Notes under the pieces: generated by a model
Databases searched by the model: none
Told to the model about the DNA's origin: nothing
The model's input: the letters and a program-made list of their open reading frames with translations, nothing else
In this document: in pieces, positions 1-64,000 of the stretch
How positions within the stretch are numbered: position 1 is the stretch's first letter
How the letters are laid out: each line of letters starts with the position of its first letter
Position numbers and translations under genes: made by a program
From: Mytilus californianus
Taxonomy: Eukaryota
Direction of reading: 5' to 3'
DNA length: 64,000 nucleotides
Assembly (NCBI RefSeq): GCF_021869535.1
Contig: NW_026262593.1
Location: forward strand, 14,508,001-14,572,000

Positions 1-1732
1 GGTATGCTGAGCGCGACTACGCGCTCATTGATGTTGTCTATGTAGAGCAGTGGTTTGAATTAATTTTACAGTAGGTATTATACCTAGTCATAAAAGCTGA
101 TTGGTATAAAAGAAGACTGCAATTTATGTGCGTATAGTGTCAGGATAACAAATTTTAAATATTTATTTTTTCATATTTTCTGATTGCCTTGATATCTGCA
201 AAAGGAACTATTTCAGAATGTCAATGAAAACTCTAACGAAAAATGATAGCTTCATTATAATTCTATGCAACATTTTTTCTACAAACTAAGTTCAATTGGC
301 GTACATGAAATGCATGTCTATGCTGTTACCGCTACTAGATCAACCGTTAAATTGTTTCTCCCTATGAATATGAACTATTCTGTGATGATTTCAAAAGCAC
401 AAAAGCATCCTAAAACATTGCCACAGCACGTTTGTTGCATAATTACATATTATTTTACACATAACTAAACGTTTGGTTGTTTGGACTCATTAAAAGGTGA
501 CAACGTCTTAATCTTTGCAATTAAGCATATACAAAATGCAATACTGCTATCGGTAAGAGGATAGCCAAAAAGGGTAACAAGTTAGAACTTAGTATGCTGA
601 TATATCTTTAACGTACGTCCCTGTAACCAAAAACAAAACGACAAAAGTAATTTTAAACTTGCTTGTGGTAATTTTTATAACCTTTGAAAACCAATTTTTA
701 GAGTATATTTTTCAGTACAGCATGGAAAATTGACAAATAATCCTATCATTACACAGAATGAAAATATATGGACGTTTTTACTCTTGAAAACCATTTTATT
801 GGCAATGAAAAACAAGCTTAAAATTTTATTGAAATCTTTCCTAAATAACCCAAAATGTCTTTTGAACATGGTAACAGGAGAGAAACAATATTGCACCACC
901 TATCAAAAAATGTTTCAATATATTTTTGTATGACATTATCAAGATTGCATCTTTTAATATGTTACTCCATAAGTATTGTGTGTTTTGATTTGGTTATGAA
1001 GAGGATGCATGGTTTAAATTAGTAACTTTTTTTCAATTTTGTAATTTCAAGATTCGACATTTTTTTTAAATGACCCACGTCATAATGAAATAAATGCATT
1101 GTGTAAGTCTTGCATGTCAACGTACGGCCTTCACCGAGCAAAACACATACTGTATACGAATAGTAAGTAATAACAGGCCCCCATGTGACAAAATGTGAGA
1201 TAATTCAAAAGAGAAAACCAACCGCATGATTTATAACAACAATGCAAATGACACACAACAACCAACGCTAACCAATATAATGCATTTCCCTGGGGAGAGG
1301 GGACCAACACATATCTTATATTTCATTTTTTAAATGTGCTTCAAAGTTTAAGTTATTTCCGAAGGTGTTTTAATTTGCAAATGTGCGTTAACTTTATGTT
1401 TTTAATTTATTTGTTCCATTCAAAGATTACCAGACCTAAGTTACTTAATATCCTATTATTTATAAAATCTGAAATTTATAAATAATGCATGCAATTCATT
1501 TTAATTTCCAGTTCTTCCAATCTGTAATTCGTGAAGTTTCTTCCCATGAAACTAATAACGACCAAAACGAACATATCAGTTTTCAGATAATTTTGTCATT
1601 TAATCAAAAACACGTTAAAAAACATCAACGAAATCAAAGAAAGATAAAATATTTGATTGATTAATGTTTCAATTCTACAATGTATTACCCATTACAGATA
1701 GTTCAGGCAAATTAGAGAATTTCATTATCTCC

Positions 1733-1749
1733 CACGTGTAATGCACGTG
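1733..1749. promoter_or_regulatory. Tandem E-box pair CACGTG-N5-CACGTG (ChoRE geometry) about 230 bp upstream of the WFDC1-like ATG
   Basis: Sequence CACGTG TAATG CACGTG at 1733-1749. Two E-boxes with a 5-nt spacer is the established ChREBP/MondoA-Mlx element layout. Function here is untested. Confidence 0.4.
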
Positions 1750-1979
1750 TAGAGAATATCAAAAGATTTGTTAACAGGTAGTTGTATATTGACATTAATA
1801 AATCGAATGTATACCAATAGTTTAAGCTGATTAACTGTATGCTTCGCCCCCTTTACGAATTGACCCATCAATTAAACATTTATGCGATGAAAGATGTATC
1901 TTGTGAAGAAAGAGTTATTTTCAGTTAACTACTGTCTGGAGCATACTGACATATAGATCATTGTAACAGTTGAAGGAGA

Positions 1980-2658
1980 ATGGCTCCTATTTTCAAAATG
2001 TTGACATTCAATGTAGTCACTGTATTCTTATTCCGAATGTCTGTTGGAAAAGTAATCTATGATGTTGATTTTGACGATGATGATGGAAAGTGGCTCTCCG
2101 ACGATGAGGTAAGAATGAATTTTGTAAAAAAAAAATGTATCATTTAATTTTAAATGGTGTATAGTTCTTCTAAATAGATACACCACCAGAAGTAAATATG
2201 AAGTGAATGCAGTTTAGACAACACTTGAAATACAAGAAGGTAGTCAACACTTGAGAGGAACTACATTTCTGTTGTTGTTCTTCATCATTGCAATTTCCGG
2301 TACAGATATTAAACAATGAACTGAAATTCGCAATATACAGCAAAATCAAAACTCACCATTATAAATAGACAGTACAAGGCAATGTACGTGACATATTTGT
2401 GAGAAATCAGGACAACGGAACCTGAAATAAAATAAGAGATAAATATTGAAACAAACTGACTGCATAAAAGTTCTTAGAACCACAACTACATGTTCAAAAA
2501 TATCTGCTATTGATATCGTTTAATGCCTTGTAGTTCCAAATTTGTGACAGTCATGTAAATCACCCCAATGGGGACGTTCAATCCGTAAAGAACGCTCTCT
2601 ACACCCAAAGAACTATTGCAATAACTATTTGAAGGATCTGTTGCATAGGCGGATCCAG

Positions 2659-2691
<33 letters not shown>

Positions 2692-5600
2692 TGGTAGATT
2701 ATATAGGAAATCACTGAAGCCTGACTGGAGCCCCCCCTTTTAGGTCAGTCAGCCCCCCCCCCCCCTCCCCCTTTATGAAAAGTTCTGGATCCGCCACTGT
2801 GTTGATTGCCTGTTGCAGAGCAAATCCTTTGTCGCTATCCACAATACACTTTTTTCATTGACAGTCTAAATTAAGCGCTCTTTATTCCAGTCGACCCAAT
2901 TGCTGTTTAAGGCAACAGCCTTGTACAAGCCTACCTACGGAATCCTCAAAGAGTTGTATCAAGGGCTCTTCAATTAACACACAAAGAGTCTGGCACTTTC
3001 CCTACACGAGGCATCTGATTAAGCGTCTTCTTTGCGTCTACATGTGGCTTCGTATATATTATACACCCTACAGCCAAACGGAAGCTCTTTGTTAAGGGAT
3101 TTCGAGCTAGTCTTTCACATGGAGAAACTAGGATCAATTTCTATAAATCAGGTTCCTGACTAAAAAAGTTTTTTTTATTACAATTATAATTGAATGTAAA
3201 TTACTGTAGTTATGATATGAATGTTTATTTTAGAAAAAGGATTTTACCATCGAACAAATTGTTGCAAATAAAACGACCAGCACTAATGTCACTAACTTTG
3301 AAAATATGATAAGCTATTTAAACAATAATTAAATATATATGTTCTGAATGTCATACAACAAGAAGGTTGTTAAGTTCTTATGCATTCATAAATAAATAAG
3401 ACTCCGAATTTTGAAAAATACAATCATGAAAAAGTTACATTAAATTAAGACATTTTCTTACGATTGTGCTTTCGTCTATTTTTGTTGGTAATTACCAATG
3501 AATAATTGAAAGTCTGCAATAACATTTTATAATTCCATCTTTTGCATTTCGACATCCGTTTGGCACAGATACAATAGACATAATATATTAAAAGACTACT
3601 TTAAACACGGCGTAGACTATACAAATAACTCGTAGTTAAAAGGTTAAATGCACAAAACATAATTGGTTTTAATGGTAATTAGATTTAGATAATCATCTTC
3701 ATAACTTCTCAGTTATGTAATCGTGCTTGTTGAAGTATGTAAAATATTAAAGAAAATAAGGCTATAACAAATGTATAATATTTTCTTGACTTATCAATCT
3801 TACGAGCAAGATATTCATGATTCAAATTTAAAAAGATATCTGTTCAATTTATCAAATTTTAGAATTCAAAATAAATATGTACTCGATAAATACAAATGAA
3901 GAAACTATTTGAAGAACACGACGGGTTTCACTTGTAGAGCAGGGCCTGCTTAACCGTTCTATCACCTGGGATCACCCTATTTTTTGGTGGGGACGTGTTA
4001 CCCAGTCTTTAGCTGTCTGTGTAGTGTAAACTGTAACAGCTGTTTGTCTTTTCGTCTTAATCCCATTATAAACATAGTGATAACTTATTATTTCTTAGTG
4101 TCCCATCTTTTGAAGGTATAATTGTTTTCACAGTATATGTTAAGACTTTAAAAAAAAAAAATAACTGTTTGTGAATTCAGTAGAGGGATAACATTGTAAT
4201 AACGTTAGATTATCAATATGGTTAACATACAAAATCAGAAGAACAATACATCATTTTGATTTGGGCTAAACTTTCTTCTATTCTTGCAATTTGAAAATAT
4301 TTAATTTAGTTTACAAATTGTTTTGCAAAACCACCAGAACATCCTTAAAAAAAACCAACAACTGTTACAACATGTAACTCGAACAGATGACCCAAAGAAT
4401 ATTTGAGTTGAATTACAAAACTTAACTTATACATTTATTTCATTTAATTCGACGCCCCAAGAGTTGACTGAGGTACAAAAATATGGTCTTCTGGACTTGA
4501 TTTTGTAGTAAATCAATTCTAAAGAGAGGCCTACGTTTAAAAGTGCAGGATGCATAAATACCCAACCACGTCCTATCGGAATGGGACATTAAATTCGATG
4601 CTTCGTGTATAGAATGTGCTTCGCTAAAAACCCCTCTCAAAAAATGTTGAGGGATCCGTAGGTGGTGTGTTGCAAGGACATATTCCCTACTCCTATCTAA
4701 CAATTAACTCTGTTTTATCATTTCCAATTCTTCATCCCGGTCGACCTACTTTGTAGAATCTAATAGAGGAATGGTCGATTTATTGTTTGCTTCTATTCGA
4801 AAAAACCTGTTTTGTTCCGATCCTCTTAAACCACAAAAATTCTTGTTTCTCGGTAAATTTTTCGTATCTTTTCAACTATGACATAACGCATTAACTTCAA
4901 AGAAATCCGTTTCTCGTGTCAGCACTTTTTATGCAGTCGTTGCATCATTCTTTTTATAATATCACAGCGCGAGCAGATCATTATTTTACAATGAGTGCTA
5001 CAAAAATAAATCAAAACACATTTTTCCTGATTAATTTCAACATTTCATTTCATTTGTAGATAACATCAAAGATACTAAATTCACTTCTTTTCTAATGATC
5101 TGCCTCCTACTAATATCGTTCAACCTTTAAAGCATCATCACGGAGATATAAACATAAGTTTCTGTTAAATTGTAGATAGAGTATCTAACATTCTGTGCGA
5201 TCTACATTCTAATTTTGAGAGCAGTTGCATTTTACTCTCATTAAATAGTAAAGGGAAGAACCCTTTTAAAAATGTGTCTACCTACATGTAATCATCACAA
5301 GTACGCGACTTATATATAAAAATATTAGTGAAATCGTAAAGCTCCTATATCATTTTAAAATCTGAAATTCTTAACGACTTTATCATAGCGTGCAGATAAG
5401 AGAGCAGATGAACGATAACGGGATGTTCACTTTTGAAAGAATTTGGCATTGAATTTGATCTTAATCATAAAATATAAAAAAAGGCAAAAATTTCGGACCC
5501 ATAAGCTGAAGGGAAACATTGGTCGTAACGTACGATCTAAAACATTCTGTAACCAAAAGGTGCCAGGGTGCATATTAAATTCCTTGATACAAACAAAATC

Positions 5601-8600
5601 TGGATCAGGGGTTGCGGCCAAAGAAAATTATGCCAAAAACTGTTTAAATTAAGGAAAATTTAACAAAAAATTACTTTACATCCCCTCGCCGAGATATAGC
5701 CTTTTCGTGATGATGCGTCGTAAAGCAATCGCCAATCAAAACTTTACATCCCATATAATGCATAATTAAGGGGTCATTATCATAACTTAGGTATTTATAA
5801 TGTTATATGCAAAAAAGGATGTTATTTTGTATTCTAATATGACGCTCTTCTTTCGCTTTGCAATCAAATAAATGATACAATTCCAATAGAACATGGGGTG
5901 CACGTGTGTGACGACACAATTGAAATTACAACGGGTAACCGTCAATTATATTTTGACTACCGTCGGAGATCAAAATAGCTGCCTTTCGAATGTGTTTTTT
6001 CTAGGTCCACTTCGACATACAAAAGTTCTGAATTTTATTCATTCTATCATGTCATGCTCTATGCTCATTGTAAGGGAGCTACCATTTGATTTGTATGGGG
6101 GGGGGCTAGGATGAAAAATTTTGTCCTGCCTTTTTATTTTTCCCTCTATTCGGTCCTGCCTTTTTATTTTTCACTCTATTCGGTCCTGCCTTTTTTTTTT
6201 AGTTTATCCTGACTTTTTTTTTACATAAATTGTCATCCTGCCTTTTTTTTTGCAAATAATCTCATACTGCTTTTTTTTACTCAAAACTCCTGTCCTGCCT
6301 ATTTTTTTCAAATTTCATCCTAGCCCCCCATAAAAATCATATGGTAGCTCCCTAACATGGGTAAGCATTATATTTGTCAACATTTTTCACCTCGTTTACG
6401 CTTAGTATGAAGGTACTGACAAAAAATTGCTTAATCATATTAAAATAAGCAAAGAGCATACTATATTAGTATGACAGAGCTGTTTCTTAAATTAATAGTA
6501 ATACAACAACTATATATGTAATATTTATTTTATTTTCCCGTATTCAATATTAAGATTTTGGGGCCAATTCTAACCCTTCGTGAACCTAAACTCCTTTTGC
6601 ATCGAAAACACTAAATATTTGGATAACAAGAAGATAGTCCTGATCATATAAGTAGATATAAGAAGATGTGGTATGAGTGCCAATGATACAACTCTCCATC
6701 CAAGTAAAAATTTATAAAAGTAAACCATTATAGGTCAAAGTACGGTCTTCAACACGGAGCCTTGGCTCACACCGAACAGCAAGCAATAAAGGACCCCAAA
6801 AATTACTAGTGTTTGAAAGTGTGATTTCAATATCATTACACAGTTAAAGAAATTTTAAACTCAATCTGGCTTTATATCAAGGAGATAATTATAAAAATGT
6901 ATATATTTATCAATCTCACATTATCTTTTTTAATTGTTTTCTCGATCTATGATATCTAGCCAGCTAGCGTTATCAGCATGTTAATTCATAAAGTAAACCA
7001 AAACTTACTCTTTTTGTTATTTTTATCGAGCGGATGCGTTAAACCTTTAGTTTGTTCTTATGTTGTACTGCTGTAACACCACTGTCCCAGGATAGGGGAA
7101 GGGTTGGGCGTAAACATTCTGTATGTGTCTGTTCCAAGTCAGTTATCCCAGGATAGGGGAAAGGTTGGGCGTAAACATTTTGTATGTGTCTGTTCCAAGT
7201 CAGTTATCCCAGGATAGGGGAAGGGTTGGGCGTAAACATTCTGTATGTGTCTGTTTCAAGTCAGTTATCCCAGGATAGGGGAAGGGTTGGGCGTAAACAT
7301 TCTGTATGTGTCTGTTCCAAGTCAGTTATCCCAGGATAGGGGAAGGGTTGGGCGTAAACATTCTGTATGTGCCTGTTCCAAGTCAGTTATCCCAGGATAG
7401 GGGAAGGGTTGGGCGTAAACATTCTGTAAGTGTCTGTTCCAAGTCAGTTATCCCAGGATAGGGGAAGGGTTGGGCGTAAACATTCTGTATGTGCCTGTTC
7501 TAAGTCAGTTATCCCAGGATAGGGGAAGGGTTGGGCGTAAACATTCTGTATGTGTCTGTTCCAAGTCAGTTACCCCAGGATAGGGGAAGGAATGGGCGTA
7601 CACATTCTGTATGTGCCTGTTCCAAGTCAGTTATCCCAGGATAGGGGAAGGGTTGGGCGTAAACATTCTGTATGTGTCTGTTCCAAGTCAGTTACCCCAG
7701 GATAGGGGAAGGGTTGGGCGTAAACATTCTGTATGTGTCTGTTCCATGTCAGTTATCCCAGGATAGGGGAAGGGTTGGGCGTAAACATTCTGTATGTGCC
7801 TGTTCCAAGTCAGTTATCCCAGGATAAGGGAAGGGTTGGGCGTAAACATTCTGTATGTGCCTGTCCCAAGTCAGTTATCCCAGGATAGGGGAAGGGTTGG
7901 GCGTAAACATTCTGTATGTGCCTGTTCCAAGTCAGTTATCCCAGGATAGGGGAAGGGTTGGGCGTAAACATTCTGTATGTGTCTGTTCCAAGTCAGTTAT
8001 CCCAGGATAGGGGAAGGGTTGGGCGTAAACATTCTGTATGTGCCTGTTCCAAGTCAGTTATCCCAGGATAGGGGAAGGGTTGGGCGTAAATGTGTCTGTT
8101 CCAAGTCAGTTATCCCAGGATAGGGGAAGGGTTGGGCGTAAACATTCTGTATGTGTCTGTTCCAAGTCAGTTATCCCAGGATAGGGGAAGGGTTGGGCGT
8201 AAACATTCTGTATGTGCCTGTTCCAAGTCAGTTATCCCAGGATAAGGGAAGGGTTGGGCGTAAACATTCTGTATGTGCCTGTCCCAAGTCAGTTATCCCA
8301 GGATAGGGGAAGGGTTGGGCGTAAACATTCTGTATGTGCCTGTTCCAAGTCAGTTATCCCAGGATAGGGGAAGGGTTGGGCGTAAACATTCTGTATGTGT
8401 CTGTTCCAAGTCAGTTATCCCAGGATAGGGGAAGGGTTGGGCGTAAACATTCTGTATGTGCCTGTTCCAAGTCAGTTATCCCAGGATAGGGGAAGGGTTG
8501 GGCGTAAATGTGTCTGTTCCAAGTCAGTTATCCCAGGATAGGGGAAGGGTTGGGCGTAAACATTCTGTATGTGTCTGTTCCAAGTCAGTTATCCCAGGAT

Positions 8601-11600
8601 AGGGGAAGGGTTGGGCGTAAACATTCTGTATGTGTCTGTTCCAAGTCAGTTATCCCAGGATAGGGGAAGGGTTGGGCGTAAACATTCTGTAGGTGTCTGT
8701 TCCAAGTCAGTTATCCCAGGATAGGGGAAGGGTTGGGCGTAAACACTCTGTATGTGCCTGTTTCAAGTCAGTTATAACGATCTAAAGCTATTAATACTAT
8801 CTCATAAAATCTTTTACATTTCGTCATTGAACGGTATGAAGAATATATAAAACCAGACGTCAGGAAACCGTTTCAATTCATAAAGACATAAAAATATTAT
8901 TGTTGGAAAGATTCTCTATTGATATTCACAAAAAAGTTTGGTTGATCCTAATAAAAACACGTACTATCTGAATGAATTGTTTATACTAGAAGGTCAGACT
9001 GTCTGTATTTTCTTTTATTGATATAAACTTGATTTGTACAGCAAAACCCTCATGTCTCCTCGCGGTCAGAATCCTCTCATGATACCACCTGTAATTATGA
9101 GATTTTGAGTCATGTAGTATTACTCTTTCGAATAGATTGTTACAGACTTGGGGAATAGCTCTGGTAGCAAGGATGGAGGCGATTATTTATACGGACAGAT
9201 AAAAACACATCTGCTTCCATTTCTACATTTTAATCAGACAAAGATGACGTCACAAACAAGAATACAAAATACTGGCAAAAGGAGAACAACTCTCTCTTAC
9301 ACACAGAAACATAATCTGACCATACATACTTATATATAACATCCCGCCCACAAAACAAAAAAAATACTAATTTTTTACAATGGTCAATATGTTTAAGTGT
9401 TTAAAAAAAAATACAATTTATAATTATTTCCAAAATTGAGAGTTTACATGAATAAAGTTAATCTCTCGACACTCTAGTAACCATTTCAGAACAAACGTAT
9501 CAACGCTGCAAAACCGAAAGTCTGGCATCCCGGACTCCTCCCTCGGATGACCTTATGCACGCATTACTTTCACACAACACTTACAGTGATACACACATGT
9601 TAATGGCATTTCCTACTAGACAAACCGATATATCATTATAAATAGCTGAATACAAATTTGATAGTATCATCAGAGACCTTATATACTCTTAAATTAAAGG
9701 TTTTATTTATGATAAATATCACACCGCTAAATGATAAACACATTCACATCAGCTTAATTTCATAATAAACAAATAACGTAGATCAAAATTAACATGAAAA
9801 TTATCTGGATTCATAAAATCAACATAGTTAGAAATAAAATGTTCTCGTACAGAATAAATTTATCATCTTTTCTTTAAAATGAATAGGTCTTCTTGGAAAT
9901 CTTCAAAACCATGGCGATATTCTTCAATCTCATAATATTCCATAACGTTTAATAAGAGTCAAAATATTACGGCGGAATGAAACACAACAGCAATACAGTC
10001 AACATAACGCAATTATTAGATACATCTGATCACACGTGTAGTTCAGCGGATAAATCTGGGTCATCATCGATAAACAAAGATTGTTATACAGTAAAAAAAA
10101 AGGCCCTTCTGATGAAATCGGAACTTTAGAATGCATGGCGATACAGTTATCACCGATGCAAATTGACTAATGTCAAATCAAAATAGCATATATGTAAACA
10201 GGATCCAAATGTTACGGACATTAAATAATGTATGATACAATGAGATAAATCTCACGTGCTTTCTGGTTGAAAACGGTATACATGTAGACATTCATTATAA
10301 TAAATCACAAAGACAGTACACGAGACGAGACATGGTCTGTTCTTCATTCCAAAAATCCATTTAAATTTTGGTATTATAATAAACGTTCAGCTATAAATTT
10401 TCAAAAACAATTAAAAGTGTTCAGCATCATGGCGGCATATCAGGATCCATCAGGAACGGTCGGTCAACTTCATAGGTAAAAATGTCCAAAATCCATAAAA
10501 ATTAAAACTCCAAAAAAAATGTATACGTCGTTATCCATCGATCGTTTAGGGTCTCCACCATGTTACAGACTTGGGGAATAGCTCTGGTAGCAAGGATGGA
10601 GGCGATTATTTATACGGACAGATAAAAACACATCTGCTTCCATTTCTACATTTTAATCAGACAAAGATGACGTCACAAACAAGAATACAAAATACTGGCA
10701 AAAGGGGAACAACTCTCTCTTACACACAGAAACATAATCCGACCATACATACTGATATATAACAAGATAGATACGAAATAATCCGGCTTTTTATCGGGAC
10801 AATAAAACATATTTGTGTGAGGATCAAGAAAAAGTTAAACTATGAACTATAACTATATTATTAAGTATTTAGCATTGTTTTTGTTTTAATTATGTCTGAA
10901 ACAAATCATCATTTTATTTATTTTTTTGCTATATCAGTTTAAACGTATCAAATATCAAAAACAGGAAAACAATAAAATTAGATAAAGGTCAAACAATTCA
11001 ACGGTCTTGTAAAATGATTAAAACCTTCATCTTGGAAACATCTGGAAAGAACATTCCAAAGAAAACATCAAAAAGGTAAACAGTCACCACCAAAGGAATA
11101 GAACAGTCATTCTTTTTGACACAAATTCCGTTGATAAAAATCTGTATCATTTAGCATCAGGTAAACAAGTTTACCTACAGCAACCGAAAATAACCAATGG
11201 CTTAGATTTAACTGTTTGGTGGCTTCGATATTTAACTATATATCAAAATGTAAATCAAAGATGAGTATCCGTGCTATAAACTTTGAAGAACCCATTAGGG
11301 TGATTTATGATAGGTGGATTTTTGCATAGCAAATTTCTTCTTTTCTACATATATTCTTTTCTCAGTCGTGGTCTGATCCCCGGCGACCAACTTCGCATAA
11401 CATAACTGGTTCTAGTCCAGAATATACATGGATTATTTGCCACTGAACTTAATTTATCGAACGGACAGACGCTCATTGCAAGTAACCGTAAAAGTCCCAC
11501 TTACATTCGTAGCTGGTTGTCATATTGAAAGTTGCACGCAAGATTTGTTATTAAACCGACTGAACTATAAAATTATTGCTATTTAAGCCTTAACGGAATT

Positions 11601-14600
11601 TATTTTCAGAATTACGAAACGTCAAAGGATTATTTAGGGGATTCTGTTGCAGGATTTGTACTTCAAGACAATGAAAAATGTCCGCCATTACAGGAAGTTC
11701 CGTCATCGTCTGCTTGCATGGCCACACCTTGCTTTAAGGATACAGATTGTGGAAAATCGGAAGGTCGTTGCTGTGATAATGGCTGTGTGTTTACATGTTT
11801 TTCATACCCGATAGGACCAACATGTACGTAATAAGTTATTTTATAGTTTTGAAGACATAACATTGAAAACAAGACGCCAATACAGATCCCATTTTTTCGA
11901 ATTCCGAGGTGGTTTAATATTAATATATTATTTCCGAGTTTTGACTTTGCACTTGTTCACTGGGGTACTGTTGAATTGTCCATTATTTAAGTTATCCCTT
12001 GGGGTACTATTAAATTATTCAGTATTTAATTATTCCTATTTTGTATCATTTAATTTTATTAGCCCCTATCGCATTCCAAATGCTAACTTGGAACATACCT
12101 TGTTTGAAAACAAAATAAAGAGGGGGACAAGCAACCTTCTGTTGTCTCCGTAAATAGTTTTTTAGTATTGCAAACGCAATAGTAGTAATCAGAATTTATT
12201 CAGTTAAATTCAAGCTGATTTAAAACACACACACAGTCACACATAGTTTTCCAAACTGAAAACTGAAGTCCGCACACAATTAAAAGGAATGATAGCTTCG
12301 ACGATACTCAAAATCTCAAAGAATTATTAGAATTCTTATAAACAAAAAATGATTGACCTTTTTATCTTAGTCCTGATTTCTTACTAGTCTTTATATTGAT
12401 ATATGATTTCAGATATTGACTGGGTTCGTGAACCAAGACGACAACAAGTAAATGGTAAGATAGTCATACAAATTTATATTTTCTATAGTTTTGTAATATA
12501 TCGATAAAAACTTATTCAATCATCTACTGGTCTCCTTGTTTGACGCAAAAAAGCATTGATCTTGAAATTGGTCATGTTTAGTGAGTTAAATTCGACACAG
12601 TGATCTTTCCGCTGATGTGTGATGGTTAATTAATCACCAATTGACTCATCAACGTATTTACATGACGGGTTTCTTTAATGGAGCTGGAACTATTGGTAAC
12701 AACCGAGTACCTGAGTTAATCTCTGGCTTTGGTGTGGTTAGTGTTCATCAATGATCTTTAGTTTCCTTTGTTATGTTTTGTGGACTGTTTGTCTTTTCTT
12801 TGTTTTATTTTTTGGCCATTGTGTTCTCCGTTTTTATTGACTTGTTCTTTGCTGTACCCTTGGTATTTAATACCTCTTTAAATTAAACCACATCTTAAAG
12901 ATTATCTCAATTCATATATTATGTCGAACGAATGCACATAAAGATTAAATAATATTGCAGACCTGAAATAATGAATGCAAAAAGAATAAAATAAACATTT
13001 CTACTTCAATATGGGGGATATTCATAAGTAGCGCAAAGCCTTATATCATTTTTTACAATTTGAATTTTAACAGGAATCTCATGGCTGATGAAGGGACCAA
13101 ATTTAGCGGAAGAATGTGAGTATCATTGATTTATTTATTCGAGTTTAAAAATGTGTACTGCTGAAGTTCAAAGGAACACTGTGTTCATAAATAACGTCTT
13201 GCTCAGGAGACCATGATATTGCATCATATAATTTTTTCGCAATTATGTAAAAAAAGATAATTGGTTAGTGTGGTTTTTGTGATACATCTACATATATAAT
13301 ATAATAGGAGAATGATTGGCGAGAACAAATGTCACTCGATTTTTTATATAGATTTTGGGACAGGATGAAATTGAGCATGATCATGATGATTGAGCGATAT
13401 ATACATGTTTTGGAGATGGACATGTGTGACTCTGTTACATATTTCTTACGAATGTATCATTCTTCGTGTATTACATGATAAGATGACATATAACTAAAAC
13501 TAAAAGGAAGTAAAGGAAGAAATAAAAAACACTCCTAAAATATATTTGTAAAATCTTTCAAATAATTATTCTTTTTTCTTTAAATTGTTTGAGTTTGTCA
13601 TTATTAAAAAAAGCCACATCTTGAAAGGTTTGTTGTACTTGGTAAACACTTGTATTTGAATAAAATAAGTGTGAGGAATTGCAAAATGTTTATGATGTAC
13701 TTGATGATGTGAAAAAAAGAAAGAAGTATTTGATTTTTCAAACATAATTTAAAGATGTTTTACTAGCTGAGATTTAAAGACAATAATTGGTTTTAAATTC
13801 CAGTAGAACCATGCAGTACTACACATCACGAAGATGAAGATCCTCTTTTATGCCCAACAGGATACATTTGTCACGTGGAAAAGCTGGGAAATTCGAAAAA
13901 GGGCGTACCTAATTTAGGTCACTGTATTCCTGAAAAAGACGGTGAGTGAATTTATATATAAATCTATATTAGCTACTAAATCGAAGCTACATATGATTAT
14001 TGCAAAATGTTGATTTTCAATGTATTATGGGTAAATTAACTTCTGATGGTTTATAAACATTACCAGTTAATAATATGAAAAATCATAGTCATAGTTTTAT
14101 TTGGTTTTTTTTTATCAACGTGTTGCTTGTCTCCGATTTATGTTTGTTATTGCGCATTGCTATATTCTCTCACTTTCAAGCATGTCTTAATCCATGCATA
14201 ATTCAAAAATATATGATTCTCTGTACATCCTGATTCTGACTTCAACATCATTACAAATGATCATTAGTTAACGTTAAATGTTTCCTTGTGGTCAGTAATG
14301 TATTTTGATAACTGTTTGCATTTGCTACATGCACGATTTCTGTTATTGTTGGCTCTGGGTCTGTTTTGACGCGACTAGCAGATGTCCATAAAATCAATAA
14401 ATTAAAGAACAATTTCTTAACTTGTTATTTCCAATGACCATGCCAATGAACACAACTGCAAATCGTGAATGCATATTGCAACAATAATTAACTCACTAAT
14501 GATTACTTCCTGCTAATAAGCAACATACAAAAACTTTAGAGACAAGAACAACATTGCAGTGCTTTTCTTTTAGGAAGCTATATTTCAGGAAATTTATGTA

Positions 14601-16164
14601 TTTTTGTCTTATATTCAACACTCTATTTTTTTGGTCTTATTCTTTTATAAATTATGCTCGCTATTGAGGTGGCATGAACTAACATTCAGGAAATTAAATT
14701 ATACACCCTTTTCAACTTACACAATGAAGTATTAATTGCAGAATGATATCTCATATGGATACAGTAAAATGCGTCCCTTTACTTGAAGCATATATACATT
14801 TAACGTCCAATGACAACTATTACATGCACAAAGACAAACAAAGACTTGAAGAAATTTAATATTTGCTGCTTCTCCATTAAATACGGATGATAAATAAATT
14901 AAGGATTAATTGATTGATTGTTGATTCCCTTAAGTCCAGTGGCAAGTCTTTCATGCATGTTCAGGACCATTATAAATTAAGGAGTAAGAGAAAAAATGGT
15001 AAACGCGTAGTAATGTCATGTGGACTGTTGTATTATGAACTTGCATGGTTCAAAAGTAACTTAGCGTAGTCGGTGTAGAAAAAAGCAGGGTTCATATTAA
15101 TTTATATCACAATATAATCTTTCCGCCCTGAATATACATGTAATAGTTGCCACTGACCATTCATCGATCATCGTTGTCATTTACAGACCCCATACCTTTC
15201 ATTTTAATAATAAATTAAACAATCAGCAAAAACTTACCTCTACCAAAACTGGAACGAAGATATTTTTTTAGAAATACAAAGGCATAATCAGTGACTATGT
15301 TTTATAGTGTTTCCAACAGTTAACCCAAATTCCAACAGACATTTAGAAACCGACTGCTATTTAGAGAAATATTTAATGGAAGATGGCGCAAAGATAAAAG
15401 TTAGAAATAGGACTTGGTAAGTATATTTCGTCTTATAGCATGTGTACAAAAAGATATATACACTTTTACTAAGATATATATATGTATATAATCATTCCAT
15501 TGGTTGAAATTACGTAATTTCCCGGACATTTCTTTATGTGAAAGATATTCTGTAATTTAAGTCCTCTATCGTTAAACAATATTACATGCTATCAAAACGA
15601 ATTTAGAACGCATATAAGCAAAGTTATTGCACTTTATTTATTTTTTTAAAACAGAGGATACTTGCCGATATCTAATTATTAAATAATTTTTCGTGTCATG
15701 ACCTAGGCTCATTTTAGCATGAATAGGCATTATTTTGATAAATATCTTGAGCTGAGCGATAGCGAGATGTGCATCATTGACAAAAAACATAGTGCTTCCA
15801 CTTGTAGAAATGGGCATAGAGCAGGACTGCTCTCGTTGCGGACGTATAAGACAAGTTTGCAAGGCAGTCATTTTGATTGGACGAAGCGAAAAAAACACGA
15901 AATAAACCAACTGTTTTAAATCCGATTTAAAAAAAAGTGTTTGAATACAAATATACCTACTTTTGTAAAGATTCTCCACTCTTATACTAATACAACTAAG
16001 CGCCACTTCTACACAGAGTCGAGAAAGCATGTTTCAATCTGGTGAGAAGACGTACAAAAATTCCTACTGCATTTTGTAACATGCATACATATTGATAACA
16101 TCACAACATATAATTATATTTCAGTTACTGTAAACAGGGTTTCTTGGCTTGTTTAAAAGACTGA
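1980..16164 (+). CDS. WFDC1: WAP four-disulfide core domain protein 1 (ps20)-like secreted protein, 7 coding exons, about 237 aa
   Basis: Exons 1980-2108, 11610-11823, 12413-12454, 13074-13115, 13804-13941, 15308-15416, 16125-16164. All introns are GT-AG and phases are consistent (0,1,1,1,1,2). The N-terminus MAPIFKMLTFNVVTVFLFRMSVG is signal-peptide-like. There is an 8-Cys WAP domain CPPLQEVPSSSACMATPCFKDTDCGKSEGRCCDNGCVFTC, then IDWVREP...WLMKGP...EPCSTTHHEDEDPLLCPTGYICH...GVPNLGHC, which matches my recollection of vertebrate WFDC1 (LDWLVQP, WLLDGP, EACSTT, PLLCPSGYECH, GIPNRGQC). Confidence 0.88.
2644..2799. mobile_element. MITE with CA(T/G)..GGCGGATCCAG terminal inverted repeats and internal poly-G/poly-C tracts
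   Basis: Left end CATAGGCGGATCCAG, right end CTGGATCCGCCACTG. TGTTG lies directly on both sides (5-bp TSD). G29 run at 2662-2690. Confidence 0.75.
3914..4050 (+). repeat. Degenerate copy of the 3' tail repeat that follows the Penelope-like RT fragment at 42200
   Basis: AACACGACGGGT...GCAGG..CTGCTTA...CACCTG..ATCACC...CAGTCTTTAG resembles 42765-42870. Confidence 0.55.
6074..6352. mobile_element. PIF/Harbinger (Tourist-like) MITE
   Basis: TIR GGGAGCTACCATTTGATTT...AAATCATATGGTAGCTCCC, TAA TSD on both sides, internal TCCTGCCTTTTT subrepeats. Second copy at 19919-20208. Confidence 0.85.
6654..6812 (+). repeat. Interspersed repeat family A, one-end fragment (unclassified)
   Basis: AGAAGATGTGGTATGAGTGCCAATGA.ACAACTCTCC motif shared with many copies in the window. 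Confidence 0.8.
7086..8775. repeat. 61-bp minisatellite, about 28 units, with a 418-bp higher-order duplication
   Basis: Unit CCCAGGATAGGGGAAGGGTTGGGCGTAAACATTCTGTATGTGTCTGTTCCAAGTCAGTTAT. The left flank 7040-7085 is the reverse complement of the family A segment near 48690-48745. Variant markers recur 418 bp apart. Confidence 0.97.
9138..10764 (-). mobile_element. Complete non-autonomous LTR retroelement (TRIM/mini-LTR type), 1627 bp
   Basis: 204-bp LTRs at 9138-9341 and 10561-10764 with TGTTA...TAACA ends and 3 substitutions. AGAT TSD at 9134-9137 and 10765-10768. On the minus strand, PBS TGGTGGAGA abuts the 5' LTR and a purine tract GGGCGGGA abuts the 3' LTR. No long internal ORF. Confidence 0.92.
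12661..12870 (+). repeat. Degenerate Penelope-like tail repeat copy
   Basis: CATGACGGGT...GAGCTGGAAC...GAGTACCTGAG...TCTTTAGTTTCC...CCCTTGGTAT pattern, similar to 42760-42985. Confidence 0.45.
14915..14965 (-). repeat. SINE-like 3' tail fragment (TTGCCACTGGACGTTAAGCAAC.AACAATCAATCAAT family)
   Basis: Reverse complement of the motif also seen at about 11420-11450, 24297-24340 and 28570-28625. Confidence 0.55.
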
Positions 16165-16678
16165 CTGTAGAAGGTATTATGTTAGATTGATATTTAAGAA
16201 AAAGAAAGGTTACCACGCTCCAAATGTCACCTAACTTCCAAAATTTATAAAAATGAAATTACGTTGTATCGTTTATTTGAATTGGACAACATACTTGTTA
16301 TTTTTCTGAAAAGAAGTTTTACTACAAGGACATTGTATAAGTATTTATTTTGAAACCATTAAGTCGTTCTAAATTTACTTATTACCTCCCATTGAATACG
16401 AGTTGGGAATTATTCGGACTCGGCAAGATATTCCTTTAAATAAAAAAAATATAAATAACTCTTTTTATCTTAATGTCTGATAATGGATTTTGGAAAGTCA
16501 CGTAAAGAAGATTGGATTTAAAGTTTAAAAAGGCAAATGGAAAAGTTAGTCTAGTTTAAAAGTATGGCGAATTTAATGTTTTTGTAGAATACGCCAATAT
16601 TTTTACTTGATTAGAAAAAACTCGCTGAAGACTTTATATTTCTGTTATTTGAAAAAAAAATCATGTCTATATAATGTA

Positions 16679-17092
16679 TCTACATAAAATTGAGAATTGA
16701 AACGGGGAATGTGACAAAGAGACAACAACCCGACCAAAGAGCAGAAAACAGCTCTAGGCCACCAATGGATCTTCAACAAAGCGAGAAAATCCCGCACCCG
16801 GAGGCGGGCTTCAGCTGGCCGCGAAACAATAATGTATACTAGTTCAGCGAAAATGGATGTCACACTTAACTCCGAAAAATATAAAAGAACCAAAATTTAA
16901 AAACATACAAGACTAACAAAGGCCAGAGGTTCCTGACTTGGGAAATGCGAAAAAAATGCGGCCTGGTTAAACATGTTTTGTGAGATCTCAACCCTCCTCC
17001 TTTACCACTAGCCAATATAGAATAAATAAACACACAGCATTATGCACAGTAAAACTCTGTTTAAAAGAAGTACGTGTATATATTCATTTTCT
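16679..17092 (+). repeat. Interspersed repeat family B copy (unclassified)
   Basis: Reverse complement of part of 36375-37012. Shares the central CCTGACTTGGGA...TTAAACATGTT...CAACCCTCC motif with family A. Confidence 0.85.
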
Positions 17093-17180
17093 TTGATGCA
17101 ATACTTTTTTTTTATTAAATATTATCAATATGATTTAATAGATTGTGAACCATTAGTTCGGATTTTTTTTTATATTTCAG

Positions 17181-17272
17181 ACGTGTCTTATTCTTTACAT
17201 TCCAAAGGGAAAAATCATTACAGAGGTGATGAACCAACAGACAGGACACAAATCCAAAGGAAAAATGCCTAA
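17181..17272 (+). CDS. Candidate alternative terminal exon of the WFDC1-like gene
   Basis: Strong acceptor TTTTTTATATTTCAG. The phase-1 frame, compatible with the donor at 13941, reads DVSYSLHSKGKNHYRGDEPTDRTQIQRKNA*. The phase-0 frame is also open, so the call is ambiguous. Confidence 0.3.
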
Positions 17273-17925
17273 ACAGTATTCAAATGACCAACAGAAAAGA
17301 CAACTTATGGATTTTCAAAAATTTGCATTGATGTACGCGACCTTTTAGATGCATTCGAAAAAAACGTGCTACACCTTTTGTACCAAATTAATAGCTTTGA
17401 ATATTTAATGTATTAATTGGTTGATATATATTTTATGCATATTTATTAGTTATTTGTATATATATTTGACAATCCATAATGGTTTTATTTTGGTGTTTAG
17501 TTTTTATTGAAATTAAATTCAAACTGTAGTTTGTTGTTAGTTACAATTAAATTTAAACGTTGTAACTATTTTTTAGTCTAAAGATCTCTCGTAGTAGTAA
17601 ATTATGTATTTGTCAATGAAAACTACTATGTAACATAGGAGGAAACTCAATTCATTGTCATTTTTACTGACACATTAAAAATGCAATTAGATACCTTTAT
17701 TATTTATGAGAATAAAAATAAATACTTATAATATATTGAAATAAATACATGTAATTTATCACAATTTAAATAATAAAAAATAATAATATTGTTTTGCATT
17801 GACGCAGCAATATATTTTTTCCTTAACGCAGCATTTATTCTGGATCCTCCTCCTCCTCTATATCTCGTAATCTACAAGAAAGGAAATCATAATTGTATAA
17901 GACTATTTATTAGTAATATAATCAA

Positions 17926-18802
17926 CGGAGTGGCTATTTGTCCGGCTAGCCGGACGAATAGTGCTAGGGCTATTTGTCCGGCCATTGCAATGCGCATGTC
18001 ATTTTATGTGCGTACGACAGTGAGTGTAATATTATCTTCAGCAGCACCAAGGGTGGCGTGTAATCCTATCACTGATTTTCAATTTTGAGATCATGGCTGA
18101 AAACGTGGATATTAATATTTGTGATAATTTTCCAGTTTTCAGAACTTGACAAGGGAATACGATAGTATAACTTAAAAAAAAGTGGGGGATGTGGGATATA
18201 GGATTATAAAAAGTGGGGATATGAAATATAGTGGACAATAAAGGTGGGATCTGGGTAAAAAGAAAAGAGGGATTTGGAAACCGAAGGAACGCCACGTGTT
18301 ACCCCAACCCTTTCATCATCCCTAACTCAAAATATGGACAACTTTATGTTAAGGGGATCTATAACTCGATCTGTTTAACAGTCTCAGACATGATAATTTT
18401 GTACCTTTTTCAACAAGAAAATCCTTACTTTAACTTAATCTAAAATGCATGAGCCAATCACGACCCAAGTTTGGTTTACAAGTAATTTCCTCCCTCTTTT
18501 TGCAATGTGAAGCAATAGATATATGTAAATATAACATTGAATATATATGATTTTTTTCTAATATACATTGACCGCATTGGATTTTATTTGAAGAAAACAA
18601 CCATTTCAATTACCAGTAATAAAATTGGGGCCTTACAATTTAAGATTGCAAAACATTGCTTTATAGATGTCCATATATATAATTTGCCACACCCTGGTGC
18701 TGCAGAAGATAGTATTTCGCACTCACAGTCATGCGCATTGAACTGGCCGGACAAATAGTCCTGGTACTATTCGTCCGGCTAGCCGGACAAATAGCAACTG
18801 CC
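17926..18802. mobile_element. Non-autonomous TIR element with 9-bp TSD (Mutator/MULE-like), 877 bp
   Basis: Imperfect TIRs of about 120-135 bp containing TATTTGTCCGGCTAGCCGGACGAATA. TATAATCAA is duplicated at 17917-17925 and 18803-18811. Confidence 0.88.
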
Positions 18803-19059
18803 TATAATCAAAGAGCAGTATAAGGGAAATATACATGCAGGATTTCAACATATTTATTTTATGAACTGAAAGGAATAGTAAAGTGCATGCATGTCTTGTG
18901 AGAAAGAGTATGCAATATATATAAAAAATAAAAAAAAAACTTTGTGTCGTATCACACAAATGAAGCTAATATGCAAAATAAGAGCTTTACATTGCTCTCA
19001 TGTTAAGTTGTACTTTGGTTTTCATTAAAAGTAATCACATTTGGCAATCCAATTAAGCC

Positions 19060-19300
19060 GTTGTCTTGGTTGCTGTTTGCGTTATTTGTTTCTCGGTTGC
19101 TTTAAGCATAAATCATGCTGTTGTTTTTCTCTTCTGAATTGTTTCACATGGCCATGCCGTGGCCTTTCATAGCTTACTATACGGTATGGGTATTGCTCAT
19201 TGCTGTAGGCCATATAGTACCCTACATTTGTTTACATCCTCGTCTTTTGGTCTCTGGTTGATAGTTGTCTCATTGGCAATCATATACAACATCACCTTAT
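19060..19300 (-). repeat. Interspersed repeat family A, degenerate copy
   Basis: Ends in ATAGTTGTCTCATTGGCAATCATA..ACATC, the reverse complement of the family A end. Confidence 0.7.
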
Positions 19301-19321
19301 TTTTATTTACTCAATTATATA

Positions 19322-22300
19322 TTATTTACATTGTAATCTGAAGATGCAAATATTGTCGTTAAAATCCGTTACATTTGTTTTAAAATGAATTATTCTGATT
19401 TTTTTTGTAAGTGAACTAACTTACTCAGTCTGACTAATATGCTCACAGTCTTTTCTCCATTGGTCCAGGGCTGCATGAATTGTATCTTGTACGTACTTCT
19501 CTATAAAAGCTTAAATGTAAGAAATGAAGTATGATAGATAAGGGAAAGATATAAAATTCTATGATGTTATGCCATTGAACAAACATCCAGTTTCTTGTGT
19601 TTATACAAAAGATGCAATATCTTAACACGAGGAAACGGATTTAACGTCCCTATTCTGGCCAGACGTGGTTACGTATCTATATAGTACGCAAACCCAAACG
19701 AATGTCCATCTTTATCAGTCCAAATGACCACATTTTTATCGCCAAGACAACAGTTGAGCTATACAAAATAAAAGATTGAGTAAATCATTTATATCAAGAA
19801 CTGAGATCCCGCAGATCTAACATCATTAGGCATAATTTCAGACGAAGTAAATGCTATTCGTGTTTTAGCCCTGCATAAATATCGTAATAGTAGTACAGGT
19901 GTGATTAAAGGGGTCTAAGGGAGCTACCATTTGATTTTTATGGGGGGGGGGGGGGGGCTAGGATGAAAAAATTTGTCCTGCATTTTTTTTTAGTTGTAAT
20001 CTCTGTCCTGCCTTTTTATTTTTCACTCTGTTCGGTCCTGCCTTTTTTTTTTAAAGTTTATCCTGACTTTTTTTTACCTAAATTGTCATCCTGACTTTTT
20101 TTTTTGCAAGTGTTTCATCCTGCCTTTTTTTTACTCAAAACTAGTGTCCTGCCTATTTTTTTCAAATTTCATCCTAGCCCACCCCATAAAAATCAAATGG
20201 TAGCTCCCAAACGATATGATTTCTAGATGCACACACAATTTTATGAAAATCCGAAATACCTATTACATATGCTTCGCCTTAAACTTATCACAAAATGTAA
20301 TGCAGTTAGTTTATAAAAACGATTTTAACTGCACAACGCTATGTTATTTGATGGAGTATATAATCCACGGTTTACCTGTCTGTAACTAAATGAAGCCACC
20401 ATTTTGAATTCCGGAATTTATTGGTATTTGATTTCTTCAATAAAAGATGAAATAATAAAAGAAAAAATAAAATAAAAAGAACTGAGCCTTTTTAGCTTTC
20501 CTGACCAAACACAAGATTCATCATTCTATAATTAACTTTCATTTGGCGTCCGTTAAATATTTTGCAAACAATAATTCTCCCGAACTAAATCTAACTTGCT
20601 AATGAAATTAAAACCTTTCCACAATTATCTAAAACGACTTGGTCCTGGAGTTCCCGCTTTACACCACCATGTCCGCTTTGTCTTTAAATGAAGTATAATG
20701 TATAAGGGTTTAATGGGAGTTGATGTCTTATCTCTTAGAACACCATAATAGACGCATGGAATTGTTGAATATGTGCTCAGAAAGTCAACATCTACCGCCA
20801 TTACATTTCTACCAAATTTATTACACACAGCGGAAACGGATTATTGGCTTATAATGATATTTGGTGTTGTTGTTGTTTTTTTTTTAATCTAAACGTTTTT
20901 TATCATCATCTTGAAACTATTAAAATAGATAAACAGGTGGAACTGCACACAGCAAGAATTATAAGCTATTACAGATCAAAAGATCAAAAGATACGTCAAT
21001 TTGAAGCGTATATCACTTATCTCCAAGATGATTCAATATTCCAAAGCCTGCGTTTCCTATTAAAATTTCTTTGTTAGAACTTTGCTGCTTACAATGGTTT
21101 TTTTTTGGTAAAGTGAAGTCATCGCTTCGAAATATTTACGAACGCCGTAACAATTTGGTTGACTGTTATGGAATATCTGTGTTACAAATGACGATGGAGT
21201 GTTCCAACTCTTTTCCTCTATAATGTCATCATCAAATGCGACATGTCACCGCATTTGTACTTGCCATGAACAACACGACGGGTTCCCACCTTCTTTCTTG
21301 AGGAACTTAGATCACCCCTAGTATATGTTGGAGTTCGTGTAGCTCGATTTTTAGGTTTCTGTATAGTTGTTTGAAGATTGTTGCTTGTCTTTTCGACATT
21401 TTAATTTTTGACCATGGTGTCTGTTTTTCTTCGTCTTATGATCACGAGTTTTGATTGTTCCCTTGGTACATTCTTCCCTATTGAATACACTTAACTAACA
21501 ATTAGTTTCTAATTCTAAGGCCTTTGCCTATTATCTTTGAAGTATAAAATGTAAAAGCAATAAAATAAAAGTCTACATAAACGCTTAACTCAATTGATCA
21601 ATTGACATTTTATAGCAGAATCATCTTTAAGACCAATTTTAACATTTGTGTTGATTATCTTGAAAACTTGAGTGTATCATAGATTGAAACTGTATAATAG
21701 CAGACTGATTGTTTAGCCAAGATATATAAATAAATCTGTGTCATTTGTTCACTTGAGGAGAGTTGTCTCATTGGCAATCATACCACATCTTCTTATTGTT
21801 ATATGTATGACCGAAACTATCCAGACCCGTACCGGGGGGTAGGGGGTGACATCGGCTCACGCCAAACAAAATCTCAACTTTAATACATGTAGACACAATT
21901 CAAACAGAACGTCGAATTTAATAGTGCTTATTTGTTTTCAAAAGGGCGTACGTACGAATCCCTCGAACCCCCTAGCTACGGGCCTGCTATCACTAAACTG
22001 TCTATTGGAATTATTGCCTTAACCATAGGATGATTTGACAAGTTTACAAATAATATGCTAGTCTGAATCTAACGTAAACGAATAATGCAATCATAGCACT
22101 GAAAATAGTGGTCATCGTTTTATTTGAGTGGACTCGAAGAATGTATACAATGTACTTACAAATAAATAATGTATAAAAGAAAAGAAATTTTTGATCGAAA
22201 ATCAGTGCAAATTAATATCCTTTTGCTTTTGAATTTGTTATTATACCTTCAACTGTTAAAATCTCTCCTTCTTCGTATTCCGATTCCGATGATGATCTAT

Positions 22301-25300
22301 CTGAAAACCGTTCATCTAGTAAGGCTGTTGTTGAAGAATTTTCTTCGGAAGCTTTTTCTTCACTAGCCTTCAGTCGGTCGTCGTATGAGAGCCCGTGATC
22401 GCTATTGTCGTCTGAACATGTTTCATCTAATGACTCCTGGTGTACAAATAGTGGCTCCACCTTGTTTACTTTTGCTGCAAATGTCTGGTGGCAAAAAAAA
22501 AAAGAAAGAATACAAACACAAAAATAAACATAAAAAAAAACCTGGCAGAATTGCTAAAAAAACCAAGTTTTATTTTTGAAAGAAAGAAAAAAAATAAAAA
22601 AATAAAAGCAATTTCGGATTTTTGAAATGCAATACAGTTTGTTTATTTATTTAGCTATTTTTATAAACTCTTGCACAATAAATGTTAACTTTTTAACTCC
22701 AGCGCTTCTGATGTAAAGTCTAGCTTTGTAGATATATTAAATTATTTAGCGCTGATGGTGTAAAAGTCCCGCGCTTGAGATATTAGTATAACGTCAAGCG
22801 CAGAAGATGTACAGTCTTAAGTTGTACTGAAGACATAGTCTTGCTCTATGGACGAAAAATCCAGTACTCGAGATGTAAAGTTCAGCGCTAAAGATATATA
22901 GTCCAGCGTTAGAGATGTAAACTCCAATGTTCGGGATTTAAATCCGAGCCTTTTAGATGTAATGCAGATTACAGGCAGTGACTCTACTAGTTCATAGAAA
23001 TTAATACAACCTTTCGGTAACTAACAATTGTTTCTCTATGGGCATTCGATTTTCCAAAAATAAGCCTGGAATTAAGTGGTTGTCGTTTTTTTTTTATGTT
23101 TCTCACATTTGTTTTTCGTTTATTGTTTTGCATATTTTGTTCATGTGTTGTGCCGTTACACCACTGTCCCAGGTTATGGGGAACTTCAAGGTTGGCGCCT
23201 TGAAACATGTTTAACCCCGCCACATTCTGTGTGTGCCTGTCCAAAGTCGGGAGCCTGTTGTTCATGTCTGTCATTTTTGTTTTTTCGCAAATTGTTTTCG
23301 TACAAATAAGGCCGTTTGTTTTCTCAATTAAATTGTTTCATATTTTTCATGTCGGGGCCTTTTATAGCCGACTATACGGTATAGGGTTTTCTCATTGTTG
23401 AAGGCCGTACGGTTGTCTATAATTTCTTACATCCACTTCATTTAAACTTTGGTGGATAGCTGTCTCATTGGCACTCATACCACATCTCCTTATTTTTATA
23501 TGCACGTCTCCAGCGATAGAGCTACTTCTTTAGCACTGGATTTTGACTTAAAAAAATCATAACTCTTATTCTGCATCATACCAACAGAGCTCCAGTTCTG
23601 ACAAAAATTTAGACGTTGACGATTAAAAAGTCATAAAGTCCTTAAGTTAATGTAATTATCCTTATTATTTACACTTACAACACGGCTCCTCTCTCGTCGA
23701 ACTTTTGGTTTCCTTTGGTTGATTGGATTCCATTGTCGTTTTCGTCTACAGCAAAAATACTGTCGCAACTAACAATAAAAAATCATTATTGTTATATAAT
23801 GAGCACAGCTGAAAACCGTAAGTACAAGCACTTCGGGTACATGCCAATTTTGCTTTGCCCTGTCCCATTTTTCCCAAATCCTTTATTTTTTTTCTTTTAA
23901 TTTTAAATTTTTTTGTGTTTTTTCTGTTTTAGACTCTCATAAATATTCTAGAAAACAACCCTAGTTATTTACTATTTACTATTAACTGATAGTTTACTAT
24001 CCACTGAGGTCACTGGTTTCTCTACATATTATCAGTGACAGCTGTGGATAGTAAACTAGTAATTGATAGTAAATAGTAAACACATGTTGAGTCTAGTATA
24101 TTTATGTAAGTCTAAAACAGAAATATACGAAAATAATTGAACTTTTAAAAAACGGATTTTGGAAAAGAGGGGAAAGGCACAAACAATTGTCCTGTCCCCA
24201 AGTACCTATGATACAAATTAAGTCAGTACTGTAAAGGATGTCCCTCGACAAAAATTACAAGCATGTCATATTTTTACGAAATTTCATTCAACAACATCTC
24301 CACTGGACGTTAAGCAACTAACAATCAATTAATCAACAACAATATTTCAAAATTAATAACATTACGACTTTATAAGTACATGCACAATTGTTGAAAAGTC
24401 TTTCAAGTATATCTCCAAACCTTTCAAAATTTGTATATATTCAAATTCTGAGGAATTGCATAACTTTTCTGTTTTGACTGTGCGAGTGAAACCAATACAG
24501 GGGAAATATCTAATTTAATAGATTTAAAAGAATTCGCGCTCAGGGAAGATTTAGGATGTTATACTGGCTCAGTCTAAAATATAGTTTTTTTTTTGTGTAA
24601 ATTAAGGTATTAATATATTAAATTTTATGCATCAAATTTACATTTGGAACAGTGAGAAACGTTACCATAAGCCATATTTCGGATATTTCTGGTCAATAGT
24701 GAAAAAAAAACCACATATGGATGGCTAATTTGTTTGACCGTGATCAGTTAGTCGTGCCATAAACAAAACCAATACCTCTAACCTAAATCCTGGTCAACCC
24801 ATTTTAAATAAGACATTTTGTAATGAATATTCATGTAAGATACATGCAGATTGGTTTATAGATTTAAAAAAAAAGAACAAAGAGATTAAAAATCGGTTAT
24901 CCGCATGTTATGAGAATTGGATATGTTGTCAGAGATTAAAAAAAATTGTTTTTTTTAATAAAAGGTCATGTTTTTCTCCGACTGTTATTGACGTCTTTAC
25001 ACTAAATCCACTGGATGTTCTGATTGTGTACTGATTGATACTTTAGTCTTAAATACATGATTTTTTATCAGTTGTTATTGGCTTTGAACTAGCTGTCAGT
25101 AACTGCGAGTACTATCCGATCTGTATTTAGGGTCTTTTTTGTTGTTGGGATGTATAAATACCCGGCCACGTCTGGTCTCCGTTTTTAAAACTTGCTTTTC
25201 TGCACTGTATCGATCTGTTAAGTTGAGACCTTTTCAACTGATTTTTATAGTTTTTCATATGTTGTGCTGTTACACCTTCCAAGGTAAGGGGGAAGGGTTT

Positions 25301-25792
25301 TGACGCCCACCTGCCACATTCTGTATGTGCCTGTAATTCAGTGGTTGTCGCTTGTTGCTGTATATCATATTTGTATTTCGTTCATTGTTTTGTACATAAA
25401 TCAGGCCGATAATTTTCTCGTTTGAATTGTTTTACAATTGTCATATCATGGCCTTTTATAACTGTCTATGCGGTATGGGTTTTGCTCATTGTTGAAGGCC
25501 GTACGGTGATCTATAGTTGTTTACTTCTGTGTCATTTGGTCTCTGCTGGAGACTTGTGTCTCATATCTCCTTTTTTTTATAGTTACACGGAATTTTAAAG
25601 TTTTATCGATATAAATTGTTTATTTGAAATACTAGCACAACTCATAGATGTTTATTGTTTAAAAAAAGGACAAATGCTAGTCTCTAAATAAAGACAAATG
25701 CTAGTTTCTAAGAAAATAGTAAAATTAAGTGATCAAATGATACTTACGAATAAACAAAAATTGTCCGGAAGCGGCTGCGATCTGACCTCCAT
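19322..25792 (-). CDS. Uncharacterised 154-aa protein, 5 coding exons; putative membrane-tethered PP1/PKA scaffold (AKAP-like)
   Basis: Exons (minus) 25792-25748, 23768-23679, 22484-22247, 19500-19425, 19337-19322. Donors GTAAGT, GTAAGT, GTATAA, GTAAGT; pyrimidine-rich AG acceptors; phases 0,0,1,2 give an open frame of 465 nt. AATAAA lies about 15 nt after the stop. Protein: MEVRSQPLPDNFCLFLRQYFCCRRKRQWNPINQRKPKVRRERSRVTFAAKVNKVEPLFVHQESLDETCSDDNSDHGLSYDDRLKASEEKASEENSSTTALLDERFSDRSSSESEYEEGEILTVEEKYVQDTIHAALDQWRKDCEHISQTELQCK. The function is inferred from short motifs only. Confidence 0.62.
19919..20208. mobile_element. PIF/Harbinger (Tourist-like) MITE, second copy
   Basis: Same TIR and internal subrepeats as 6074-6352. 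Left flank TAA, right flank AAA (one mismatch). Confidence 0.85.
21150..21475 (+). repeat. Degenerate Penelope-like 3' end plus tail fragment
   Basis: GTTGACTGTTATGGAATATCTGT resembles GTTGACCGTTATGGTATATCCGT at 42625, followed by AACAACACGACGGGT...GATTGTTCCCTTGGTA. Confidence 0.6.
21740..21810 (-). repeat. Interspersed repeat family A end fragment
   Basis: GAGAGTTGTCTCATTGGCAATCATACCACATCTTCTT. Confidence 0.75.
21822..21986. mobile_element. MITE with CAGGCCCGTAGC-type TIRs and 5-bp TSD
   Basis: Left CAGACCCGTACC, right GCTACGGGCCTG. CTATC lies on both sides (21817-21821, 21987-21991). Confidence 0.8.
22695..22945. repeat. Degenerate minisatellite of about 21 bp (consensus near GTCCAGCGCTAGAGATGTAAA)
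   Basis: Roughly 11-12 diverged units visible by eye. Confidence 0.7.
23085..23500 (-). repeat. Interspersed repeat family A copy
   Basis: Contains ACACCACTGTCCCAGG, AACATGTTTAACCCCGCC and the GTCTCATTGGCACTCATACCACATCT end. Confidence 0.88.
23836..24206. mobile_element. Foldback/palindromic MITE-like element, about 370 bp
   Basis: The arms are reverse complements around a loop of about 18 nt near 24025, e.g. TTTACTATTTACTAT..TAGTTTACTATCCAC versus GTGGATAGTAAACTA..ATAGTAAATAGTAAA, and TTCTGTTTTAGACT versus AGTCTAAAACAGAA. Ends are GGTAC...GTACC. No clear TSD. Confidence 0.75.
24962..25580 (-). repeat. Interspersed repeat family A, near full-length copy
   Basis: Reverse complement of 48365-48940 over most of its length. 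Confidence 0.88.
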
Positions 25793-26888
25793 CTTAAGGA
25801 CTTAAAAATAAATGTAGATACACAGTCAGAATTAAATGAATGAAATATTCGTTGCTGAGCTGATTACTATGCACAAAGTATGCCGAGGCCTTTGCGTAGA
25901 GGGATACAGAAATTAACACGCTAATAAAATGTAAATTGCAAATTCAATAAAGTGTGAAATTATCGATTTCAAATAGTAATCAACTTTTTCTTAATTGTTG
26001 TCCATTAATTGAATGTAATTATGGATTTGTTTTATACATAATGCAAAATTTTACAAAAACAGTTTTATCTGTTCCCGCTTTTAGCACCTCTTTCATGTTG
26101 TAAAATCCTCCAACTTAACGTTTTATTACAGATCACTATTTTTAAACATTTTAATAAACGTTTTATGTATGGCTTTAAATTTATAAATTTGAATTGAAAA
26201 GTTATGGGTGAAATGTCGTACTTGACAATGTAATTATTCATTTGTATCTGATCATGAGGGTCTTCACCACAAATATTTTATTTACCACTAACGTATGCAT
26301 TTGAATGCATAAAAACTGTTCAGTCAAAATTATGTCTTGTTTTTGATGTACAACATATCACAAATTGTTATCCATGATACATACACATATCTACAACAGT
26401 CACTTTCAATTGTTATTTGTGAAAGAAAATGTTGGGAAAATTCCAACAGACAGCAACCTTAAATGGCAAAAAGGTACAAGAGATATTATACGAGTTTTTG
26501 GATGTTTAAAATTTTGGAAGACGTATGTCCGTACAGACTGAACAAATAAATGTTCATATATTACCCAGGCATATAACTATAATTGAATTGTCAAAGATAA
26601 ATTGAAATGTCTGTAATTGCAAGAAATGAAAGGATTTGGGATGGACGTGTTTGTCTAAATATCTGATAGAATACCAAGAAGTACCAAATATGTAAGGAAA
26701 ACACTTTCCATGAGTTATTCATCTTAGTATGAACACATTTTTAGGAATTTTACATGTATCGTACAGATTTTTTTTAAATACGTACAGTTACAAGGATCTT
26801 ACACTTCGATCGCGAACTGTGGAACTGTTTACCTTATCAAAGTGCAATTTGACTCCTGTATGTGTAACAGGGTTTTTCTATTTCATGT

Positions 26889-27138
26889 TACCCAATGTTT
26901 AGTTTCCTGTTTCTCAATCTTAAGTTCTACATTACTCAACCTTTAGTTTCCTGTTACTCACTGTTAAGCTTCCTGTTATTCAATGTTAAGCTTCCTGTTA
27001 CTCAATCCTTAATTACTAAATGTTTAGTTTCCTTTTATTCAATGTTAAGCTTCCTGTTAATCAATCTTTAATTTCCTGTTTCTCAATCTTAAGTTCTCCA
27101 TTATTCAACCTTTAGTTTCCTGTTACTCAATCTTTACT
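26889..27138. repeat. 22-bp minisatellite (TTAAGCTTCCTGTTACTCAATC-like)
   Basis: About 11 diverged units; period 22 measured between 26964 and 26986. Confidence 0.8.
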
Positions 27139-28164
27139 TTACTTTCACTCAATGTAACAGTAAGACTTATTTAGTGCCGATATCAGTCGTTCTTTCTCAT
27201 AACTTTGTTTGAGCGGGTTTTGTGTAAGCAGCACATTCTTGCTAATGAAGTCCGTATTGTTTGAACGTAGACGAACTTTACGCATCAACAGAGTAAATTA
27301 CTGCTGAGAAATAAGAAGATGGCATTTGGAAAGTTGAAATCATCACGTTTGTCATAAAATCTAGTTTAAAGTCGTCCATCTGTGTCAATATCGAGGAAAA
27401 GATCACGATATGAAGCAAACTTTCTAGTTCTAGGAGTATCATTAATATCAAGTTCACTGGGATTTAAAATGAATAGCACTAATTATCAAGCATTTTAAGA
27501 CCGTGCAAAAGACCACACCAATCATACCATCCGAGACAATAGACAATAGATAGCGTGAATTGGTAGCGATAATAATTACATAACTGGTATTTTTCATAAG
27601 AATCCGTACTTTTGATTGGCTAAAAGCAATCGCGAGGAATTCAAAAATCAAATTGTATTTCTCAATAAAATTCGACATTCATGACTGCACGTTCTTTCAA
27701 TGAAAACGTTTCTAAGATGCATAGGAAAACAAACGAAACTCGAGATATATCTCGAAATTTCATAGTTGAAGACAATGATTAAAATGTAATTATAAGAATT
27801 TAATGCTTCCATCGTGCGCACAATTTCAGTATGAAGTGCGGATGCACAGAAAATTAGTTCAACAATAGAAAATATTTATTTCAACTTTACTTCATTTTAC
27901 AAAAATTTCAAATTTTATGTTGTCTGTTTAAGTTAAATGAATGCGAAAACCAGATAACAAATTATAGCCTATTAAAGCTCTCTGGCCAAAAAATAAGTTA
28001 AAAGAACTAAAAATCGTTTTGGTAAGTCCTGAAATAATAATTTCAAGAGCATTAGGGACAACATCGACAAATCAATGTAGACTAAAAAACTTAATTCACA
28101 TAGTTTGGGGATGGGATGGATGTCAAACATGCTGCAAGTTTTGCAAGAAAAACTCAACGAAAAT

Positions 28165-28310
28165 AACAGGCTTATAATTTGGAACGCCAGATGCGCATTT
28201 CGTCTGCATAAGACGCACCAGTAGCACTATAATCAAAACAGTTTGAAGGCTAACTCAAACTAAGTTGAAGAACACTACAAACAGAAAATTTCAAAAGTGA
28301 ACTGTTTCAT
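28165..28310 (+). repeat. Interspersed repeat family D fragment (ACGCCAGACGCGCGTTTCGTC motif)
   Basis: Similar segments at 37155-37270 and 46818-46930. Confidence 0.6.
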
Positions 28311-29299
28311 GGTATCTTTGTCATTGGAACCATAATTAAATGGTAGTTTTGAATTTTAGTGAAGCATAATACAGATCAACACAAGATTTGAAAGCCATCT
28401 AGATAGTGTCATGCTCTATACACACCAGTAACCCTTGTAACAACTTTAGAGGGGTCTGTACGTGGCCTGTGCAAGACTAAAGAGGCGGTCCAAATTTCAA
28501 GTCTTTTATCCTGGTCAATCCCTTTTACAGGACTTACCTATTGTATGTATTGCTAATTTGTTTTCGTCATGAACATGCATGAAATATTTGCCACTGAATG
28601 TTAAGCAACTAACAATCAATTATTGTTGATAAAACAACACTCATGATATTACATGCTAAACAGCATTAAAACATTCTTTACAGGCATATGCCTATACCAG
28701 TTAATCAATATTTTCCAAATCAAGTTGCAAGGGGGTGGGTGGGGTCCAGGAAAAATCTATGTGAATTAAAGTTTTTATCCTACATTGAACTTTTGATGTG
28801 GTCCCTAATTCTGTCAACTTTCAAAAATAATCAACCGTCGACAGTGGAACGTCGAAAAAGTCACACCGAGTTCACGAATGAAAACTTTTTGTTGCCATTA
28901 AAGCTATCATTAAAAGTAGTATGGCGGTAACATGAACATAAAACGATGATATTGTGTATGTAAATTTAACAATTGATATTTTAAGTAGTGTTATAAAAAC
29001 ACATTGGATCCAGGGAAATGACTGACCTTGCAAATATATCAACGATACATGTATTTAAGTAATGACATGCAATGATATAAAAACAGTTTATTATAAGCAA
29101 TAAAACATGGCATGCTATTTAATATATATGATACATTTACAATTTATTTATTGAAACCCATAGTAACGGTAATAACAGTGGTTTGTGTATTTAAATCAAT
29201 CAATCGAGCGGTCGGCCATATAACTACTATTACTAACCACTACTTACAGTACAGTTGAAAGATCACCATCAAATTAACTAGATTGCTGGTATTAATGAC

Positions 29300-29665
29300 C
29301 ATCCGTCGGGGCGGAGTGGTCTAAATAGTTCATCTAAAGTGATCACTAGACACTCAACTCTAAGGTTGCGAGTTCAGGGCCCGTTTGCATAAAGCTACTT
29401 GAGTTAAGATTTGGAATGGACGGATTTTTCTACATGTCCTACGATAAATTAGTTCTTAACTTAAGTGGGTTTATGCATAAGGGCCCTAATCCCGTTCGCG
29501 GCGAAATGTGTTCGACTCCGATCTTAATTGACAAGGAATACCTTTTCATGTCTAAGGTCGGTGGTTCTCTTCGAGTATTCAGGCTACCACCTCCAATAAA
29601 AACTTTCCGTCATAATATAACCAAAGTGGTTGAATTTGCGTTTATATACCAACAAACAAACACAA
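29300..29665 (+). mobile_element. tRNA-derived SINE, degenerate, interrupted by a MITE
   Basis: A-box-like GGCGGAGTGGTCTAA and B-box-like GGTTGCGAGTTC|AATCCCG split by an insertion. Body GGTCGGTGGTTCTCTTCGAGTA...CCACCTCCAATAAAAACT and (CAAA)n tail. Confidence 0.7.
29377..29486. mobile_element. Short Harbinger-like MITE (110 bp) inserted in the SINE B-box
   Basis: TIR GGGCCCGTTTGCATAAAGCTACTTGAGTTAAG versus CTTAACTTAAGTGGGTTTATGCATAAGGGCCC. Flanks TCA/TAA. Confidence 0.7.
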
Positions 29666-29914
29666 CAAGATTTGTGTTCAAAATAAGATTAAGTTTGACA
29701 TATTCGTTATCACTCAACAAAATGCTCATAGCTAAATCGACTTCGATACACGTGTTAAACATGTTCAATCTGCAAGCTCTGCAGTTTCCGTTGATGTGTC
29801 CCGAAAGAAACAATAATGGATATTATAATAATTGTGAAAAGTACAGCCTACAATGTATTGCACTGCTCATTTACCTGATGACTTCTTTTCAAAAAAATTT
29901 CAAATACAATGTAA

Positions 29915-30012
29915 ATATAAAAAAGAAGATGTGGTATGATTGCCAATGAGACAACTCTCCACAAGAGACCAAATGACACAGAAATTAACAACTATAGATC
30001 ACCGTACGGCCT
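29915..30012 (+). repeat. Interspersed repeat family A end fragment
   Basis: Near-identical to 48365-48465. Confidence 0.85.
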
Positions 30013-30501
30013 TTTACTTACTAACTTAAACGATACTCTTTTATAATATAAATATAGTCTCTTGGTACCCAACTTTCATCTTGTATTCAATCGTTTTCCG
30101 TCACATTTAGATTGACATATAATTATCCTCTATGTGGCATTGGTCAAAATAAAGTGAACTTCTTTGAAAAATGAATACAATGGATTATGTTTGTAAGACA
30201 TTTAAGCGTGAAAATCTATAGATGTGTCACCTAAGTACTTGCATATCTATATTTGTATATATTGATTCAAATTAGGGAATTCGAATCAAGTCCACCTTAA
30301 AGGATATATGAAATCTCTCATTTTATGTTTTTGCTGGAATTTAATGATAAAAGCTAGAGTTAAAACATTTACAAATTAAACATGATCTCTGTGTACCGGG
30401 ATTTTTTACCATCTCCAGATATTGCATTGCAAAAATAAATGTTAGCGAGATTTCAAATAAATAAGATCCTTTAAATTTATTCCCAATGCACATAAATAAT
30501 A

Positions 30502-32262
30502 TTATCGATACACAATTTTATACATTGCGGCAAATTTTCCGTTCCGATTGCTTACCAGTAGAACGGAGTTTTCTTTGTCAATATAAATAGCTTGAGGACG
30601 TTCTAGTCCAACACTTTTCCCAAGTAGTATCCGAATTTTATTTCTATCAGGAGAAATAACTACAATGCAATGATTATCACTGCACGCGACGAAAATATTA
30701 CCATATTTGTCCGTTGTTACGGTCTGAGGCCCTCTCATGTACTCATTTTGGTACGTCCACATCAACGTACCCGTTACAGAAACGCAATACAACAAATGTT
30801 TCTTAGGGTCTGTGTAGTAAATGCTGTCTGAACCGATGTGGAAGTTTTCTAGCCTCGACTTGATAGTTGTACTCTTGATCCTGTTTCCAAAGTAATCTAA
30901 TTCCAGTAGCTCGTTGCCTTTCATGCCAACAAAAATAGCATAGTCATCACTACAAAGTCCCCATCCCGACTTTTGTAATGGAATCGTGTCTATAATATCC
31001 CCATTCATACAGTTAATAAGTTTCACTTCATTTTGGTCGGGATATGTGACAGCGATGGTTGTTCCATCTAACTGAGTTACGTCCCATGGATCGCCAGTTA
31101 TTTTTATTTCTTTTAGATATTTCCCTAAAGCGTTGAATAAATAGAGATGACCATTTTTGTAGGACGACTCGGCCACCATTATTTTTTTGTCGATTAACCT
31201 AATAATACTAGAAATTATACCAAGTTGTCCAACAGGAATTGATATTTTCCTATGAAAAAGTAGTGAGATTTTCCTTACATCAATTTCGTGTCGAATTGCT
31301 TCAGGGATTTGAGTTAGTGATGTTTTACCGCTTTTTAAAGTAATTTCTCTTGATGATCTTGGTGTTGTAAGAGATCTAGATCGAACCACTGGATGTAAAG
31401 CAGATTTATGCGCAGTCACTACATTTATTTTACCGAACGATGTAATTTTACTCATGATGAGTTTGACACTGGGGGAAGTTTCAAAAGAAATATCCACATC
31501 TACGGTCGTATCACTCGTTTGCAAGTACTGCAAGTAACTTTTGCTTGATTCCAGCTGGGATTCTGTATGTCTAATGCCATTGAATGCTTGTATATCAGTG
31601 GCATGCAATTTTATGCCCTTCAGATCTTTTTGTAGTGAAACCAAATTATCGCGCCTCTCGTTTACTTCTCGAAGAACAGCATCAATCTTTGAGTTCTCGA
31701 GAGATTCAATTACTTGTAAATCGTTTGATATTTTGTCCTCCAGTTTGTCTAAATGTTCGTTAAACTGTGTTCTTAATGTCAATATTTCACTTTTAATTCG
31801 TGCTTCTTCCTCTGTGATTCTATTCAAATTATTAGACCGACTTCTTGCCACCTTTTCTAAGTCTCCTAGCACACCTTCGATATCTCTATCAAGTTCATGA
31901 AAGGCAGACGACGACTTGACTGAAGCAGCCACACTTTCTAACGGCGTCACATCGATACATTTATGATGGTCAGTAAGGACACACTGCATACAACATTGGA
32001 CCTTATGAGATGGGCAATATAGTTCTAATTTCCGTTTGTGCTCGGTACAGTCGGGGTTGATCGTGTGAATGAAAGATGGAAGTTTTTCATACTGATTGGC
32101 GTCTATTGTTGTATGACCACGTGACATTTTCATCCGTTTGTGGTGGTCAACACAATCATCACAAAGTCCTTCTTCACACTCTAAGCACCATCTAGTTGAT
32201 TTAGACTTTTTACGACTTATTGAGCATGGACCACAGAAAAGCTCCATGTTTTCAGTTGCCAT
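30502..32262 (-). CDS. RING-less TRIM-like protein: B-box1, B-box2, coiled coil, C-terminal NHL-like beta-propeller; 586 aa, single coding exon
   Basis: B-box1 CGPC...WCLECEEGLCDDCVDHH...H; B-box2 CTEH...YCPSHKVQCCMQCVLTDHHKC; heptad-rich middle region; NHL-like repeats (GPQTVTTDKYGNIFVA, RPQAIYID). A splice acceptor TTTTATCTTATTTGACAG at 32294 places the likely start at MATENMELFC (32262) rather than at the ORF-track start 32331. Confidence 0.93.
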   Translation of the reverse strand: MATENMELFCGPCSISRKKSKSTRWCLECEEGLCDDCVDHHKRMKMSRGHTTIDANQYEKLPSFIHTINPDCTEHKRKLELYCPSHKVQCCMQCVLTDHHKCIDVTPLESVAASVKSSSAFHELDRDIEGVLGDLEKVARSRSNNLNRITEEEARIKSEILTLRTQFNEHLDKLEDKISNDLQVIESLENSKIDAVLREVNERRDNLVSLQKDLKGIKLHATDIQAFNGIRHTESQLESSKSYLQYLQTSDTTVDVDISFETSPSVKLIMSKITSFGKINVVTAHKSALHPVVRSRSLTTPRSSREITLKSGKTSLTQIPEAIRHEIDVRKISLLFHRKISIPVGQLGIISSIIRLIDKKIMVAESSYKNGHLYLFNALGKYLKEIKITGDPWDVTQLDGTTIAVTYPDQNEVKLINCMNGDIIDTIPLQKSGWGLCSDDYAIFVGMKGNELLELDYFGNRIKSTTIKSRLENFHIGSDSIYYTDPKKHLLYCVSVTGTLMWTYQNEYMRGPQTVTTDKYGNIFVACSDNHCIVVISPDRNKIRILLGKSVGLERPQAIYIDKENSVLLVSNRNGKFAAMYKIVYR

Positions 32263-32839
32263 GTTGATGGGAACATCTACCTTATTTGGAACTCTGTCAA
32301 ATAAGATAAAAATATTGATATTCATAATCAAACCAATTAAGAAAGTTACAGTCTTGTCGGCACAGTTCGTTTGATTTCTTTAAGTCATAAAAATGATATT
32401 CTTAAATCAGATTTTAAAAATACATAGTTTATTTTTGCAGTCTATATTGTATATGTATTATACGAGCTCTGACATTTAATTTCAGAATTTTTGCTTAAGT
32501 AATCACAAAGTCGTCCATTATGTCTAATGATCAAAATATTAGCAAGCTAAATAATTGGTAACTGTTTGACCATTGGGCAGCAACTTGTCAGATACTCTGT
32601 TCGTAATTCTAATAACATCATTTTAATAGTTTGGTCAAGTATCAATTTTAGATGAAAATAGTTGTAAAAATTAGAAAAAATAAGATAAAACAGAACTTTT
32701 GCGGCCAAAAATTTATTGAAAAGCAGCATTTCAGTTGAATCATTAAATGACTACTTTTGCATCCTTTCAGATTTAAAAAAAGAAGAAATCGCTAATTGAC
32801 AATGTAAAAGAAATCTTAAATATGACTGTCTTCGCTTAC

Positions 32840-32930
32840 CTTGATTTTAACATGAAAACACACACAATTGATCTTGTAATTATTTATTTAAAACTAAATG
32901 TGTTTTGTTATCTGAGCGATTTCAACGACA
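32840..32930 (-). other. Candidate 5' UTR exon of the TRIM-like gene (5' limit approximate)
   Basis: Consensus donor CAAG|GTAAGC at 32840, upstream of the acceptor at 32294. Confidence 0.4.
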
Positions 32931-33370
32931 CTTGTGAAAAAGACGTAATTAAATCGTTAATGTTTTGTATTTAAGCTTGATTGATTGAAATAGATTCGTT
33001 CCGTTGAAAAGAACAAGTCAAATGAATAACCGCATATGAAAGTGTTTCTGTATATTGTTACTTTTAAAATTTTACACAAAGGTAACAACGTAAAACATTT
33101 CAACCGAACAATTACAGAGAGCGAATGAGGTAAAGCGACGTTAACAACTTTCACAGATAATAAGATCCGTAAAGTAACATTGGTTAGTTTGTCGAAAAGC
33201 TCGTGTTAGAGTTTACTTGATTCAGAATAGTAATGTTTTCTTGGTATATAACACATCGTTGCGGGATAAAGCGGTACTAGGAACCTATAATATACTGTTA
33301 TATCTCATTGATCTCATAATGTGAGGAAATAAAATCAAGATTCTTTAATATTTTTTTATTAGAGACTCAC

Positions 33371-33546
33371 GATCCTTTCCATAAATGACATTTTCACTTT
33401 CTAAGGCTGCTGCAAAGATATGTCCTCCTTTTCCGACACAACCTTTTTTCATGTGGTAAATAACTCATGCACCCGTCTTCCTTGTACCCTGCTTCAAATT
33501 TCGTTTGATTAACAGCTGTCAAGTCAGGAATATTCTGCGAACTCCA
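33371..33546 (-). other. Candidate upstream exon, probably 5' UTR of the TRIM-like gene
   Basis: Polypyrimidine acceptor TTTTCGTTTTGTTATTTCCAAAG and donor ATC|GTGAGT; locally higher GC. No coding link established. Confidence 0.3.
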
Positions 33547-34339
33547 CTTTGGAAATAACAAAACGAAAAGCGATTAAATTGACACTCAACTGTATATAAA
33601 CAATCACGATGGCAAATTAACAAATTGTGCATAAGATTAAAGCAGAGTATATCTACTACTAAGTACAAATCAGACTACTTTACTTAAACATTTAATCACG
33701 TGATATACGGGAAAATAGCATGTATTTGTGAAAAGTTATTTTTATTAAAGGCGACAACTTCAAAAAGACACAACTACAACTAACTACACTTATCATATTA
33801 CTTGATATGTATAGTTTTTGTATTTTCTGCTCCATCAATGACACCTGTTATAATACTCGTGTTAAAATCTAACAAATGTAAGTCATGGTCATTAAAAAGG
33901 TCGGATACCATAGAAGATTGTCATCTTACTTTTATCATACCATTATCGTTAAGCCATGGCGGTACATTTCAATTTACTTTATTGCAAATATGGCCGTTTG
34001 TGAAATTCGAAAAAAAAACATGTGAAGGATTCCTCTGGACAGAAGATACTAGACTCCATCAGTTACGAAAGAAAATACACGAGCAATTAAAAAATATCCC
34101 AAAAACACATTACAGAAAATAAAGCAAAGAATAAGAACCAAATGCAAGAGCAGTGAAAGTGAAATGCACATGTAGCATTAACGCGTACGGTTTCCAATTA
34201 AACTGTTAATTAATGTTGTCTCTTGAGTGACGAGGGTAATAAATTCCTCGATTTAATTCACGTCGTGTACAACCGGCTTTTGCCTTGATCATGTTTTGAA
34301 TTTGATTATTATTTTATTAACAGCAAAAATGTTATTTAT

Positions 34340-35450
34340 TGAATGAATGAATAAATATTTTATTGCAGAAGCAAACATAATGCTATAGCAAAATAACATA
34401 ATATAAAATGACAATGATGACAGTAAACAGAGAATAACACAATAAAGTCAAAGCAAGCACAGAACTACAACTGTTATGCAATTATAATTTGTGATCTTAG
34501 CTTCCATGCCGCATTAAGAAATTTACACAATTGTTTTGGTTGAATTCTATGAGCTAGCTTGCAAAAGAAATGCAAGTATTCTATTATTTGGCCACGAACA
34601 ATAATACTTAGGTAAAAACTGTAGCCTCAATGATCTATAGGCAGGACAAACCAATACAAAATAATACTCATTTTCTATACAATTCATATAACAACATGTA
34701 CATATACGATTTTCTCTTGCAATATTGTCAAAACGACCAACTTCTATATTCAGTTTTCATGTTCCACTACGTAGTGTAGTGAGTAAATTACTATTAATCA
34801 TAATTTAAGTAATCCTCTAGAAAAAAATCATTTTTTAATTTTCTATATACATCTGTAAACACAGTTTTTCACAATCATTCAAAATAGCGAACCAGTTCTG
34901 GTAGTATTGATCGTTTTTCGACATTTTATATATTCAAAAGAAATATTAATGTTCTCTTGGTCATTTCATACAAAGTTTAGACCTAAACTGAAAAGTAAAT
35001 CGCGCACATTTGAAACCCAGTTTCTCTTACCATTTGAAGCATCAATACGTACATTTTTATAAATATCTTATTAGGATTATTATATGTTATATGCAACCAA
35101 AACTTTATAAGTCTATGTTTTCTTAAAATGAACATAGGTAAATGACCAAGTTCACCACATAAAAAGGCGATTGGTACATTTTTACCAAGTTTTAATACAA
35201 AACGATAGATTATGAACGAGTTCTTTGTCATTGGCTCGATGAAATTCCCAAATTTCAGACGCATAGTTAAGTATAGAGGCCACCACACTATTAAACAAAA
35301 AACATGCTCGACTTTTTCAATATAAACTCGCTTGAGAGTGTCGAATAAGGAAGAAAATGCCTTGCTCCTTGCTGAGAAATCCTCTTCTGAGAGTGCAAGA
35401 ACAAAACTATTCATAGTTTGAATAGGTTATTAATCATGAAAATGAATATG
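34340..35450 (-). mobile_element. 5'-truncated, decayed non-LTR retrotransposon (LINE ORF2 C-terminal region)
   Basis: Minus-strand translation gives FLCGELGHLPMFILRKHRLIKFWLHI and, past stops, KLNIEVGRFDNIARENRICTCC...ENEYYFVLVCPAYRSLR, the usual post-RT C-terminal Cys motif of LINE ORF2. The 3' end reads AATAAAATATTTATTCATTCATTC. Clade not determined. Confidence 0.82.
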
Positions 35451-36374
35451 ATATGAAAACTCTCTGTGATATACTAAAATATATAGATCTAAACATTTTA
35501 TTTAGCTATTCGTATCATCAGGTTAAAACAAAATGTTCTAAATGCTCGAGATTAAAAAATATTTGAACATCCATAACCTGAAACAAACGTTCAACAGATG
35601 ACAAAAAAAAAAAAAAAAAAGGAACAAAAATATAGTAAAACCCGGTAAAGGAACAAAATATAGTAAAACCCGGTCAAGGAACCAGAGCTATGCATGAGTT
35701 TTTCTCAGTCAATTAACACAATGTATAATATCTCTCCCATGAAGACAATTAAAACAGGATATATCGTTACCTGTAATGTAGATATTATTCAATACCAAGA
35801 TATAATATAAATAATATCACTGACTTTTTTACATATTACAATTTCTAAAAAATCAAAAACGAAGTAGACGAAAAAGGTATGATTTCAACTTGACAGTCAC
35901 AAACGTTAAATGACGACGATGGTCCTATTACTGTGTATACATAACAACTTGTGCGATTTACTGGAGTACCAGTATCTTATAATAAGCTGACTTTAATGTT
36001 TAATAGTTGGTAAATGCACTATCCAGGTGTCTCAATGTCTGTATTGCATAGTTTTACGACATGTAGATCTAGATAGGCAAAAGGGGTGTTTTGCAAGCAC
36101 GTCAATCTGGTTTAACCCTCTCAAATTGTATGCATAGGACATCATTCGTAAATATAAATTAACATGCAGACATCTTATACGTTCAGGTATTTCACATCCA
36201 ATCTTTTATGGTAATATTCTTTACACAGCACAAAAATGTCGGCATTCACCTCAAAAGCTAATCAAACTTTTAAACAGACTTATTCGGAAGGGATATAATT
36301 ACGATACTGTTCTCAAGTCATTAAGGATTGCATATTTTGGTATTGACATTGATTCACTCATAGGGTTTTTGCAT

Positions 36375-37012
36375 CGGAAATAAACACATTTATTCTAAAA
36401 CCAGTTGTTGACATGGGTTATGTTCTTCTCATATATTTTATGATGGTATGATACTAAACCCCTAACAAGAGGGATTGTACTTGATTTTCATATGATGAAG
36501 ACATAATCTTTCAATCAGTTTAATTGAGGTCTGGAGCTGGAATGTCAGTAACTGCTAGTAGTCCTTTGTTAATTTATGTATCATTGTCATTTTGCTTCGT
36601 TTCTTTTGTTACCTATTCTGACATCGGACTCGGACTTCTTTTTACTGTGTGTATCGCTGTGTGTTTTTTTATTCTACATTGGCTAGAGGTATAGGGGGAG
36701 GGTTGAGATCTCACAAAACATGTTTAACCCCGCCGCATTTTTGCGCCTTTCCCAAGTCAGGAGCCTCTGGCCTTTGCTAGTCTTGTATGTTTTTTTTAAT
36801 TTTAGTTCATTTATATGTTTTGGAGTTTAGTATGACGTCCGTTTTCACTGAACTAGTACACATTTTTATTTAGGGGCCAGCTGAGGACCATCTCCGGGTG
36901 CGGGATTTTCTCGCTGCGTTGAAGACCCATTGGTGGCCTTCGTCTGTTATTTGCTCTTTGGCCGGGTTGTTTTCTCTTTGACATATTCCCCATTTCCATT
37001 CTCAATTTTATT
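36375..37012 (-). repeat. Interspersed repeat family B, long copy
   Basis: Includes the reverse complement of 16679-17092. Confidence 0.85.
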
Positions 37013-37271
37013 TTATAGACCAAGTTAGGCTATCTGGACCACGTGGTGCTCGTTGTGGTTTTTGTATGTCTTTTTCAGATGAGTCGAGTGGAGATTACTG
37101 ATGTGGTCTGTTGTATTTAACATTGCATACAACACTCTTGCTATATCAATAAACTCATCATAGATACAGGATTAAAATTTGTACGCCAGACGCGCGTTTT
37201 GTCTACAAAAGATTCGTCAGTGACGCTTGAATAAAGTTTAAAATGCCAAATAAAGTACGAAGTTGACGAGA

Positions 37272-37378
37272 ATTAAGGATCCAAAAGTCCAATAGGTTTT
37301 AAAATGTCCTGTACCAAGTCAGCAATTAGGGATCCAAAAGTCCAAAAGGTCATAAAATTTCCTGTACCAAGTCAGGAA
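37272..37378. repeat. Tandem duplication of about 53 bp
   Basis: AATTA.GGATCCAAAAGTCCAA.AGGT...CCTGTACCAAGTCAG occurs twice. Confidence 0.75.
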
Positions 37379-38695
37379 ACTGGCCATTGTTATATTATAG
37401 TCCGTTTCTGTGTGTGTTACATTTTAATGTTGTGTTTCTGTTGTGTCGTAGTTCTCCTCTTATATTTGATGTGTTTCCCTCAGTTTTAGTTTGTAACCCG
37501 GATTTGTTTTTTTCTCAATCGATTTATGAATTTCGAACAGCGGTATACTACTGTTGCCTTTATTTTGCAAAGCTTTTACAGCTAAGGTATTCTATTCCTA
37601 GGGTAGATAATCCATAGTATTTATATAATAGCACTATCTCTATTGTAGGTTACCTATGAACGGTATGTCGATTGGCTATTTGTGTTGTTAGTTTTCTGTC
37701 TCATTGACGTATCTACCGTTTTGATTTTTCGCATATTTAAGCTGTCACAACATCATTTAAAAAGTAATATGAACAACATAAGCTGTATGTGTTTCAGATA
37801 TATAATGTATATGGTTCTGGTATTCTAATTCATTCTATAAGCGTTTACACTGCAACGACTCGTACCTGGATACAAATGCTTAATGAGACGCGTTTCAATC
37901 CTTGTATTGATTAACAAATGGATAGTTTCTGCTTTCAAAACAGCTAGCAAGATAGAGTATATGAATGCATGTTCATTAAAAAGTGTGATGTTATTTGTTT
38001 GAAGCGGTTCTGGGTGAAAAATATTGTCTTTTATTCATAAGGATCTAATCTTGAAGAATACATATCTTAATTATGATATCAATCAAATGTGAATTTATAA
38101 ATTCCTCATAATCATAAAATTATAATTTGTCGATATTCATAAGTATTCTGTAATGTGTGTTTTTAATTGTTTTATGATTCTACTTATCTTTGCCAATACA
38201 ACAACTCTCCATAAAATACCAAAATGACAAGAATGTTAACAACTGAAGGTCAATGTTCGACCTTCTACAATATGCTAATTCAATACCGTTTGCATGGTAT
38301 GGACAGGTTCAAAAGACTCCGGTTTACAAAATGTACAATCCTTTGTTTTTTGTGTGTTTTTTGCTGTGTGTGTACTGAATTGTGCCATGGATGGATGGCC
38401 CGTGTCCTTTGTTTTTCTAATCATTCAAAATAGAAGACATGATTTAACTATTAATATAAAAAAAAGTTTGTCAGACATAACAAAATGACATCTTCTGCAC
38501 TGATTTGGGACATGAACATATAAATGTTGCAGGGTTTGAATTTCTCAATCAAAGGTGCAATAGCATAACAATAAAAAAAAACTATCATGTGAAATACTTA
38601 TTTGATTTTTAAGTAACAAGTGTGGACACAGACTTGTGTTGTCAGATTAGTGAACTTTTATAATGACTTACGCAGGGGATGATTCTGCAGAGTGC

Positions 38696-39625
38696 CTAAA
38701 GGCGTAGATACCATTAAAAAATCGAAATTTTGTTACGTTGTTTTGTTGGTAAATATGGAAACCGTTTTACATTGAAAAATTAAATAGATACCTAAGGAAA
38801 TAACAAAACATTAACAACGAAGGACAACTCTCAGAAGAAACACTTGAAAATTACCTTGACTGATATCATTCTTCAAAAATGTTGCATATTTGATTTTATC
38901 ATGCATAGACTCCCAAGACCAAACTGAAATTTAAATGATTGAGATAAAAATAAAATTTGAAAGCATCTTTGAACGATGAATTTAATGCAAGAAAAAAGTG
39001 TGGATACTTCGGAATATCAGTGAAAAATTTGATAATGATACTGAGAATGCAATGAATAAGTTTAGCATCTTTTCTATCTTGTGAGTAACATCTAATGTAA
39101 CATTTTGCAGTGGAAGACATTTGTATAAGCTTTGCATTTGGTATTTGTTTTCATCATGACTAAAGGCGTAGATACCATTAAAAAATCGAAATTTTGTTAC
39201 GTTGTTTTGTTGGTAAATATGGAAACCGTTTTACATTGAAAAATTAAATAGATACCTAAGGAAATAACAAAACATTAACAACGAAGGACAACTCTCAGAA
39301 GAAACACTTGAAAATTACCTTGACTGATATCATTCTTCAAAAATGTTGCATATTTGATTTTATCATGCATAGACTCCCAAGACCAAACTGAAATTTAAAT
39401 GATTGAGATAAAAATAAAATTTGAAAGCATCTTTGAACGATGAATTTAATGCAAGAAAAAAGTGTGGATACTTCGGAATATCAGTGAAAAATTTGATAAT
39501 GATACTGAGAATGCAATGAATAAGTTTAGCATCTTTTCTATCTTGTGAGTAACATCTAATGTAACATTTTGCAGTGGAAGACATTTGTATAAGCTTTGCA
39601 TTTGGTATTTGTTTTCATCATGACT
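38696..39625. repeat. Apparently perfect 464-bp tandem duplication
   Basis: Identical ORFs at 38899 and 39363 (offset 464). No difference found by eye. Confidence 0.95.
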
Positions 39626-39829
39626 CCTAAAACCAAACTTGAATTTAAAGGATTTAAGAAAAACAAAAGCTGATCAAATCTCTTGAAATATTTTTAAATT
39701 AAAAAAAAAGCCAACAACATAAAATGTCAATTTAATTGACAAAAAAGTCATTTTGAACAAGTTTTTAGTATTTGTTTTAAAAAGATTTAAGGTAAATTTT
39801 GGCCAACTAGCTTAATACGTATATGAGGA

Positions 39830-40098
39830 ATCTGATGTTCAGTAGTTGTCGTTTGTTGATGTGGTTCATAAGTGTTTCTCGTTTCTCGTTTTTTATATAG
39901 ATTAGACCGTTGGTTTTCCCGTTTGAATGGTTTTACACTAGTAATTTTTTGAGGCCCTTTATAGCTTAATGTTCGGTGTGAGCCAAGGCTCCGTGTTGAA
40001 GACCGTACTGTGACCTATAATGATTTACTTTTATAAATTTTGACTTGGATGGAGAGTTGTCTCATTGGCACTCATACAACATCTTCTTATATCTATAG
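39830..40098 (-). repeat. Interspersed repeat family A copy (subtype of 6654 and 58303)
   Basis: GTTTCTCGTTTCTCG...GGATGGAGAGTTGTCTCATTGGCACTCATAC.ACATCTTCTTATATCT. Confidence 0.88.
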
Positions 40099-40765
40099 GT
40101 ACTTGTACACCATTGGCTTTCGTAATGTGGCTTTGAACATTCCTGATTAAAGGTAGATCAAGAAAAGTACTTTGGACGCACCAATTTGTTTTTGAAGAAT
40201 TTCTATTTGACTTATTCAACCTCTTGATTCAGAGATTTTGTTGGTACACACATGTATATGATATAAGATTTCACTGAAACTAAATTAAAACAACGTTAAA
40301 TCAATTTACAGAAACTTTTGTATATACTTTAATCCATATTCAAAATTAAGATTGAACTGGGACACTTTGCTGGATACCAGTAATTTTTAATCGACAAATG
40401 CATCCGCACTTTATATACTGAGTAAATAATGTTTAGCAACACAAATTTTTGATTCTATGTTTGAATAACAAAATTTACTTTTTAAAATAATAATTGATAA
40501 ATATTGTAACAACGAAAATAAACCATAAGGTATAATATTCATTCAACATAATATATTTATTTCCTCAACTTTAGATTCAATTTAAAATCTAATAGATGTT
40601 GCTAAACTTTTTTACCCAGACGTATATTTGTGCGGTAATGAAGCATTACATTATCAAATACATTGTATTCGTTGAACTTAACATGTAATCAACTTTTATA
40701 AAAAGATCATGGTTTGCAGTCTAAAGTAAAGTTTTAAACCGAAAAGTAACCGAGCACTTTCGGTA

Positions 40766-43700
40766 TTATACTAGAAACACATCAGTCATTATGTTGGATC
40801 TATTTCCGAATAACGATTTTGGAAAAGGATCATATCCAAATAATTTGAAGTCATTATGATACACATTCTGCAACTTGTACATTAAAGTAAGAGGAATAGT
40901 GTTATACGCTTGTATAAAAAGTTTCCGTCTTTGTACTGAAAGATTGTCCTTTTTGGATATTTGGTGTGTGGTCGAAATAATAGTTAGTAATTTTGATAAC
41001 AATATGTGTTGCGATTCTTTCTTATTTAAGGGGATAGATTTATTCTCAGAAATTATCCCCCTATACTGTAGCTTCCTCCAAATTCGTTGCAAACCAGTAT
41101 ACGGATTCATGCATTTTTTAGACTCGTGTCGAAAAGCAATAAAAGCTTGAACTGTATCATAAATGGCATCATATTTATACTCATCGCTAAAATTTTGTGT
41201 AATGTAAGGGCTTGAGTTTATTTGAAATTTAGCAAAAATATTGACTGTATCATTTAGAAAATTTTCCATTTTGCCAATATAATGATAATTGACTTGACAT
41301 GGTCTACAGATGGAATGGATGGGTATAAAATGATCGTCTAATTTTTCTATTGGGGTTTGAATGATGTATTCCACAAGGTCTCTGAAAGTAACAGCACTAC
41401 CACACGAGGGGTTTTTACCAACTGTTTTCATAATTATGACACCTAGTGTTTTCCAAAAATACGGATTAGGTGAATATAATTTATCAATGTACGCTGACAA
41501 AATTCGTGAATAAGGATTTCTAGTGAACATGAAACTTCTGGTTTCTGTTAATATGTTATACGTTCCATTCAAACTATGCTTTGCACACGAAACACGATAT
41601 TTGCTCTGTTCATCCTGTGGTTTTATACGAAATGGGGATAATTTAATGTTTCTTTGTAAATAGGCGAGAAGGCGCTTCCAAAATGTTGATCCTCCCTTAT
41701 AAACTCTACAATAAGCAAGTTGCTTGCTGAATAGAGGCATTATACTGTTCTTAAAAACGGCATCCATTTTAGTTTCATTAAGACTTTCTGCATCGCAAAG
41801 ATCTTTTGGGAAATGGTAACCATCTTTCCAAGACCTCTTTGTAATATCTGTCTAAAAAGAAAATGAAAATAGTCTTTGATCGTTTTCTTTCAATCGATTT
41901 ATGACTTTTGAACAGCAGTATACCACTGTTGCCTTTATTTGAGAGCGTTGTCGAATACTAGTATAATATTATTACCAAATTGAATATTATAATGACTAGA
42001 AGGACTATTTTGCCATACAAATATTTTTTTTATATAAAAAACCTTATTTTGCTTTTTGTTTTCCCCGTTTTGAGTAATAAGCATGTTTCGGAATCTATCA
42101 TACAGTGTGGTGAAATATATACTTATCAGTCAATCAAGCATTTCATTATCATATAAATGTATTACAATGTGAAGTTAGCAGTATCCTTTAACTTTTTTTT
42201 TTACTTTCCGCTATATAGATGATGTTCTTTCACTAAATAATTCAAAATTTGGTGACTATGTTGAACGCATCTATCCCATTGAACTTAAGATAAAGGATAC
42301 AACAGATACAGTTAAGTCTGCCTCATATCTTGACTTACATCTAGAAATTGACAATGAGGGTCGGTTGAAATAAAAACTTTACAACAAAATAGATGATTTC
42401 AGCTTCCCAATTGTGAACTTTCCATTTCTATGTAGCAACATTCCAGTAGCGCCTGCATACGGAGTATATATCTCCCCGTTGATACGATATTCCAGGGCTT
42501 GTATTTCCTATCATGATTTCCTCGATAGAGGGTTGCTGCTCACAAGGAAGCTATTACACCAAGAGTTCCAAGTGGTGAAGTTGAAATCATCCCTTCGTAA
42601 GTTTTACGGACACCATCACGAGTTGGTTGACCGTTATGGTATATCCGTTTCACGAATGATAGCGGATATGTTCCTAATGTCGTCACTACGATCCCGCTCC
42701 GTTCCCTCTTTCCGAATGTGACCTACCGAATTAGACTTATTACCGGGTTTGTACTAACATAAGTAACACGACGAGTGCCACATGTGAAGCAGGATCTGCT
42801 TACCCTTCGGGAGCACCTGATATCTCCACCAGTTTTTGGAGTGGTTCGTGTTGCTCAGTCTTTAGTTGTCTATGCTTTGTTTTGTGTACTATTGTTTATT
42901 TGTCGGTCTTTTTCTTTTTTAGCCATGACGTTGTCAGTTTATTTTCGCCTTATGAGTTTGAATGTCCCTCTGGTATCTTTCGCCTCTCTTTTATCGTAGG
43001 ACATGTAGAAAAAACCGTCCGTTCGGAAAAAAATCTTAACTTAAGTAGTTTTAAGCATATCAGCCGTGACTAACTGGGTGGGGGTGCATTAATTGTCAAT
43101 ATATATATTTTAATTCATACTTCATTAGTGCTCATTCAATCAAAATCAGACGATTACAGCAAATTTACTATGTTCAGTTATGTGCTCCTCACCTCTGTTG
43201 TATGATGTTGATAATTCAATACGAGATAGGAGTCGTGTTTGGTGAATTTAGAATGATTGTGATACCACGTTAAATACTCCTTCACACCTTGTTCACCTAA
43301 AAAAGATTAAAAAACATATGTTATAGGCCAAGTTAAGAAAGCAAATTGTGTGACAAGTGGTAAAGTTCTTTGAAAATTTGAATTTTCCATTAAATTAGAA
43401 CAATGCATATTTTAAGAAACAATGCAAAAAATGTTTTTATTTTAATATTCTACTGTATGCAAATTGCCGTTTTCATGCTGAACTGATACCTGGCAAACAA
43501 ATTTAAATTTCATCACGATACCATAAAGTAGTAAATGAGTCTGAGATATGAATCAAGTGTTCGTTTTACTTGAAATAAAAGCCCCTTATTAGCATAACCC
43601 TGCCTCTGCCTATTATGTCAAATTCTATTGCTGTTACGGGCAAATGTTCTCTCGATTTACAAAATTACGAGTGTAGCAATCTCGACTTACACCAATAAAT

Positions 43701-46616
43701 CGGTATAAATAATTGATGTAAACTATTTTGAATGTTAGTAGATTCAGTTTGCGATTTACATTTCAACCTCTTAACAGTGCACATCAATGTTAGTTACCGC
43801 CTACGAAGAGAACAAATTCAATCCTATAACGTTGTAATCCACGTTTATTGAAAAATCCCTTTCAACTTTCAAATTAGTGTAAAATTGAAAAACATCATGC
43901 ATATTTCATGCTGTTTTGTCGCAGTACATTGTCTGTTGTGCAGTTGGAAAACCCTGATGTATCAATCCTGGACTGCCGTTGTGTTGAGTGAACCAGCAGT
44001 ATTTTGCCTGTCCCTTGCAGATTAAGATTTATGGGACCACTGCGAAAGTAGCGAGATTGTGTTCCATTTGACATTATATTGTCGTGCAATTGCACCCTCG
44101 GACTCTAAGACTTAAGGACGTTTAAGAGCGATATTCCGTGCAGCTATTGAAACTTAAAAAGAGAGGAGATACAAAGAGTGCAATACAAATCCACCAAAAC
44201 AGACAATACCTAGGCAAAAAACCCCGAGGAAACGAATGTTAACAATATAGAAGCATTATACAGAAAAGTAAAGAGTTAGCAATACGAAACTCACCTATAA
44301 CCGGCGAAAACGCGGGTGCTGTGGAGGGGTAAGCAGTTCCTTGTCCTCTGGTGGTTTCCGCAGTTTTACTCATAGCAAGTTAAAATGTCGCATTCGTTTC
44401 ACATTGCATGTGAAGTTACCGTCACAGGGAGTACTAATTACCAAGAAAAAGCAAAGGATGCAAAAATGTATGCAACGTTTATGATTTAACGTGGATTACA
44501 ACGTTATAGGATTGAATTTGCTCTCTTCGTAGGCGGTAACTAACATTGATGTGCACTGTTAAGAGGTTGAAATGTAAATCGCAAACTGAATCTACTAACA
44601 TTCAAAAGAGTTTACATCAATTATTTATACCGATTTATTGGTGTAAGTCGAGATTGCTACACTCGTAATTTTATAAATCGAGTGAAGCGGTTTTGTCAAG
44701 ATCAAGAAACAGAGGACGGAATAGTGGTTAACAAAAGTGAAACATATCCGTGGACATCGATCCATGACCCATATATTCCATAAAGCTCGATGCACATTGC
44801 ATGTGAAGTTACCGTCACCGGGAGTACTAATTACCAAGAAAAAGTAAAGGATGTAAAAATGTATGCAACGTTTATGATTTATTTAGTGGAAATCTAGAAG
44901 AATAAAAAAAAGTATAATAAAAATACCGAACTCAATTTGTGATTTCCAGTTATTCTAAATCTCAAAGTGGAACATTAGCTTATAAACAAACACACTTGTT
45001 CTCTTAATTGCCACAGCTGAAATGTGTCATAATGCATGTAGCAAATTTATCGAGCGGTTTACATAAGAATTTGAAACTTCTGTTCGATGAAATGGAAATC
45101 ACCAGTAGAACTTCATATAAATACATTTTAGTTCATATACTACCTTTAGTGGTATTTTAAGGGGTTTTTTTTTTCAATATTCGTGGACAATGATTTTCCT
45201 TTCCTTATGATTTGTTTTTCTTCTTTTTCTTCTTTTCCTTCTTTTCCTTATTTATCGTTCTTGTTATTTAACTTTAGTTTTCATTTTCAATTTACATTTT
45301 ATCAACCGGAGAGCAAGTCTCATAATGGTATCGATGTTATTATTCTGGTCATGTGATTTTTTTCAACTAGAAAATTGACATTTTCAGCAACGGCAATGAC
45401 GCCACGAAATCGAAGGCGTAAAGACATTTTATATATTTACCATGCTCGACCAAATATATCATTTGATACGGCAGGTTTGAATCTTCACTACGTTATTCGT
45501 TTAAGGCTGAACATGTAAAATGTCCTTGATAATTTGATTGGCAAAGATAAAAAAGTGCCGCGGCAGTCACACAAGCAAAAACATATATTCTATGGTTTAT
45601 TTATGACATGTGTGTGCCCTCTGTCGGTAGAAAAACGCTTCGGAGGCATCTAATATACCAAAACAGTTAGTATTTTTTATACGTATATTTTCAAATAAAA
45701 ATGCAGCGAGTTACTTCTACACTTCAAATAGAGATGTATCTGTTGAAACTTTTTTTCCCAAACGTTCGGTAATATAATGTCTGATAAGTGGAAATTCCTA
45801 ATATTTTCCCATATAAAAGGTCTCAGCATTAACAAACCACGTAATGATTATCAACAATGAAGAAAACATTTTATAATGATTAAGATTATAACACAATGTT
45901 GACTGCTGTACCACAATTTTTTACCATTTCAACCGATTATGTCTGTTTGGTTTGCTCACACATTGTTGTCAATACAATTGAATTTTATGCGACTGTCATA
46001 CAAGTGAGAGGTTTAGCTAGCTATAAAACTAGATTTAATCCACCATTTTCTACATAAGGAAATGCCTGTATCAAGAGAGTAATATGACAGTTGTTTTCCA
46101 ATCGTTCAAATGTTTTTGAGCGTTTGATTTTGCCATTTGACAAGGGACTTTCCGTTTTGAATTTTCCTTGGAGTACAGTATTTTTGATATTTTACTTTTT
46201 AACAATATCATGCGTCCGAAGCTCATTTCTAAATTTACCTTTATCAGTAACACTTAAACTCAAAGTTTTGAAATGTCTGGATGTATGAATAACTGAAAAC
46301 ATGAGAAACTATAATACCATTAGGCACCACAATAGCCAAATTCATATAAGGTCAACTTACCCGAGGGAGTTGAAAGGTTGAATCAACTAAGAAATAAACA
46401 TACCCTACAACTTAATAAAAACTAGCAAGGAATTCATGTGTAAAAATGACGGTTACAATTTTGATTGGTATATACATCAATGAATTCTTTTCTTTGATAT
46501 AAGGATATGTTAAACAAATATAATTTACCTCGAAACATTAGTAGTATATTCAATGTTGTTAAAATACCACACCAGACTAAAAGCATTAAAAACACACGGA
46601 AAAAGTTTCGAGCCAT
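40766..46616 (-). CDS. Golgi type II carbohydrate sulfotransferase (HNK-1ST/CHST8-14-like, Sulfotransfer_2 family), about 425 aa, 3 coding exons
   Basis: Exons (minus) 46616-46529 (MARNFFRVFLMLLVWCGILTTLNILLMFR signal anchor; acceptor at 46650; an in-frame ATG also at 46634), 43296-43193 (stem) and 41851-40766 (catalytic). Phases 1 and 0 are consistent. PAPS-binding motifs CRVYKGGSTFWKR (5'-PSB) and RNPYSRILSAYIDK (3'-PB), plus DDHFIP and YHYIGKME. Exact orthology not determined. Confidence 0.9.
42200..42995 (+). mobile_element. Penelope-like reverse transcriptase 3' fragment with non-coding tail, decayed, in a sulfotransferase intron (antisense)
   Basis: FTFRYIDDVLSLNN...ASYLDLHLEID...LYNKIDDFSFPIVNFPFLCSNIP..PAYGVYIS.LIRYSRAC contains the RT YIDD motif. 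In-frame TAA at 42371. The Penelope-like assignment is from recalled family motifs. Confidence 0.8.
43651..44881. repeat. Complex local rearrangement: 195-bp inverted duplication plus 88-bp direct duplication
   Basis: 43651-43845 is the reverse complement of 44488-44682. 44400-44488 is repeated at 44794-44881. Confidence 0.92.
45880..46235 (-). repeat. Interspersed repeat family C copy
   Basis: Reverse complement of 60430-60735. Confidence 0.8.
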
Positions 46617-47504
46617 CAATCCATTTACAATCATATTGCTTTTTAAAATCTGAAATGCAAAAACATATTTTAAAGTTATCAAATTAAAAAAAAAGAAATT
46701 GGACTAGAGAGGTGAGATATTTTGAAAGACAAACCTATACATTTGCGAGTAAATTATCAATGTAAAAAACAAAACTAATAAAACTTTGACTGATTTCGTC
46801 TGATAATAAATCAAAGATACCAGGATTAAAATTTTGTACGCCAGACGCGCGATTTGTCTACTAAAGACTCATCAGTGACGTTCGAATGCAAAAAGTTAAA
46901 TAGGCTAAAATAAAGATCAAAGGTATAGAGTATTGAATAAGACATCGTTATATTCTCGGTGAAAAAATATGTTAGTAAACTGATTGACACGATATATCCT
47001 AGAACACTTGGAGACCCTTTTGTCATTTCACAATGATCAAATTCATAACTGTATATGGTTATTAGACTGAAATCTATCATATTATATCGTAATAACTATC
47101 CATCAAACATTAAACATCATTTTGATTAAAGATCATGCATTCATTTGTCAGAATACTTGAAACAATGAATAGATTACTAGGAATTTTTGTAACTAGTATA
47201 TATCATTTGATTTATACTTTCCAAGCAAGTTATTATGCATTAAATAACAGTCTCTAGGTATTCTCTTTACTTTTGATTATCAATAACGAACCAAACAATT
47301 TTTCCCTTTGTAACAAATATATTCTCAAGAATTTAAACAATAATACACCCTTGACTCTCACCTTTTTTCGGTTTGAAAGCTACTGATACATGTTAGTCCA
47401 GAAAACTCGTCGAACGCAAAAATATTGATAAGTATTAATTACTTATAGCAACATAATAGAGGAGTCAACTGAAACGTCTGCTTATTATTTTCCAGTGCTT
47501 TGTT

Positions 47505-48030
47505 TTCTGTATAGATATGTGCTGTAAACAAACCAAAACTAATAAATCAACGGTTTTCATGAGTTGTGCTGATTGAAGGGAGCGACAATTGTCGAAACTG
47601 CTTACCATGATAGGAGAACCATTACTACGTTCAACGTCTCTCAGATAGTTTGTTTGACTTAATTACATCGCCAAACTGACAAAGTAAAGAGAAGATCGAA
47701 GTCAGTAAAGAGAACTATTGAAGTTAGTAATGAGAACTGAGCTATAAATATATAAGTTTTTTAAATAATCGTGATGAGTTATTTTAATTGTAATGACCCA
47801 AATACAAAGGTGGGTGTATATCCTTCAGCGTGACAAATCTATGTTGTTTGTTTGAAACCAAACAAGTTAACCTAATAACTACATATGAAAATAATTTTAA
47901 TAGTTACATATATAGATCAGTAGTCCTTTTTGACATGGGATCTTTTTAAGTGCAACTAACATGAGCAATGCATTTTGTAGCTGATCCACATTCCCGATAA
48001 TAGAATTTGTTTGGTGTTTCAAGAAAAAAT
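47505..48030. repeat. Diverged local segmental duplication, copy 1; carries a candidate 5' UTR exon at 47606-47675 on minus
   Basis: Aligns by eye with 49569-50080. Acceptor TTTACTTTGTCAG and donor TG|GTAAGC on minus. Confidence 0.75.
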
Positions 48031-48364
48031 ATCTCAACATGCTTAAATAATTCATGAACTTTTTCCTTGATTCTTGAATTCTGTAAAAAAAAAAAAAACC
48101 ACCAGTTTGGTTAATTATATGTATGTCTTAATAATTAAACTAATACAAACGTATTTAGAATATATCTTTATGATTTGTCATTGAAATTACACATTTTATG
48201 GGTGTTATGTTTTTACCAATCTTTTAATATAACTCAAACTTGTGTCAATCCTCTGGAAAAGACCAGTGGCAATAAGAAAGACATAAGAACTATCCTTTTT
48301 AGAAAGTCTTCTTTTTAGAAAGTGTCGAATGTTCAAAAACACTTTTTACGGAAAACAAATGTAA

Positions 48365-48940
48365 AAATAAAAAAGAAGATGTGGTATGATTGCCAATGAG
48401 ACAACTCTCCACAAGAGACCAAATGACACAGAAATTAACAACTATAGGTCACCGTACGGCCTTCAACAAAGCCCATACCGCACAGTCAGCTATAAAAGGC
48501 CCCGAAATGACAATGTAAAACAATTCAAACGAGAAAAGTAACGGCCTTATTTATGTACAAAAAATGAACGAAAAACAAATATGTAACATATAAACAAACG
48601 ACAACCACTGAATTACAGGCTCCTGACTTGGGACAGGCACATACATACATAATGGGGCGGGGTTAAACATGTTAGCGGGATCCCAACCCTCCCCCTTACC
48701 TGGGACAGTGGTGTAACAGTACAACATAAGAACGAACTATAAAAATCAGTTGAAAGAGGCTTAACTCATCAGATGGATAAAAATACAAATACTACAAATA
48801 CAAGTGGGCGTGGCCGGGTACTTGTACACCCAAACAACAAAAAGACACTAAGTACAGATCTGAGAGTACTCGCAATTACTGACAGCTAGTTCTAAGCCAC
48901 TAACAACTAATAAAAAAAATCATGCATCTAAGACTAAATA
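48365..48940 (+). repeat. Interspersed repeat family A, near full-length copy
   Basis: AAGAAGATGTGGTATGATTGCCAATGAGACAACTCTCC...CCTGACTTGGGACAGGCAC...ATGCATCTAAGACTAAA. Confidence 0.9.
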
Positions 48941-49568
48941 TAAAAGTCAATCCTCTGAAGATGACCAGTAGCGATTAGAAAGCTATGTGAGTAAAACAAT
49001 TTTGTAAACTTTTGCTCTCGATGGGTGTTTAGATAAAAGAATGCTTTTACATTAAAAAACATCTCTTAACTTTTAAAGTCTTGTTTTCATACAGACAAAA
49101 CCTGTGCATCAATCTCGTGTCTGAATATATAGTTATAAAAGGATTGAAAGGATTACTTTGTTCTGACGAATAATAAAGATATATCAAATGAATAAAATGT
49201 CCCAAACAAAAGCAAGAACCGGTTGATCCTTTGAAAATAATTGATAAAAAAGAAAAAAAAAATCTAAAATACTGGACAATACACTAGACCATATCAATCA
49301 CAAAAACCAGCTTCTCCGAAATCTAACTACCATACAAACAAGGAATAACAACATCAAGCATGTATATTAATGGTGATGAACATTATTTATAAACATGCAG
49401 ATATGTGACGTATCATTCAAATTTATGAATATACTTCGGCAGCATTTGATATTAATTGACTTATGTGTGTATGCATTTGTAGTGATTCTTAAGTATCTCT
49501 ACGACTGTATTTCTATGATTATGAAACTTACACTATAATAGATCATTAGATGAGCATATAAGAAACCC

Positions 49569-50080
49569 TCCTGTATAGATATTTGCTGTAAAAACAAAAC
49601 TGATAATAGTTTACATGAGTTCTGCTGATTAAAATGGAGTGACAAATGGTCTAATCAAAATGTTTTTTGATTTCTCTGAAAATCTAAATGTCTAAACTGC
49701 TTACCAGGATAGGATAGCCATTAATACGCTCAACTTTCTCTCAGATAGATTGCTTTCCTTAATTATCACGCCAAACTGAGATAGTAAAGAAAACTGACCT
49801 ATAAATATATATACTTTTTAAACTAATCGTGGTTTGTAATTTTAATTATAATGACCCTAATACAAATAAGAGTGTATAACAATAATTATATGTCTTTTAG
49901 CGTGACTGATTGCAATCTATGTTGTTTGTTTGAAATAAAACAAATCAACCTAGTATTTGCGTATATATATCAGTAACCTTTATTTTCAAATGGGACATTT
50001 CTAAGTGCAATGAACATTAAAAATGTATTTTATAGTTGATTCAAATTTCTGATAATATAATTTTGTTCGGTGTTCCTAAA
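49569..50080. repeat. Diverged local segmental duplication, copy 2; carries a candidate 5' UTR exon at 49705-49775 on minus
   Basis: Aligns with 47505-48030. Acceptor TTTACTATCTCAG and donor TG|GTAAGC retained. Confidence 0.75.
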
Positions 50081-50775
50081 CAAAACAAAAATAAATTTGA
50101 TTTCCTTAATTATCTCGCCCAACTGACAAACTAAAGAGAACTATTGAAGTCAGTAAAGAGAACTTTCGTGGTAAGCAGTTAAGACATTAAGATTTTCAGA
50201 GAAATCAAAAAACATTTTGTATTAAAACTTTGATCAGCAAAATGTTTTTTTTATAAAAAACCATTGATTTATAGTGCCTTACAAGATTTTGTGAGGTAGA
50301 CGAAATTGACCTTAAAACGATCCTATTGTATTTTGATGTCCAAACATAGGCATATTGGGCGTATTTTGACTGTATTAACTGACTACTTTTATTTAGGATT
50401 AATTGTAATTTTTTGTTGTTAAGATAAACAATAACTTTACCTGGCGTAAAATGTATTTCGGCATTTCTCTTCGAAAAATGACTTGTTTAATGGAATAAAA
50501 CGCCTGATTTGTAAACTTTCTCTTTTTTCTAGCGAATAAGATATTAAAAAATATTTTATCTTCTCTATATGTGGACAATTTTGTTAAAATATAAGAAGTG
50601 GCAATTCTTACCTTTCATACCTTTAGTTTCATTTGATAAAAAATAATACGGACTCGTCCAGTGTCCAGTTTGAAGGTCATTTAAGTTACTGTACACATTC
50701 ATGTAAGTTCTGATTTAATCAATATACATGTATGAAAAAAATAAACAGTTTGAAGGTAAACTACACAATTGTTTC

Positions 50776-53700
50776 ACTAGTGTCAAGCTATCCAGCAATT
50801 CTTTTTATTAAAAGCTGTCCTGCAATTCGTCATCCTGCAATTTCGTTTGGAAAACTACTTGAGCGACAATTTCATTTTTCTTTAAAATCATAGTTTTTGA
50901 CTTTTTTGTTCGAAAACAAGATTTTTATATCCCATTAACAAAATTCTAACTTTAGTTTGCAGATTTCTAACTAATATTTACGGTTTTCTAATTAGTATTT
51001 ACAATAAAAAAAAACCATGATGACAATTCAAACAAAGTATTATCTGTTTGGGTCCAGGATGTGATTCATATTAACGCATGTTAAACCCATATTTGCGATT
51101 TTCAAAACTCATCTTAACGATCGACTAAAAATATAGAATGTTCATGTAAATGAAATTTTTCATGGTATACCGACAATACAACTTCTATTTGAAACTGGAT
51201 CACCCACTTTCCAACCCATTGCCTCGGCAGTTCTGTATGGCTAGGGATTATAGACTCTGCTCTAATGAATAGATAATGGATAGTAATACGGCGGGACGGT
51301 AAAGAATTTCTGGGTTAAGCATTCTTAAAGGCCGGAAACTTCGTCCGCAACACGGGGAAAAAAACCTAATTCGATAAAATACGCATTGGCGACACCCACT
51401 ATCCAACCCATTGTCTCGGTTGTTCTTTATGGCTAGTGATTATAGAGGCTGCCATAATCAATAGCTATTAGATAGTACTACAACGTGAGGGTAAAGAATT
51501 TTCTGGGGTAAGCATTCTTAAAGGCCGAAAATTTCGTCCGTAACACGGAAAAAAGTCAAATTTGATAAAATACGCATTGGGCAATTTCCAACCCATTGCC
51601 TCGGCATTTCTGTATGGCTAGGGGTTAAAGACTCTGCTCTAATGAATAGCTATTGGATAGAACTACAGCGGGAGGGTAAAGAATTTCTGGGTTAAGCATT
51701 CTTAAAGGCCGAAAATTTCGTCCGAAACATGGAAATAAAGCCTAATTCGATAAAGTACGCATTGGCGACACCCACTTTCCAACCCATTGTCTCGGTTGTT
51801 TTTTATGGCTAGGGATTATAGACGCTGCCATAATCAATAGCTATTAGATAGAACTACAACGTGATGGTATAGAATTTCTGGGGAAGGCATTCTTAAAGGC
51901 CGAAAATTTCGTCCGTAACACGGAAATAAAGCCTATTTCGATACAATACGCATTGGGCAATTTCCAACCCATTGCCTCGGCAGTTCTGTATGGCTAGGGG
52001 TTATAGACTCTGCTCTAATGAATAGCTATTGGATAGAACTACAGCGGGAGGGTAAAGAATTTCTGGGTTAAGCATTCTTAAAGGCCGGAAACTTCGTCCG
52101 AAACATGGAAATAAAGCCTTATTCGATAAAGTACGCATTGGAGACACCCACTTTCGTACCCATTGTCTCGGTTGTTTTTTATAGCTAGGGATTATAGACG
52201 CTGCCATAATCAATAGCTATTAGATAGTACTACAACGTGAGGGTAAAGAATTTCTGGGGTAAGCATTCTTAAAGGCCGAAAAAATCGTCCGTAACACGGA
52301 AAAAAGTCAAATTTGATAAAATACGTATTGAGCAATTTCCAACCCATTGCCTCGGCAGTTCTGTATGGCTAGGGGTTATAGACTCTGCTCTAATGAATAG
52401 CTATTGGATAGAACTACAGCGGGAGGGTAAATAATTTCTGGGTTAAGCATTCTTAAAGGCCGAAAATTTCGTCCGAAACATGGAAATAAAGCCTATTTCG
52501 ATAAAGTACGCATTGGCGACACCCATTTTCCAACCTATTTTCTCGGTTGTTCTTTATAATTAGGGATTATAGACGCTGCCCTAATGAATAGCTATTGGAT
52601 AGTATTACAACAAGAGGGTAAATAATTTCTGGGGTAAGCATTCTCAAAGGCCGAAAATTTCGTCCGTAACACAGAAAAAAAAGTCAAATTTGACAAAATA
52701 CGCATTGGGCACTTTCCAAATCATTGCCTCGGTAGTTCTGTATGGCTACGGGGTTATAGACTCTGCTCTAATAAATAGCTATTGGATAGATCTACAGCGA
52801 GAGTGTAAAGAATTTCTGGGGTAAGCATTCTTAAAGGCCGAAAATTTCGTTCGAAACATGGAAATAAAGACTAATTCAATTAAATACGCATTGGCGACAC
52901 CCACTTTCCAACCCATTGTCTCGGTTGTTCTTTATGGCTAGGGATTATAGACGCTGCCCTAATGAATAGCTATTGGATAGTACTACAACTTGAGGGCAAC
53001 AAATTTTTGGGGTAAGCTGTCTAAAAGGCCGAAAATTCGTCCGTAACACAGAAAAAAAAGTCAAATTTGATAAAATACGCATTGGGCAATTTCCAAACCA
53101 TTGCCTCGGCAGTTCTTTATGGCTAGGGATTATAGACGCTGCCCTAATGAATATCTATTGGATAGTACTAAAACGGGAGGGTAAAGAATTTCTTGGATAA
53201 GCATTCTTTAAGGCCGGAAACTTCGTCCGTAACACGGGGAAAAAAGTCAATTTGATAAAATACGCATTGGGGTCACTCACTTTCCCATCCATTGCCTCGG
53301 CAGTTCTGTATGGCTAGGGTTTATAGACTCTGCTCTAATAAATAGCTATTGAATAGTACTTCAACGAGAGGGCAAAGAATTTCTGGAGTAAGCATTCCTA
53401 GAGGCCGAAAATTTCGTCCGAAACATGGAAATAAAACCTAATTCGATAAAATACGCATTGGCGACACCCACTTTCCAACCCATTTTCTCGGTTGTTCTTT
53501 ATGGCTAGTGATTATAGAGGCTGCCATAATCAATAGCTATTAGATAGTACTACAACGTGAGGGTAAAGAATTTCTGGGGTCAGCATTCTTAAAGGACGAA
53601 AATTTCGTCCGTAACACGGAAAAAAGTCAAATTTGATAAAATACACATTGGGCAATTTCCAACCCATTGCCTCGGCAGTTCTGTATGGCTAGGGGTTATA

Positions 53701-56700
53701 GACTCAGCTCTAATGAATAGCTATTGGATAGAACTACAGCGGGAGGGTAAAGAATTTCTGGGTTAAGCATTCTTAAAGGCCGAAAATTTCGTCCGAAACA
53801 TGGAAATAAAGCCTAATTCGATAAAGTACGCATTGGCGACACCCACTTTCCAACCCATTGTCTCGGTTGTTTTTTATGGCTAGGGATTATAGACGCTGCC
53901 ATAATCAATAGCTATTAGATAGTACTACAACGTGATGGTATAGAATTTCTGGGGAAGGCATTCTGAAAGGCCGAAAATTTCGTCCGTAACACGGAAATAA
54001 AGCCTAATTCGATACAATACGCATTGGGCAATTTCCAACCCATTGCCTCGGCAGTTCTGTATGGCTAGGAGTTATAGACTCTGCTCTAATGAATAGCTAT
54101 TGGATAGAACTACAGCGGGAGGGTAAAGAATTTCTGGGTTAAGCATTCTTAAAGGCCGAAAACTTCGTCCGAAACATGGAAATAAAGCCTTATTCGATAA
54201 AGTACGCATTGGAGACACCCACTTTCGTACCCATTGTCTCGGTTGTTTTTTATAGCTAGGGATTATAGACGCTGCCATAATCAATAGCTATTAGATAGTA
54301 CTACAACGTGAGGGTAAAGAATTTCTGGGGTAAGCATTCTTAAAGGCCGAAAATTTCGTCCGTAACACGGAAAAAAGTCAAATTTGATAAAATACGCATT
54401 GAGCAATTTCCAACCCATTGCCTCGGCAGTTCTGTATGGCTAGGGGTTATAGACTCTGCTCTAATGAATAGCTATTGGATAGAACTACAGCGGGAGGGTA
54501 AATAATTTCTGGCTTAAGCATTCTTAAAGGCCGAAAATTTCGTCCGAAATATGAAAATAAAGCCTATTTCGATAAAGTACGCATTGGCGACACCCACTTT
54601 CCAACCTATTGTCTCGGTTGTTCTTTATAATAAGGGATTATAGACGCTGCCCTAATGAATAGCTATTGAATAGTATTACAACGTGAGGGTAAATAATTTC
54701 TGGGGTAAGCATTCTCAAAGGACGAAAATTTCGTCCGTAACACAGAAAAAAAAGTCAAATTTGACAAAATACGCATTGGGCACTTTCCAAATCATTGCCT
54801 CGGTAGTTCTGTATGGCTACGGGGTTATAGACTCTGCTCTAATAAATAGCTATTGGATAGATCTACAGCGAGAGTGTAAAGAATTTCTGGGGTAAGCATT
54901 CTTAAAGGCCGAAAATTTCGTTCGAAACATGGAAATAAAGCCTAATTCAATTAAATACGCATTGGCGACACCCACTTTCCAACCCATTGTCTCGGTTGTT
55001 CTTTATGGCTAGGGATTATAGACGCTGCCCTAATGAATAGCTATTGGATAGTACTACAACGTGAGGGCAACTAATTTTTGGGGTAAGCTGTCAAAAAGGC
55101 CGAAAATTCGTCCGTAACACAGAAAAAAAAGTCAAATTTGATAAAATACGCATTGGGCAATTTCCAAACCATTGCCTCGGCAGTTCTTTATGGCAAGGGA
55201 TTATAGACGCTGCCCTAATGAATATCTATTGGATAGTACTAAAACGGGAGGGTAAAGAATTTCTTGGATAAGCATTCTTAAAGGCCAAAAACTTCGTCCG
55301 TAACACGGGGAAAAAAGTCAAATTTGATAAAATACGCATTGGGGTCACCCACTTTCCGACCCATTGCCTCGGCAGTTCTGTATGGCTAGGAATTATAGAC
55401 TCTGCTCTAATAAATAGCTATTGGATAGTACTACAACGAGAGGGCAAAGAATTTCTGGGGTAAGCATTCCTAGAGGCCGAAAATTTCGTCCGAAACATGG
55501 AAATAAAGCCTAATTCGATAAAATACGCATTGGCGACACCCACTATCCAACCCATTGTCTCGGTTGTTCTTTATGGCTAGGGCTTATAGCCGCTGCCCTA
55601 ATGAATAGCTATTGGATAGTACTACAACGTGAGGGAAATAATCTCTCGGGTAAGCATTCTTAAAGGCCAAAAATTTCGTCCGTAACACGGAAAAAAAGTC
55701 AAATTTGATAAAATACGCATTGGGTAATTTCCAACCCATTGCCTCGGTAGTTCCTTTATGGCTAGGGGTTATAGACTCTGCTCTAATGAATAGCTATTGG
55801 ATAGTACTACAGCGGGAGGGTAAAGAATTTCTGGGGTAAGCATTCTTAAAGGCCGAAAATTTCGCTCGAAACATAGAAATAAAGCCAAATTCGATTAAAT
55901 ACGCGTTGGGGACATCCACTTTCCAACCCATTGTCTCGGTTGTTCATTATGGTTAGGGATTATAGACGCTGCCCTAATGAATAGGTATTGGATAGAACTA
56001 CAATTTGAGAATAAAGAATTTCTGGGGTAAGCATTCTGAAAGGCCGAAAATTTCGTCCGTAACACGGAAAAAAGTCAAATTTGATAAAATACGCATTGGG
56101 CACTTTCCAACCTATTGCCTCGGCAGTTCTGTATGGTTAGGGATTATAGACTCTGCTCTAATAAATAGCTATTGGATAGTACTACAGCGGGAGGGTAAAG
56201 AATTTCTGGGGTAAGCATTCTTAAAGGCCGAACATTTCGCTCGAAACATAGAAATAAAGCCAAATTCGATTAAATACGCGTTGGGGACATCCACTTTCCG
56301 ACCCATTGTCTCGGTTGTTCTTTATGGCTAGGGATTATAGACGCTGCCCTAATGAATAGCTATTGGATAGAACTACAACTTGAGGATAAAGAATTTCTAG
56401 GGTAAGCATTCTGAAAGGCCGAAAATTTCGTCCGTAACACGGAAAAAAGTCAAATTTGATAAAATACGCATTGGGTATTTTCCAACCTATTGCCTTGGCA
56501 GTTCTGTATGGTTAGGGATTATAGACTCTGCTCTAATAAATAGCTAATGGATAGAAATACAGCGGGAGGGTAAAGAATTTCTGGGGTAAGCATTCTTAAA
56601 GGCCGAAAATTTCGCTCGAAACATAGAAATAAAGCCAAATTCGATTAAATACGCGTTGGCGACACCCACTTTCCGACCCATTGTCTTGGTTGTTCTTTAT

Positions 56701-58293
56701 GGCTAGGGATTATAGACGCTGCCCTAATGAATAGCTATTGGATAGTACTACAACGTGAGGGCAACAAATTTTTGGGGTAAGCTGTCTAAAAGGCCGAAAA
56801 TTCGTCCGTAACACAGAAAAAAAAGTCAAATTTGATAAAATACGCATTGGGCAATTTCCAAACCATTGCCTCGGCAGTTCTTTATGGCTAGGGATTATAG
56901 ACGCTGCCCTAATGAATATCTATTGGATAGTACTAAAACGGGAGGGTAAAGAATTTCTTGGATAAGCATTCTTAAAGGCCGAAAACTTCGTCCGTAACAC
57001 GGGGAAAAAAGTCAAATTTGATAAAATACGCATTGGGGTCACCCAATTTCCGACCCATTGCCTCGGCAGTTCTGTATGGCTAGGGATTATAGACTCTGCT
57101 CTAATAAATAGCTATTGGATAGTAATACAACGAGAGGGCAAAGAATTTCTGGGGTAAGCATTCCTAGAGGCCGAAAATTTCGTCCGAAACATGGAAATAA
57201 AGCCTAATTCGATAAAATACGCATTGGCGACACCCACTATCCAACCCATTGTCTCGGTTGTTCTTTATGGCTAGGGATTATAGCCGCTGCCCTAATGAAT
57301 AGCTATTGGATAGTACTACAACGTGAGGGTAAATAATCTCTCGGGTAAGCATTCTTAAAGGCCAAAAATTTCGTCCGTAACACGGAAAAAAAGTCAAATT
57401 TGATAAAATACGCATTGGGTAATTTCCAACCCATTGCCTCGGAAGTCATGTGTGGCTTGGGGTTATAGACTGCACTAATGAATAGCTATTGGATAGTACT
57501 ACAGCGGGAGGGTAAGGAATTTCTGGGGTAAGCATTCTTAAAGGCCGAAAATTTCGCTGGAAACATAGAAATAAAGCCAAATTCGATTAAATACGCGTTG
57601 GGGACATCCACTTTCCGACCCATTGTCTCGGTTGTTCATTATGGCTAGGGATTATAGACGCTGCCCTAATGAATAGCTATTGGATAGTACTACAACTTGA
57701 GGATAAAGAATTTTTAGGGTAAGCATTCTGAAAGGCCGAAAATTTCGTCCGTAACACGGAAAAAAGTCAAATTTGATAAAATACGCATTGGGTATTTTCC
57801 AACCTATTGCCTTGGCAGTTCTGTATGGTTAGGGATTATAGACTCTGCTCTAATAAATAGCTAATGGATAGAACTACAGCGGGAGGGTAAAGAATTTCTG
57901 GGGTAAGCATTCTTAAAGGCCGAAAATTATCTCGAAACATAGAAATAAAGCCAAATTCGATTAAATACGCGTTGGGGACACCCACTTTCCGACCCATTGT
58001 CTCGGTTGTTCTTTATGGCTAGGGATTATAGACGCTGCCCTTAATGAATAGCTATTGGATAGTACTACAACGTGAGGATAAAGAATTTTTGGCCTTTAAA
58101 AAGCCTTACCCCAGAAATTATTTACCCTCACGTTGTAATTTCGAACAAAAAAAGTCAAAAACTATGATTTTAAAGAAAAATAAAATTGTCGCTCAAGTAG
58201 TTTTCCAAACGCAATTGCAGGATGACGAATTGCAGGATAGCTTTTTATAAAGAGAATTGCAGGATGAGAATTGCTGGATAGCTTGACACTAGT
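50776..58293. mobile_element. Non-autonomous Mutator/foldback-like TIR element (7518 bp) carrying a satellite array
   Basis: TIRs at 50776-50915 and 58139-58293 (ACTAGTGTCAAGCTATCCAGCAATTC..., with internal ATCCTGCAATTC subrepeats). Perfect 9-bp TSD AATTGTTTC at 50767-50775 and 58294-58302. No transposase ORF. Confidence 0.92.
51200..58090. repeat. Satellite array of about 36-37 monomers alternating about 184 and 191 bp, with 11-mer and 9-mer higher-order repeats
   Basis: GGCC spacing 193, 184, 191, 185, 191, 184, 191. An identical ORF recurs 2071 bp apart (52001 and 54072). The TACTAAAACGGG marker recurs at +2071 and then +1694. Confidence 0.97.
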
Positions 58294-58302
58294 AATTGTT
58301 TC

Positions 58303-58620
58303 AGGTTAGGGTGAATGTTGGCGCCTATCAAAACGTTTAAACCCGCTGCATTTGTTTGCACCTCTTAAGTCAGGAACAGTTATGATGTGGTTCTTTAGTG
58401 TTTCTCGTTTCTCGTTTTAATAATAGATTAGACCGTTGGTTTTCCAGTTTGAATGGTTTTACACTAGTCATTTTTTAGGCCCTTTATAGCTTCTGTTCGG
58501 TGTGAGCGAAGGCTCTGTGTTGAAGGCCGTACTTTGACCTATAATTGTTTACTTTTACAAATTGTGACTTGGATGGAGAGTTGTCTCATTGGCACTCATA
58601 CCACATCTTCTTATATCTAT
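58303..58620 (-). repeat. Interspersed repeat family A copy, apparently interrupted by the satellite-carrying element
   Basis: Begins AGGTTAGGG directly after the TSD and ends GTCTCATTGGCACTCATACCACATCTTCTTATATCT. Confidence 0.85.
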
Positions 58621-60429
58621 TTACTAATAATAACTTAATCCAATCAAATTGCCTAAGACTCAATAACAATGATCGGTCCACATCAAAATAAGTAATAGGG
58701 GTAAACTGGGTAGGGAGAAAATGACAGATATTTTAAGTTCATTTTTTGTAATAACGAATAAAAATTTGTCAACCAAAAGTTTTGCTATAATTTCAAAAAC
58801 ATGTTCAGTATTGGTATAGTTTTCTGATCTTTCATTTGCGTATTTAAGGTACTAAAAAGTTTTGTCTTCAAAAGTCTACATAGTTATTGATTTTATACAG
58901 ACAAATCGCCCTTTTATAACATTTAATGTTTCACATATAATACATGGATACAAAGTAAAATCATCTTTTAAAACACTGCAAAAAATTTCATTCTGATTGG
59001 TATAGTGGTATTGTCATAAAGTGCGATGACATGAACCGTGGTATAGCAAACATTGAATTCCTTCACAAAATGTTACCACGCATTATAGCAGGTCGGGAAC
59101 TCTACCTTATATGGATATGCATAAATTAGTATACTAATATCCTCACAAATATAACTGTTTATTTACGTAAGACGCATTTTTTACCTGGGTTTTGACCAAT
59201 CCAAAAATAATGATCTTCTGCCATGTATACAAAGGCCGTTGGTTATTTATCACATTTGCAAGAAGCTTTATGTACCTCCCATGTCAAAATTTCATTCTCT
59301 GTACAGCTTATATTTGGTAACATTTGTTATAAACCCCTATCCAAACCAGTTTAAAGTTATAGCTATCATCTCGGATATTGCCAGTCACAGAAATTTCAGA
59401 CCGGTTCCCATCGCTAAAGATGAAAAGGGTAAAATGTCCTTTCTTAAACTTTATTTGCCCACAACAGTATCAATGCAATCAAATTGGGCAATATCCTTCT
59501 TCATAAATCAGTTCACTGGAAAGTTCCGCCTTGCTTTAGACATGGTTTGTCACTCTGTCTTTGACTAATGAGTTTTGATTGTTCTAAAAAAAATTTGTCA
59601 TATTTCGTGTCATGTTTTCAGTGTATCATTCGTATCTACTTATTCTTTATCATCAACATAAATCAATGAATAGAAAGATCGTAAAGGTATTTCTTGATGT
59701 GTTGCTACTTATTTCGTGTAATATGTACTTAATCAATTTTTAAAATGTATAAAGCAAAATTATCTATCAGATCTCCTGGTTCCTCTGATAACTTATACAA
59801 AGTCGAAAACATAGATAGTTGTTTCTTTAATGGTATTTGTTACCAACCAATAGTTCATTGAACTAATACATTTTGAAAAACAAAACATTAATCCAAAGAT
59901 TAAAACGCATTCGAAAACAAACAAGAAAGAGATGATATCGAGGTAGCAATCAAAAATTCGTATACAAACAGACAAAACCATGACCAAAAGAACTCGACAA
60001 AAATAGCAATTTGGACAAAACAGCCATGAAAACTCCTTGATTCAACGATTTTACATAAAATCAACATTGTACAACAAATCTTTTTGCTACAATATATGTA
60101 CAGGAAATAAAGAGAACAGATATTCGTTTAGCTGCAATATAAAATAAAAATACTTTTCCATAACATATGGTGAACATCTTCCACTTCGAGCGACTCCAAA
60201 AGAAATCTTAAACAATGCCTTTGTCATTTGTATAAAGATTTTTTAATTAAATGACACTGGTGTTAATTGAACAAAAACAGTGCAGTTAATCGCAGGCTGT
60301 CTCACATTGATGATTTGCTGTTCCTTGCTTGTTCCGAAACTACAATTATTTGATGTCACATTTAATGACATTGTTTCATTTTCATTGTGAAGTTAAAAAA
60401 TCTACATAAAGTAAAATAACAATAAAAAA

Positions 60430-60735
60430 ACAAACCCGAACTCCATTTGAAATTCAAAATGGAAAGTACTTTATAAAATGGCAAAACCAAAAGCTTAAAC
60501 ACATCAAACGAATGGAAAACAACTATCATATTCTTGACTTGATACAGGCATTTCCCTATGTAGAAAATGGTGGATCAAACTTGGTTTTATCGCTAGCTGA
60601 ACTCTCACTTGTAGGACAGTTGCATAGAATTCCATTATATTGACAACAATGTGTGAGGAAAACAAACAGACATAATAGGTGAAAATGTCAAAAATTGGGG
60701 TACAGCAGTCAACAGTGTAATATAATCTTAATCAA
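60430..60735 (+). repeat. Interspersed repeat family C copy
   Basis: Reverse complement of 45880-46235. Confidence 0.8.
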
Positions 60736-61179
60736 TATAAAACTAATAACTATTTCAACAAAGAAAAACACATTGGCTTATCGACACGCTATAGACAAAG
60801 TACATAAGCAAAAATGAAAGACAAGAATAGAAAATTGACCATAGCACAAAAACACAACACGGGATGTATAAGTACCGAGCCACGCCAAAAGTATTACTAA
60901 AAAATGGAATAAACAGTAACGGTTAAAAATGTACAAGGACAAATAAAAAGACTACTATAACACGTAACTAAGACGCTCCTGATAACTGATGAAGGTAATT
61001 CGAAAACGCGCTTCGGGCGCACGAAATTAATAAAGTGCTATATTCATTAACAATATTCACTTAAACTTTTAATATATATGATACGAACTTAAGACATCAT
61101 GTTGAATAACCGACAAATAAATGATGACAGAAAAGAAAACCGGTTAATAAAATAACATTTATTGATGTAGGTGAGACTG

Positions 61180-61502
61180 TCATCTATGAAACCGGTAAGC
61201 CGCCTGTCGCCTTGGAAATCGGTAAGATTGTCGTCCAGGAAATCTATACGACTGACGCCTAGGATAATGATGTCTTTTACTACCTGGACATGCCTGTTGA
61301 ATTGATCCTACTTTGTCACACTCGGAACAAACTGTGCAGTTTTGACAGCATCCACATTGAGGTGGTGAATTGCATTCAAAGGGTTCGTCAGCAGGACCTG
61401 CAAAATATATTTATTTTTGTGATATGTAATTTTTATCGTTTTTTATTCTCATATTTTTTCCCGTCTTGACATACGTCAATTCGCCGTCTTCATGACGTAA
61501 AC

Positions 61503-61543
<41 letters not shown>

Positions 61544-61897
61544 CCACTCCCTCCTCCTCCTCATCATCATCCTCATCATCTTCATCATCACCATTTGTAG
61601 TCAAATACTAAATTAATTCTAAAGGAAACCATCACACATTGTTAAAGTTATTACCAGCAGATTTATTTGCTAATATGTATAGTGTCAAAGTCAGCCATAA
61701 AATTTTATCTTATAGCTTTGTTTTTTTTATATATTCACGTTCATTAGGTTCTGGACAAATTTTTAAAATTATTTACATTTTATGAGGTGAAAGGAATGCA
61801 TCAGTTGTCTGAAATAATGTATTAATCTACACACTATTTCTTTTTCATTTTACAAAAACTATATAAAGTTAATCGTACTTACGTGGAAATCCGGCTT
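61180..61897 (-). CDS. 3' part of a small, probably secreted Cys-rich precursor (15-nt microexon plus terminal exon); 5' exon unresolved
   Basis: Microexon 61897-61883 (acceptor TTTTGTACTCTTACAG, donor GTAAGT, phase 1-1) and terminal exon 61397-61180 (acceptor ATATTTTGCAG), with AATAAA 17 nt after TGA. Peptide: (E)AGFPRPADEPFECNSPPQCGCCQNCTVCSECDKVGSIQQACPGSKRHHYPRRQSYRFPGRQSYRFPRRQAAYRFHR*. Confidence 0.75.
61503..61592. repeat. Compound microsatellite (AAT)n followed by (CCT)/(CAT)n
   Basis: Direct reading; lies in the intron between the two exons above. Confidence 0.95.
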
Positions 61898-63001
61898 CTG
61901 TAAGAGTACAAAATATGATTATAGATAATGTACATTACTTTTCAATTGTAAAATATGATTAAGTAACATAGTTACATAAAGACGATCTATATTTAGCAGT
62001 AGGCTTAACATGTTTAATACTCAGTAACCTGTCTAATACTATGTGTGCATCAATGGTATTTCCTACAGATAGATGTTGAACCGGATCAGGTAGAAAGATT
62101 TCGGATGTGCTGAATTAAAGTACATGAATATTTATATGACTCCATTTTGGAGAACCAGTCAATGAAACCAGCACCGAATAAAAGCACACACACACATAAA
62201 GCAGCACCAACGAAAATTTTAGAGTCCAAATATTATGATACATTGACACTTACCTGAAGAATTAAGAAATAACAGTTCAAGAAAGGCTTTTATCTTGAAT
62301 CGATCATCCATGCTTTTCATTTTCAGGACAAAAACTAATATTTTGAATAGATTGATAAGAATATAACATGTATCAGACTGAATATAAACATTTTGCAAAC
62401 TAACAAACTGAATTAATGGAACAATACTTAAAAATAGGTAAAACAATAGCACAACATCACTGTGTCGAATGTGTTGTTGGTGGTATATACTTTTAAAATA
62501 CAATATGTTATTCTGAAAACATGAAGAGCAAATTAAAATATCGTAACTTTCCCAACTGTAAATACATTGATTTTTATTGGAATAATTTTTTTATATGCCT
62601 TAATGTTGGTTTTACCTGATGTTTTATTTCATTTTTTCAGAACTTGCTATTCTATAGAAAATCGATTTCCTGTATTATACAATTAAAGCCTTTGTATGAG
62701 GTCGATACGAGTTTATATCGACCTGAGAGAAGCATATTGACTGAGGACTAAGGCTACAATTGTTATGTTATTAATCAACAACTATTGCATGATCAATGTA
62801 AAATTGGGGATTTATAGAATGTATATTTAGTAACTTGCTTTATGCCTTTTGCAATATGCTGTTTTTGACCTACGAAAAGCTATTTGCGTGCAAACTGAGT
62901 AAATACAAATGTACATGTGATCAAGTTTTAACGAATCACAAATTCTTAAAAATATTCGATTAATAATATACATTTTTGTACTTGTATATTGATCTTCTTA
63001 C

Positions 63002-63088
63002 CTACACCAAGTAACTTTACATCAGGGGATCCGCATATTTCACATATATCTTTGAATGCATCAGTTTTGTTTTCAATATTCCTAACCG
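63002..63088 (-). CDS. Candidate internal phase 1-1 exon, gene unknown
   Basis: Acceptor CTTCATATGTTACAG and donor TAG|GTAAGA. The only open frame reads xVRNIENKTDAFKDICEICGSPDVKLLGV. It is phase-compatible with the 61897 microexon, but linkage is unproven. Confidence 0.3.
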
Positions 63089-64000
63089 CTGTAACATATG
63101 AAGTAATGAATGAATTGTTTTTTTCAAAGTACTATAGTACTTGAAATCTTAGATTTTACATACATGTAATACAAGCATCATGTACATCAATATCTGCGTA
63201 TTAAGTAGTATTGAGTGCAACTTAACAAATGTTTTTGAAATTTTTATAGATAAAATATAGCAAAATCATGTAAATCATAGTTTTATCTGTATAAGTATGA
63301 TTTGTGTGGGCTGACTGGTTCGCCCGTTTCGCTACCTTGTTTCACTCTTCAATTTGGACATTCTTTTCTTTTGATAACTTGATATGCTTGGCACATACGC
63401 AACATATCTCCAATAAAAGGGCAAATTAAAAGTTGTATGCATAAGAACCCACAACCTGGTTGAATTATTGTGTTGCAAGACAAAAATTATATATCAGGGA
63501 TGTTCAAAAGCCTATTTTTTACAAAATTTAACACAACTGTCTGTTAATAGCGAATAATTATTTCAAAACTCCGCGTTTAGGAATATTTGAAACACTGAAA
63601 ATCATACGTTAAATGTTTGTCTAAATGGACTTTTATGTCCCTTTCATTGGATTTATGCCATAACAAATATATAAGGAGATAGAACAAAACTTAAAGATGA
63701 ATGACATTTCTAACGTGTTGAAAGTAAATTTATGTTTAAAACGCGTTTAAATGTGCATCAGAAAATTTATCATTTTAAATGTAGCGGATGCAATTTAGAA
63801 TACATTGACCAATCATGACAAAAATTACAAGAAGATTTACATGTCAGCAGTAAATTATCCGACATCCAGAAATTTGTATAATGAACATTAGAACACTTGG
63901 ATTTATGCGCAGCAAATACGTTTTAAAAAAACTGTATTTTCCCATTCTATCAAATTGACGACCTAGTTACTGAAAAATACACGAATAAAAAAAAAAGAAA

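What the first reader, a model, noticed from the sequence alone, without database searches (positions are those of the whole stretch)
19322..25792. Hidden 154-aa gene resembling a lipid-anchored dual PP1/PKA scaffold
Seen: five short exons with consensus splice sites join into one open frame, of which the ORF track shows only a fragment. The product has FCLFLRQYFCCRRKR near the N-terminus, RSRVTF formed across the exon 2/3 junction, an acidic Ser-rich linker, and VEEKYVQDTIHAALDQW near the C-terminus. Known: Cys-Cys next to basic residues is a common palmitoylation context, RVxF is the PP1 docking motif, and PKA-R-binding AKAP helices look like AKAP7 LSKRLVENAVLKAVQQY (recalled), which lines up register for register with this segment. 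Inference: an undescribed small membrane scaffold bringing together a kinase and a phosphatase. I recognise no family for it.
Basis: partly seen in the sequence, partly recalled or inferred. Interest (0 to 1): 0.8.

Follow-up and report, generated by a model that had tools for sequence, protein, structure and literature searches.

The report
Small conserved bivalve adaptor-like gene

Summary
The exon 4 acceptor lies 9 nt upstream, at 19509, which adds Ala-Phe-Ile. The last exon is at 17871-17835 (LRDIEEEEDPE*), not 19337-19322.

The corrected 164-aa product is identical to RefSeq XP_052081809.1, "uncharacterized protein LOC127719628", of Mytilus californianus, so it is not hidden from public annotation.

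Support for a real gene:
- A 606-nt contig in run X1 joins exons 2, 3 and 4 exactly, and a second study covers the exon 2/3 junction.
- dN/dS against M. galloprovincialis is 0.11.
- Scallop orthologues have the same five-exon layout.

An exhaustive search of 1.84 billion representatives found only mussel and scallop relatives. Pfam, PDB and the literature gave nothing.

Conservation falls on three blocks:
- YFCCRRKRQWNPIN.
- V-x-F-A-x-KVNKV-x-P.
- A C-terminal helix (pLDDT 84-93) whose hydrophobic face matches the published AKAP register. It has an aromatic at position 1, as in type-I anchors.

The basic residue of RVxF is lost in scallops, and similarity to smAKAP is limited to mussels. The best reading is a probably S-acylated, AKAP-like adaptor, with PP1 docking less certain. 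This is inferred from sequence and no binding was tested.

The parts
25748..25792 (-). Exon 1, coding part: ATG at 25792-25790, residues 1-15 (MEVRSQPLPDNFCLF), GTAAGT donor
   Evidence: One search gives the borders. One search shows an in-frame TAA four codons upstream, A at -3 and G at +4. It equals the N-terminus of RefSeq P0012. The X1 contig runs 83 nt beyond exon 2's acceptor, which is long enough for these 45 nt plus 5'UTR.
23679..23768 (-). Exon 2, residues 16-45: LRQYFCCRRKRQWNPINQRKPKVRRERSRV. It holds the Cys-Cys/polybasic block (Y19-N32 = 23718-23759) and the R-V of RVTF (23679-23684).
   Evidence: The X1 contig piece is exactly 23679-23768. The block is invariant between mussel and scallop: C21 C22 R23 R24 K25 R26 Q27 W28 N29 P30 I31 N32. 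It is also present in an unidentified mytilid contig, L001/L007.
22247..22484 (-). Exon 3, residues 46-124 plus 1 nt. It starts with TF of RVTF and the conserved FAAKVNKVEPL block (22449-22484), followed by the acidic Ser-rich linker with NSSTTALLDERFS.
   Evidence: The X1 contig piece is exactly 22247-22484 and abuts 23679. The X5 contig also crosses this junction (record 21, and the row for place 23738). AlphaFold2 pLDDT is below 50 over residues 38-77.
19425..19509 (-). Exon 4, with the true acceptor at 19509, residues 125-153: AFIEKYVQDTIHAALDQWRKDCEHISQT(E). The AKAP-register helix core F126-R143 is at 19454-19507.
   Evidence: The X1 contig piece is 19425-19509 and abuts 22247. RefSeq models of two species use the same acceptor. 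AlphaFold2 gives a helix at 123-157, with mean pLDDT 84 and 93 for blocks 121-130 and 131-140.
17835..17871 (-). Exon 5, coding part, residues 153 (last nt) to 164: LRDIEEEEDPE, stop TAA at 17837-17835.
   Evidence: Found by a motif scan of the minus strand. The acceptor is TTTCCTTTCTTGTAG. It matches the C-termini of P0003, P0004 and P0012.
19322..19337 (-).
   Evidence: It is absent from RefSeq P0012 and from all orthologues. No piece of the X1 contig was listed there, although 19000-19424 was in the laid stretch.

Best explanation
This is a real five-exon gene, LOC127719628 of Mytilus californianus, encoding a 164-aa, mostly disordered protein confined to mussels and scallops as far as the searches can see. 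That part is shown, and I put about 0.97 on it.

The mechanism below is inferred from sequence only.
- Membrane anchor. The N-terminal hydrophobic stretch followed by an invariant Cys-Cys and a polybasic run (FCLFLRQYFCCRRKRQW) would hold the protein on the cytoplasmic face of a membrane through S-acylation plus charge. GAP-43 and AKAP18-alpha do this with their N-termini.
- Kinase docking. The conserved C-terminal amphipathic helix (F126-R143) would dock with its hydrophobic face into the groove of a dimeric docking/dimerisation (D/D) domain. The most likely partner is a PKA regulatory subunit. Another protein with an RIIa-type D/D domain is the alternative. That would make the protein a small membrane AKAP, analogous to smAKAP and AKAP18-alpha but not homologous to them.
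- Phosphatase docking. The disordered, invariant V-x-F-A-x-KVNKV-x-P block between the two is a second docking site. In mussels it reads as an RVxF-type PP1 motif (RVTF). This third step is the least certain.

The confidence given is for the anchor-plus-AKAP reading. All three functions together I put at about 0.2.
For: Gene reality:
- An X1 contig removes introns 2 and 3 exactly, and a second study (X5) covers the exon 2/3 junction.
- The corrected model is identical to RefSeq XP_052081809.1.
- Against M. galloprovincialis there are 30 synonymous and 15 non-synonymous differences, dN/dS 0.106.
- The scallop orthologue has the same five exons, with the V|xF codons split by the same intron.

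Anchor:
- The CC plus RRK.RQWNPIN block is invariant between mussel and scallop and present in a third mytilid.
- AlphaFold2 gives a helix at residues 10-26, pLDDT about 67.

Helix:
- pLDDT is 84-93.
- Positions 2,5,6,9,10,13,14,17 are I,Y,V,T,I,A,L,W in mussel and V,F,V,T,I,A,T,L in scallop, with F/Y at position 1. The polar face varies.
- That register is the one PMC12083921 gives for AKAP helices, with F/Y at position 1 as the type-I mark.
- The register occurs in about 2% of shuffles, and in 0.2% when F/Y at position 1 is also required.
- The solved smAKAP peptide 5hvz_C aligns without gaps at exactly this place: score 31 for the 18-mer, reached by 4 of 2000 shuffles.

PP1:
- RVTF is the core of the validated NIPP1 docking peptide (preprint 10.64898/2026.09.09.750541).
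- It lies in a segment with pLDDT below 50.
- V45 and F47 are invariant.
Against: - Nothing was bound to anything. Every functional step is read from motifs.
- The smAKAP and AKAP7 peptides do not align above chance with the scallop protein, and AKAP7 does not with the mussel protein either.
- Position 2 is Ile/Val, where type-I anchors have a nearly invariant Ala.
- Thr sits at position 9, so the register holds only if Thr is counted as acceptable. With a strict hydrophobic set it fails.
- The stricter RII pattern I recall (Hundsrucker 2010) is not met.
- The loose RVxF pattern turns up in 18% of shuffles. The mussel motif misses the two stricter recalled patterns, and scallops (THVHF) miss even the loose one.
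- The invariant block around V-x-F is much longer than a PP1 motif needs.
- The two basic clusters also fit a classical bipartite nuclear import signal.
- The raw RNA run X9 showed no reads on the exons, so expression is low or tissue-restricted.
Confidence: 0.38

Rival explanations
1. A lineage-restricted, disordered protein whose conserved blocks serve partners other than PKA and PP1. The helix could be a self-association, membrane-binding or other docking helix. The long V-x-F-A-x-KVNKV-x-P block would bind an unknown partner. The resemblance to AKAP and RVxF motifs would then be what short degenerate patterns give by chance.
For: - The RVxF loose pattern is expected in 18% of shuffles and is absent in scallops.
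- AKAP7 similarity is not significant, and smAKAP similarity is absent in scallops.
- The invariant blocks (QWNPIN, KVNKV) go beyond any known PP1, AKAP or acylation motif.
- No family or annotation gives a lead.
Against: - The hydrophobic face keeps the exact 4-residue paired register in two lineages while the polar face drifts.
- Aromatic at position 1, and A13, L14 and W17 identical to smAKAP in mussels.
- Three independent motif-like features fall in the order and spacing expected for an anchored adaptor, and exactly on the conserved blocks.
Confidence: 0.3
2. A small nuclear or nucleolar protein, perhaps a NIPP1-like PP1 regulator. The two basic clusters (RRKR, then 10 residues, then KVRRER) would act as a bipartite nuclear import signal rather than as a membrane patch.
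For: - Both mussel (RRKR-X10-KVRRE) and scallop (RK-X10-KNSKR) sequences fit the classical bipartite pattern (K/R)(K/R)-X10-12-(3 of 5 K/R). The pattern is from my own knowledge.
- RVTF is the NIPP1 core.
- The linker and tail are acidic.
Against: - The spacer QWNPIN is invariant, which import-signal spacers are not.
- The invariant Cys-Cys preceded by a hydrophobic stretch has no role in import.
- This reading gives no role to the conserved amphipathic helix.
Confidence: 0.15
3. A true orthologue of vertebrate smAKAP (C2orf88), diverged beyond ordinary recognition.
For: - An ungapped match of the helix to 5hvz_C: 6 identities in 24, score 26-31, reached by 0.2-0.6% of shuffles.
- Both are small, lipid-anchor-type proteins with the helix near the C-terminus.
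Against: - No match to any Pfam family, including the smAKAP family, at E<=10.
- phmmer against PDB does not find 5hvz_C.
- The similarity vanishes in scallops.
- The N-terminus is MEV..., not Met-Gly-Cys.
- smAKAP is traced only to the base of vertebrates (PMC12083921).
Confidence: 0.04
4. Not a gene: a chance open frame through consensus-like splice sites.
For: The exons are short and the genome is AT-rich. One RNA run (X9) has no reads on them.
Against: Spliced contigs in two studies, dN/dS 0.106, RefSeq models in two species, and scallop orthologues with the same exon layout.
Confidence: 0.01

Closest known systems
smAKAP (C2orf88), the small membrane A-kinase anchor protein of vertebrates; helix solved with the RI-alpha D/D domain (PDB 5HVZ)
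   Same: - Small size, a lipid-type N-terminal anchor and one anchoring helix near the C-terminus.
- The helix aligns without gaps: aromatic at position 1, and Q7, D8, A13, L14, Q16 and W17 identical in Mytilus.
   Different: - No detectable homology outside the helix, and no Pfam hit.
- The anchor would be an internal Cys-Cys plus polybasic run, not N-terminal Met-Gly-Cys myristoyl/palmitoyl.
- Ile/Val instead of Ala at position 2.
- The similarity is not kept in scallops.
- smAKAP has no V-x-F block that I know of (own knowledge).
AKAP18-alpha (AKAP7 alpha/beta), an 81-aa lipid-anchored RII anchor (PDB 4ZP3)
   Same: - Architecture: a short acylated N-terminus followed by one amphipathic helix.
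- The same hydrophobic register.
   Different: - The alignment score is not above chance.
- AKAP18-alpha is myristoylated on Gly2 and palmitoylated on Cys5/Cys6 (own knowledge).
- It reaches PP1 only indirectly, through inhibitor-1 (own knowledge).
AKAP220 (AKAP11), AKAP149 (AKAP1) and Yotiao: AKAPs that also bind PP1
   Same: The proposed logic: one polypeptide carries both a PKA-R docking helix and an RVxF-type PP1 site, bringing kinase and phosphatase together (own knowledge).
   Different: Those are large multidomain proteins with no sequence relation to this one. Here the whole protein is 164 aa, and the PP1 motif is degenerate in scallops.
NIPP1 (PPP1R8) RVTF docking segment
   Same: The identical R-V-T-F core, in a disordered and basic N-terminal context (one search gives the peptide AKNKRVTFSEDDEII).
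   Different: NIPP1 has an acidic stretch and a hydrophobic pair after the motif. Here the motif is followed by AAKVNKVEP. There is no FHA domain and no homology.
GAP-43-type N-terminal S-acylation motif (hydrophobic residues, Cys-Cys, basic run)
   Same: YFCCRRKRQ resembles the Leu-Cys-Cys-Met-Arg-Arg-Thr-Lys context of GAP-43. This is recalled from memory and was not checked with a tool.
   Different: Here the Cys-Cys sits at residues 21-22, behind a 20-residue leader, not at residues 3-4.

Membership tests
A-kinase anchoring proteins (a functional class) | A 14-18-residue amphipathic helix with hydrophobic side chains at positions 2,5,6,9,10,13,14,17 (PMC12083921) | tested here: met
   Mussel F126-R143 and scallop Y91-I108 both fit, if Thr at position 9 (and at position 14 in scallop) is accepted. 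AlphaFold2 models a helix with pLDDT 84-93. With a strict hydrophobic set that excludes Thr the pattern is not met.
A-kinase anchoring proteins (a functional class) | Binds the D/D dimer of a PKA regulatory subunit, and binding is lost on helix disruption | not testable with these tools
   Only single chains can be folded here. An overlay, a pull-down or a complex prediction is needed.
A-kinase anchoring proteins (a functional class) | A targeting determinant that fixes the complex at a subcellular site | tested here: inconclusive
   The Cys-Cys/polybasic block is invariant and could be an acylation and membrane patch. It also fits a bipartite nuclear import pattern. No localisation data exist.
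Type-I (RI-selective) AKAPs | F/Y at position 1 and a nearly invariant Ala at position 2 of the helix (PMC12083921) | tested here: not met
   Position 1 is F in mussel and Y or F in scallop, so that half is met. Position 2 is Ile/Val, not Ala.
smAKAP family (C2orf88; Pfam SmAKAP) | Sequence match to the family profile | tested here: not met
   hmmscan of P0003 and of its C-terminal part against Pfam-A at E<=10 returned only a non-significant DUF4820 hit. phmmer against PDB did not return 5hvz_C.
smAKAP family (C2orf88; Pfam SmAKAP) | N-terminal Met-Gly-Cys dual acylation site | tested here: not met
   The protein starts MEVRSQ, and scallops start MDRWIH.
PP1-interacting proteins of the RVxF type | [RK]-x(0,1)-[VI]-{P}-[FW] in a disordered segment | tested here: inconclusive
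   Met in Mytilus (RVTF at 44-47, pLDDT below 50) and in the L001 mytilid (KSVTF). Not met in four scallop species (THVHF). The stricter recalled consensus patterns are not met in Mytilus. The chance rate of the loose pattern is 18%.
PP1-interacting proteins of the RVxF type | Binds the PP1 catalytic subunit through the motif | not testable with these tools
   This needs a pull-down with a V45A/F47A control, or a complex model.
S-acylated peripheral membrane proteins | Cysteines next to hydrophobic and basic residues, with no transmembrane segment | tested here: met
   FCLFLRQYFCCRRKR: the hydrophobic run is interrupted by Arg-Gln and is too short for a membrane span. The Cys-Cys is invariant in all species that show exon 2.
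S-acylated peripheral membrane proteins | Thioester-linked acyl groups on those cysteines | not testable with these tools
   Acyl-RAC or acyl-biotin exchange is needed.

The most novel reading that the evidence does not exclude
Pteriomorph bivalves evolved their own 130-165-aa, S-acylated membrane AKAP, independently of vertebrate smAKAP and AKAP18-alpha. Its helix carries the aromatic position-1 mark that the literature places at the origin of vertebrate type-I anchors. The same short chain also docks PP1, making it a minimal kinase/phosphatase signalling island in an invertebrate.
Probability: 0.18. Interest if true: 0.65.

Novelty: new member of a known kind. Interest (0 to 1): 0.42.

Why it matters
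If the helix does anchor PKA, this would be a minimal lipid-tethered AKAP outside vertebrates that arose by convergence. It would bear on the recent claim that isotype-selective anchoring determinants, such as an aromatic at helix position 1, appeared with vertebrates (PMC12083921). A 164-aa chain that carries an anchor, a phosphatase site and a kinase site would also be a convenient minimal model of a signalling island. cAMP/PKA signalling in bivalves controls catch muscle, ciliary beat and spawning, so it would point to where PKA is held in those cells.

If the helix does not anchor PKA, the result is more modest. It is a well-supported, taxon-restricted gene whose RefSeq entry lacks any functional note, plus corrections to one public model: the M. 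coruscus N-terminus is mis-framed.

Tried and rejected
- Pfam scans of the separate exons and of the full orthologue found no family.
- phmmer of the helix and of the whole protein against PDB found nothing, and did not find the smAKAP or AKAP7 peptides.
- ESM Atlas: no usable hit for the mussel proteins. For the scallop protein the third hit was AKAP14, at 0.76. That is below the level shuffled proteins often reach, so I treat it as no evidence.
- The word search with a profile of mussel and scallop sequences added only one more mytilid exon-3 fragment.
- The scan of metagenome contigs with the RQWNPIN and V[HT]FA[KA]KVN patterns gave 158 pattern matches, none confirmed.
- A literature search for the four LOC names and two accessions found no papers.
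- I looked for exon 2, exon 4 and exon 5 equivalents on the short contigs L001, L003, L006 and L007. Only exons 2 and 3 are there, so helix conservation in those lineages is unknown.
- The spliced californianus protein was never typed in. RefSeq P0012 and P0003 were used as references instead.
Full report
**1. What is in the sequence**

All features lie on the minus strand. They carry AG acceptors and GT donors and join into a 154-aa frame ending LQCK*. The mechanical ORF list shows only an 82-aa fragment of exon 3. The frame therefore exists as described.

**2. Which junctions are used**

Only one call of laid reads was allowed, limited to 6 kb, so 19000-24999 was laid.

- A 606-nt contig of run X1 (depth 8.6) consists of pieces 23768-23679, 22484-22247 and 19509-19425, which abut one another in the record. 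Introns 2 and 3 are removed exactly.
- The RV|TF junction is confirmed.
The extra 9 nt are in frame and add Ala-Phe-Ile.
- A contig of a second study (X5, depth 5.0) covers 22344-22484. By the row for place 23738, it also covers the last 69 nt of exon 2.
- The X1 contig stops matching at exactly 23768 and 19425, with 83 and 110 further letters.
- X1 is labelled only "RNA?". Exact removal of two introns is what shows it to be cDNA.
- The one run on record as raw RNA reads (X9, about 6% of it read) had zero depth on the exons. Expression is therefore low or tissue-restricted there.
- The high depths inside the introns are dispersed repeats.

**3. The true last exon**

The word search with the exon-3 ORF returned Mytilus proteins ending LQDIDEEDDPE or LRDIEEEEDPA. 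A scan of the minus strand found LRDIEEEEDPE* at 17871-17835, behind TTTCCTTTCTTGTAG.

The revised five-exon model gives 164 aa. It is letter for letter the RefSeq protein XP_052081809.1, [quoted passage not shown] (P0012). The gene is therefore already in public annotation, without a name or function. An earlier scan note had named the genome as California mussel, and this confirms it.

**4. Is it a constrained gene?**

- The M. galloprovincialis locus (L004) gives a collinear CDS that translates exactly to P0003.
- Against the window there are 30 synonymous and 15 non-synonymous differences: dS 0.37, dN 0.040, dN/dS 0.106.
- In M. coruscus exon 2 is intact in the right frame. The deposited model P0004 simply mis-frames it.
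- An in-frame stop lies four codons upstream of the ATG, which has A at -3 and G at +4.

**5. Relatives**

- phmmer of P0003 against 1.84 billion cluster representatives gave five hits in all: Mytilus models, exon-3 fragments from a hydrothermal-vent metagenome and another assembly, and a 127-aa scallop protein.
- The cluster of that scallop protein holds RefSeq "uncharacterized" proteins of Mizuhopecten, Pecten, Ylistrum and Argopecten.
- A profile word search added one more mytilid fragment.
- In the Mizuhopecten locus the protein maps to five exons with the same breaks, including V|HF at the exon 2/3 junction.
- An unidentified mytilid contig (L001) has exon 2 as FRHYFCCRRKRQWNPINAKKPRVKREKSV and exon 3 starting TFASKVNKVEP.
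- There is no Pfam family, no PDB sequence match, no usable Atlas hit, no confirmed metagenome locus and no paper naming the genes.

**6. Where the conservation lies**

Mussel and scallop proteins are about 40% identical. The invariant columns cluster as follows.

- C21 to N32 (CCRRK.RQWNPIN), plus R34, K35, R39 and E41.
- V45, F47, A48, K50 to V54, P56 and L57.
- In the helix, E128, V131, T134 and A138.

The acidic Ser-rich linker, including the mytilid-wide NSSTTALLDERFS, is missing from scallops.

AlphaFold2 with this shallow alignment gives mean pLDDT 57.5. It shows a helix at 10-26 (about 67), residues 38-77 below 50, and a helix at 123-157 whose blocks 121-130 and 131-140 average 84 and 93.

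**7. The helix as an AKAP helix**

PMC12083921 states that the hydrophobic face of AKAP helices is positions 2,5,6,9,10,13,14,17. It adds that type-I anchors have F/Y at position 1 and a nearly invariant Ala at position 2, with hydrophobic residues favoured at 17 and 18.

| Helix, numbered from position 1 | Sequence |
|---|---|
| Mussel (F126 = 1) | F I E K Y V Q D T I H A A L D Q W R |
| Scallop | Y V E N F V D Q T I Q R A T V T L I |

- Every face position is hydrophobic or Thr in both lineages, and position 1 is aromatic in both. The polar positions differ.
- In shuffles of the same proteins the register appears in 2-4%, and with F/Y at position 1 in 0.2%.
- Both place best, without gaps, at residue 126 of the mussel protein.
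- smAKAP scores 31, reached by 4 of 2000 shuffles. AKAP7 scores 16, reached by about 10% of shuffles.
- Neither peptide scores above chance on the scallop protein.

I read this as a shared docking-type register, not common descent with smAKAP. Three points count against an AKAP helix:

- Ile/Val rather than Ala at position 2.
- Thr at position 9.
- Failure of the stricter RII pattern that I recall.

**8. The V-x-F block**

- RVTF matches the loose consensus and is the core of the NIPP1 docking peptide. It sits in the disordered part.
- The L001 mytilid has KSVTF, which fits even the stricter recalled patterns.
- The four scallops have THVHF, which fits none of them.
- The loose pattern occurs in 18% of shuffles of the mussel protein.
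- What is invariant is V.FA.KVNKV.P(L), which is longer than a PP1 motif.

PP1 docking is possible but is the weakest leg.

**9. The N-terminal block**

A hydrophobic stretch is followed by an invariant Cys-Cys and then a polybasic run. There is no span long enough to cross a membrane. This is the usual context of S-acylated peripheral proteins. The same basic clusters fit a bipartite nuclear import pattern, but the invariant QWNPIN spacer and the Cys-Cys are not explained by import.

**10. Verdict**

The gene and three of the five exons are right, one acceptor is 9 nt off, and the last exon is wrong.
The three features are the conserved parts, and the helix fits the AKAP register in two lineages. 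PP1 docking is doubtful, and nothing has been shown to bind.
- The protein is a taxon-restricted, uncharacterised family. If it is an AKAP, it is a new, convergent member of a known kind.

Noticed in passing
L004:9330-9460 (M. galloprovincialis, intron 4): About 480 nt downstream of exon 4, its 3' half (TIHAALDQWRKDCGYDSQT plus the GTAAGT donor) is repeated at least twice in tandem. No such copies exist in the californianus window. They could act as decoy or alternative donors.
   Followed up: partly
P0002 (M. galloprovincialis, older annotation) versus window 23679-23768: One public model skips the 90-nt, in-frame exon 2 (MEVRTQPLPDNICIF|TFAAK...). If it is a real isoform, it would lose the Cys-Cys/polybasic block and the Arg-Val of RVTF together. 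No read evidence was available.
   Followed up: no
L005:3096-3185 (M. coruscus): The deposited protein P0004 has a spurious N-terminus because exon 2 was read in the wrong frame. In the right frame exon 2 is intact and 99% identical to the window.
   Followed up: yes
window 23738: G>T on the + strand in contigs of X1, X5 and X2. On the coding strand this is CGA>AGA at Arg26, which is synonymous. It is probably a polymorphism or a fixed difference from the reference individual.
   Followed up: partly
window 19900-20200, 21735-21800, 23100-23500, 24300-24340: Intronic dispersed repeats, including the 'ctcattggcaa' type element ends. They draw thousands of reads and contigs at 90-95% identity with loose ends in all four runs. 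These are high-copy elements, and some are transcribed somewhere in the genome.
   Followed up: no
window 30505-32331 (-) and 40769-41767 (-): Neighbouring single-ORF genes. One is a 609-aa B-box plus NHL-repeat (TRIM-like) protein. The other is a 333-aa Sulfotransfer_2 protein, E 2e-34.
   Followed up: partly
window 23680-23872, run X2 (another species label): A 205-nt contig runs from exon 2 straight into intron 1 (record 13). It is either unspliced RNA or DNA in a run guessed to be RNA. It shows that the sister species keeps exon 2.
   Followed up: no

What the first reader, a model, noticed from the sequence alone, without database searches (positions are those of the whole stretch)
50767..58302. 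A 6.9-kb satellite array carried as cargo inside an intact Mutator-like transposon
Seen: the whole array lies between 140-155-bp TIRs bounded by a perfect 9-bp TSD (AATTGTTTC). Joining the flanks gives TACACAATTGTTTCAGGTTAGGG, which resembles the family A motif TACACCACTGTCCCAGGTTA seen at about 23157, so the empty site looks reconstructable. There is no transposase. Known: long TIRs with a 9-bp TSD characterise MULE/foldback elements; bivalve satellites are mostly reported inside Helitron/Helentron or short MITE structures. Inference: a non-autonomous cut-and-paste vehicle that seeds kilobase satellite blocks into gene-rich DNA, here about 1 kb upstream of the candidate sulfotransferase leader exons. 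Whether the array expanded before or after insertion is unknown.
Basis: partly seen in the sequence, partly recalled or inferred. Interest (0 to 1): 0.85.

Follow-up and report, generated by a model that had tools for sequence, protein, structure and literature searches.

The report
Satellite-carrying TIR transposon in mussel
A 7.5-kb jumping-gene shell with no enzyme of its own, filled with about 36 copies of a 190-bp repeat, landed upstream of a sulfotransferase gene in the California mussel after that species split from its sister species. It is a clean, datable example of a known way of spreading satellite DNA, not a new kind of element.

Summary
A perfect 9-bp duplication (AATTGTTTC) flanks 137/152-nt inverted ends: 5 mismatches, 2 indels, and 3 and 4 copies of a 12-nt subterminal motif found nowhere else in the window. 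Between the ends lie a 288-bp non-repeated segment and a 6.9-kb array of 36.6 monomers of about 190 bp.

New here:
- The window is Mytilus californianus. The orthologous locus of M. coruscus is contiguous across the site and lacks both the element and the SINE-like repeat it sits in. No element part occurs in the loci fetched from M. galloprovincialis, M. edulis or M. trossulus.
- The array has A/B dimers plus two block duplications (11-monomer, 2.1% diverged; 9-monomer offset, about 1.3%). At least 8 monomer lineages differ by more than 10%. The array was therefore probably already kilobase-sized at insertion and roughly doubled afterwards.
- Contig depths in three species labels show the ends, the 288-bp segment and the monomer are all repeated families. 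The monomer is 10-200 times more abundant than the ends.

"Mutator-like" rests only on the 9-bp duplication, the long ends and exclusion of Merlin; no transposase was found. Genome-wide co-occurrence of ends and monomer could not be tested.

The scan noted similar transposon-plus-satellite composites elsewhere in this genome, with other satellites. Verdict: new member of a known kind.

The parts
50767..50775 (.). Left copy of the 9-bp target-site duplication AATTGTTTC
   Evidence: It corresponds to a single 9-mer (CACTGTCCC) in three paralogous copies of the target repeat.
50776..50912 (+). Left terminal inverted repeat (137 nt), tip ACTAGTGTCAAGC. It holds three subterminal 12-nt motifs (ATCCWGCAATTC type) at 50790, 50817 and 50832.
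   Evidence: Positions 50809 and 50843 differ from the family consensus seen in contigs, and that consensus equals the right arm.
50913..51200 (+). 288-bp AT-rich internal segment, not repeated in the window. It is a repeated family sequence genome-wide, with depth falling from the TIR inwards.
   Evidence: It shows no similarity to the monomer beyond shuffled controls.
51201..58092 (+). Satellite array: 36 full monomers and 1 partial monomer of about 184-192 bp, all in one orientation. A/B dimers have a 375-bp period. GC is 40% against 34% for the window.
51393..55536 (+). An 11-monomer block (51393-53464) and its tandem duplicate (53465-55536): 43 mismatches in 2071 positions (2.1%).
54969..58092 (+). 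Second block duplication at a 9-monomer offset (54969-about 56398 duplicated as 56663-58092). Its first four monomers are 1.3% diverged.
58084..58140 (-). 57-nt inverted monomer fragment abutting the inner end of the right TIR. With the truncated last monomer it forms a hairpin of about 27 bp (58066-58137).
   Evidence: 82-91% complementary to many monomers. (DNA fold -18.3 kcal/mol, z -6.6).
58142..58293 (-). Right terminal inverted repeat (152 nt) with four subterminal motifs at 58279, 58265, 58238 and 58223. It has one motif more than the left arm, which accounts for the 14-nt indel.
   Evidence: TRF also reports a 14-bp period at 58213-58279.
58294..58302 (.). Right copy of the 9-bp target-site duplication AATTGTTTC
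58303..58650 (+). Body of the SINE-like 'family A' repeat that was the target. Its first bases are 50761-50775, left of the element. This repeat is itself absent from the M. coruscus ortholog.

Best explanation
This is one copy of a non-autonomous cut-and-paste DNA transposon family of Mytilus. The ends of 137-152 nt carry 3-4 copies of a 12-nt subterminal motif, the likely binding sites for a transposase supplied in trans. That enzyme made a 9-bp staggered cut in the head of a SINE-like repeat, 4.1 kb upstream of the CHST12-like coding sequence. The insertion happened in the M. californianus lineage after its split from M. coruscus.

The superfamily is most likely Mutator-like, at about 60%, and this is inferred rather than shown. 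The interior has no coding capacity. It is a 288-bp remnant of the family's internal sequence plus a passenger array of a 190-bp satellite that is abundant across the genus.

The array was probably already multi-monomeric at insertion (at least 8 monomers, about 1.5 kb or more). It then roughly doubled in place through an 11-monomer and a 9-monomer-offset block duplication, by unequal exchange or replication slippage. The inverted monomer fragment and hairpin at the right inner junction suggest how the satellite was first acquired: template switching during gap repair in an ancestral copy. That step is inference.

Shown: the insertion, the TSD, the TIRs, the order of nesting, absence in the sister species, the array architecture, and repetition of all parts in other genomes. 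Inferred: the superfamily, mobilisation in trans, array size at insertion and the capture mechanism.
For: TSD and TIRs. The subterminal motif occurs 7 times in 64 kb, all in the two arms.

Paralogous empty site: the joined flanks are collinear with three other copies of the target repeat, with one 9-mer where this locus has two.

Orthologous empty site: the window equals M. californianus GCA_021869535.1 (L001, 100% over 18.6 kb). In M. coruscus L002 the left flank and the DNA right of the SINE are about 45 bp apart, with neither SINE nor element. No TIR, 288-bp segment or monomer occurs in 92 kb of L002-L005.

Timing: noncoding divergence between M. californianus and M. coruscus is JC 0.055-0.125. 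The TIR arms differ by 0.037 +/- 0.016 and the block duplicates by 0.013-0.021. There are 8 monomer lineages at a 10% cut, and the edge monomer's best match is 89%.

Family status: summed contig depth relative to the single-copy flank is roughly 100-350x for the TIR, 25-100x for the 288-bp segment and 800-7000x for the monomer in organism A. The picture is similar in organisms B and C. The left-arm differences from the right arm at 50809 and 50843 are private to this copy.

No coding capacity or RNA family.

Literature: 9-bp TSDs point to Mutator or Merlin, and Merlin TIRs end in 5'-GG (PMC8101967). MULEs are present in all molluscs and Merlin is rare in bivalves (PMC10294476). Tetris was assigned to Mutator on the same kind of evidence (PMC4079207).
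Against: No transposase, autonomous relative or second copy of the element could be examined. Superfamily and mobility in trans therefore rest on TSD length and TIR architecture alone.

The tool warns that summed contig depth is not a copy number. No contig bridging TIR to monomer was shown. One 154-nt contig of organism C overlaps the junction between the 288-bp segment and the array by only 24 nt, below the tool's 31-nt rule.

The timing argument assumes that the arms were identical at insertion, that rates are equal in the arms and the array, and that there was no ectopic conversion from other arrays. The arm estimate (3.7 +/- 1.6%) is not significantly different from the block duplicates (2.1 +/- 0.3%).

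The monomer is 10-200 times more abundant than the TIR, so many arrays may be TIR-free.
Confidence: 0.7

Rival explanations
1. The architecture and history are the same, but the element belongs to another superfamily that makes 8-9-bp duplications (Merlin), or to an undescribed one, not to Mutator-like elements.
For: The TSD length alone is shared by Merlin (8-9 bp; PMC8101967). Merlin families with internal tandem repeats are reported in the same paper. No transposase was found here.
Against: Merlin TIRs carry a conserved terminal 5'-GG, whereas this tip is 5'-AC. Merlin is rare in bivalves and MULEs are ubiquitous there (PMC10294476). TIRs of 137-152 nt with subterminal repeats are typical of MULEs (general knowledge).
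Confidence: 0.2
2. One-off acquisition. A short TIR element of this family inserted here, and only afterwards did this particular copy take up the satellite, by ectopic recombination or break repair from a TIR-free array. On this reading the family does not ferry the monomer.
For: The monomer is unrelated in sequence to the TIR and the 288-bp segment. It is 10-200 times more abundant than the TIR. The right inner junction is a repair-like hairpin with an inverted monomer piece directly on the TIR. No other copy could be inspected.
Against: Eight monomer lineages more than 10% apart, and A/B at about 20%, sit inside an insertion younger than the M. californianus-M. coruscus split (K about 0.08-0.12). 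A post-insertion uptake would therefore have had to import an already complex array of at least 1.5 kb in one event. The 288-bp segment stays repeated at about 25x single-copy depth right up to the array boundary. One contig of organism C overlaps that boundary, which is weak evidence.
Confidence: 0.15
3. A miniature element with only one to three monomers transposed, and essentially the whole 6.9-kb array grew in place. Kilobase satellite blocks are then not what is mobilised.
For: The model cited for Xenopus TR-MITEs and oyster HINEs predicts that long arrays hinder mobility. Arrays in mobile copies are mostly 5 monomers or fewer (PMC7492417, PMC12628747). About half of this array is demonstrably recent block duplication.
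Against: Monomer lineages are diverged well beyond the TIR-arm divergence and beyond the species divergence. Generating them in place would require a much higher substitution rate in the array than in the arms and flanks.
Confidence: 0.15
4. Assembly artefact: a satellite block wrongly joined between two inverted copies of a short repeat.
For: The array could not be checked with spanning reads. The Logan contigs are only 140-260 nt long in this region.
Against: There is a perfect 9-bp duplication exactly at the TIR tips. A single copy of that 9-mer is present in paralogues. The orthologous empty site is clean, and the HOR structure is orderly.
Confidence: 0.02

Closest known systems
Tetris, a foldback-type non-autonomous transposon of Drosophila virilis (PMC4079207)
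   Same: It is non-coding and TIR-bounded with 8-10-bp TSDs. It was assigned to the Mutator superfamily from TSD size only. It carries tandem repeats of about 220 bp that also exist as satellite arrays.
   Different: In Tetris the tandem repeats are part of the long inverted arms, giving a foldback architecture. Here a single-orientation central array lies between short (137-152 nt) TIRs, and only a 57-nt monomer piece is inverted.
Tandem-repeat-containing MITEs of Xenopus (miDNA4, Xstir), as summarised in PMC12628747
   Same: They have TIRs and a TSD, no ORF, and an internal satellite monomer present in variable number. They are proposed to seed satellite arrays, and expansion occurs by replication or repair errors.
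   Different: They belong to Tc1/mariner with a TA duplication and mostly short arrays. Here the duplication is 9 bp and the array has 36.6 monomers (6.9 kb) with higher-order structure. Copy-number variation among copies was not testable.
Helentron-associated interspersed elements of bivalves (Cg_HINE, pearl/CvA/CvE, MgE of Mytilus, DTC84) (PMC7492417, PMC3879986, PMC11136912)
   Same: The host group is the same. They have a central array of 140-190-bp satellite-like monomers in a fixed orientation between conserved end segments, dispersed in gene-bearing DNA.
   Different: They are rolling-circle elements with subterminal (not terminal) inverted repeats, a 3' palindrome and microsatellite, and no TSD. 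Their arrays are mostly 5 monomers or fewer, with a maximum of 29. Here the TIRs are terminal and the TSD is a perfect 9 bp.
Merlin elements with internal tandem repeats (PMC8101967)
   Same: They have 8-9-bp TSDs, TIRs up to hundreds of bp, and some families carry internal tandem repeats of about 160 bp.
   Different: The conserved terminal 5'-GG is absent here, and Merlin is rare in bivalves (PMC10294476).

Membership tests
Mutator-like elements (MULE/MuDR superfamily) | Target-site duplication of about 9 bp (8-11) | tested here: met
   A perfect 9-bp AATTGTTTC lies on both sides. A single 9-mer is present in paralogues.
Mutator-like elements (MULE/MuDR superfamily) | Long TIRs (about 100 bp or more), often with subterminal repeats | tested here: met
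   The arms are 137 and 152 nt with 5 mismatches. They hold 3 and 4 copies of a 12-nt motif.
Mutator-like elements (MULE/MuDR superfamily) | MuDR-type DDE transposase in the element, or termini shared with an autonomous MULE | not testable with these tools
   No ORF longer than 70 aa lies in the element. No TE protein is present elsewhere in the window. The genome could not be searched, and collection scans for the TIR tip returned 0.
Merlin superfamily | 8-9-bp TSD | tested here: met
   The TSD is 9 bp.
Merlin superfamily | TIRs with a conserved terminal 5'-GG (PMC8101967) | tested here: not met
   Both tips read 5'-ACTAGTG.
Foldback elements (FB, Tetris type) | Very long inverted arms built of tandem subrepeats that make up most of the element | tested here: not met
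   All 36.6 monomers are in one orientation. Inverted homology is limited to 137-152 nt plus one 57-nt fragment.
Helentron-associated interspersed elements (HINE: pearl, MgE, Cg_HINE) | No TSD, subterminal inverted repeats, a 3' palindrome and a microsatellite | tested here: not met
   There is a perfect 9-bp TSD and the inverted repeats are terminal. No conserved right-hand box lies between the array and the TIR.
Helentron-associated interspersed elements (HINE: pearl, MgE, Cg_HINE) | Central array of satellite-like monomers of about 140-190 bp in a fixed orientation | tested here: met
Tandem-repeat-containing non-autonomous TIR transposons (TR-MITE type) | TIRs, a TSD, no coding capacity and an internal tandem repeat | tested here: met
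   At 7.5 kb it is not 'miniature'.
Tandem-repeat-containing non-autonomous TIR transposons (TR-MITE type) | Multiple copies at different loci that share the ends and differ in repeat number | tested here: inconclusive
   The ends and the 288-bp segment are repeated (25-350x the single-copy depth) in three species labels. No second copy could be read.
Satellite DNA | Head-to-tail monomers, high genomic abundance, higher-order repeats | tested here: met
   There are 36.6 copies with dimer, 9-monomer and 11-monomer periodicities. Monomer depth is roughly 10^3-10^4 times the single-copy depth in three species labels (this is a rough figure, since the tool cautions that depth is not a copy number).

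The most novel reading that the evidence does not exclude
In Mytilus, a cut-and-paste (probably Mutator-like) non-autonomous family, rather than Helentrons, may be a main vehicle for a genus-wide 190-bp satellite. On this reading it moves kilobase-sized arrays as cargo and was still active after the M. californianus-M. coruscus split, so that dispersed satellite blocks near genes are dated transposition events.
Probability: 0.2. Interest if true: 0.65.

Novelty: new member of a known kind. Interest (0 to 1): 0.45.

Why it matters
Satellite DNA in bivalves is described as being scattered mainly by rolling-circle Helentron derivatives carrying short arrays. This locus shows that a classical TIR/TSD transposon can also hold a long array (36 monomers, 6.9 kb) with higher-order structure. 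Unusually, the event can be ordered and dated. The insertion is nested in a SINE-like repeat, absent in the sister species, bracketed by the TIR-arm divergence, and followed by block duplications. That makes it a usable test case for two questions. One is whether long arrays are moved or grow in place. The other is whether such insertions affect nearby genes, here a carbohydrate sulfotransferase 4.1 kb away. On its own it is a single, well-documented example of a known phenomenon.

Tried and rejected
Attempts to fetch other copies:
- ORFs that bridge the monomer-to-TIR junction (58044-58247) or lie in the monomer (52004-52213) had no homologue in the protein collection.
- Exact-pattern scans for the TIR tip and a monomer core in metagenome, genome and viral collections all returned 0.
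- Look-ups of earlier scan notes by sequence were blank.
- A literature search for sequence strings was blank.

Other negative results:
- The single read-laying run covered only the left junction, because of the 6-kb limit and the repeat. It showed no contig bridging TIR to array and gave no information on empty alleles within M. californianus.
- RNA reads were few (49), all but one under 95% alike and on both strands, so nothing can be said about transcription of this copy.
- A ribozyme or tRNA origin of the monomer is rejected.
- Derivation of the monomer from the TIR, the 288-bp segment or the flanks is rejected.
- The idea that each arm is itself a small MITE is rejected, because the arm contains no internal inverted 8-mers.
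- A nested Helentron-type insert is rejected, because there is no right-hand conserved box and the only sequence between the array and the TIR is the inverted monomer fragment.
- An exact look-up of the 333-aa ORF and of P0002 found nothing. The annotated isoforms and cluster members did work.
- No sulfotransferase PAPS-binding motif was found in a six-frame scan of the window with a strict pattern. The proposed leader exons near the element stay unverified.
Full report
**Anatomy**

Reading the two ends shows AATTGTTTC at 50767-50775 and again at 58294-58302. Directly inside these lie inverted ends that start ACTAGTGTCAAGC. A pairwise alignment gives a left arm of 137 nt (50776-50912) and a right arm of 152 nt (58142-58293). 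They share 132 matches and differ by 5 mismatches, one 14-nt indel and one 1-nt indel. BLAST of one arm against the window finds only the other arm (E about 1e-50), and neither the arms nor the monomer occur anywhere else in the 64 kb. At local base composition, nine identical flanking bases are expected by chance with a probability of about 1.4e-5.

Each arm holds copies of a 12-nt motif of the type ATCCWGCAATTC, three on the left and four on the right. The extra copy on the right accounts for the 14-nt indel. The 10-nt core CC[AT]GCAATT occurs seven times in the whole window, all in the arms and in mirror orientation. This is the usual look of subterminal transposase-binding sites, which is inference from general knowledge of TIR transposons.

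**Interior**

After the left arm come 288 bp of AT-rich sequence (50913-51200) that is unique in the window. The array follows at 51201-58092. TRF reports a 191-bp period with 36.6 copies at 81% matches, and a 375-bp period with 18.3 copies at 89%.

I cut the array into 37 units and compared them. Mean identity by distance between units was:

| Distance between units | Mean identity |
|---|---|
| Neighbours | 79% |
| Two apart | 89% |
| Nine apart | 91% |
| Eleven apart | 92.5% (up to 99.5%) |

The array is therefore built of A/B dimers plus two large block duplications:
- Units 2-12 (51393-53464) are repeated as units 13-23 (53465-55536), with 43 differences in 2071 positions (2.1%).
- A block starting at unit 21 (54969) is repeated from unit 30 (56663). 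Its first four units differ by 1.3%.

Removing both duplications leaves about 17-18 units. The first unit, next to the 288-bp segment, is the most diverged, with a best match of 89%. This is the edge effect expected of an array that has been turned over in its middle.

The last unit is cut at about position 113 and joined to a 57-nt monomer fragment in inverted orientation (58084-58140) that touches the inner end of the right arm. Together they fold into a 27-bp hairpin (-18.3 kcal/mol, z -6.6).

The monomer shows no similarity to the arms, the 288-bp segment or the flanks beyond shuffled controls. It matches no Rfam family at E up to 1 and contains no tRNA. The longest ORF in the element is 70 aa, lies in the monomers and has no Pfam family. 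The element has no transposase.

**Is it an insertion? Paralogous evidence**

Joining the flanks with one copy of the 9-mer gives a sequence that aligns, without a gap at the junction, with the head of a SINE-like repeat of about 340 bp. Copies at 23157, 48577 (reverse complement) and 25372 carry GTTACAC-CACTGTCCC-AGGTAAGGGG, where this locus has ACTACAC-AATTGTTTC-AGGTTAGGG. On the right side the similarity runs on for more than 300 bp. On the left side only 14 nt are available (9 matches, chance about 0.007 by my own binomial estimate). This test is therefore supportive but not conclusive on its own.

**Orthologous evidence**

The ORF at 40766-41767 on the minus strand is a Sulfotransfer_2 domain protein (E 2e-34). 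Its annotated product is 'carbohydrate sulfotransferase 12-like' of Mytilus californianus (100% identity). The locus fetched with that protein, L001 from GCA_021869535.1, equals window 38000-56634 at 100%. This identifies the genome, places the CDS at 40766-46634 (minus strand), and puts the element 4.1 kb upstream of the CDS start.

Cluster members gave the orthologous loci of M. coruscus (L002), M. galloprovincialis (L003), M. edulis (L004) and M. trossulus (L005). L002 is collinear with the window from the gene up to window position 50733. Only about 45 bp further on, it continues with the sequence that in M. californianus lies to the right of the SINE (window about 58650 onwards). M. coruscus therefore lacks both the SINE copy and the 7.5-kb element at this site.

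None of the four foreign loci (92 kb) contains the arms, the 288-bp segment or the monomer. In the three more distant species the site itself could not be aligned reliably. The order of events is: an older repeat (50270-50763, continuing at about 58650), then the SINE, then the TIR element. The last two events are specific to the M. californianus lineage.

**Timing**

| Comparison | Divergence |
|---|---|
| M. californianus vs M. coruscus, noncoding DNA at this locus | JC 0.055-0.125 |
| The two TIR arms | 0.037 +/- 0.016 |
| Block duplicates in the array | 0.013-0.021 |

In contigs of other genomes the family consensus at 50809 and 50843 equals the right arm, so those left-arm differences are private, later mutations. 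This supports using arm divergence as a clock and fits a post-split insertion.

The block duplicates are as young as, or younger than, the arms. The difference from the arms is not statistically significant. In contrast, A and B units differ by about 20%. A 10% cut leaves 8 monomer lineages and a 6% cut leaves 14.

Assuming equal rates and no ectopic conversion, the array already had at least 8 units (about 1.5 kb or more) when the element inserted, and it roughly doubled afterwards.

**Family status**

One read-laying run covered 50100-51600 with contigs of three species labels (A, B, C) and RNA reads of A. Summed contig depths were:

| Part | Organism A | Organism C |
|---|---|---|
| Single-copy flank | 8-15 | about 49 |
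| TIR arms | 1200-3900 | 18,000-38,000 |
| 288-bp segment (falling inwards) | about 1100 down to 275 | 9800 down to 1400 |
| Monomer | 9000-75,000 | 65,000-735,000 |

The tool warns that these sums are not copy numbers, so I use them only for order of magnitude. All three parts are repeated families shared across species labels. The 288-bp segment belongs to the family, and its inward decline fits heterogeneous deletion derivatives. The monomer outnumbers the arms by 10-200 times.

With 36 units per two arms in this copy, a ratio near 15 (organisms A and C) would fit arrays living mostly in such elements. A ratio near 100 (organism B) would not. The data cannot decide between these. No bridging contig from TIR to monomer was listed. 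One 154-nt contig of organism C overlaps the junction between the 288-bp segment and the array by 24 nt, below the tool's 31-nt criterion. The RNA run laid only 49 reads, all but one under 95% alike and on both strands.

**Classification**

A 9-bp duplication restricts the choice to Mutator-like elements or Merlin. This rests on general knowledge, and PMC8101967 lists 8-9 bp for Merlin. Merlin ends carry a conserved 5'-GG (PMC8101967), whereas these start 5'-AC. MULEs occur in all molluscs examined, while Merlin is rare in bivalves (PMC10294476). Tetris of Drosophila virilis was placed in Mutator on the same kind of evidence (PMC4079207). I therefore call the element probably Mutator-like (about 0.6) and stress that no transposase supports this.

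It is not a foldback element, because the array has one orientation. It is not a Helentron derivative like pearl, MgE, DTC84 or Cg_HINE, because it has terminal repeats and a TSD (PMC7492417, PMC3879986). Tandem-repeat-bearing non-autonomous TIR elements that seed satellites are a described phenomenon (miDNA4, Xstir, Tetris; review PMC12628747). Oyster carriers mostly hold 5 units or fewer, with 29 the longest (PMC7492417), so this array is at the long end.

Earlier notes of this scan list other TIR-plus-satellite composites and Mutator elements in the same genome. Apart from the species identity, I did not test those notes. None matched this TIR or monomer by sequence.

**Mechanism proposed**

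A transposase supplied in trans binds the subterminal motifs, excises the element at the arm tips and integrates it with a 9-bp stagger. The satellite is a passenger.

The satellite was probably taken up in an ancestral copy by template switching during repair of an excision gap. This would explain why the right arm is followed at once by an inverted monomer piece and a snap-back junction, while the left arm keeps 288 bp of family sequence. This step is inference only.

After insertion, unequal exchange or slippage duplicated blocks of 11 and about 8-9 units.

**What could not be done**

No other copy of the element could be fetched. So do the identity of the autonomous partner and presence/absence polymorphism within M. 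californianus.

**Verdict**

This is a new member of a known kind and of moderate interest.

Noticed in passing
window 50270-50763 and about 58650-59000: These are the two halves of one high-copy repeat, at thousands of times the single-copy depth in three species labels. They are split by the SINE and the element. Loose ends of RNA reads at 50763 continue with the sequence found at about 58660. In M. coruscus the two halves are contiguous.
   Followed up: partly
window 23157-23499 (+), 48361-48577 (-), 25372-25526 (+), 39857-40096 (+), 6649-6812 (-), 19087-19319 (+), 58303-58650 (+): There are at least seven copies or fragments of a SINE-like repeat of about 340 bp ('family A'). Its 3' end reads ...GTCTCATTGGCACTCATACCACATCTTC. 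The copy at 58303 is 5'-truncated and absent from the M. coruscus ortholog, so the family was active after the species split.
   Followed up: partly
window 43647-43845 and 44488-44686: These are 199-nt inverted arms, 98% alike and about 640 bp apart, inside the intron of the sulfotransferase gene. They look like a MITE-like element of about 1 kb. One arm is also present in M. coruscus (91%).
   Followed up: no
window 38693-39161 and 39157-39625: A direct tandem duplication of 469 bp at 99.8% identity lies just downstream of the sulfotransferase coding exon.
   Followed up: no
window 30502-32331 (-): This 609-aa ORF has B-box zinc-finger and NHL-repeat matches (TRIM-like). It is annotated as a 586-residue gene next to the sulfotransferase in M. 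californianus, M. galloprovincialis and M. trossulus.
   Followed up: no
window 58066-58137: A 27-bp hairpin (z -6.6) is formed by the truncated last monomer and an inverted monomer fragment at the inner edge of the right TIR. It may be a scar of the event that brought the satellite into the element.
   Followed up: partly
L004 1-5887: In M. edulis the 10 kb upstream of the orthologous gene holds a 1229-residue reverse-transcriptase/endonuclease gene (LINE-like). It is not seen at the corresponding place in the window.
   Followed up: no

Follow-up and report, generated by a model that had tools for sequence, protein, structure and literature searches.

An unannotated Mytilus californianus paralogue of an uncharacterised mussel protein family with an eight-cysteine module and a periodic cationic tail

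The stretch between positions 61180 and 61897 is real coding sequence. It lies in a window of 64,000 nucleotides of Mytilus californianus DNA (the whole stretch that was analysed, contig NW_026262593.1) that contains no N. The letters, exons, reading frame and splice sites reported for it in the first-pass annotation were all found as described, on the minus strand. The parts of the gene that can be assigned at this end of the window, including one exon further upstream, are as follows.

63088..63002, minus strand: homologue of exon 6 of the relatives, 87 nt, coding, upstream of the microexon
61897..61883, minus strand: microexon of 15 nt, encoding (E)AGFP(R)
61397..61180, minus strand: terminal exon, with the acceptor AG at 61399-61398 and the stop codon TGA at 61182-61180
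61374..61288, minus strand: 8-Cys module, C-x5-C-x-CC-x2-C-x2-C-x2-C-x9-C
61287..61183, minus strand: polycationic tail of 35 aa, KR-HHYP-RR-QSYRFPG-R-QSYRFP-RR-QAAYRFH-R-stop
61254..61237 and 61230..61213, minus strand: the two QSYRFP units of the tail, with Gly-Arg between them
61163..61158, minus strand: candidate polyadenylation signal AATAAA, 17 nt past the stop, read directly from the sequence and of presumed function

The terminal exon is made up of two bases of a split arginine codon, 71 codons and TGA, and its G+C content is 45.9%, against 26-31% in the flanks. The microexon has a cag acceptor directly upstream and a gtaagt donor, both read from the sequence, and its junction with the terminal exon creates the arginine codon C/GT. 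Similarly, the first two bases of the exon-6 homologue complete a split codon, and its phase-1 end joins it to the microexon through the glutamate codon G/AA. It is 57.7% identical to residues 141-166 of P0001, a long-form relative, with both cysteines retained (tblastn), and has the same length as exon 6 in the loci L001 and L002. The exons were searched one by one, and the junction codons were read by eye. The first-pass annotation had also pointed out that the terminal exon escapes the open reading frame track; the frame is omitted because it holds no ATG, GTG or TTG. Elsewhere in the window no paralogue was found.

A HMMER search of 1.84 billion representative proteins retrieved one cluster of true relatives, formed by uncharacterised proteins of about 260 aa from M. 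galloprovincialis (VDI16041.1, VDI16042.1) and M. edulis (XP_071144634.1, XP_071144628.1). The terminal exon matches P0001 with an E value of 1.4e-12 and 59% identity. The remaining three matches, P0002-P0004, were rejected as unrelated low-complexity repeats. No relative outside Mytilus was found among the 1.84 billion representative proteins or in word and profile searches; a word search with the 71-aa terminal exon returned no match, and no annotated protein for the window copy was present in the public protein sets searched. At first pass the product was called unrecognised. This is not wholly so, because the relatives carry annotation, yet only as uncharacterised proteins. As it stands, the window gene is an ordinary member of an uncharacterised family, a paralogue that had escaped annotation.

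The relatives begin with a signal peptide and a cysteine-containing N-domain of about 155 aa, which are followed by the acidic 8-Cys module and the polycationic tail; they have hydrophobic N-termini plus N-x-S/T sequons. The window copy shares with the VDI16041.1/XP_071144634.1 family the spacing of the eight cysteines, an N-C-T sequon and a tail of 8-residue period including a QSYRFP unit, which occurs once in the relatives. It differs in that its tail is 35 aa rather than 48-51 aa, that KR follows the module, that one Gly-Arg is present, and that the terminal exons agree in no more than 59% of their residues; the DNA of this exon is 68-71% identical to that of the long forms.

Homologous microexons, also of 15 nt, are present at L002:20300-20314 and L001:22262-22276, encoding ESGNPR where the window has EAGFPR, and an identical 15-mer occurs in a short paralogue of M. 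edulis. The first-pass annotation likened the start of the microexon to a signal-peptidase site. However, its ESGNPR counterpart sits inside the 260-aa Mytilus proteins, preceded by about 170 residues, and because this homologous microexon lies mid-protein, the one in the window is internal and is not a signal-peptidase site. The small 77-aa precursor proposed earlier likewise gives way: with an internal microexon, and a conserved exon of 87 nt before it at 63088..63002, the 77-aa product is the C-terminus of a larger protein. The window and the family have in common, in this order and in the same phases, an exon of 87 nt, a microexon of 15 nt and the terminal exon. On this comparison of gene structures, the microexon, the terminal exon and the exon at 63002..63088 are the last three exons of the gene for a larger protein.

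The genes of the relatives have about eight exons spread over 10-14 kb, with an intron of 1.2 kb between exons 5 and 6. No homologues of exons 1-5, which encode the signal peptide and the N-domain, were found in 63089-64000. The first five exons of the window gene probably lie beyond base 64000; they are expected past the window edge because the exon 5-6 intron of the relatives measures 1.2 kb and only 0.9 kb of the window is left. A tblastn match of 63843..63778 to the signal peptide of P0001 (E 2.7) was set aside as non-significant; it is bounded by stops and crosses an exon boundary of the relatives. The setting of the gene is shared as well, in that the order of the gene, a sulfotransferase gene and a B-box/NHL gene is common to the window, M. 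galloprovincialis and M. edulis. The family is multi-copy and forms tandem arrays in both of the latter species, and the window gene takes the place in such an array that adjoins the sulfotransferase and B-box/NHL genes.

The 8-Cys module is acidic, with a pI of about 4.1, and holds the conserved N-C-T sequon. All eight cysteines are invariant when the window copy is aligned with P0001, P0005, P0007 and P0008. Of the open frames in the window, only that of the terminal exon has eight cysteines within 30 residues and is at the same time polar and unlike a membrane segment. Eight cysteines are also reached in two further frames, both of them hydrophobic junk frames. Searches with the terminal exon, exon 6 and the relatives gave zero matches in Pfam, and searches of the PDB by sequence and by profile gave zero matches too. 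AlphaFold2 models were unusable, both for P0001 (6-row alignment, pLDDT 33) and for the 71 aa of the window (5-row alignment, pLDDT 50, no secondary structure).

The earlier statement that the cysteine spacing is unlike known mussel patterns is borne out, as it fits neither Pfam, nor the PDB, nor the MgCRP-I consensus C(X3-6)C(X1-7)CC(X3-4)C(X3-5)C, which has six cysteines (PMC4558851). MgCRP-I peptides are secreted and Mytilus-restricted, and the first four cysteines of the window fit C(X3-6)C(X1-7)CC. In the window, however, the spacings after CC are x2 and x2 instead of X3-4 and X3-5, and there are eight cysteines. MgCRP-I genes have four exons and a conserved pre-pro region ending in KR (PMC4558851), whereas the window module lacks this pre-pro region and is preceded by the exon-6 homologue and the microexon in a gene of about eight exons. 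In antimicrobial peptides of the mussel defensin, mytilin and myticin type, the mature peptide is cationic and Cys-rich, and an anionic extension follows at its C-terminus (PMC5577615). In the window the polarity is reversed, with a module of pI 4.1 and a tail of pI 12, and neither Pfam nor the PDB gives a match.

Among the 35 residues of the window tail are 10 Arg, 4 Tyr, 3 Phe and 4 Pro; its net charge is +11 and its pI about 12. In the family as a whole, tails are built of 8-residue units rich in Arg, Tyr, Phe, Gln, Ser and Pro. The net charge lies between +11 and +13 in each of the four tails that were compared, and acidic residues are almost lacking. The 8-residue period of the window tail gives a lag-8 autocorrelation of 0.44, and the long forms give 0.37-0.40; at the DNA level, Tandem Repeats Finder reports a 24-nt period across 61204-61264. 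Five base differences separate the two QSYRFP units, and every one is synonymous (P about 5e-4); the hexapeptide occurs once each in P0001 and P0005. Other properties of the units are less constant. Their first residue may be Gln, His, Arg, Tyr, Leu or Met, and about 9 of the 16 inter-unit junctions over four copies are dibasic (RR 9, SR 2, and GR, PR, KQ, RQ and RL 1 each, read by eye), although the Arg preceding each unit is mostly retained across these copies. A glycine of the amidation type before Arg is found in the window copy only, the relatives having Ser-Arg or Arg-Arg at this place. The KR right after the 8-Cys module is a good convertase site; it is present in the window copy and the M. 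edulis short paralogue and missing from P0001 and P0007.

The short paralogue is placed as follows.

L001:2584-6993: M. edulis short paralogue, part of which is contained in the fused model CAG2231187.1

Of the DNA matches to the window copy it is the closest, with 77.7% identity over the terminal exon, the identical microexon and CPGSKRH after the module. Unlike the window copy, it lacks the G-C-C tripeptide and hence has 6 cysteines, and its tail repeat is largely lost (lag-8 autocorrelation 0.15). It also seems to be without N-domain exons and has a signal-peptide exon of its own, where the window has the exon-6 homologue. The public M. edulis models CAG2231187.1 and P0009 (387 aa) are fusions or chimeras.

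Rough dN/dS values are 0.6 for the tail, 0.4-0.5 for the 8-Cys module and 0.22 for exon 6. P0001 and P0007 have identical modules and N-domains that are 87% identical, while their tails have diverged. These values bear on the possibility that the three exons are relics of a duplicated family member, a decaying or unexpressed copy without product. The window copy has no annotated protein in public sets, exons 1-5 are not in the window, and the terminal exon, at 68-71% identity to M. edulis and M. galloprovincialis, is no better preserved than the neighbouring intergenic DNA (70-80%). Nevertheless, none of the three exons is interrupted by a stop, their splice sites are canonical, and their lengths and phases are conserved; dN/dS is below 1 in every part, and all eight cysteines are kept. 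That the repeat units differ at synonymous positions only speaks for recent purifying selection, and the missing exons are expected outside the window in any case. We regard a relic as quite unlikely. Less probable still is a small stand-alone gene, in which an ATG at 62320 would open an exon (62320..62254, minus strand) spliced to the microexon to give a precursor of about 99 aa. Its phase 1 fits, its donor CAG/GTAAGT is a perfect consensus, and the M. edulis short paralogue does have a signal-peptide exon whose phase suits the microexon and terminal exon. However, this first exon was rejected because its signal peptide is poor, with a weak hydrophobic core of 8 residues that includes Glu (mean hydropathy 1.77), because it is not conserved, with no counterpart in L001, L002 or L003, because its G+C of 31% is intron-like, and because the conserved exon-6 homologue upstream gives the same phase.

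Alternatively, the tail may be cut out of the protein. Convertases acting at KR, RR and R would release pyroglutamyl peptides of six or seven residues and of the QSYRFP type, including an amidated one, and the upstream domains would serve as a carrier. Basic residues recur every 8 residues, most units of the long forms begin with Gln, and the window copy has one Gly-Arg. Furthermore, released peptide copies would look alike, and QSYRFP is kept twice in the window by synonymous change only and once in P0001, which, together with the convertase site KR after the module, is a counter-point to a tail that stays attached and binds. Molluscan multi-copy neuropeptide precursors have the same short units between basic residues, several Gln starts and one Gly-Arg, but the features that define them are either not conserved or not present in the window. 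Traits expected of a neuropeptide precursor fail to hold across the family: the amidation glycine is limited to the window copy, the Gln at unit starts is variable, and the peptide copies are not the best-conserved portion, since the tail evolves faster than the remainder of the protein and is its least constrained part. The dibasic pairs vary too, and the short paralogue has lost most of the unit starts and pairs. Typical neuropeptide genes are conserved and single-copy. The present family is multi-copy, is joined to a folded region of about 190 aa and has its true relatives in Mytilus only, with no orthologue in other molluscs among the 1.84 billion representative proteins, and string searches of the literature for the tail peptides gave nothing relevant. 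A prohormone is improbable on these grounds. It is just as doubtful that the tail is a convertase-released pyroglutamyl Q-S-Y-R-[F/Y]-[P/S] cassette on a multi-domain, Mytilus-restricted precursor that evolves by gain and loss of units and by paralogue turnover; if it were, the precursor architecture would be one not described for molluscan peptides. A single cut at KR or the first RR could instead free a linear antimicrobial tail of 30-50 residues, for which the acidic module would be a neutralising pro-region, with the polarity of known precursors reversed. The tail has a pI of 11.4-12 and more than 20% Arg next to a module of pI 4.1-4.2, and it agrees with the description of mature myticalin regions, in which Pro, Arg and Tyr abound, the pI exceeds 11 and Arg makes up over 10% of the residues (PMC5577615). 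In being lineage-restricted, arranged in tandem and quick to evolve, the family resembles the antimicrobial families of mussels (PMC4558851). Myticalins are a multigenic, lineage-restricted family too, and share a secreted, repetitive Arg/Pro/Tyr-rich region of pI above 11 beside an oppositely charged neighbour, a likeness in composition only. They are organised, however, as a signal peptide, a Cys-free cationic region, KR and an anionic C-terminal extension, encoded by three exons (PMC5577615), so that neither architecture nor gene structure agrees; in the window the cationic region is C-terminal, follows the 8-Cys module and lacks an anionic extension, and no sequence similarity to myticalins was found. 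The KR after the module is missing from the long forms P0001 and P0007, and the Pfam, PDB and HMMER searches gave no similarity to any described antimicrobial family. An antimicrobial precursor of this kind is unlikely, if slightly less so than a prohormone.

The reading that we favour, with moderate confidence, is that the window gene encodes a lineage-restricted secreted protein in which an 8-Cys knob is followed by an intact Arg/Tyr tail that may bind anionic surfaces. The protein would enter the secretory pathway, the 8-Cys module would fold into a small disulfide-bonded knob, and the tail would remain attached as a flexible cationic and aromatic 'sticker'. Its partners could be sulfated or acidic polymers of matrix or mucus, mineral or byssal matrix, or microbial surfaces. 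Binding would involve charge and cation-pi contacts, a mechanism suggested by composition alone. Selection would then keep the charge of the tail, its period and the unit x-S-Y-x-[F/Y]-[P/S], and not a set of cleavable hormone copies. The product may be the cationic Arg/Tyr-tailed antimicrobial or byssal protein that was put forward at first pass as a second option. With mussel foot (byssal adhesive) proteins it shares a high pI, a repetitive region rich in Tyr and Arg, secretion and an association with Cys-rich sequence, a resemblance that is based on composition only. Mussel foot and byssal proteins are expressed in the foot gland and carry modified Tyr (DOPA).

Our analysis also holds a lesson for annotation, in that a 15-nt microexon and a terminal exon free of start codons escape tracks based on open reading frames. 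No description of the family was found in the literature searched, and it has no Pfam or PDB relative. Its acidic 8-Cys knob, joined to a periodic Arg/Tyr polycation, is the reverse of the usual layout of mussel antimicrobial peptides. Lineage-restricted secreted families, of which mussels have many, such as antimicrobial peptides, foot proteins and shell proteins, underlie the immunity and adhesion of these animals. If the tail proves to be adhesive, coacervating or antimicrobial, the family would provide a new building block for those fields.

The 3′ part of the gene lies on the minus strand, and a direct reading of the sequence reproduces exactly the exons, cysteine spacing and tail described in the first-pass annotation. 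The features are, in order of transcription:

63088..63002, minus strand: 87-nt homologue of the relatives' sixth exon (tblastn), with AG acceptor and gtaag donor
61897..61883, minus strand: 15-nt microexon, bordered by cag and gtaagt
61397 to the TGA at 61182-61180, minus strand: terminal exon, ttttgcag directly before it, 71 residues translated from 61395
61374..61288, minus strand: acidic 8-Cys module, Cys spacing x5, x1, x0, x2, x2, x2, x9
61287..61183, minus strand: tail, translated as PGS-KR-HHYP-RR-QSYRFPG-R-QSYRFP-RR-QAAYRFH-R
61163..61158, minus strand: AATAAA, 17 nt past the stop

The exon-6 homologue ends in phase 1, G/AA giving Glu at its join with the microexon, which encodes AGFP; its last base opens an Arg codon that finishes in the terminal exon. 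The terminal-exon frame is missed by the ORF track, as had been remarked earlier, because it contains no ATG, GTG or TTG. N is absent from the whole window sequence. Several properties argue against a chance reading frame. The terminal exon has a G+C content of 45.9% (background 26–31%) and a database relative at E 1.4e-12 (HMMER), and Tandem Repeats Finder detects a 24-nt period in the tail coding sequence. Between the two QSYRFP units there are five base differences, every one of them synonymous (P about 5e-4 for random placement). A second copy of the gene was looked for within the 64-kb window and none was found.

Searches used the window exons one at a time. The 71-aa terminal exon matched nothing in Pfam, in PDB sequences or in a word-indexed protein search. 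As the claim depended on there being no relatives, an exhaustive HMMER search was run, and its single true match is the 261-aa M. galloprovincialis protein VDI16041.1 (P0001), 59% identical over query residues 1–65 and P0001 residues 175–236. The three remaining matches were dismissed as simple repeats, unrelated. P0001 shares its 90% cluster with VDI16042.1, XP_071144628.1, XP_071144634.1 and CAG2231187.1 (M. edulis), every member being named "uncharacterized" or "hypothetical". When P0001 and an alignment served as queries, word and profile searches contributed nothing beyond a chimeric 387-aa M. edulis model, P0009. No Pfam domain and no PDB relative was found for these proteins, and exhaustive HMMER, word and profile searches returned no relative outside Mytilus. 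The window exons encode the C-terminus of a protein, not annotated before, from an uncharacterised family of secreted proteins restricted to Mytilus; their identity as a three-exon stretch of a paralogue in this secreted multi-domain family is near certain.

P0001 (locus L002) and its long-form M. edulis relative P0007 (locus L001) are each encoded by eight exons spread over 13.6–13.8 kb. Both genes contain the 15-nt microexon with the same flanks (L002:20300-20314 and L001:22262-22276, by alignment). The P0001 residues leading into the module read ...FKFVLV-E-SGNP-R-PADKEFEC, and therefore the window counterpart, (E)AGFP(R)PADEPFEC, is an internal stretch. The exon-6 homologue is 57.7% identical to the relatives' sixth exon and keeps both Cys. 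The small size proposed for the precursor consequently does not hold: the gene is larger, the microexon is internal and an upstream exon is present. A small gene starting at 62320 is very improbable. Exons 1–5 were sought in window positions 63089-64000 and not found. In the relatives, exons 5 and 6 are separated by a 1.2-kb intron, and only 0.9 kb of window is left upstream of the exon-6 homologue; the 5′ part, signal peptide included, therefore most likely lies beyond the window edge. The N-termini of the relatives are hydrophobic, with a mean hydropathy of 2.55 over 12 residues, and each protein has 3–4 N-x-S/T sequons.

The window DNA is collinear with the M. galloprovincialis and M. edulis loci. 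Two further genes lie downstream of the family gene:

40766-41767, minus strand: sulfotransferase ORF (Pfam Sulfotransfer_2, E 2.4e-34)
30502-32331, minus strand: uninterrupted 609-aa ORF matching the B-box zinc finger and NHL repeats

The latter resembles a TRIM-like protein and has a syntenic 586-aa B-box counterpart in both species, and the order family gene, sulfotransferase, B-box gene is common to the window, M. galloprovincialis (L002) and M. edulis (L003). DNA identity to these loci is 88.5% in the sulfotransferase exon, 70–80% in intergenic DNA and 68–71% in the terminal exon. Such values place the window in a mytilid mussel well separated from the M. edulis complex, or else in a highly divergent haplotype. 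The M. edulis members of the family stand in tandem within some 140 kb of a single chromosome (L001, L003). The closest DNA match to the window terminal exon (77.7%, identical microexon) is a short M. edulis paralogue, L001:2584-6993, which has its own signal-peptide exon, six Cys, a degenerate tail and no detectable N-domain exons. Its only public trace is the front half of CAG2231187.1, where it is fused to the adjacent long-form gene with the microexon skipped. P0009 joins exons 2–5 of a family member to unrelated sequence, and both public models appear to be annotation artefacts.

A 6.9-kb satellite array (51201-58092; period about 188–191 nt, also scored at 375 nt; about 36 copies, 81–89% matches) separates the family gene from the sulfotransferase; it lies where the window is richer in G+C and makes up much of the window's roughly 12-kb excess over the other two loci. 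Within the intron between microexon and terminal exon, an (ATA/ATT)n microsatellite gives way to a CCT/CAT-rich run (61497-61600); the trinucleotide run also occurs in the L001 and L002 genes, in the non-corresponding exon 4–5 intron. Interspersed repeats (36144-37012, 16684-17077, 45925-46200, 60401-60742, 48109-48891, 25087-25557) are multi-copy in the window and recur within introns and in flanking DNA of the Mytilus loci, with 70–92% identity. An open frame at 11571-11828 on the plus strand contains a WAP four-disulfide-core domain (PF00095, E 4.8e-5, above gathering score) and is probably an exon of a protease-inhibitor-like gene.

Four copies of the tail were compared. All four carry a net charge of +11 to +13, are essentially free of acidic residues and are rich in Arg, Tyr, Phe, Gln, Ser and Pro; likeness to mussel foot proteins is in composition only. 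An 8-residue period is clear in three (lag-8 identity 0.37–0.44), the unit opening with a pair of linker residues, of which the second is almost always Arg, and continuing as x-S-Y-x-[F/Y]-[P/S]. The traits of a prohormone cassette are conserved poorly or only in part: Gly before Arg occurs in the window copy only, the first residue of the unit may be Gln, His, Arg, Tyr, Leu or Met, and about 9 of 16 inter-unit junctions are dibasic. The pI is 4.1–4.2 for the module and 11.4–12 for the tail. P0001 and P0007 have modules identical even in DNA (108 nt, L002:23362-23469 and L001:23588-23695) beside N-domains that are 87% identical, which points to strong constraint or gene conversion; their tails differ in length and sequence. 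Two AlphaFold models reached pLDDT 33 and 50, too low for use, because the alignments are shallow.

The published description of MgCRP-I (PMC4558851), which gives C(X3-6)C(X1-7)CC(X3-4)C(X3-5)C as the consensus for six Cys, along with a pre-pro region and a four-exon gene, does not fit the window gene, bearing out the first-pass view that the Cys spacing is unlike CRP-I. Defensins, mytilins and myticins have an anionic C-terminal extension in common (PMC5577615), a polarity that is reversed here, with an acidic module and a basic tail. Myticalins, encoded by three exons, run from a signal peptide through a Cys-free Pro/Arg/Tyr cationic region and KR to an anionic extension (PMC5577615), and the window tail resembles them in composition only. 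That the whole tail is freed as such a linear cationic peptide is unlikely.

Release of pyroglutamyl hexapeptides by convertases is also an unlikely reading; most of the defining features of neuropeptide precursors that could be checked were not borne out. The best point for peptide release in either form, the synonymous-only differences between the QSYRFP units, suits a selected binding motif equally well. With a larger gene and poorly conserved cassette traits, the small neuropeptide- or toxin-like precursor first proposed is mostly unsupported, and the other early reading, an Arg/Tyr-tailed secreted protein, is the better fit. A decaying gene copy is likewise improbable; rough dN/dS, from few sites, rises from 0.22 in exon 6 through 0.4–0.5 in the Cys module to 0.6 in the tail.

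We consider the chance slightly better than even that the gene encodes a secreted paralogue of the Mytilus family with a disulfide knob and an intact tail serving in binding. The protein would be secreted and its 8-Cys module would form the knob. The tail, left uncut, may bind anionic partners through its cationic and aromatic residues, as a "sticker" segment, a role that its composition suggests. Conservation would then concern the tail's charge, its period and its aromatic/Arg pattern rather than copies to be cleaved out.
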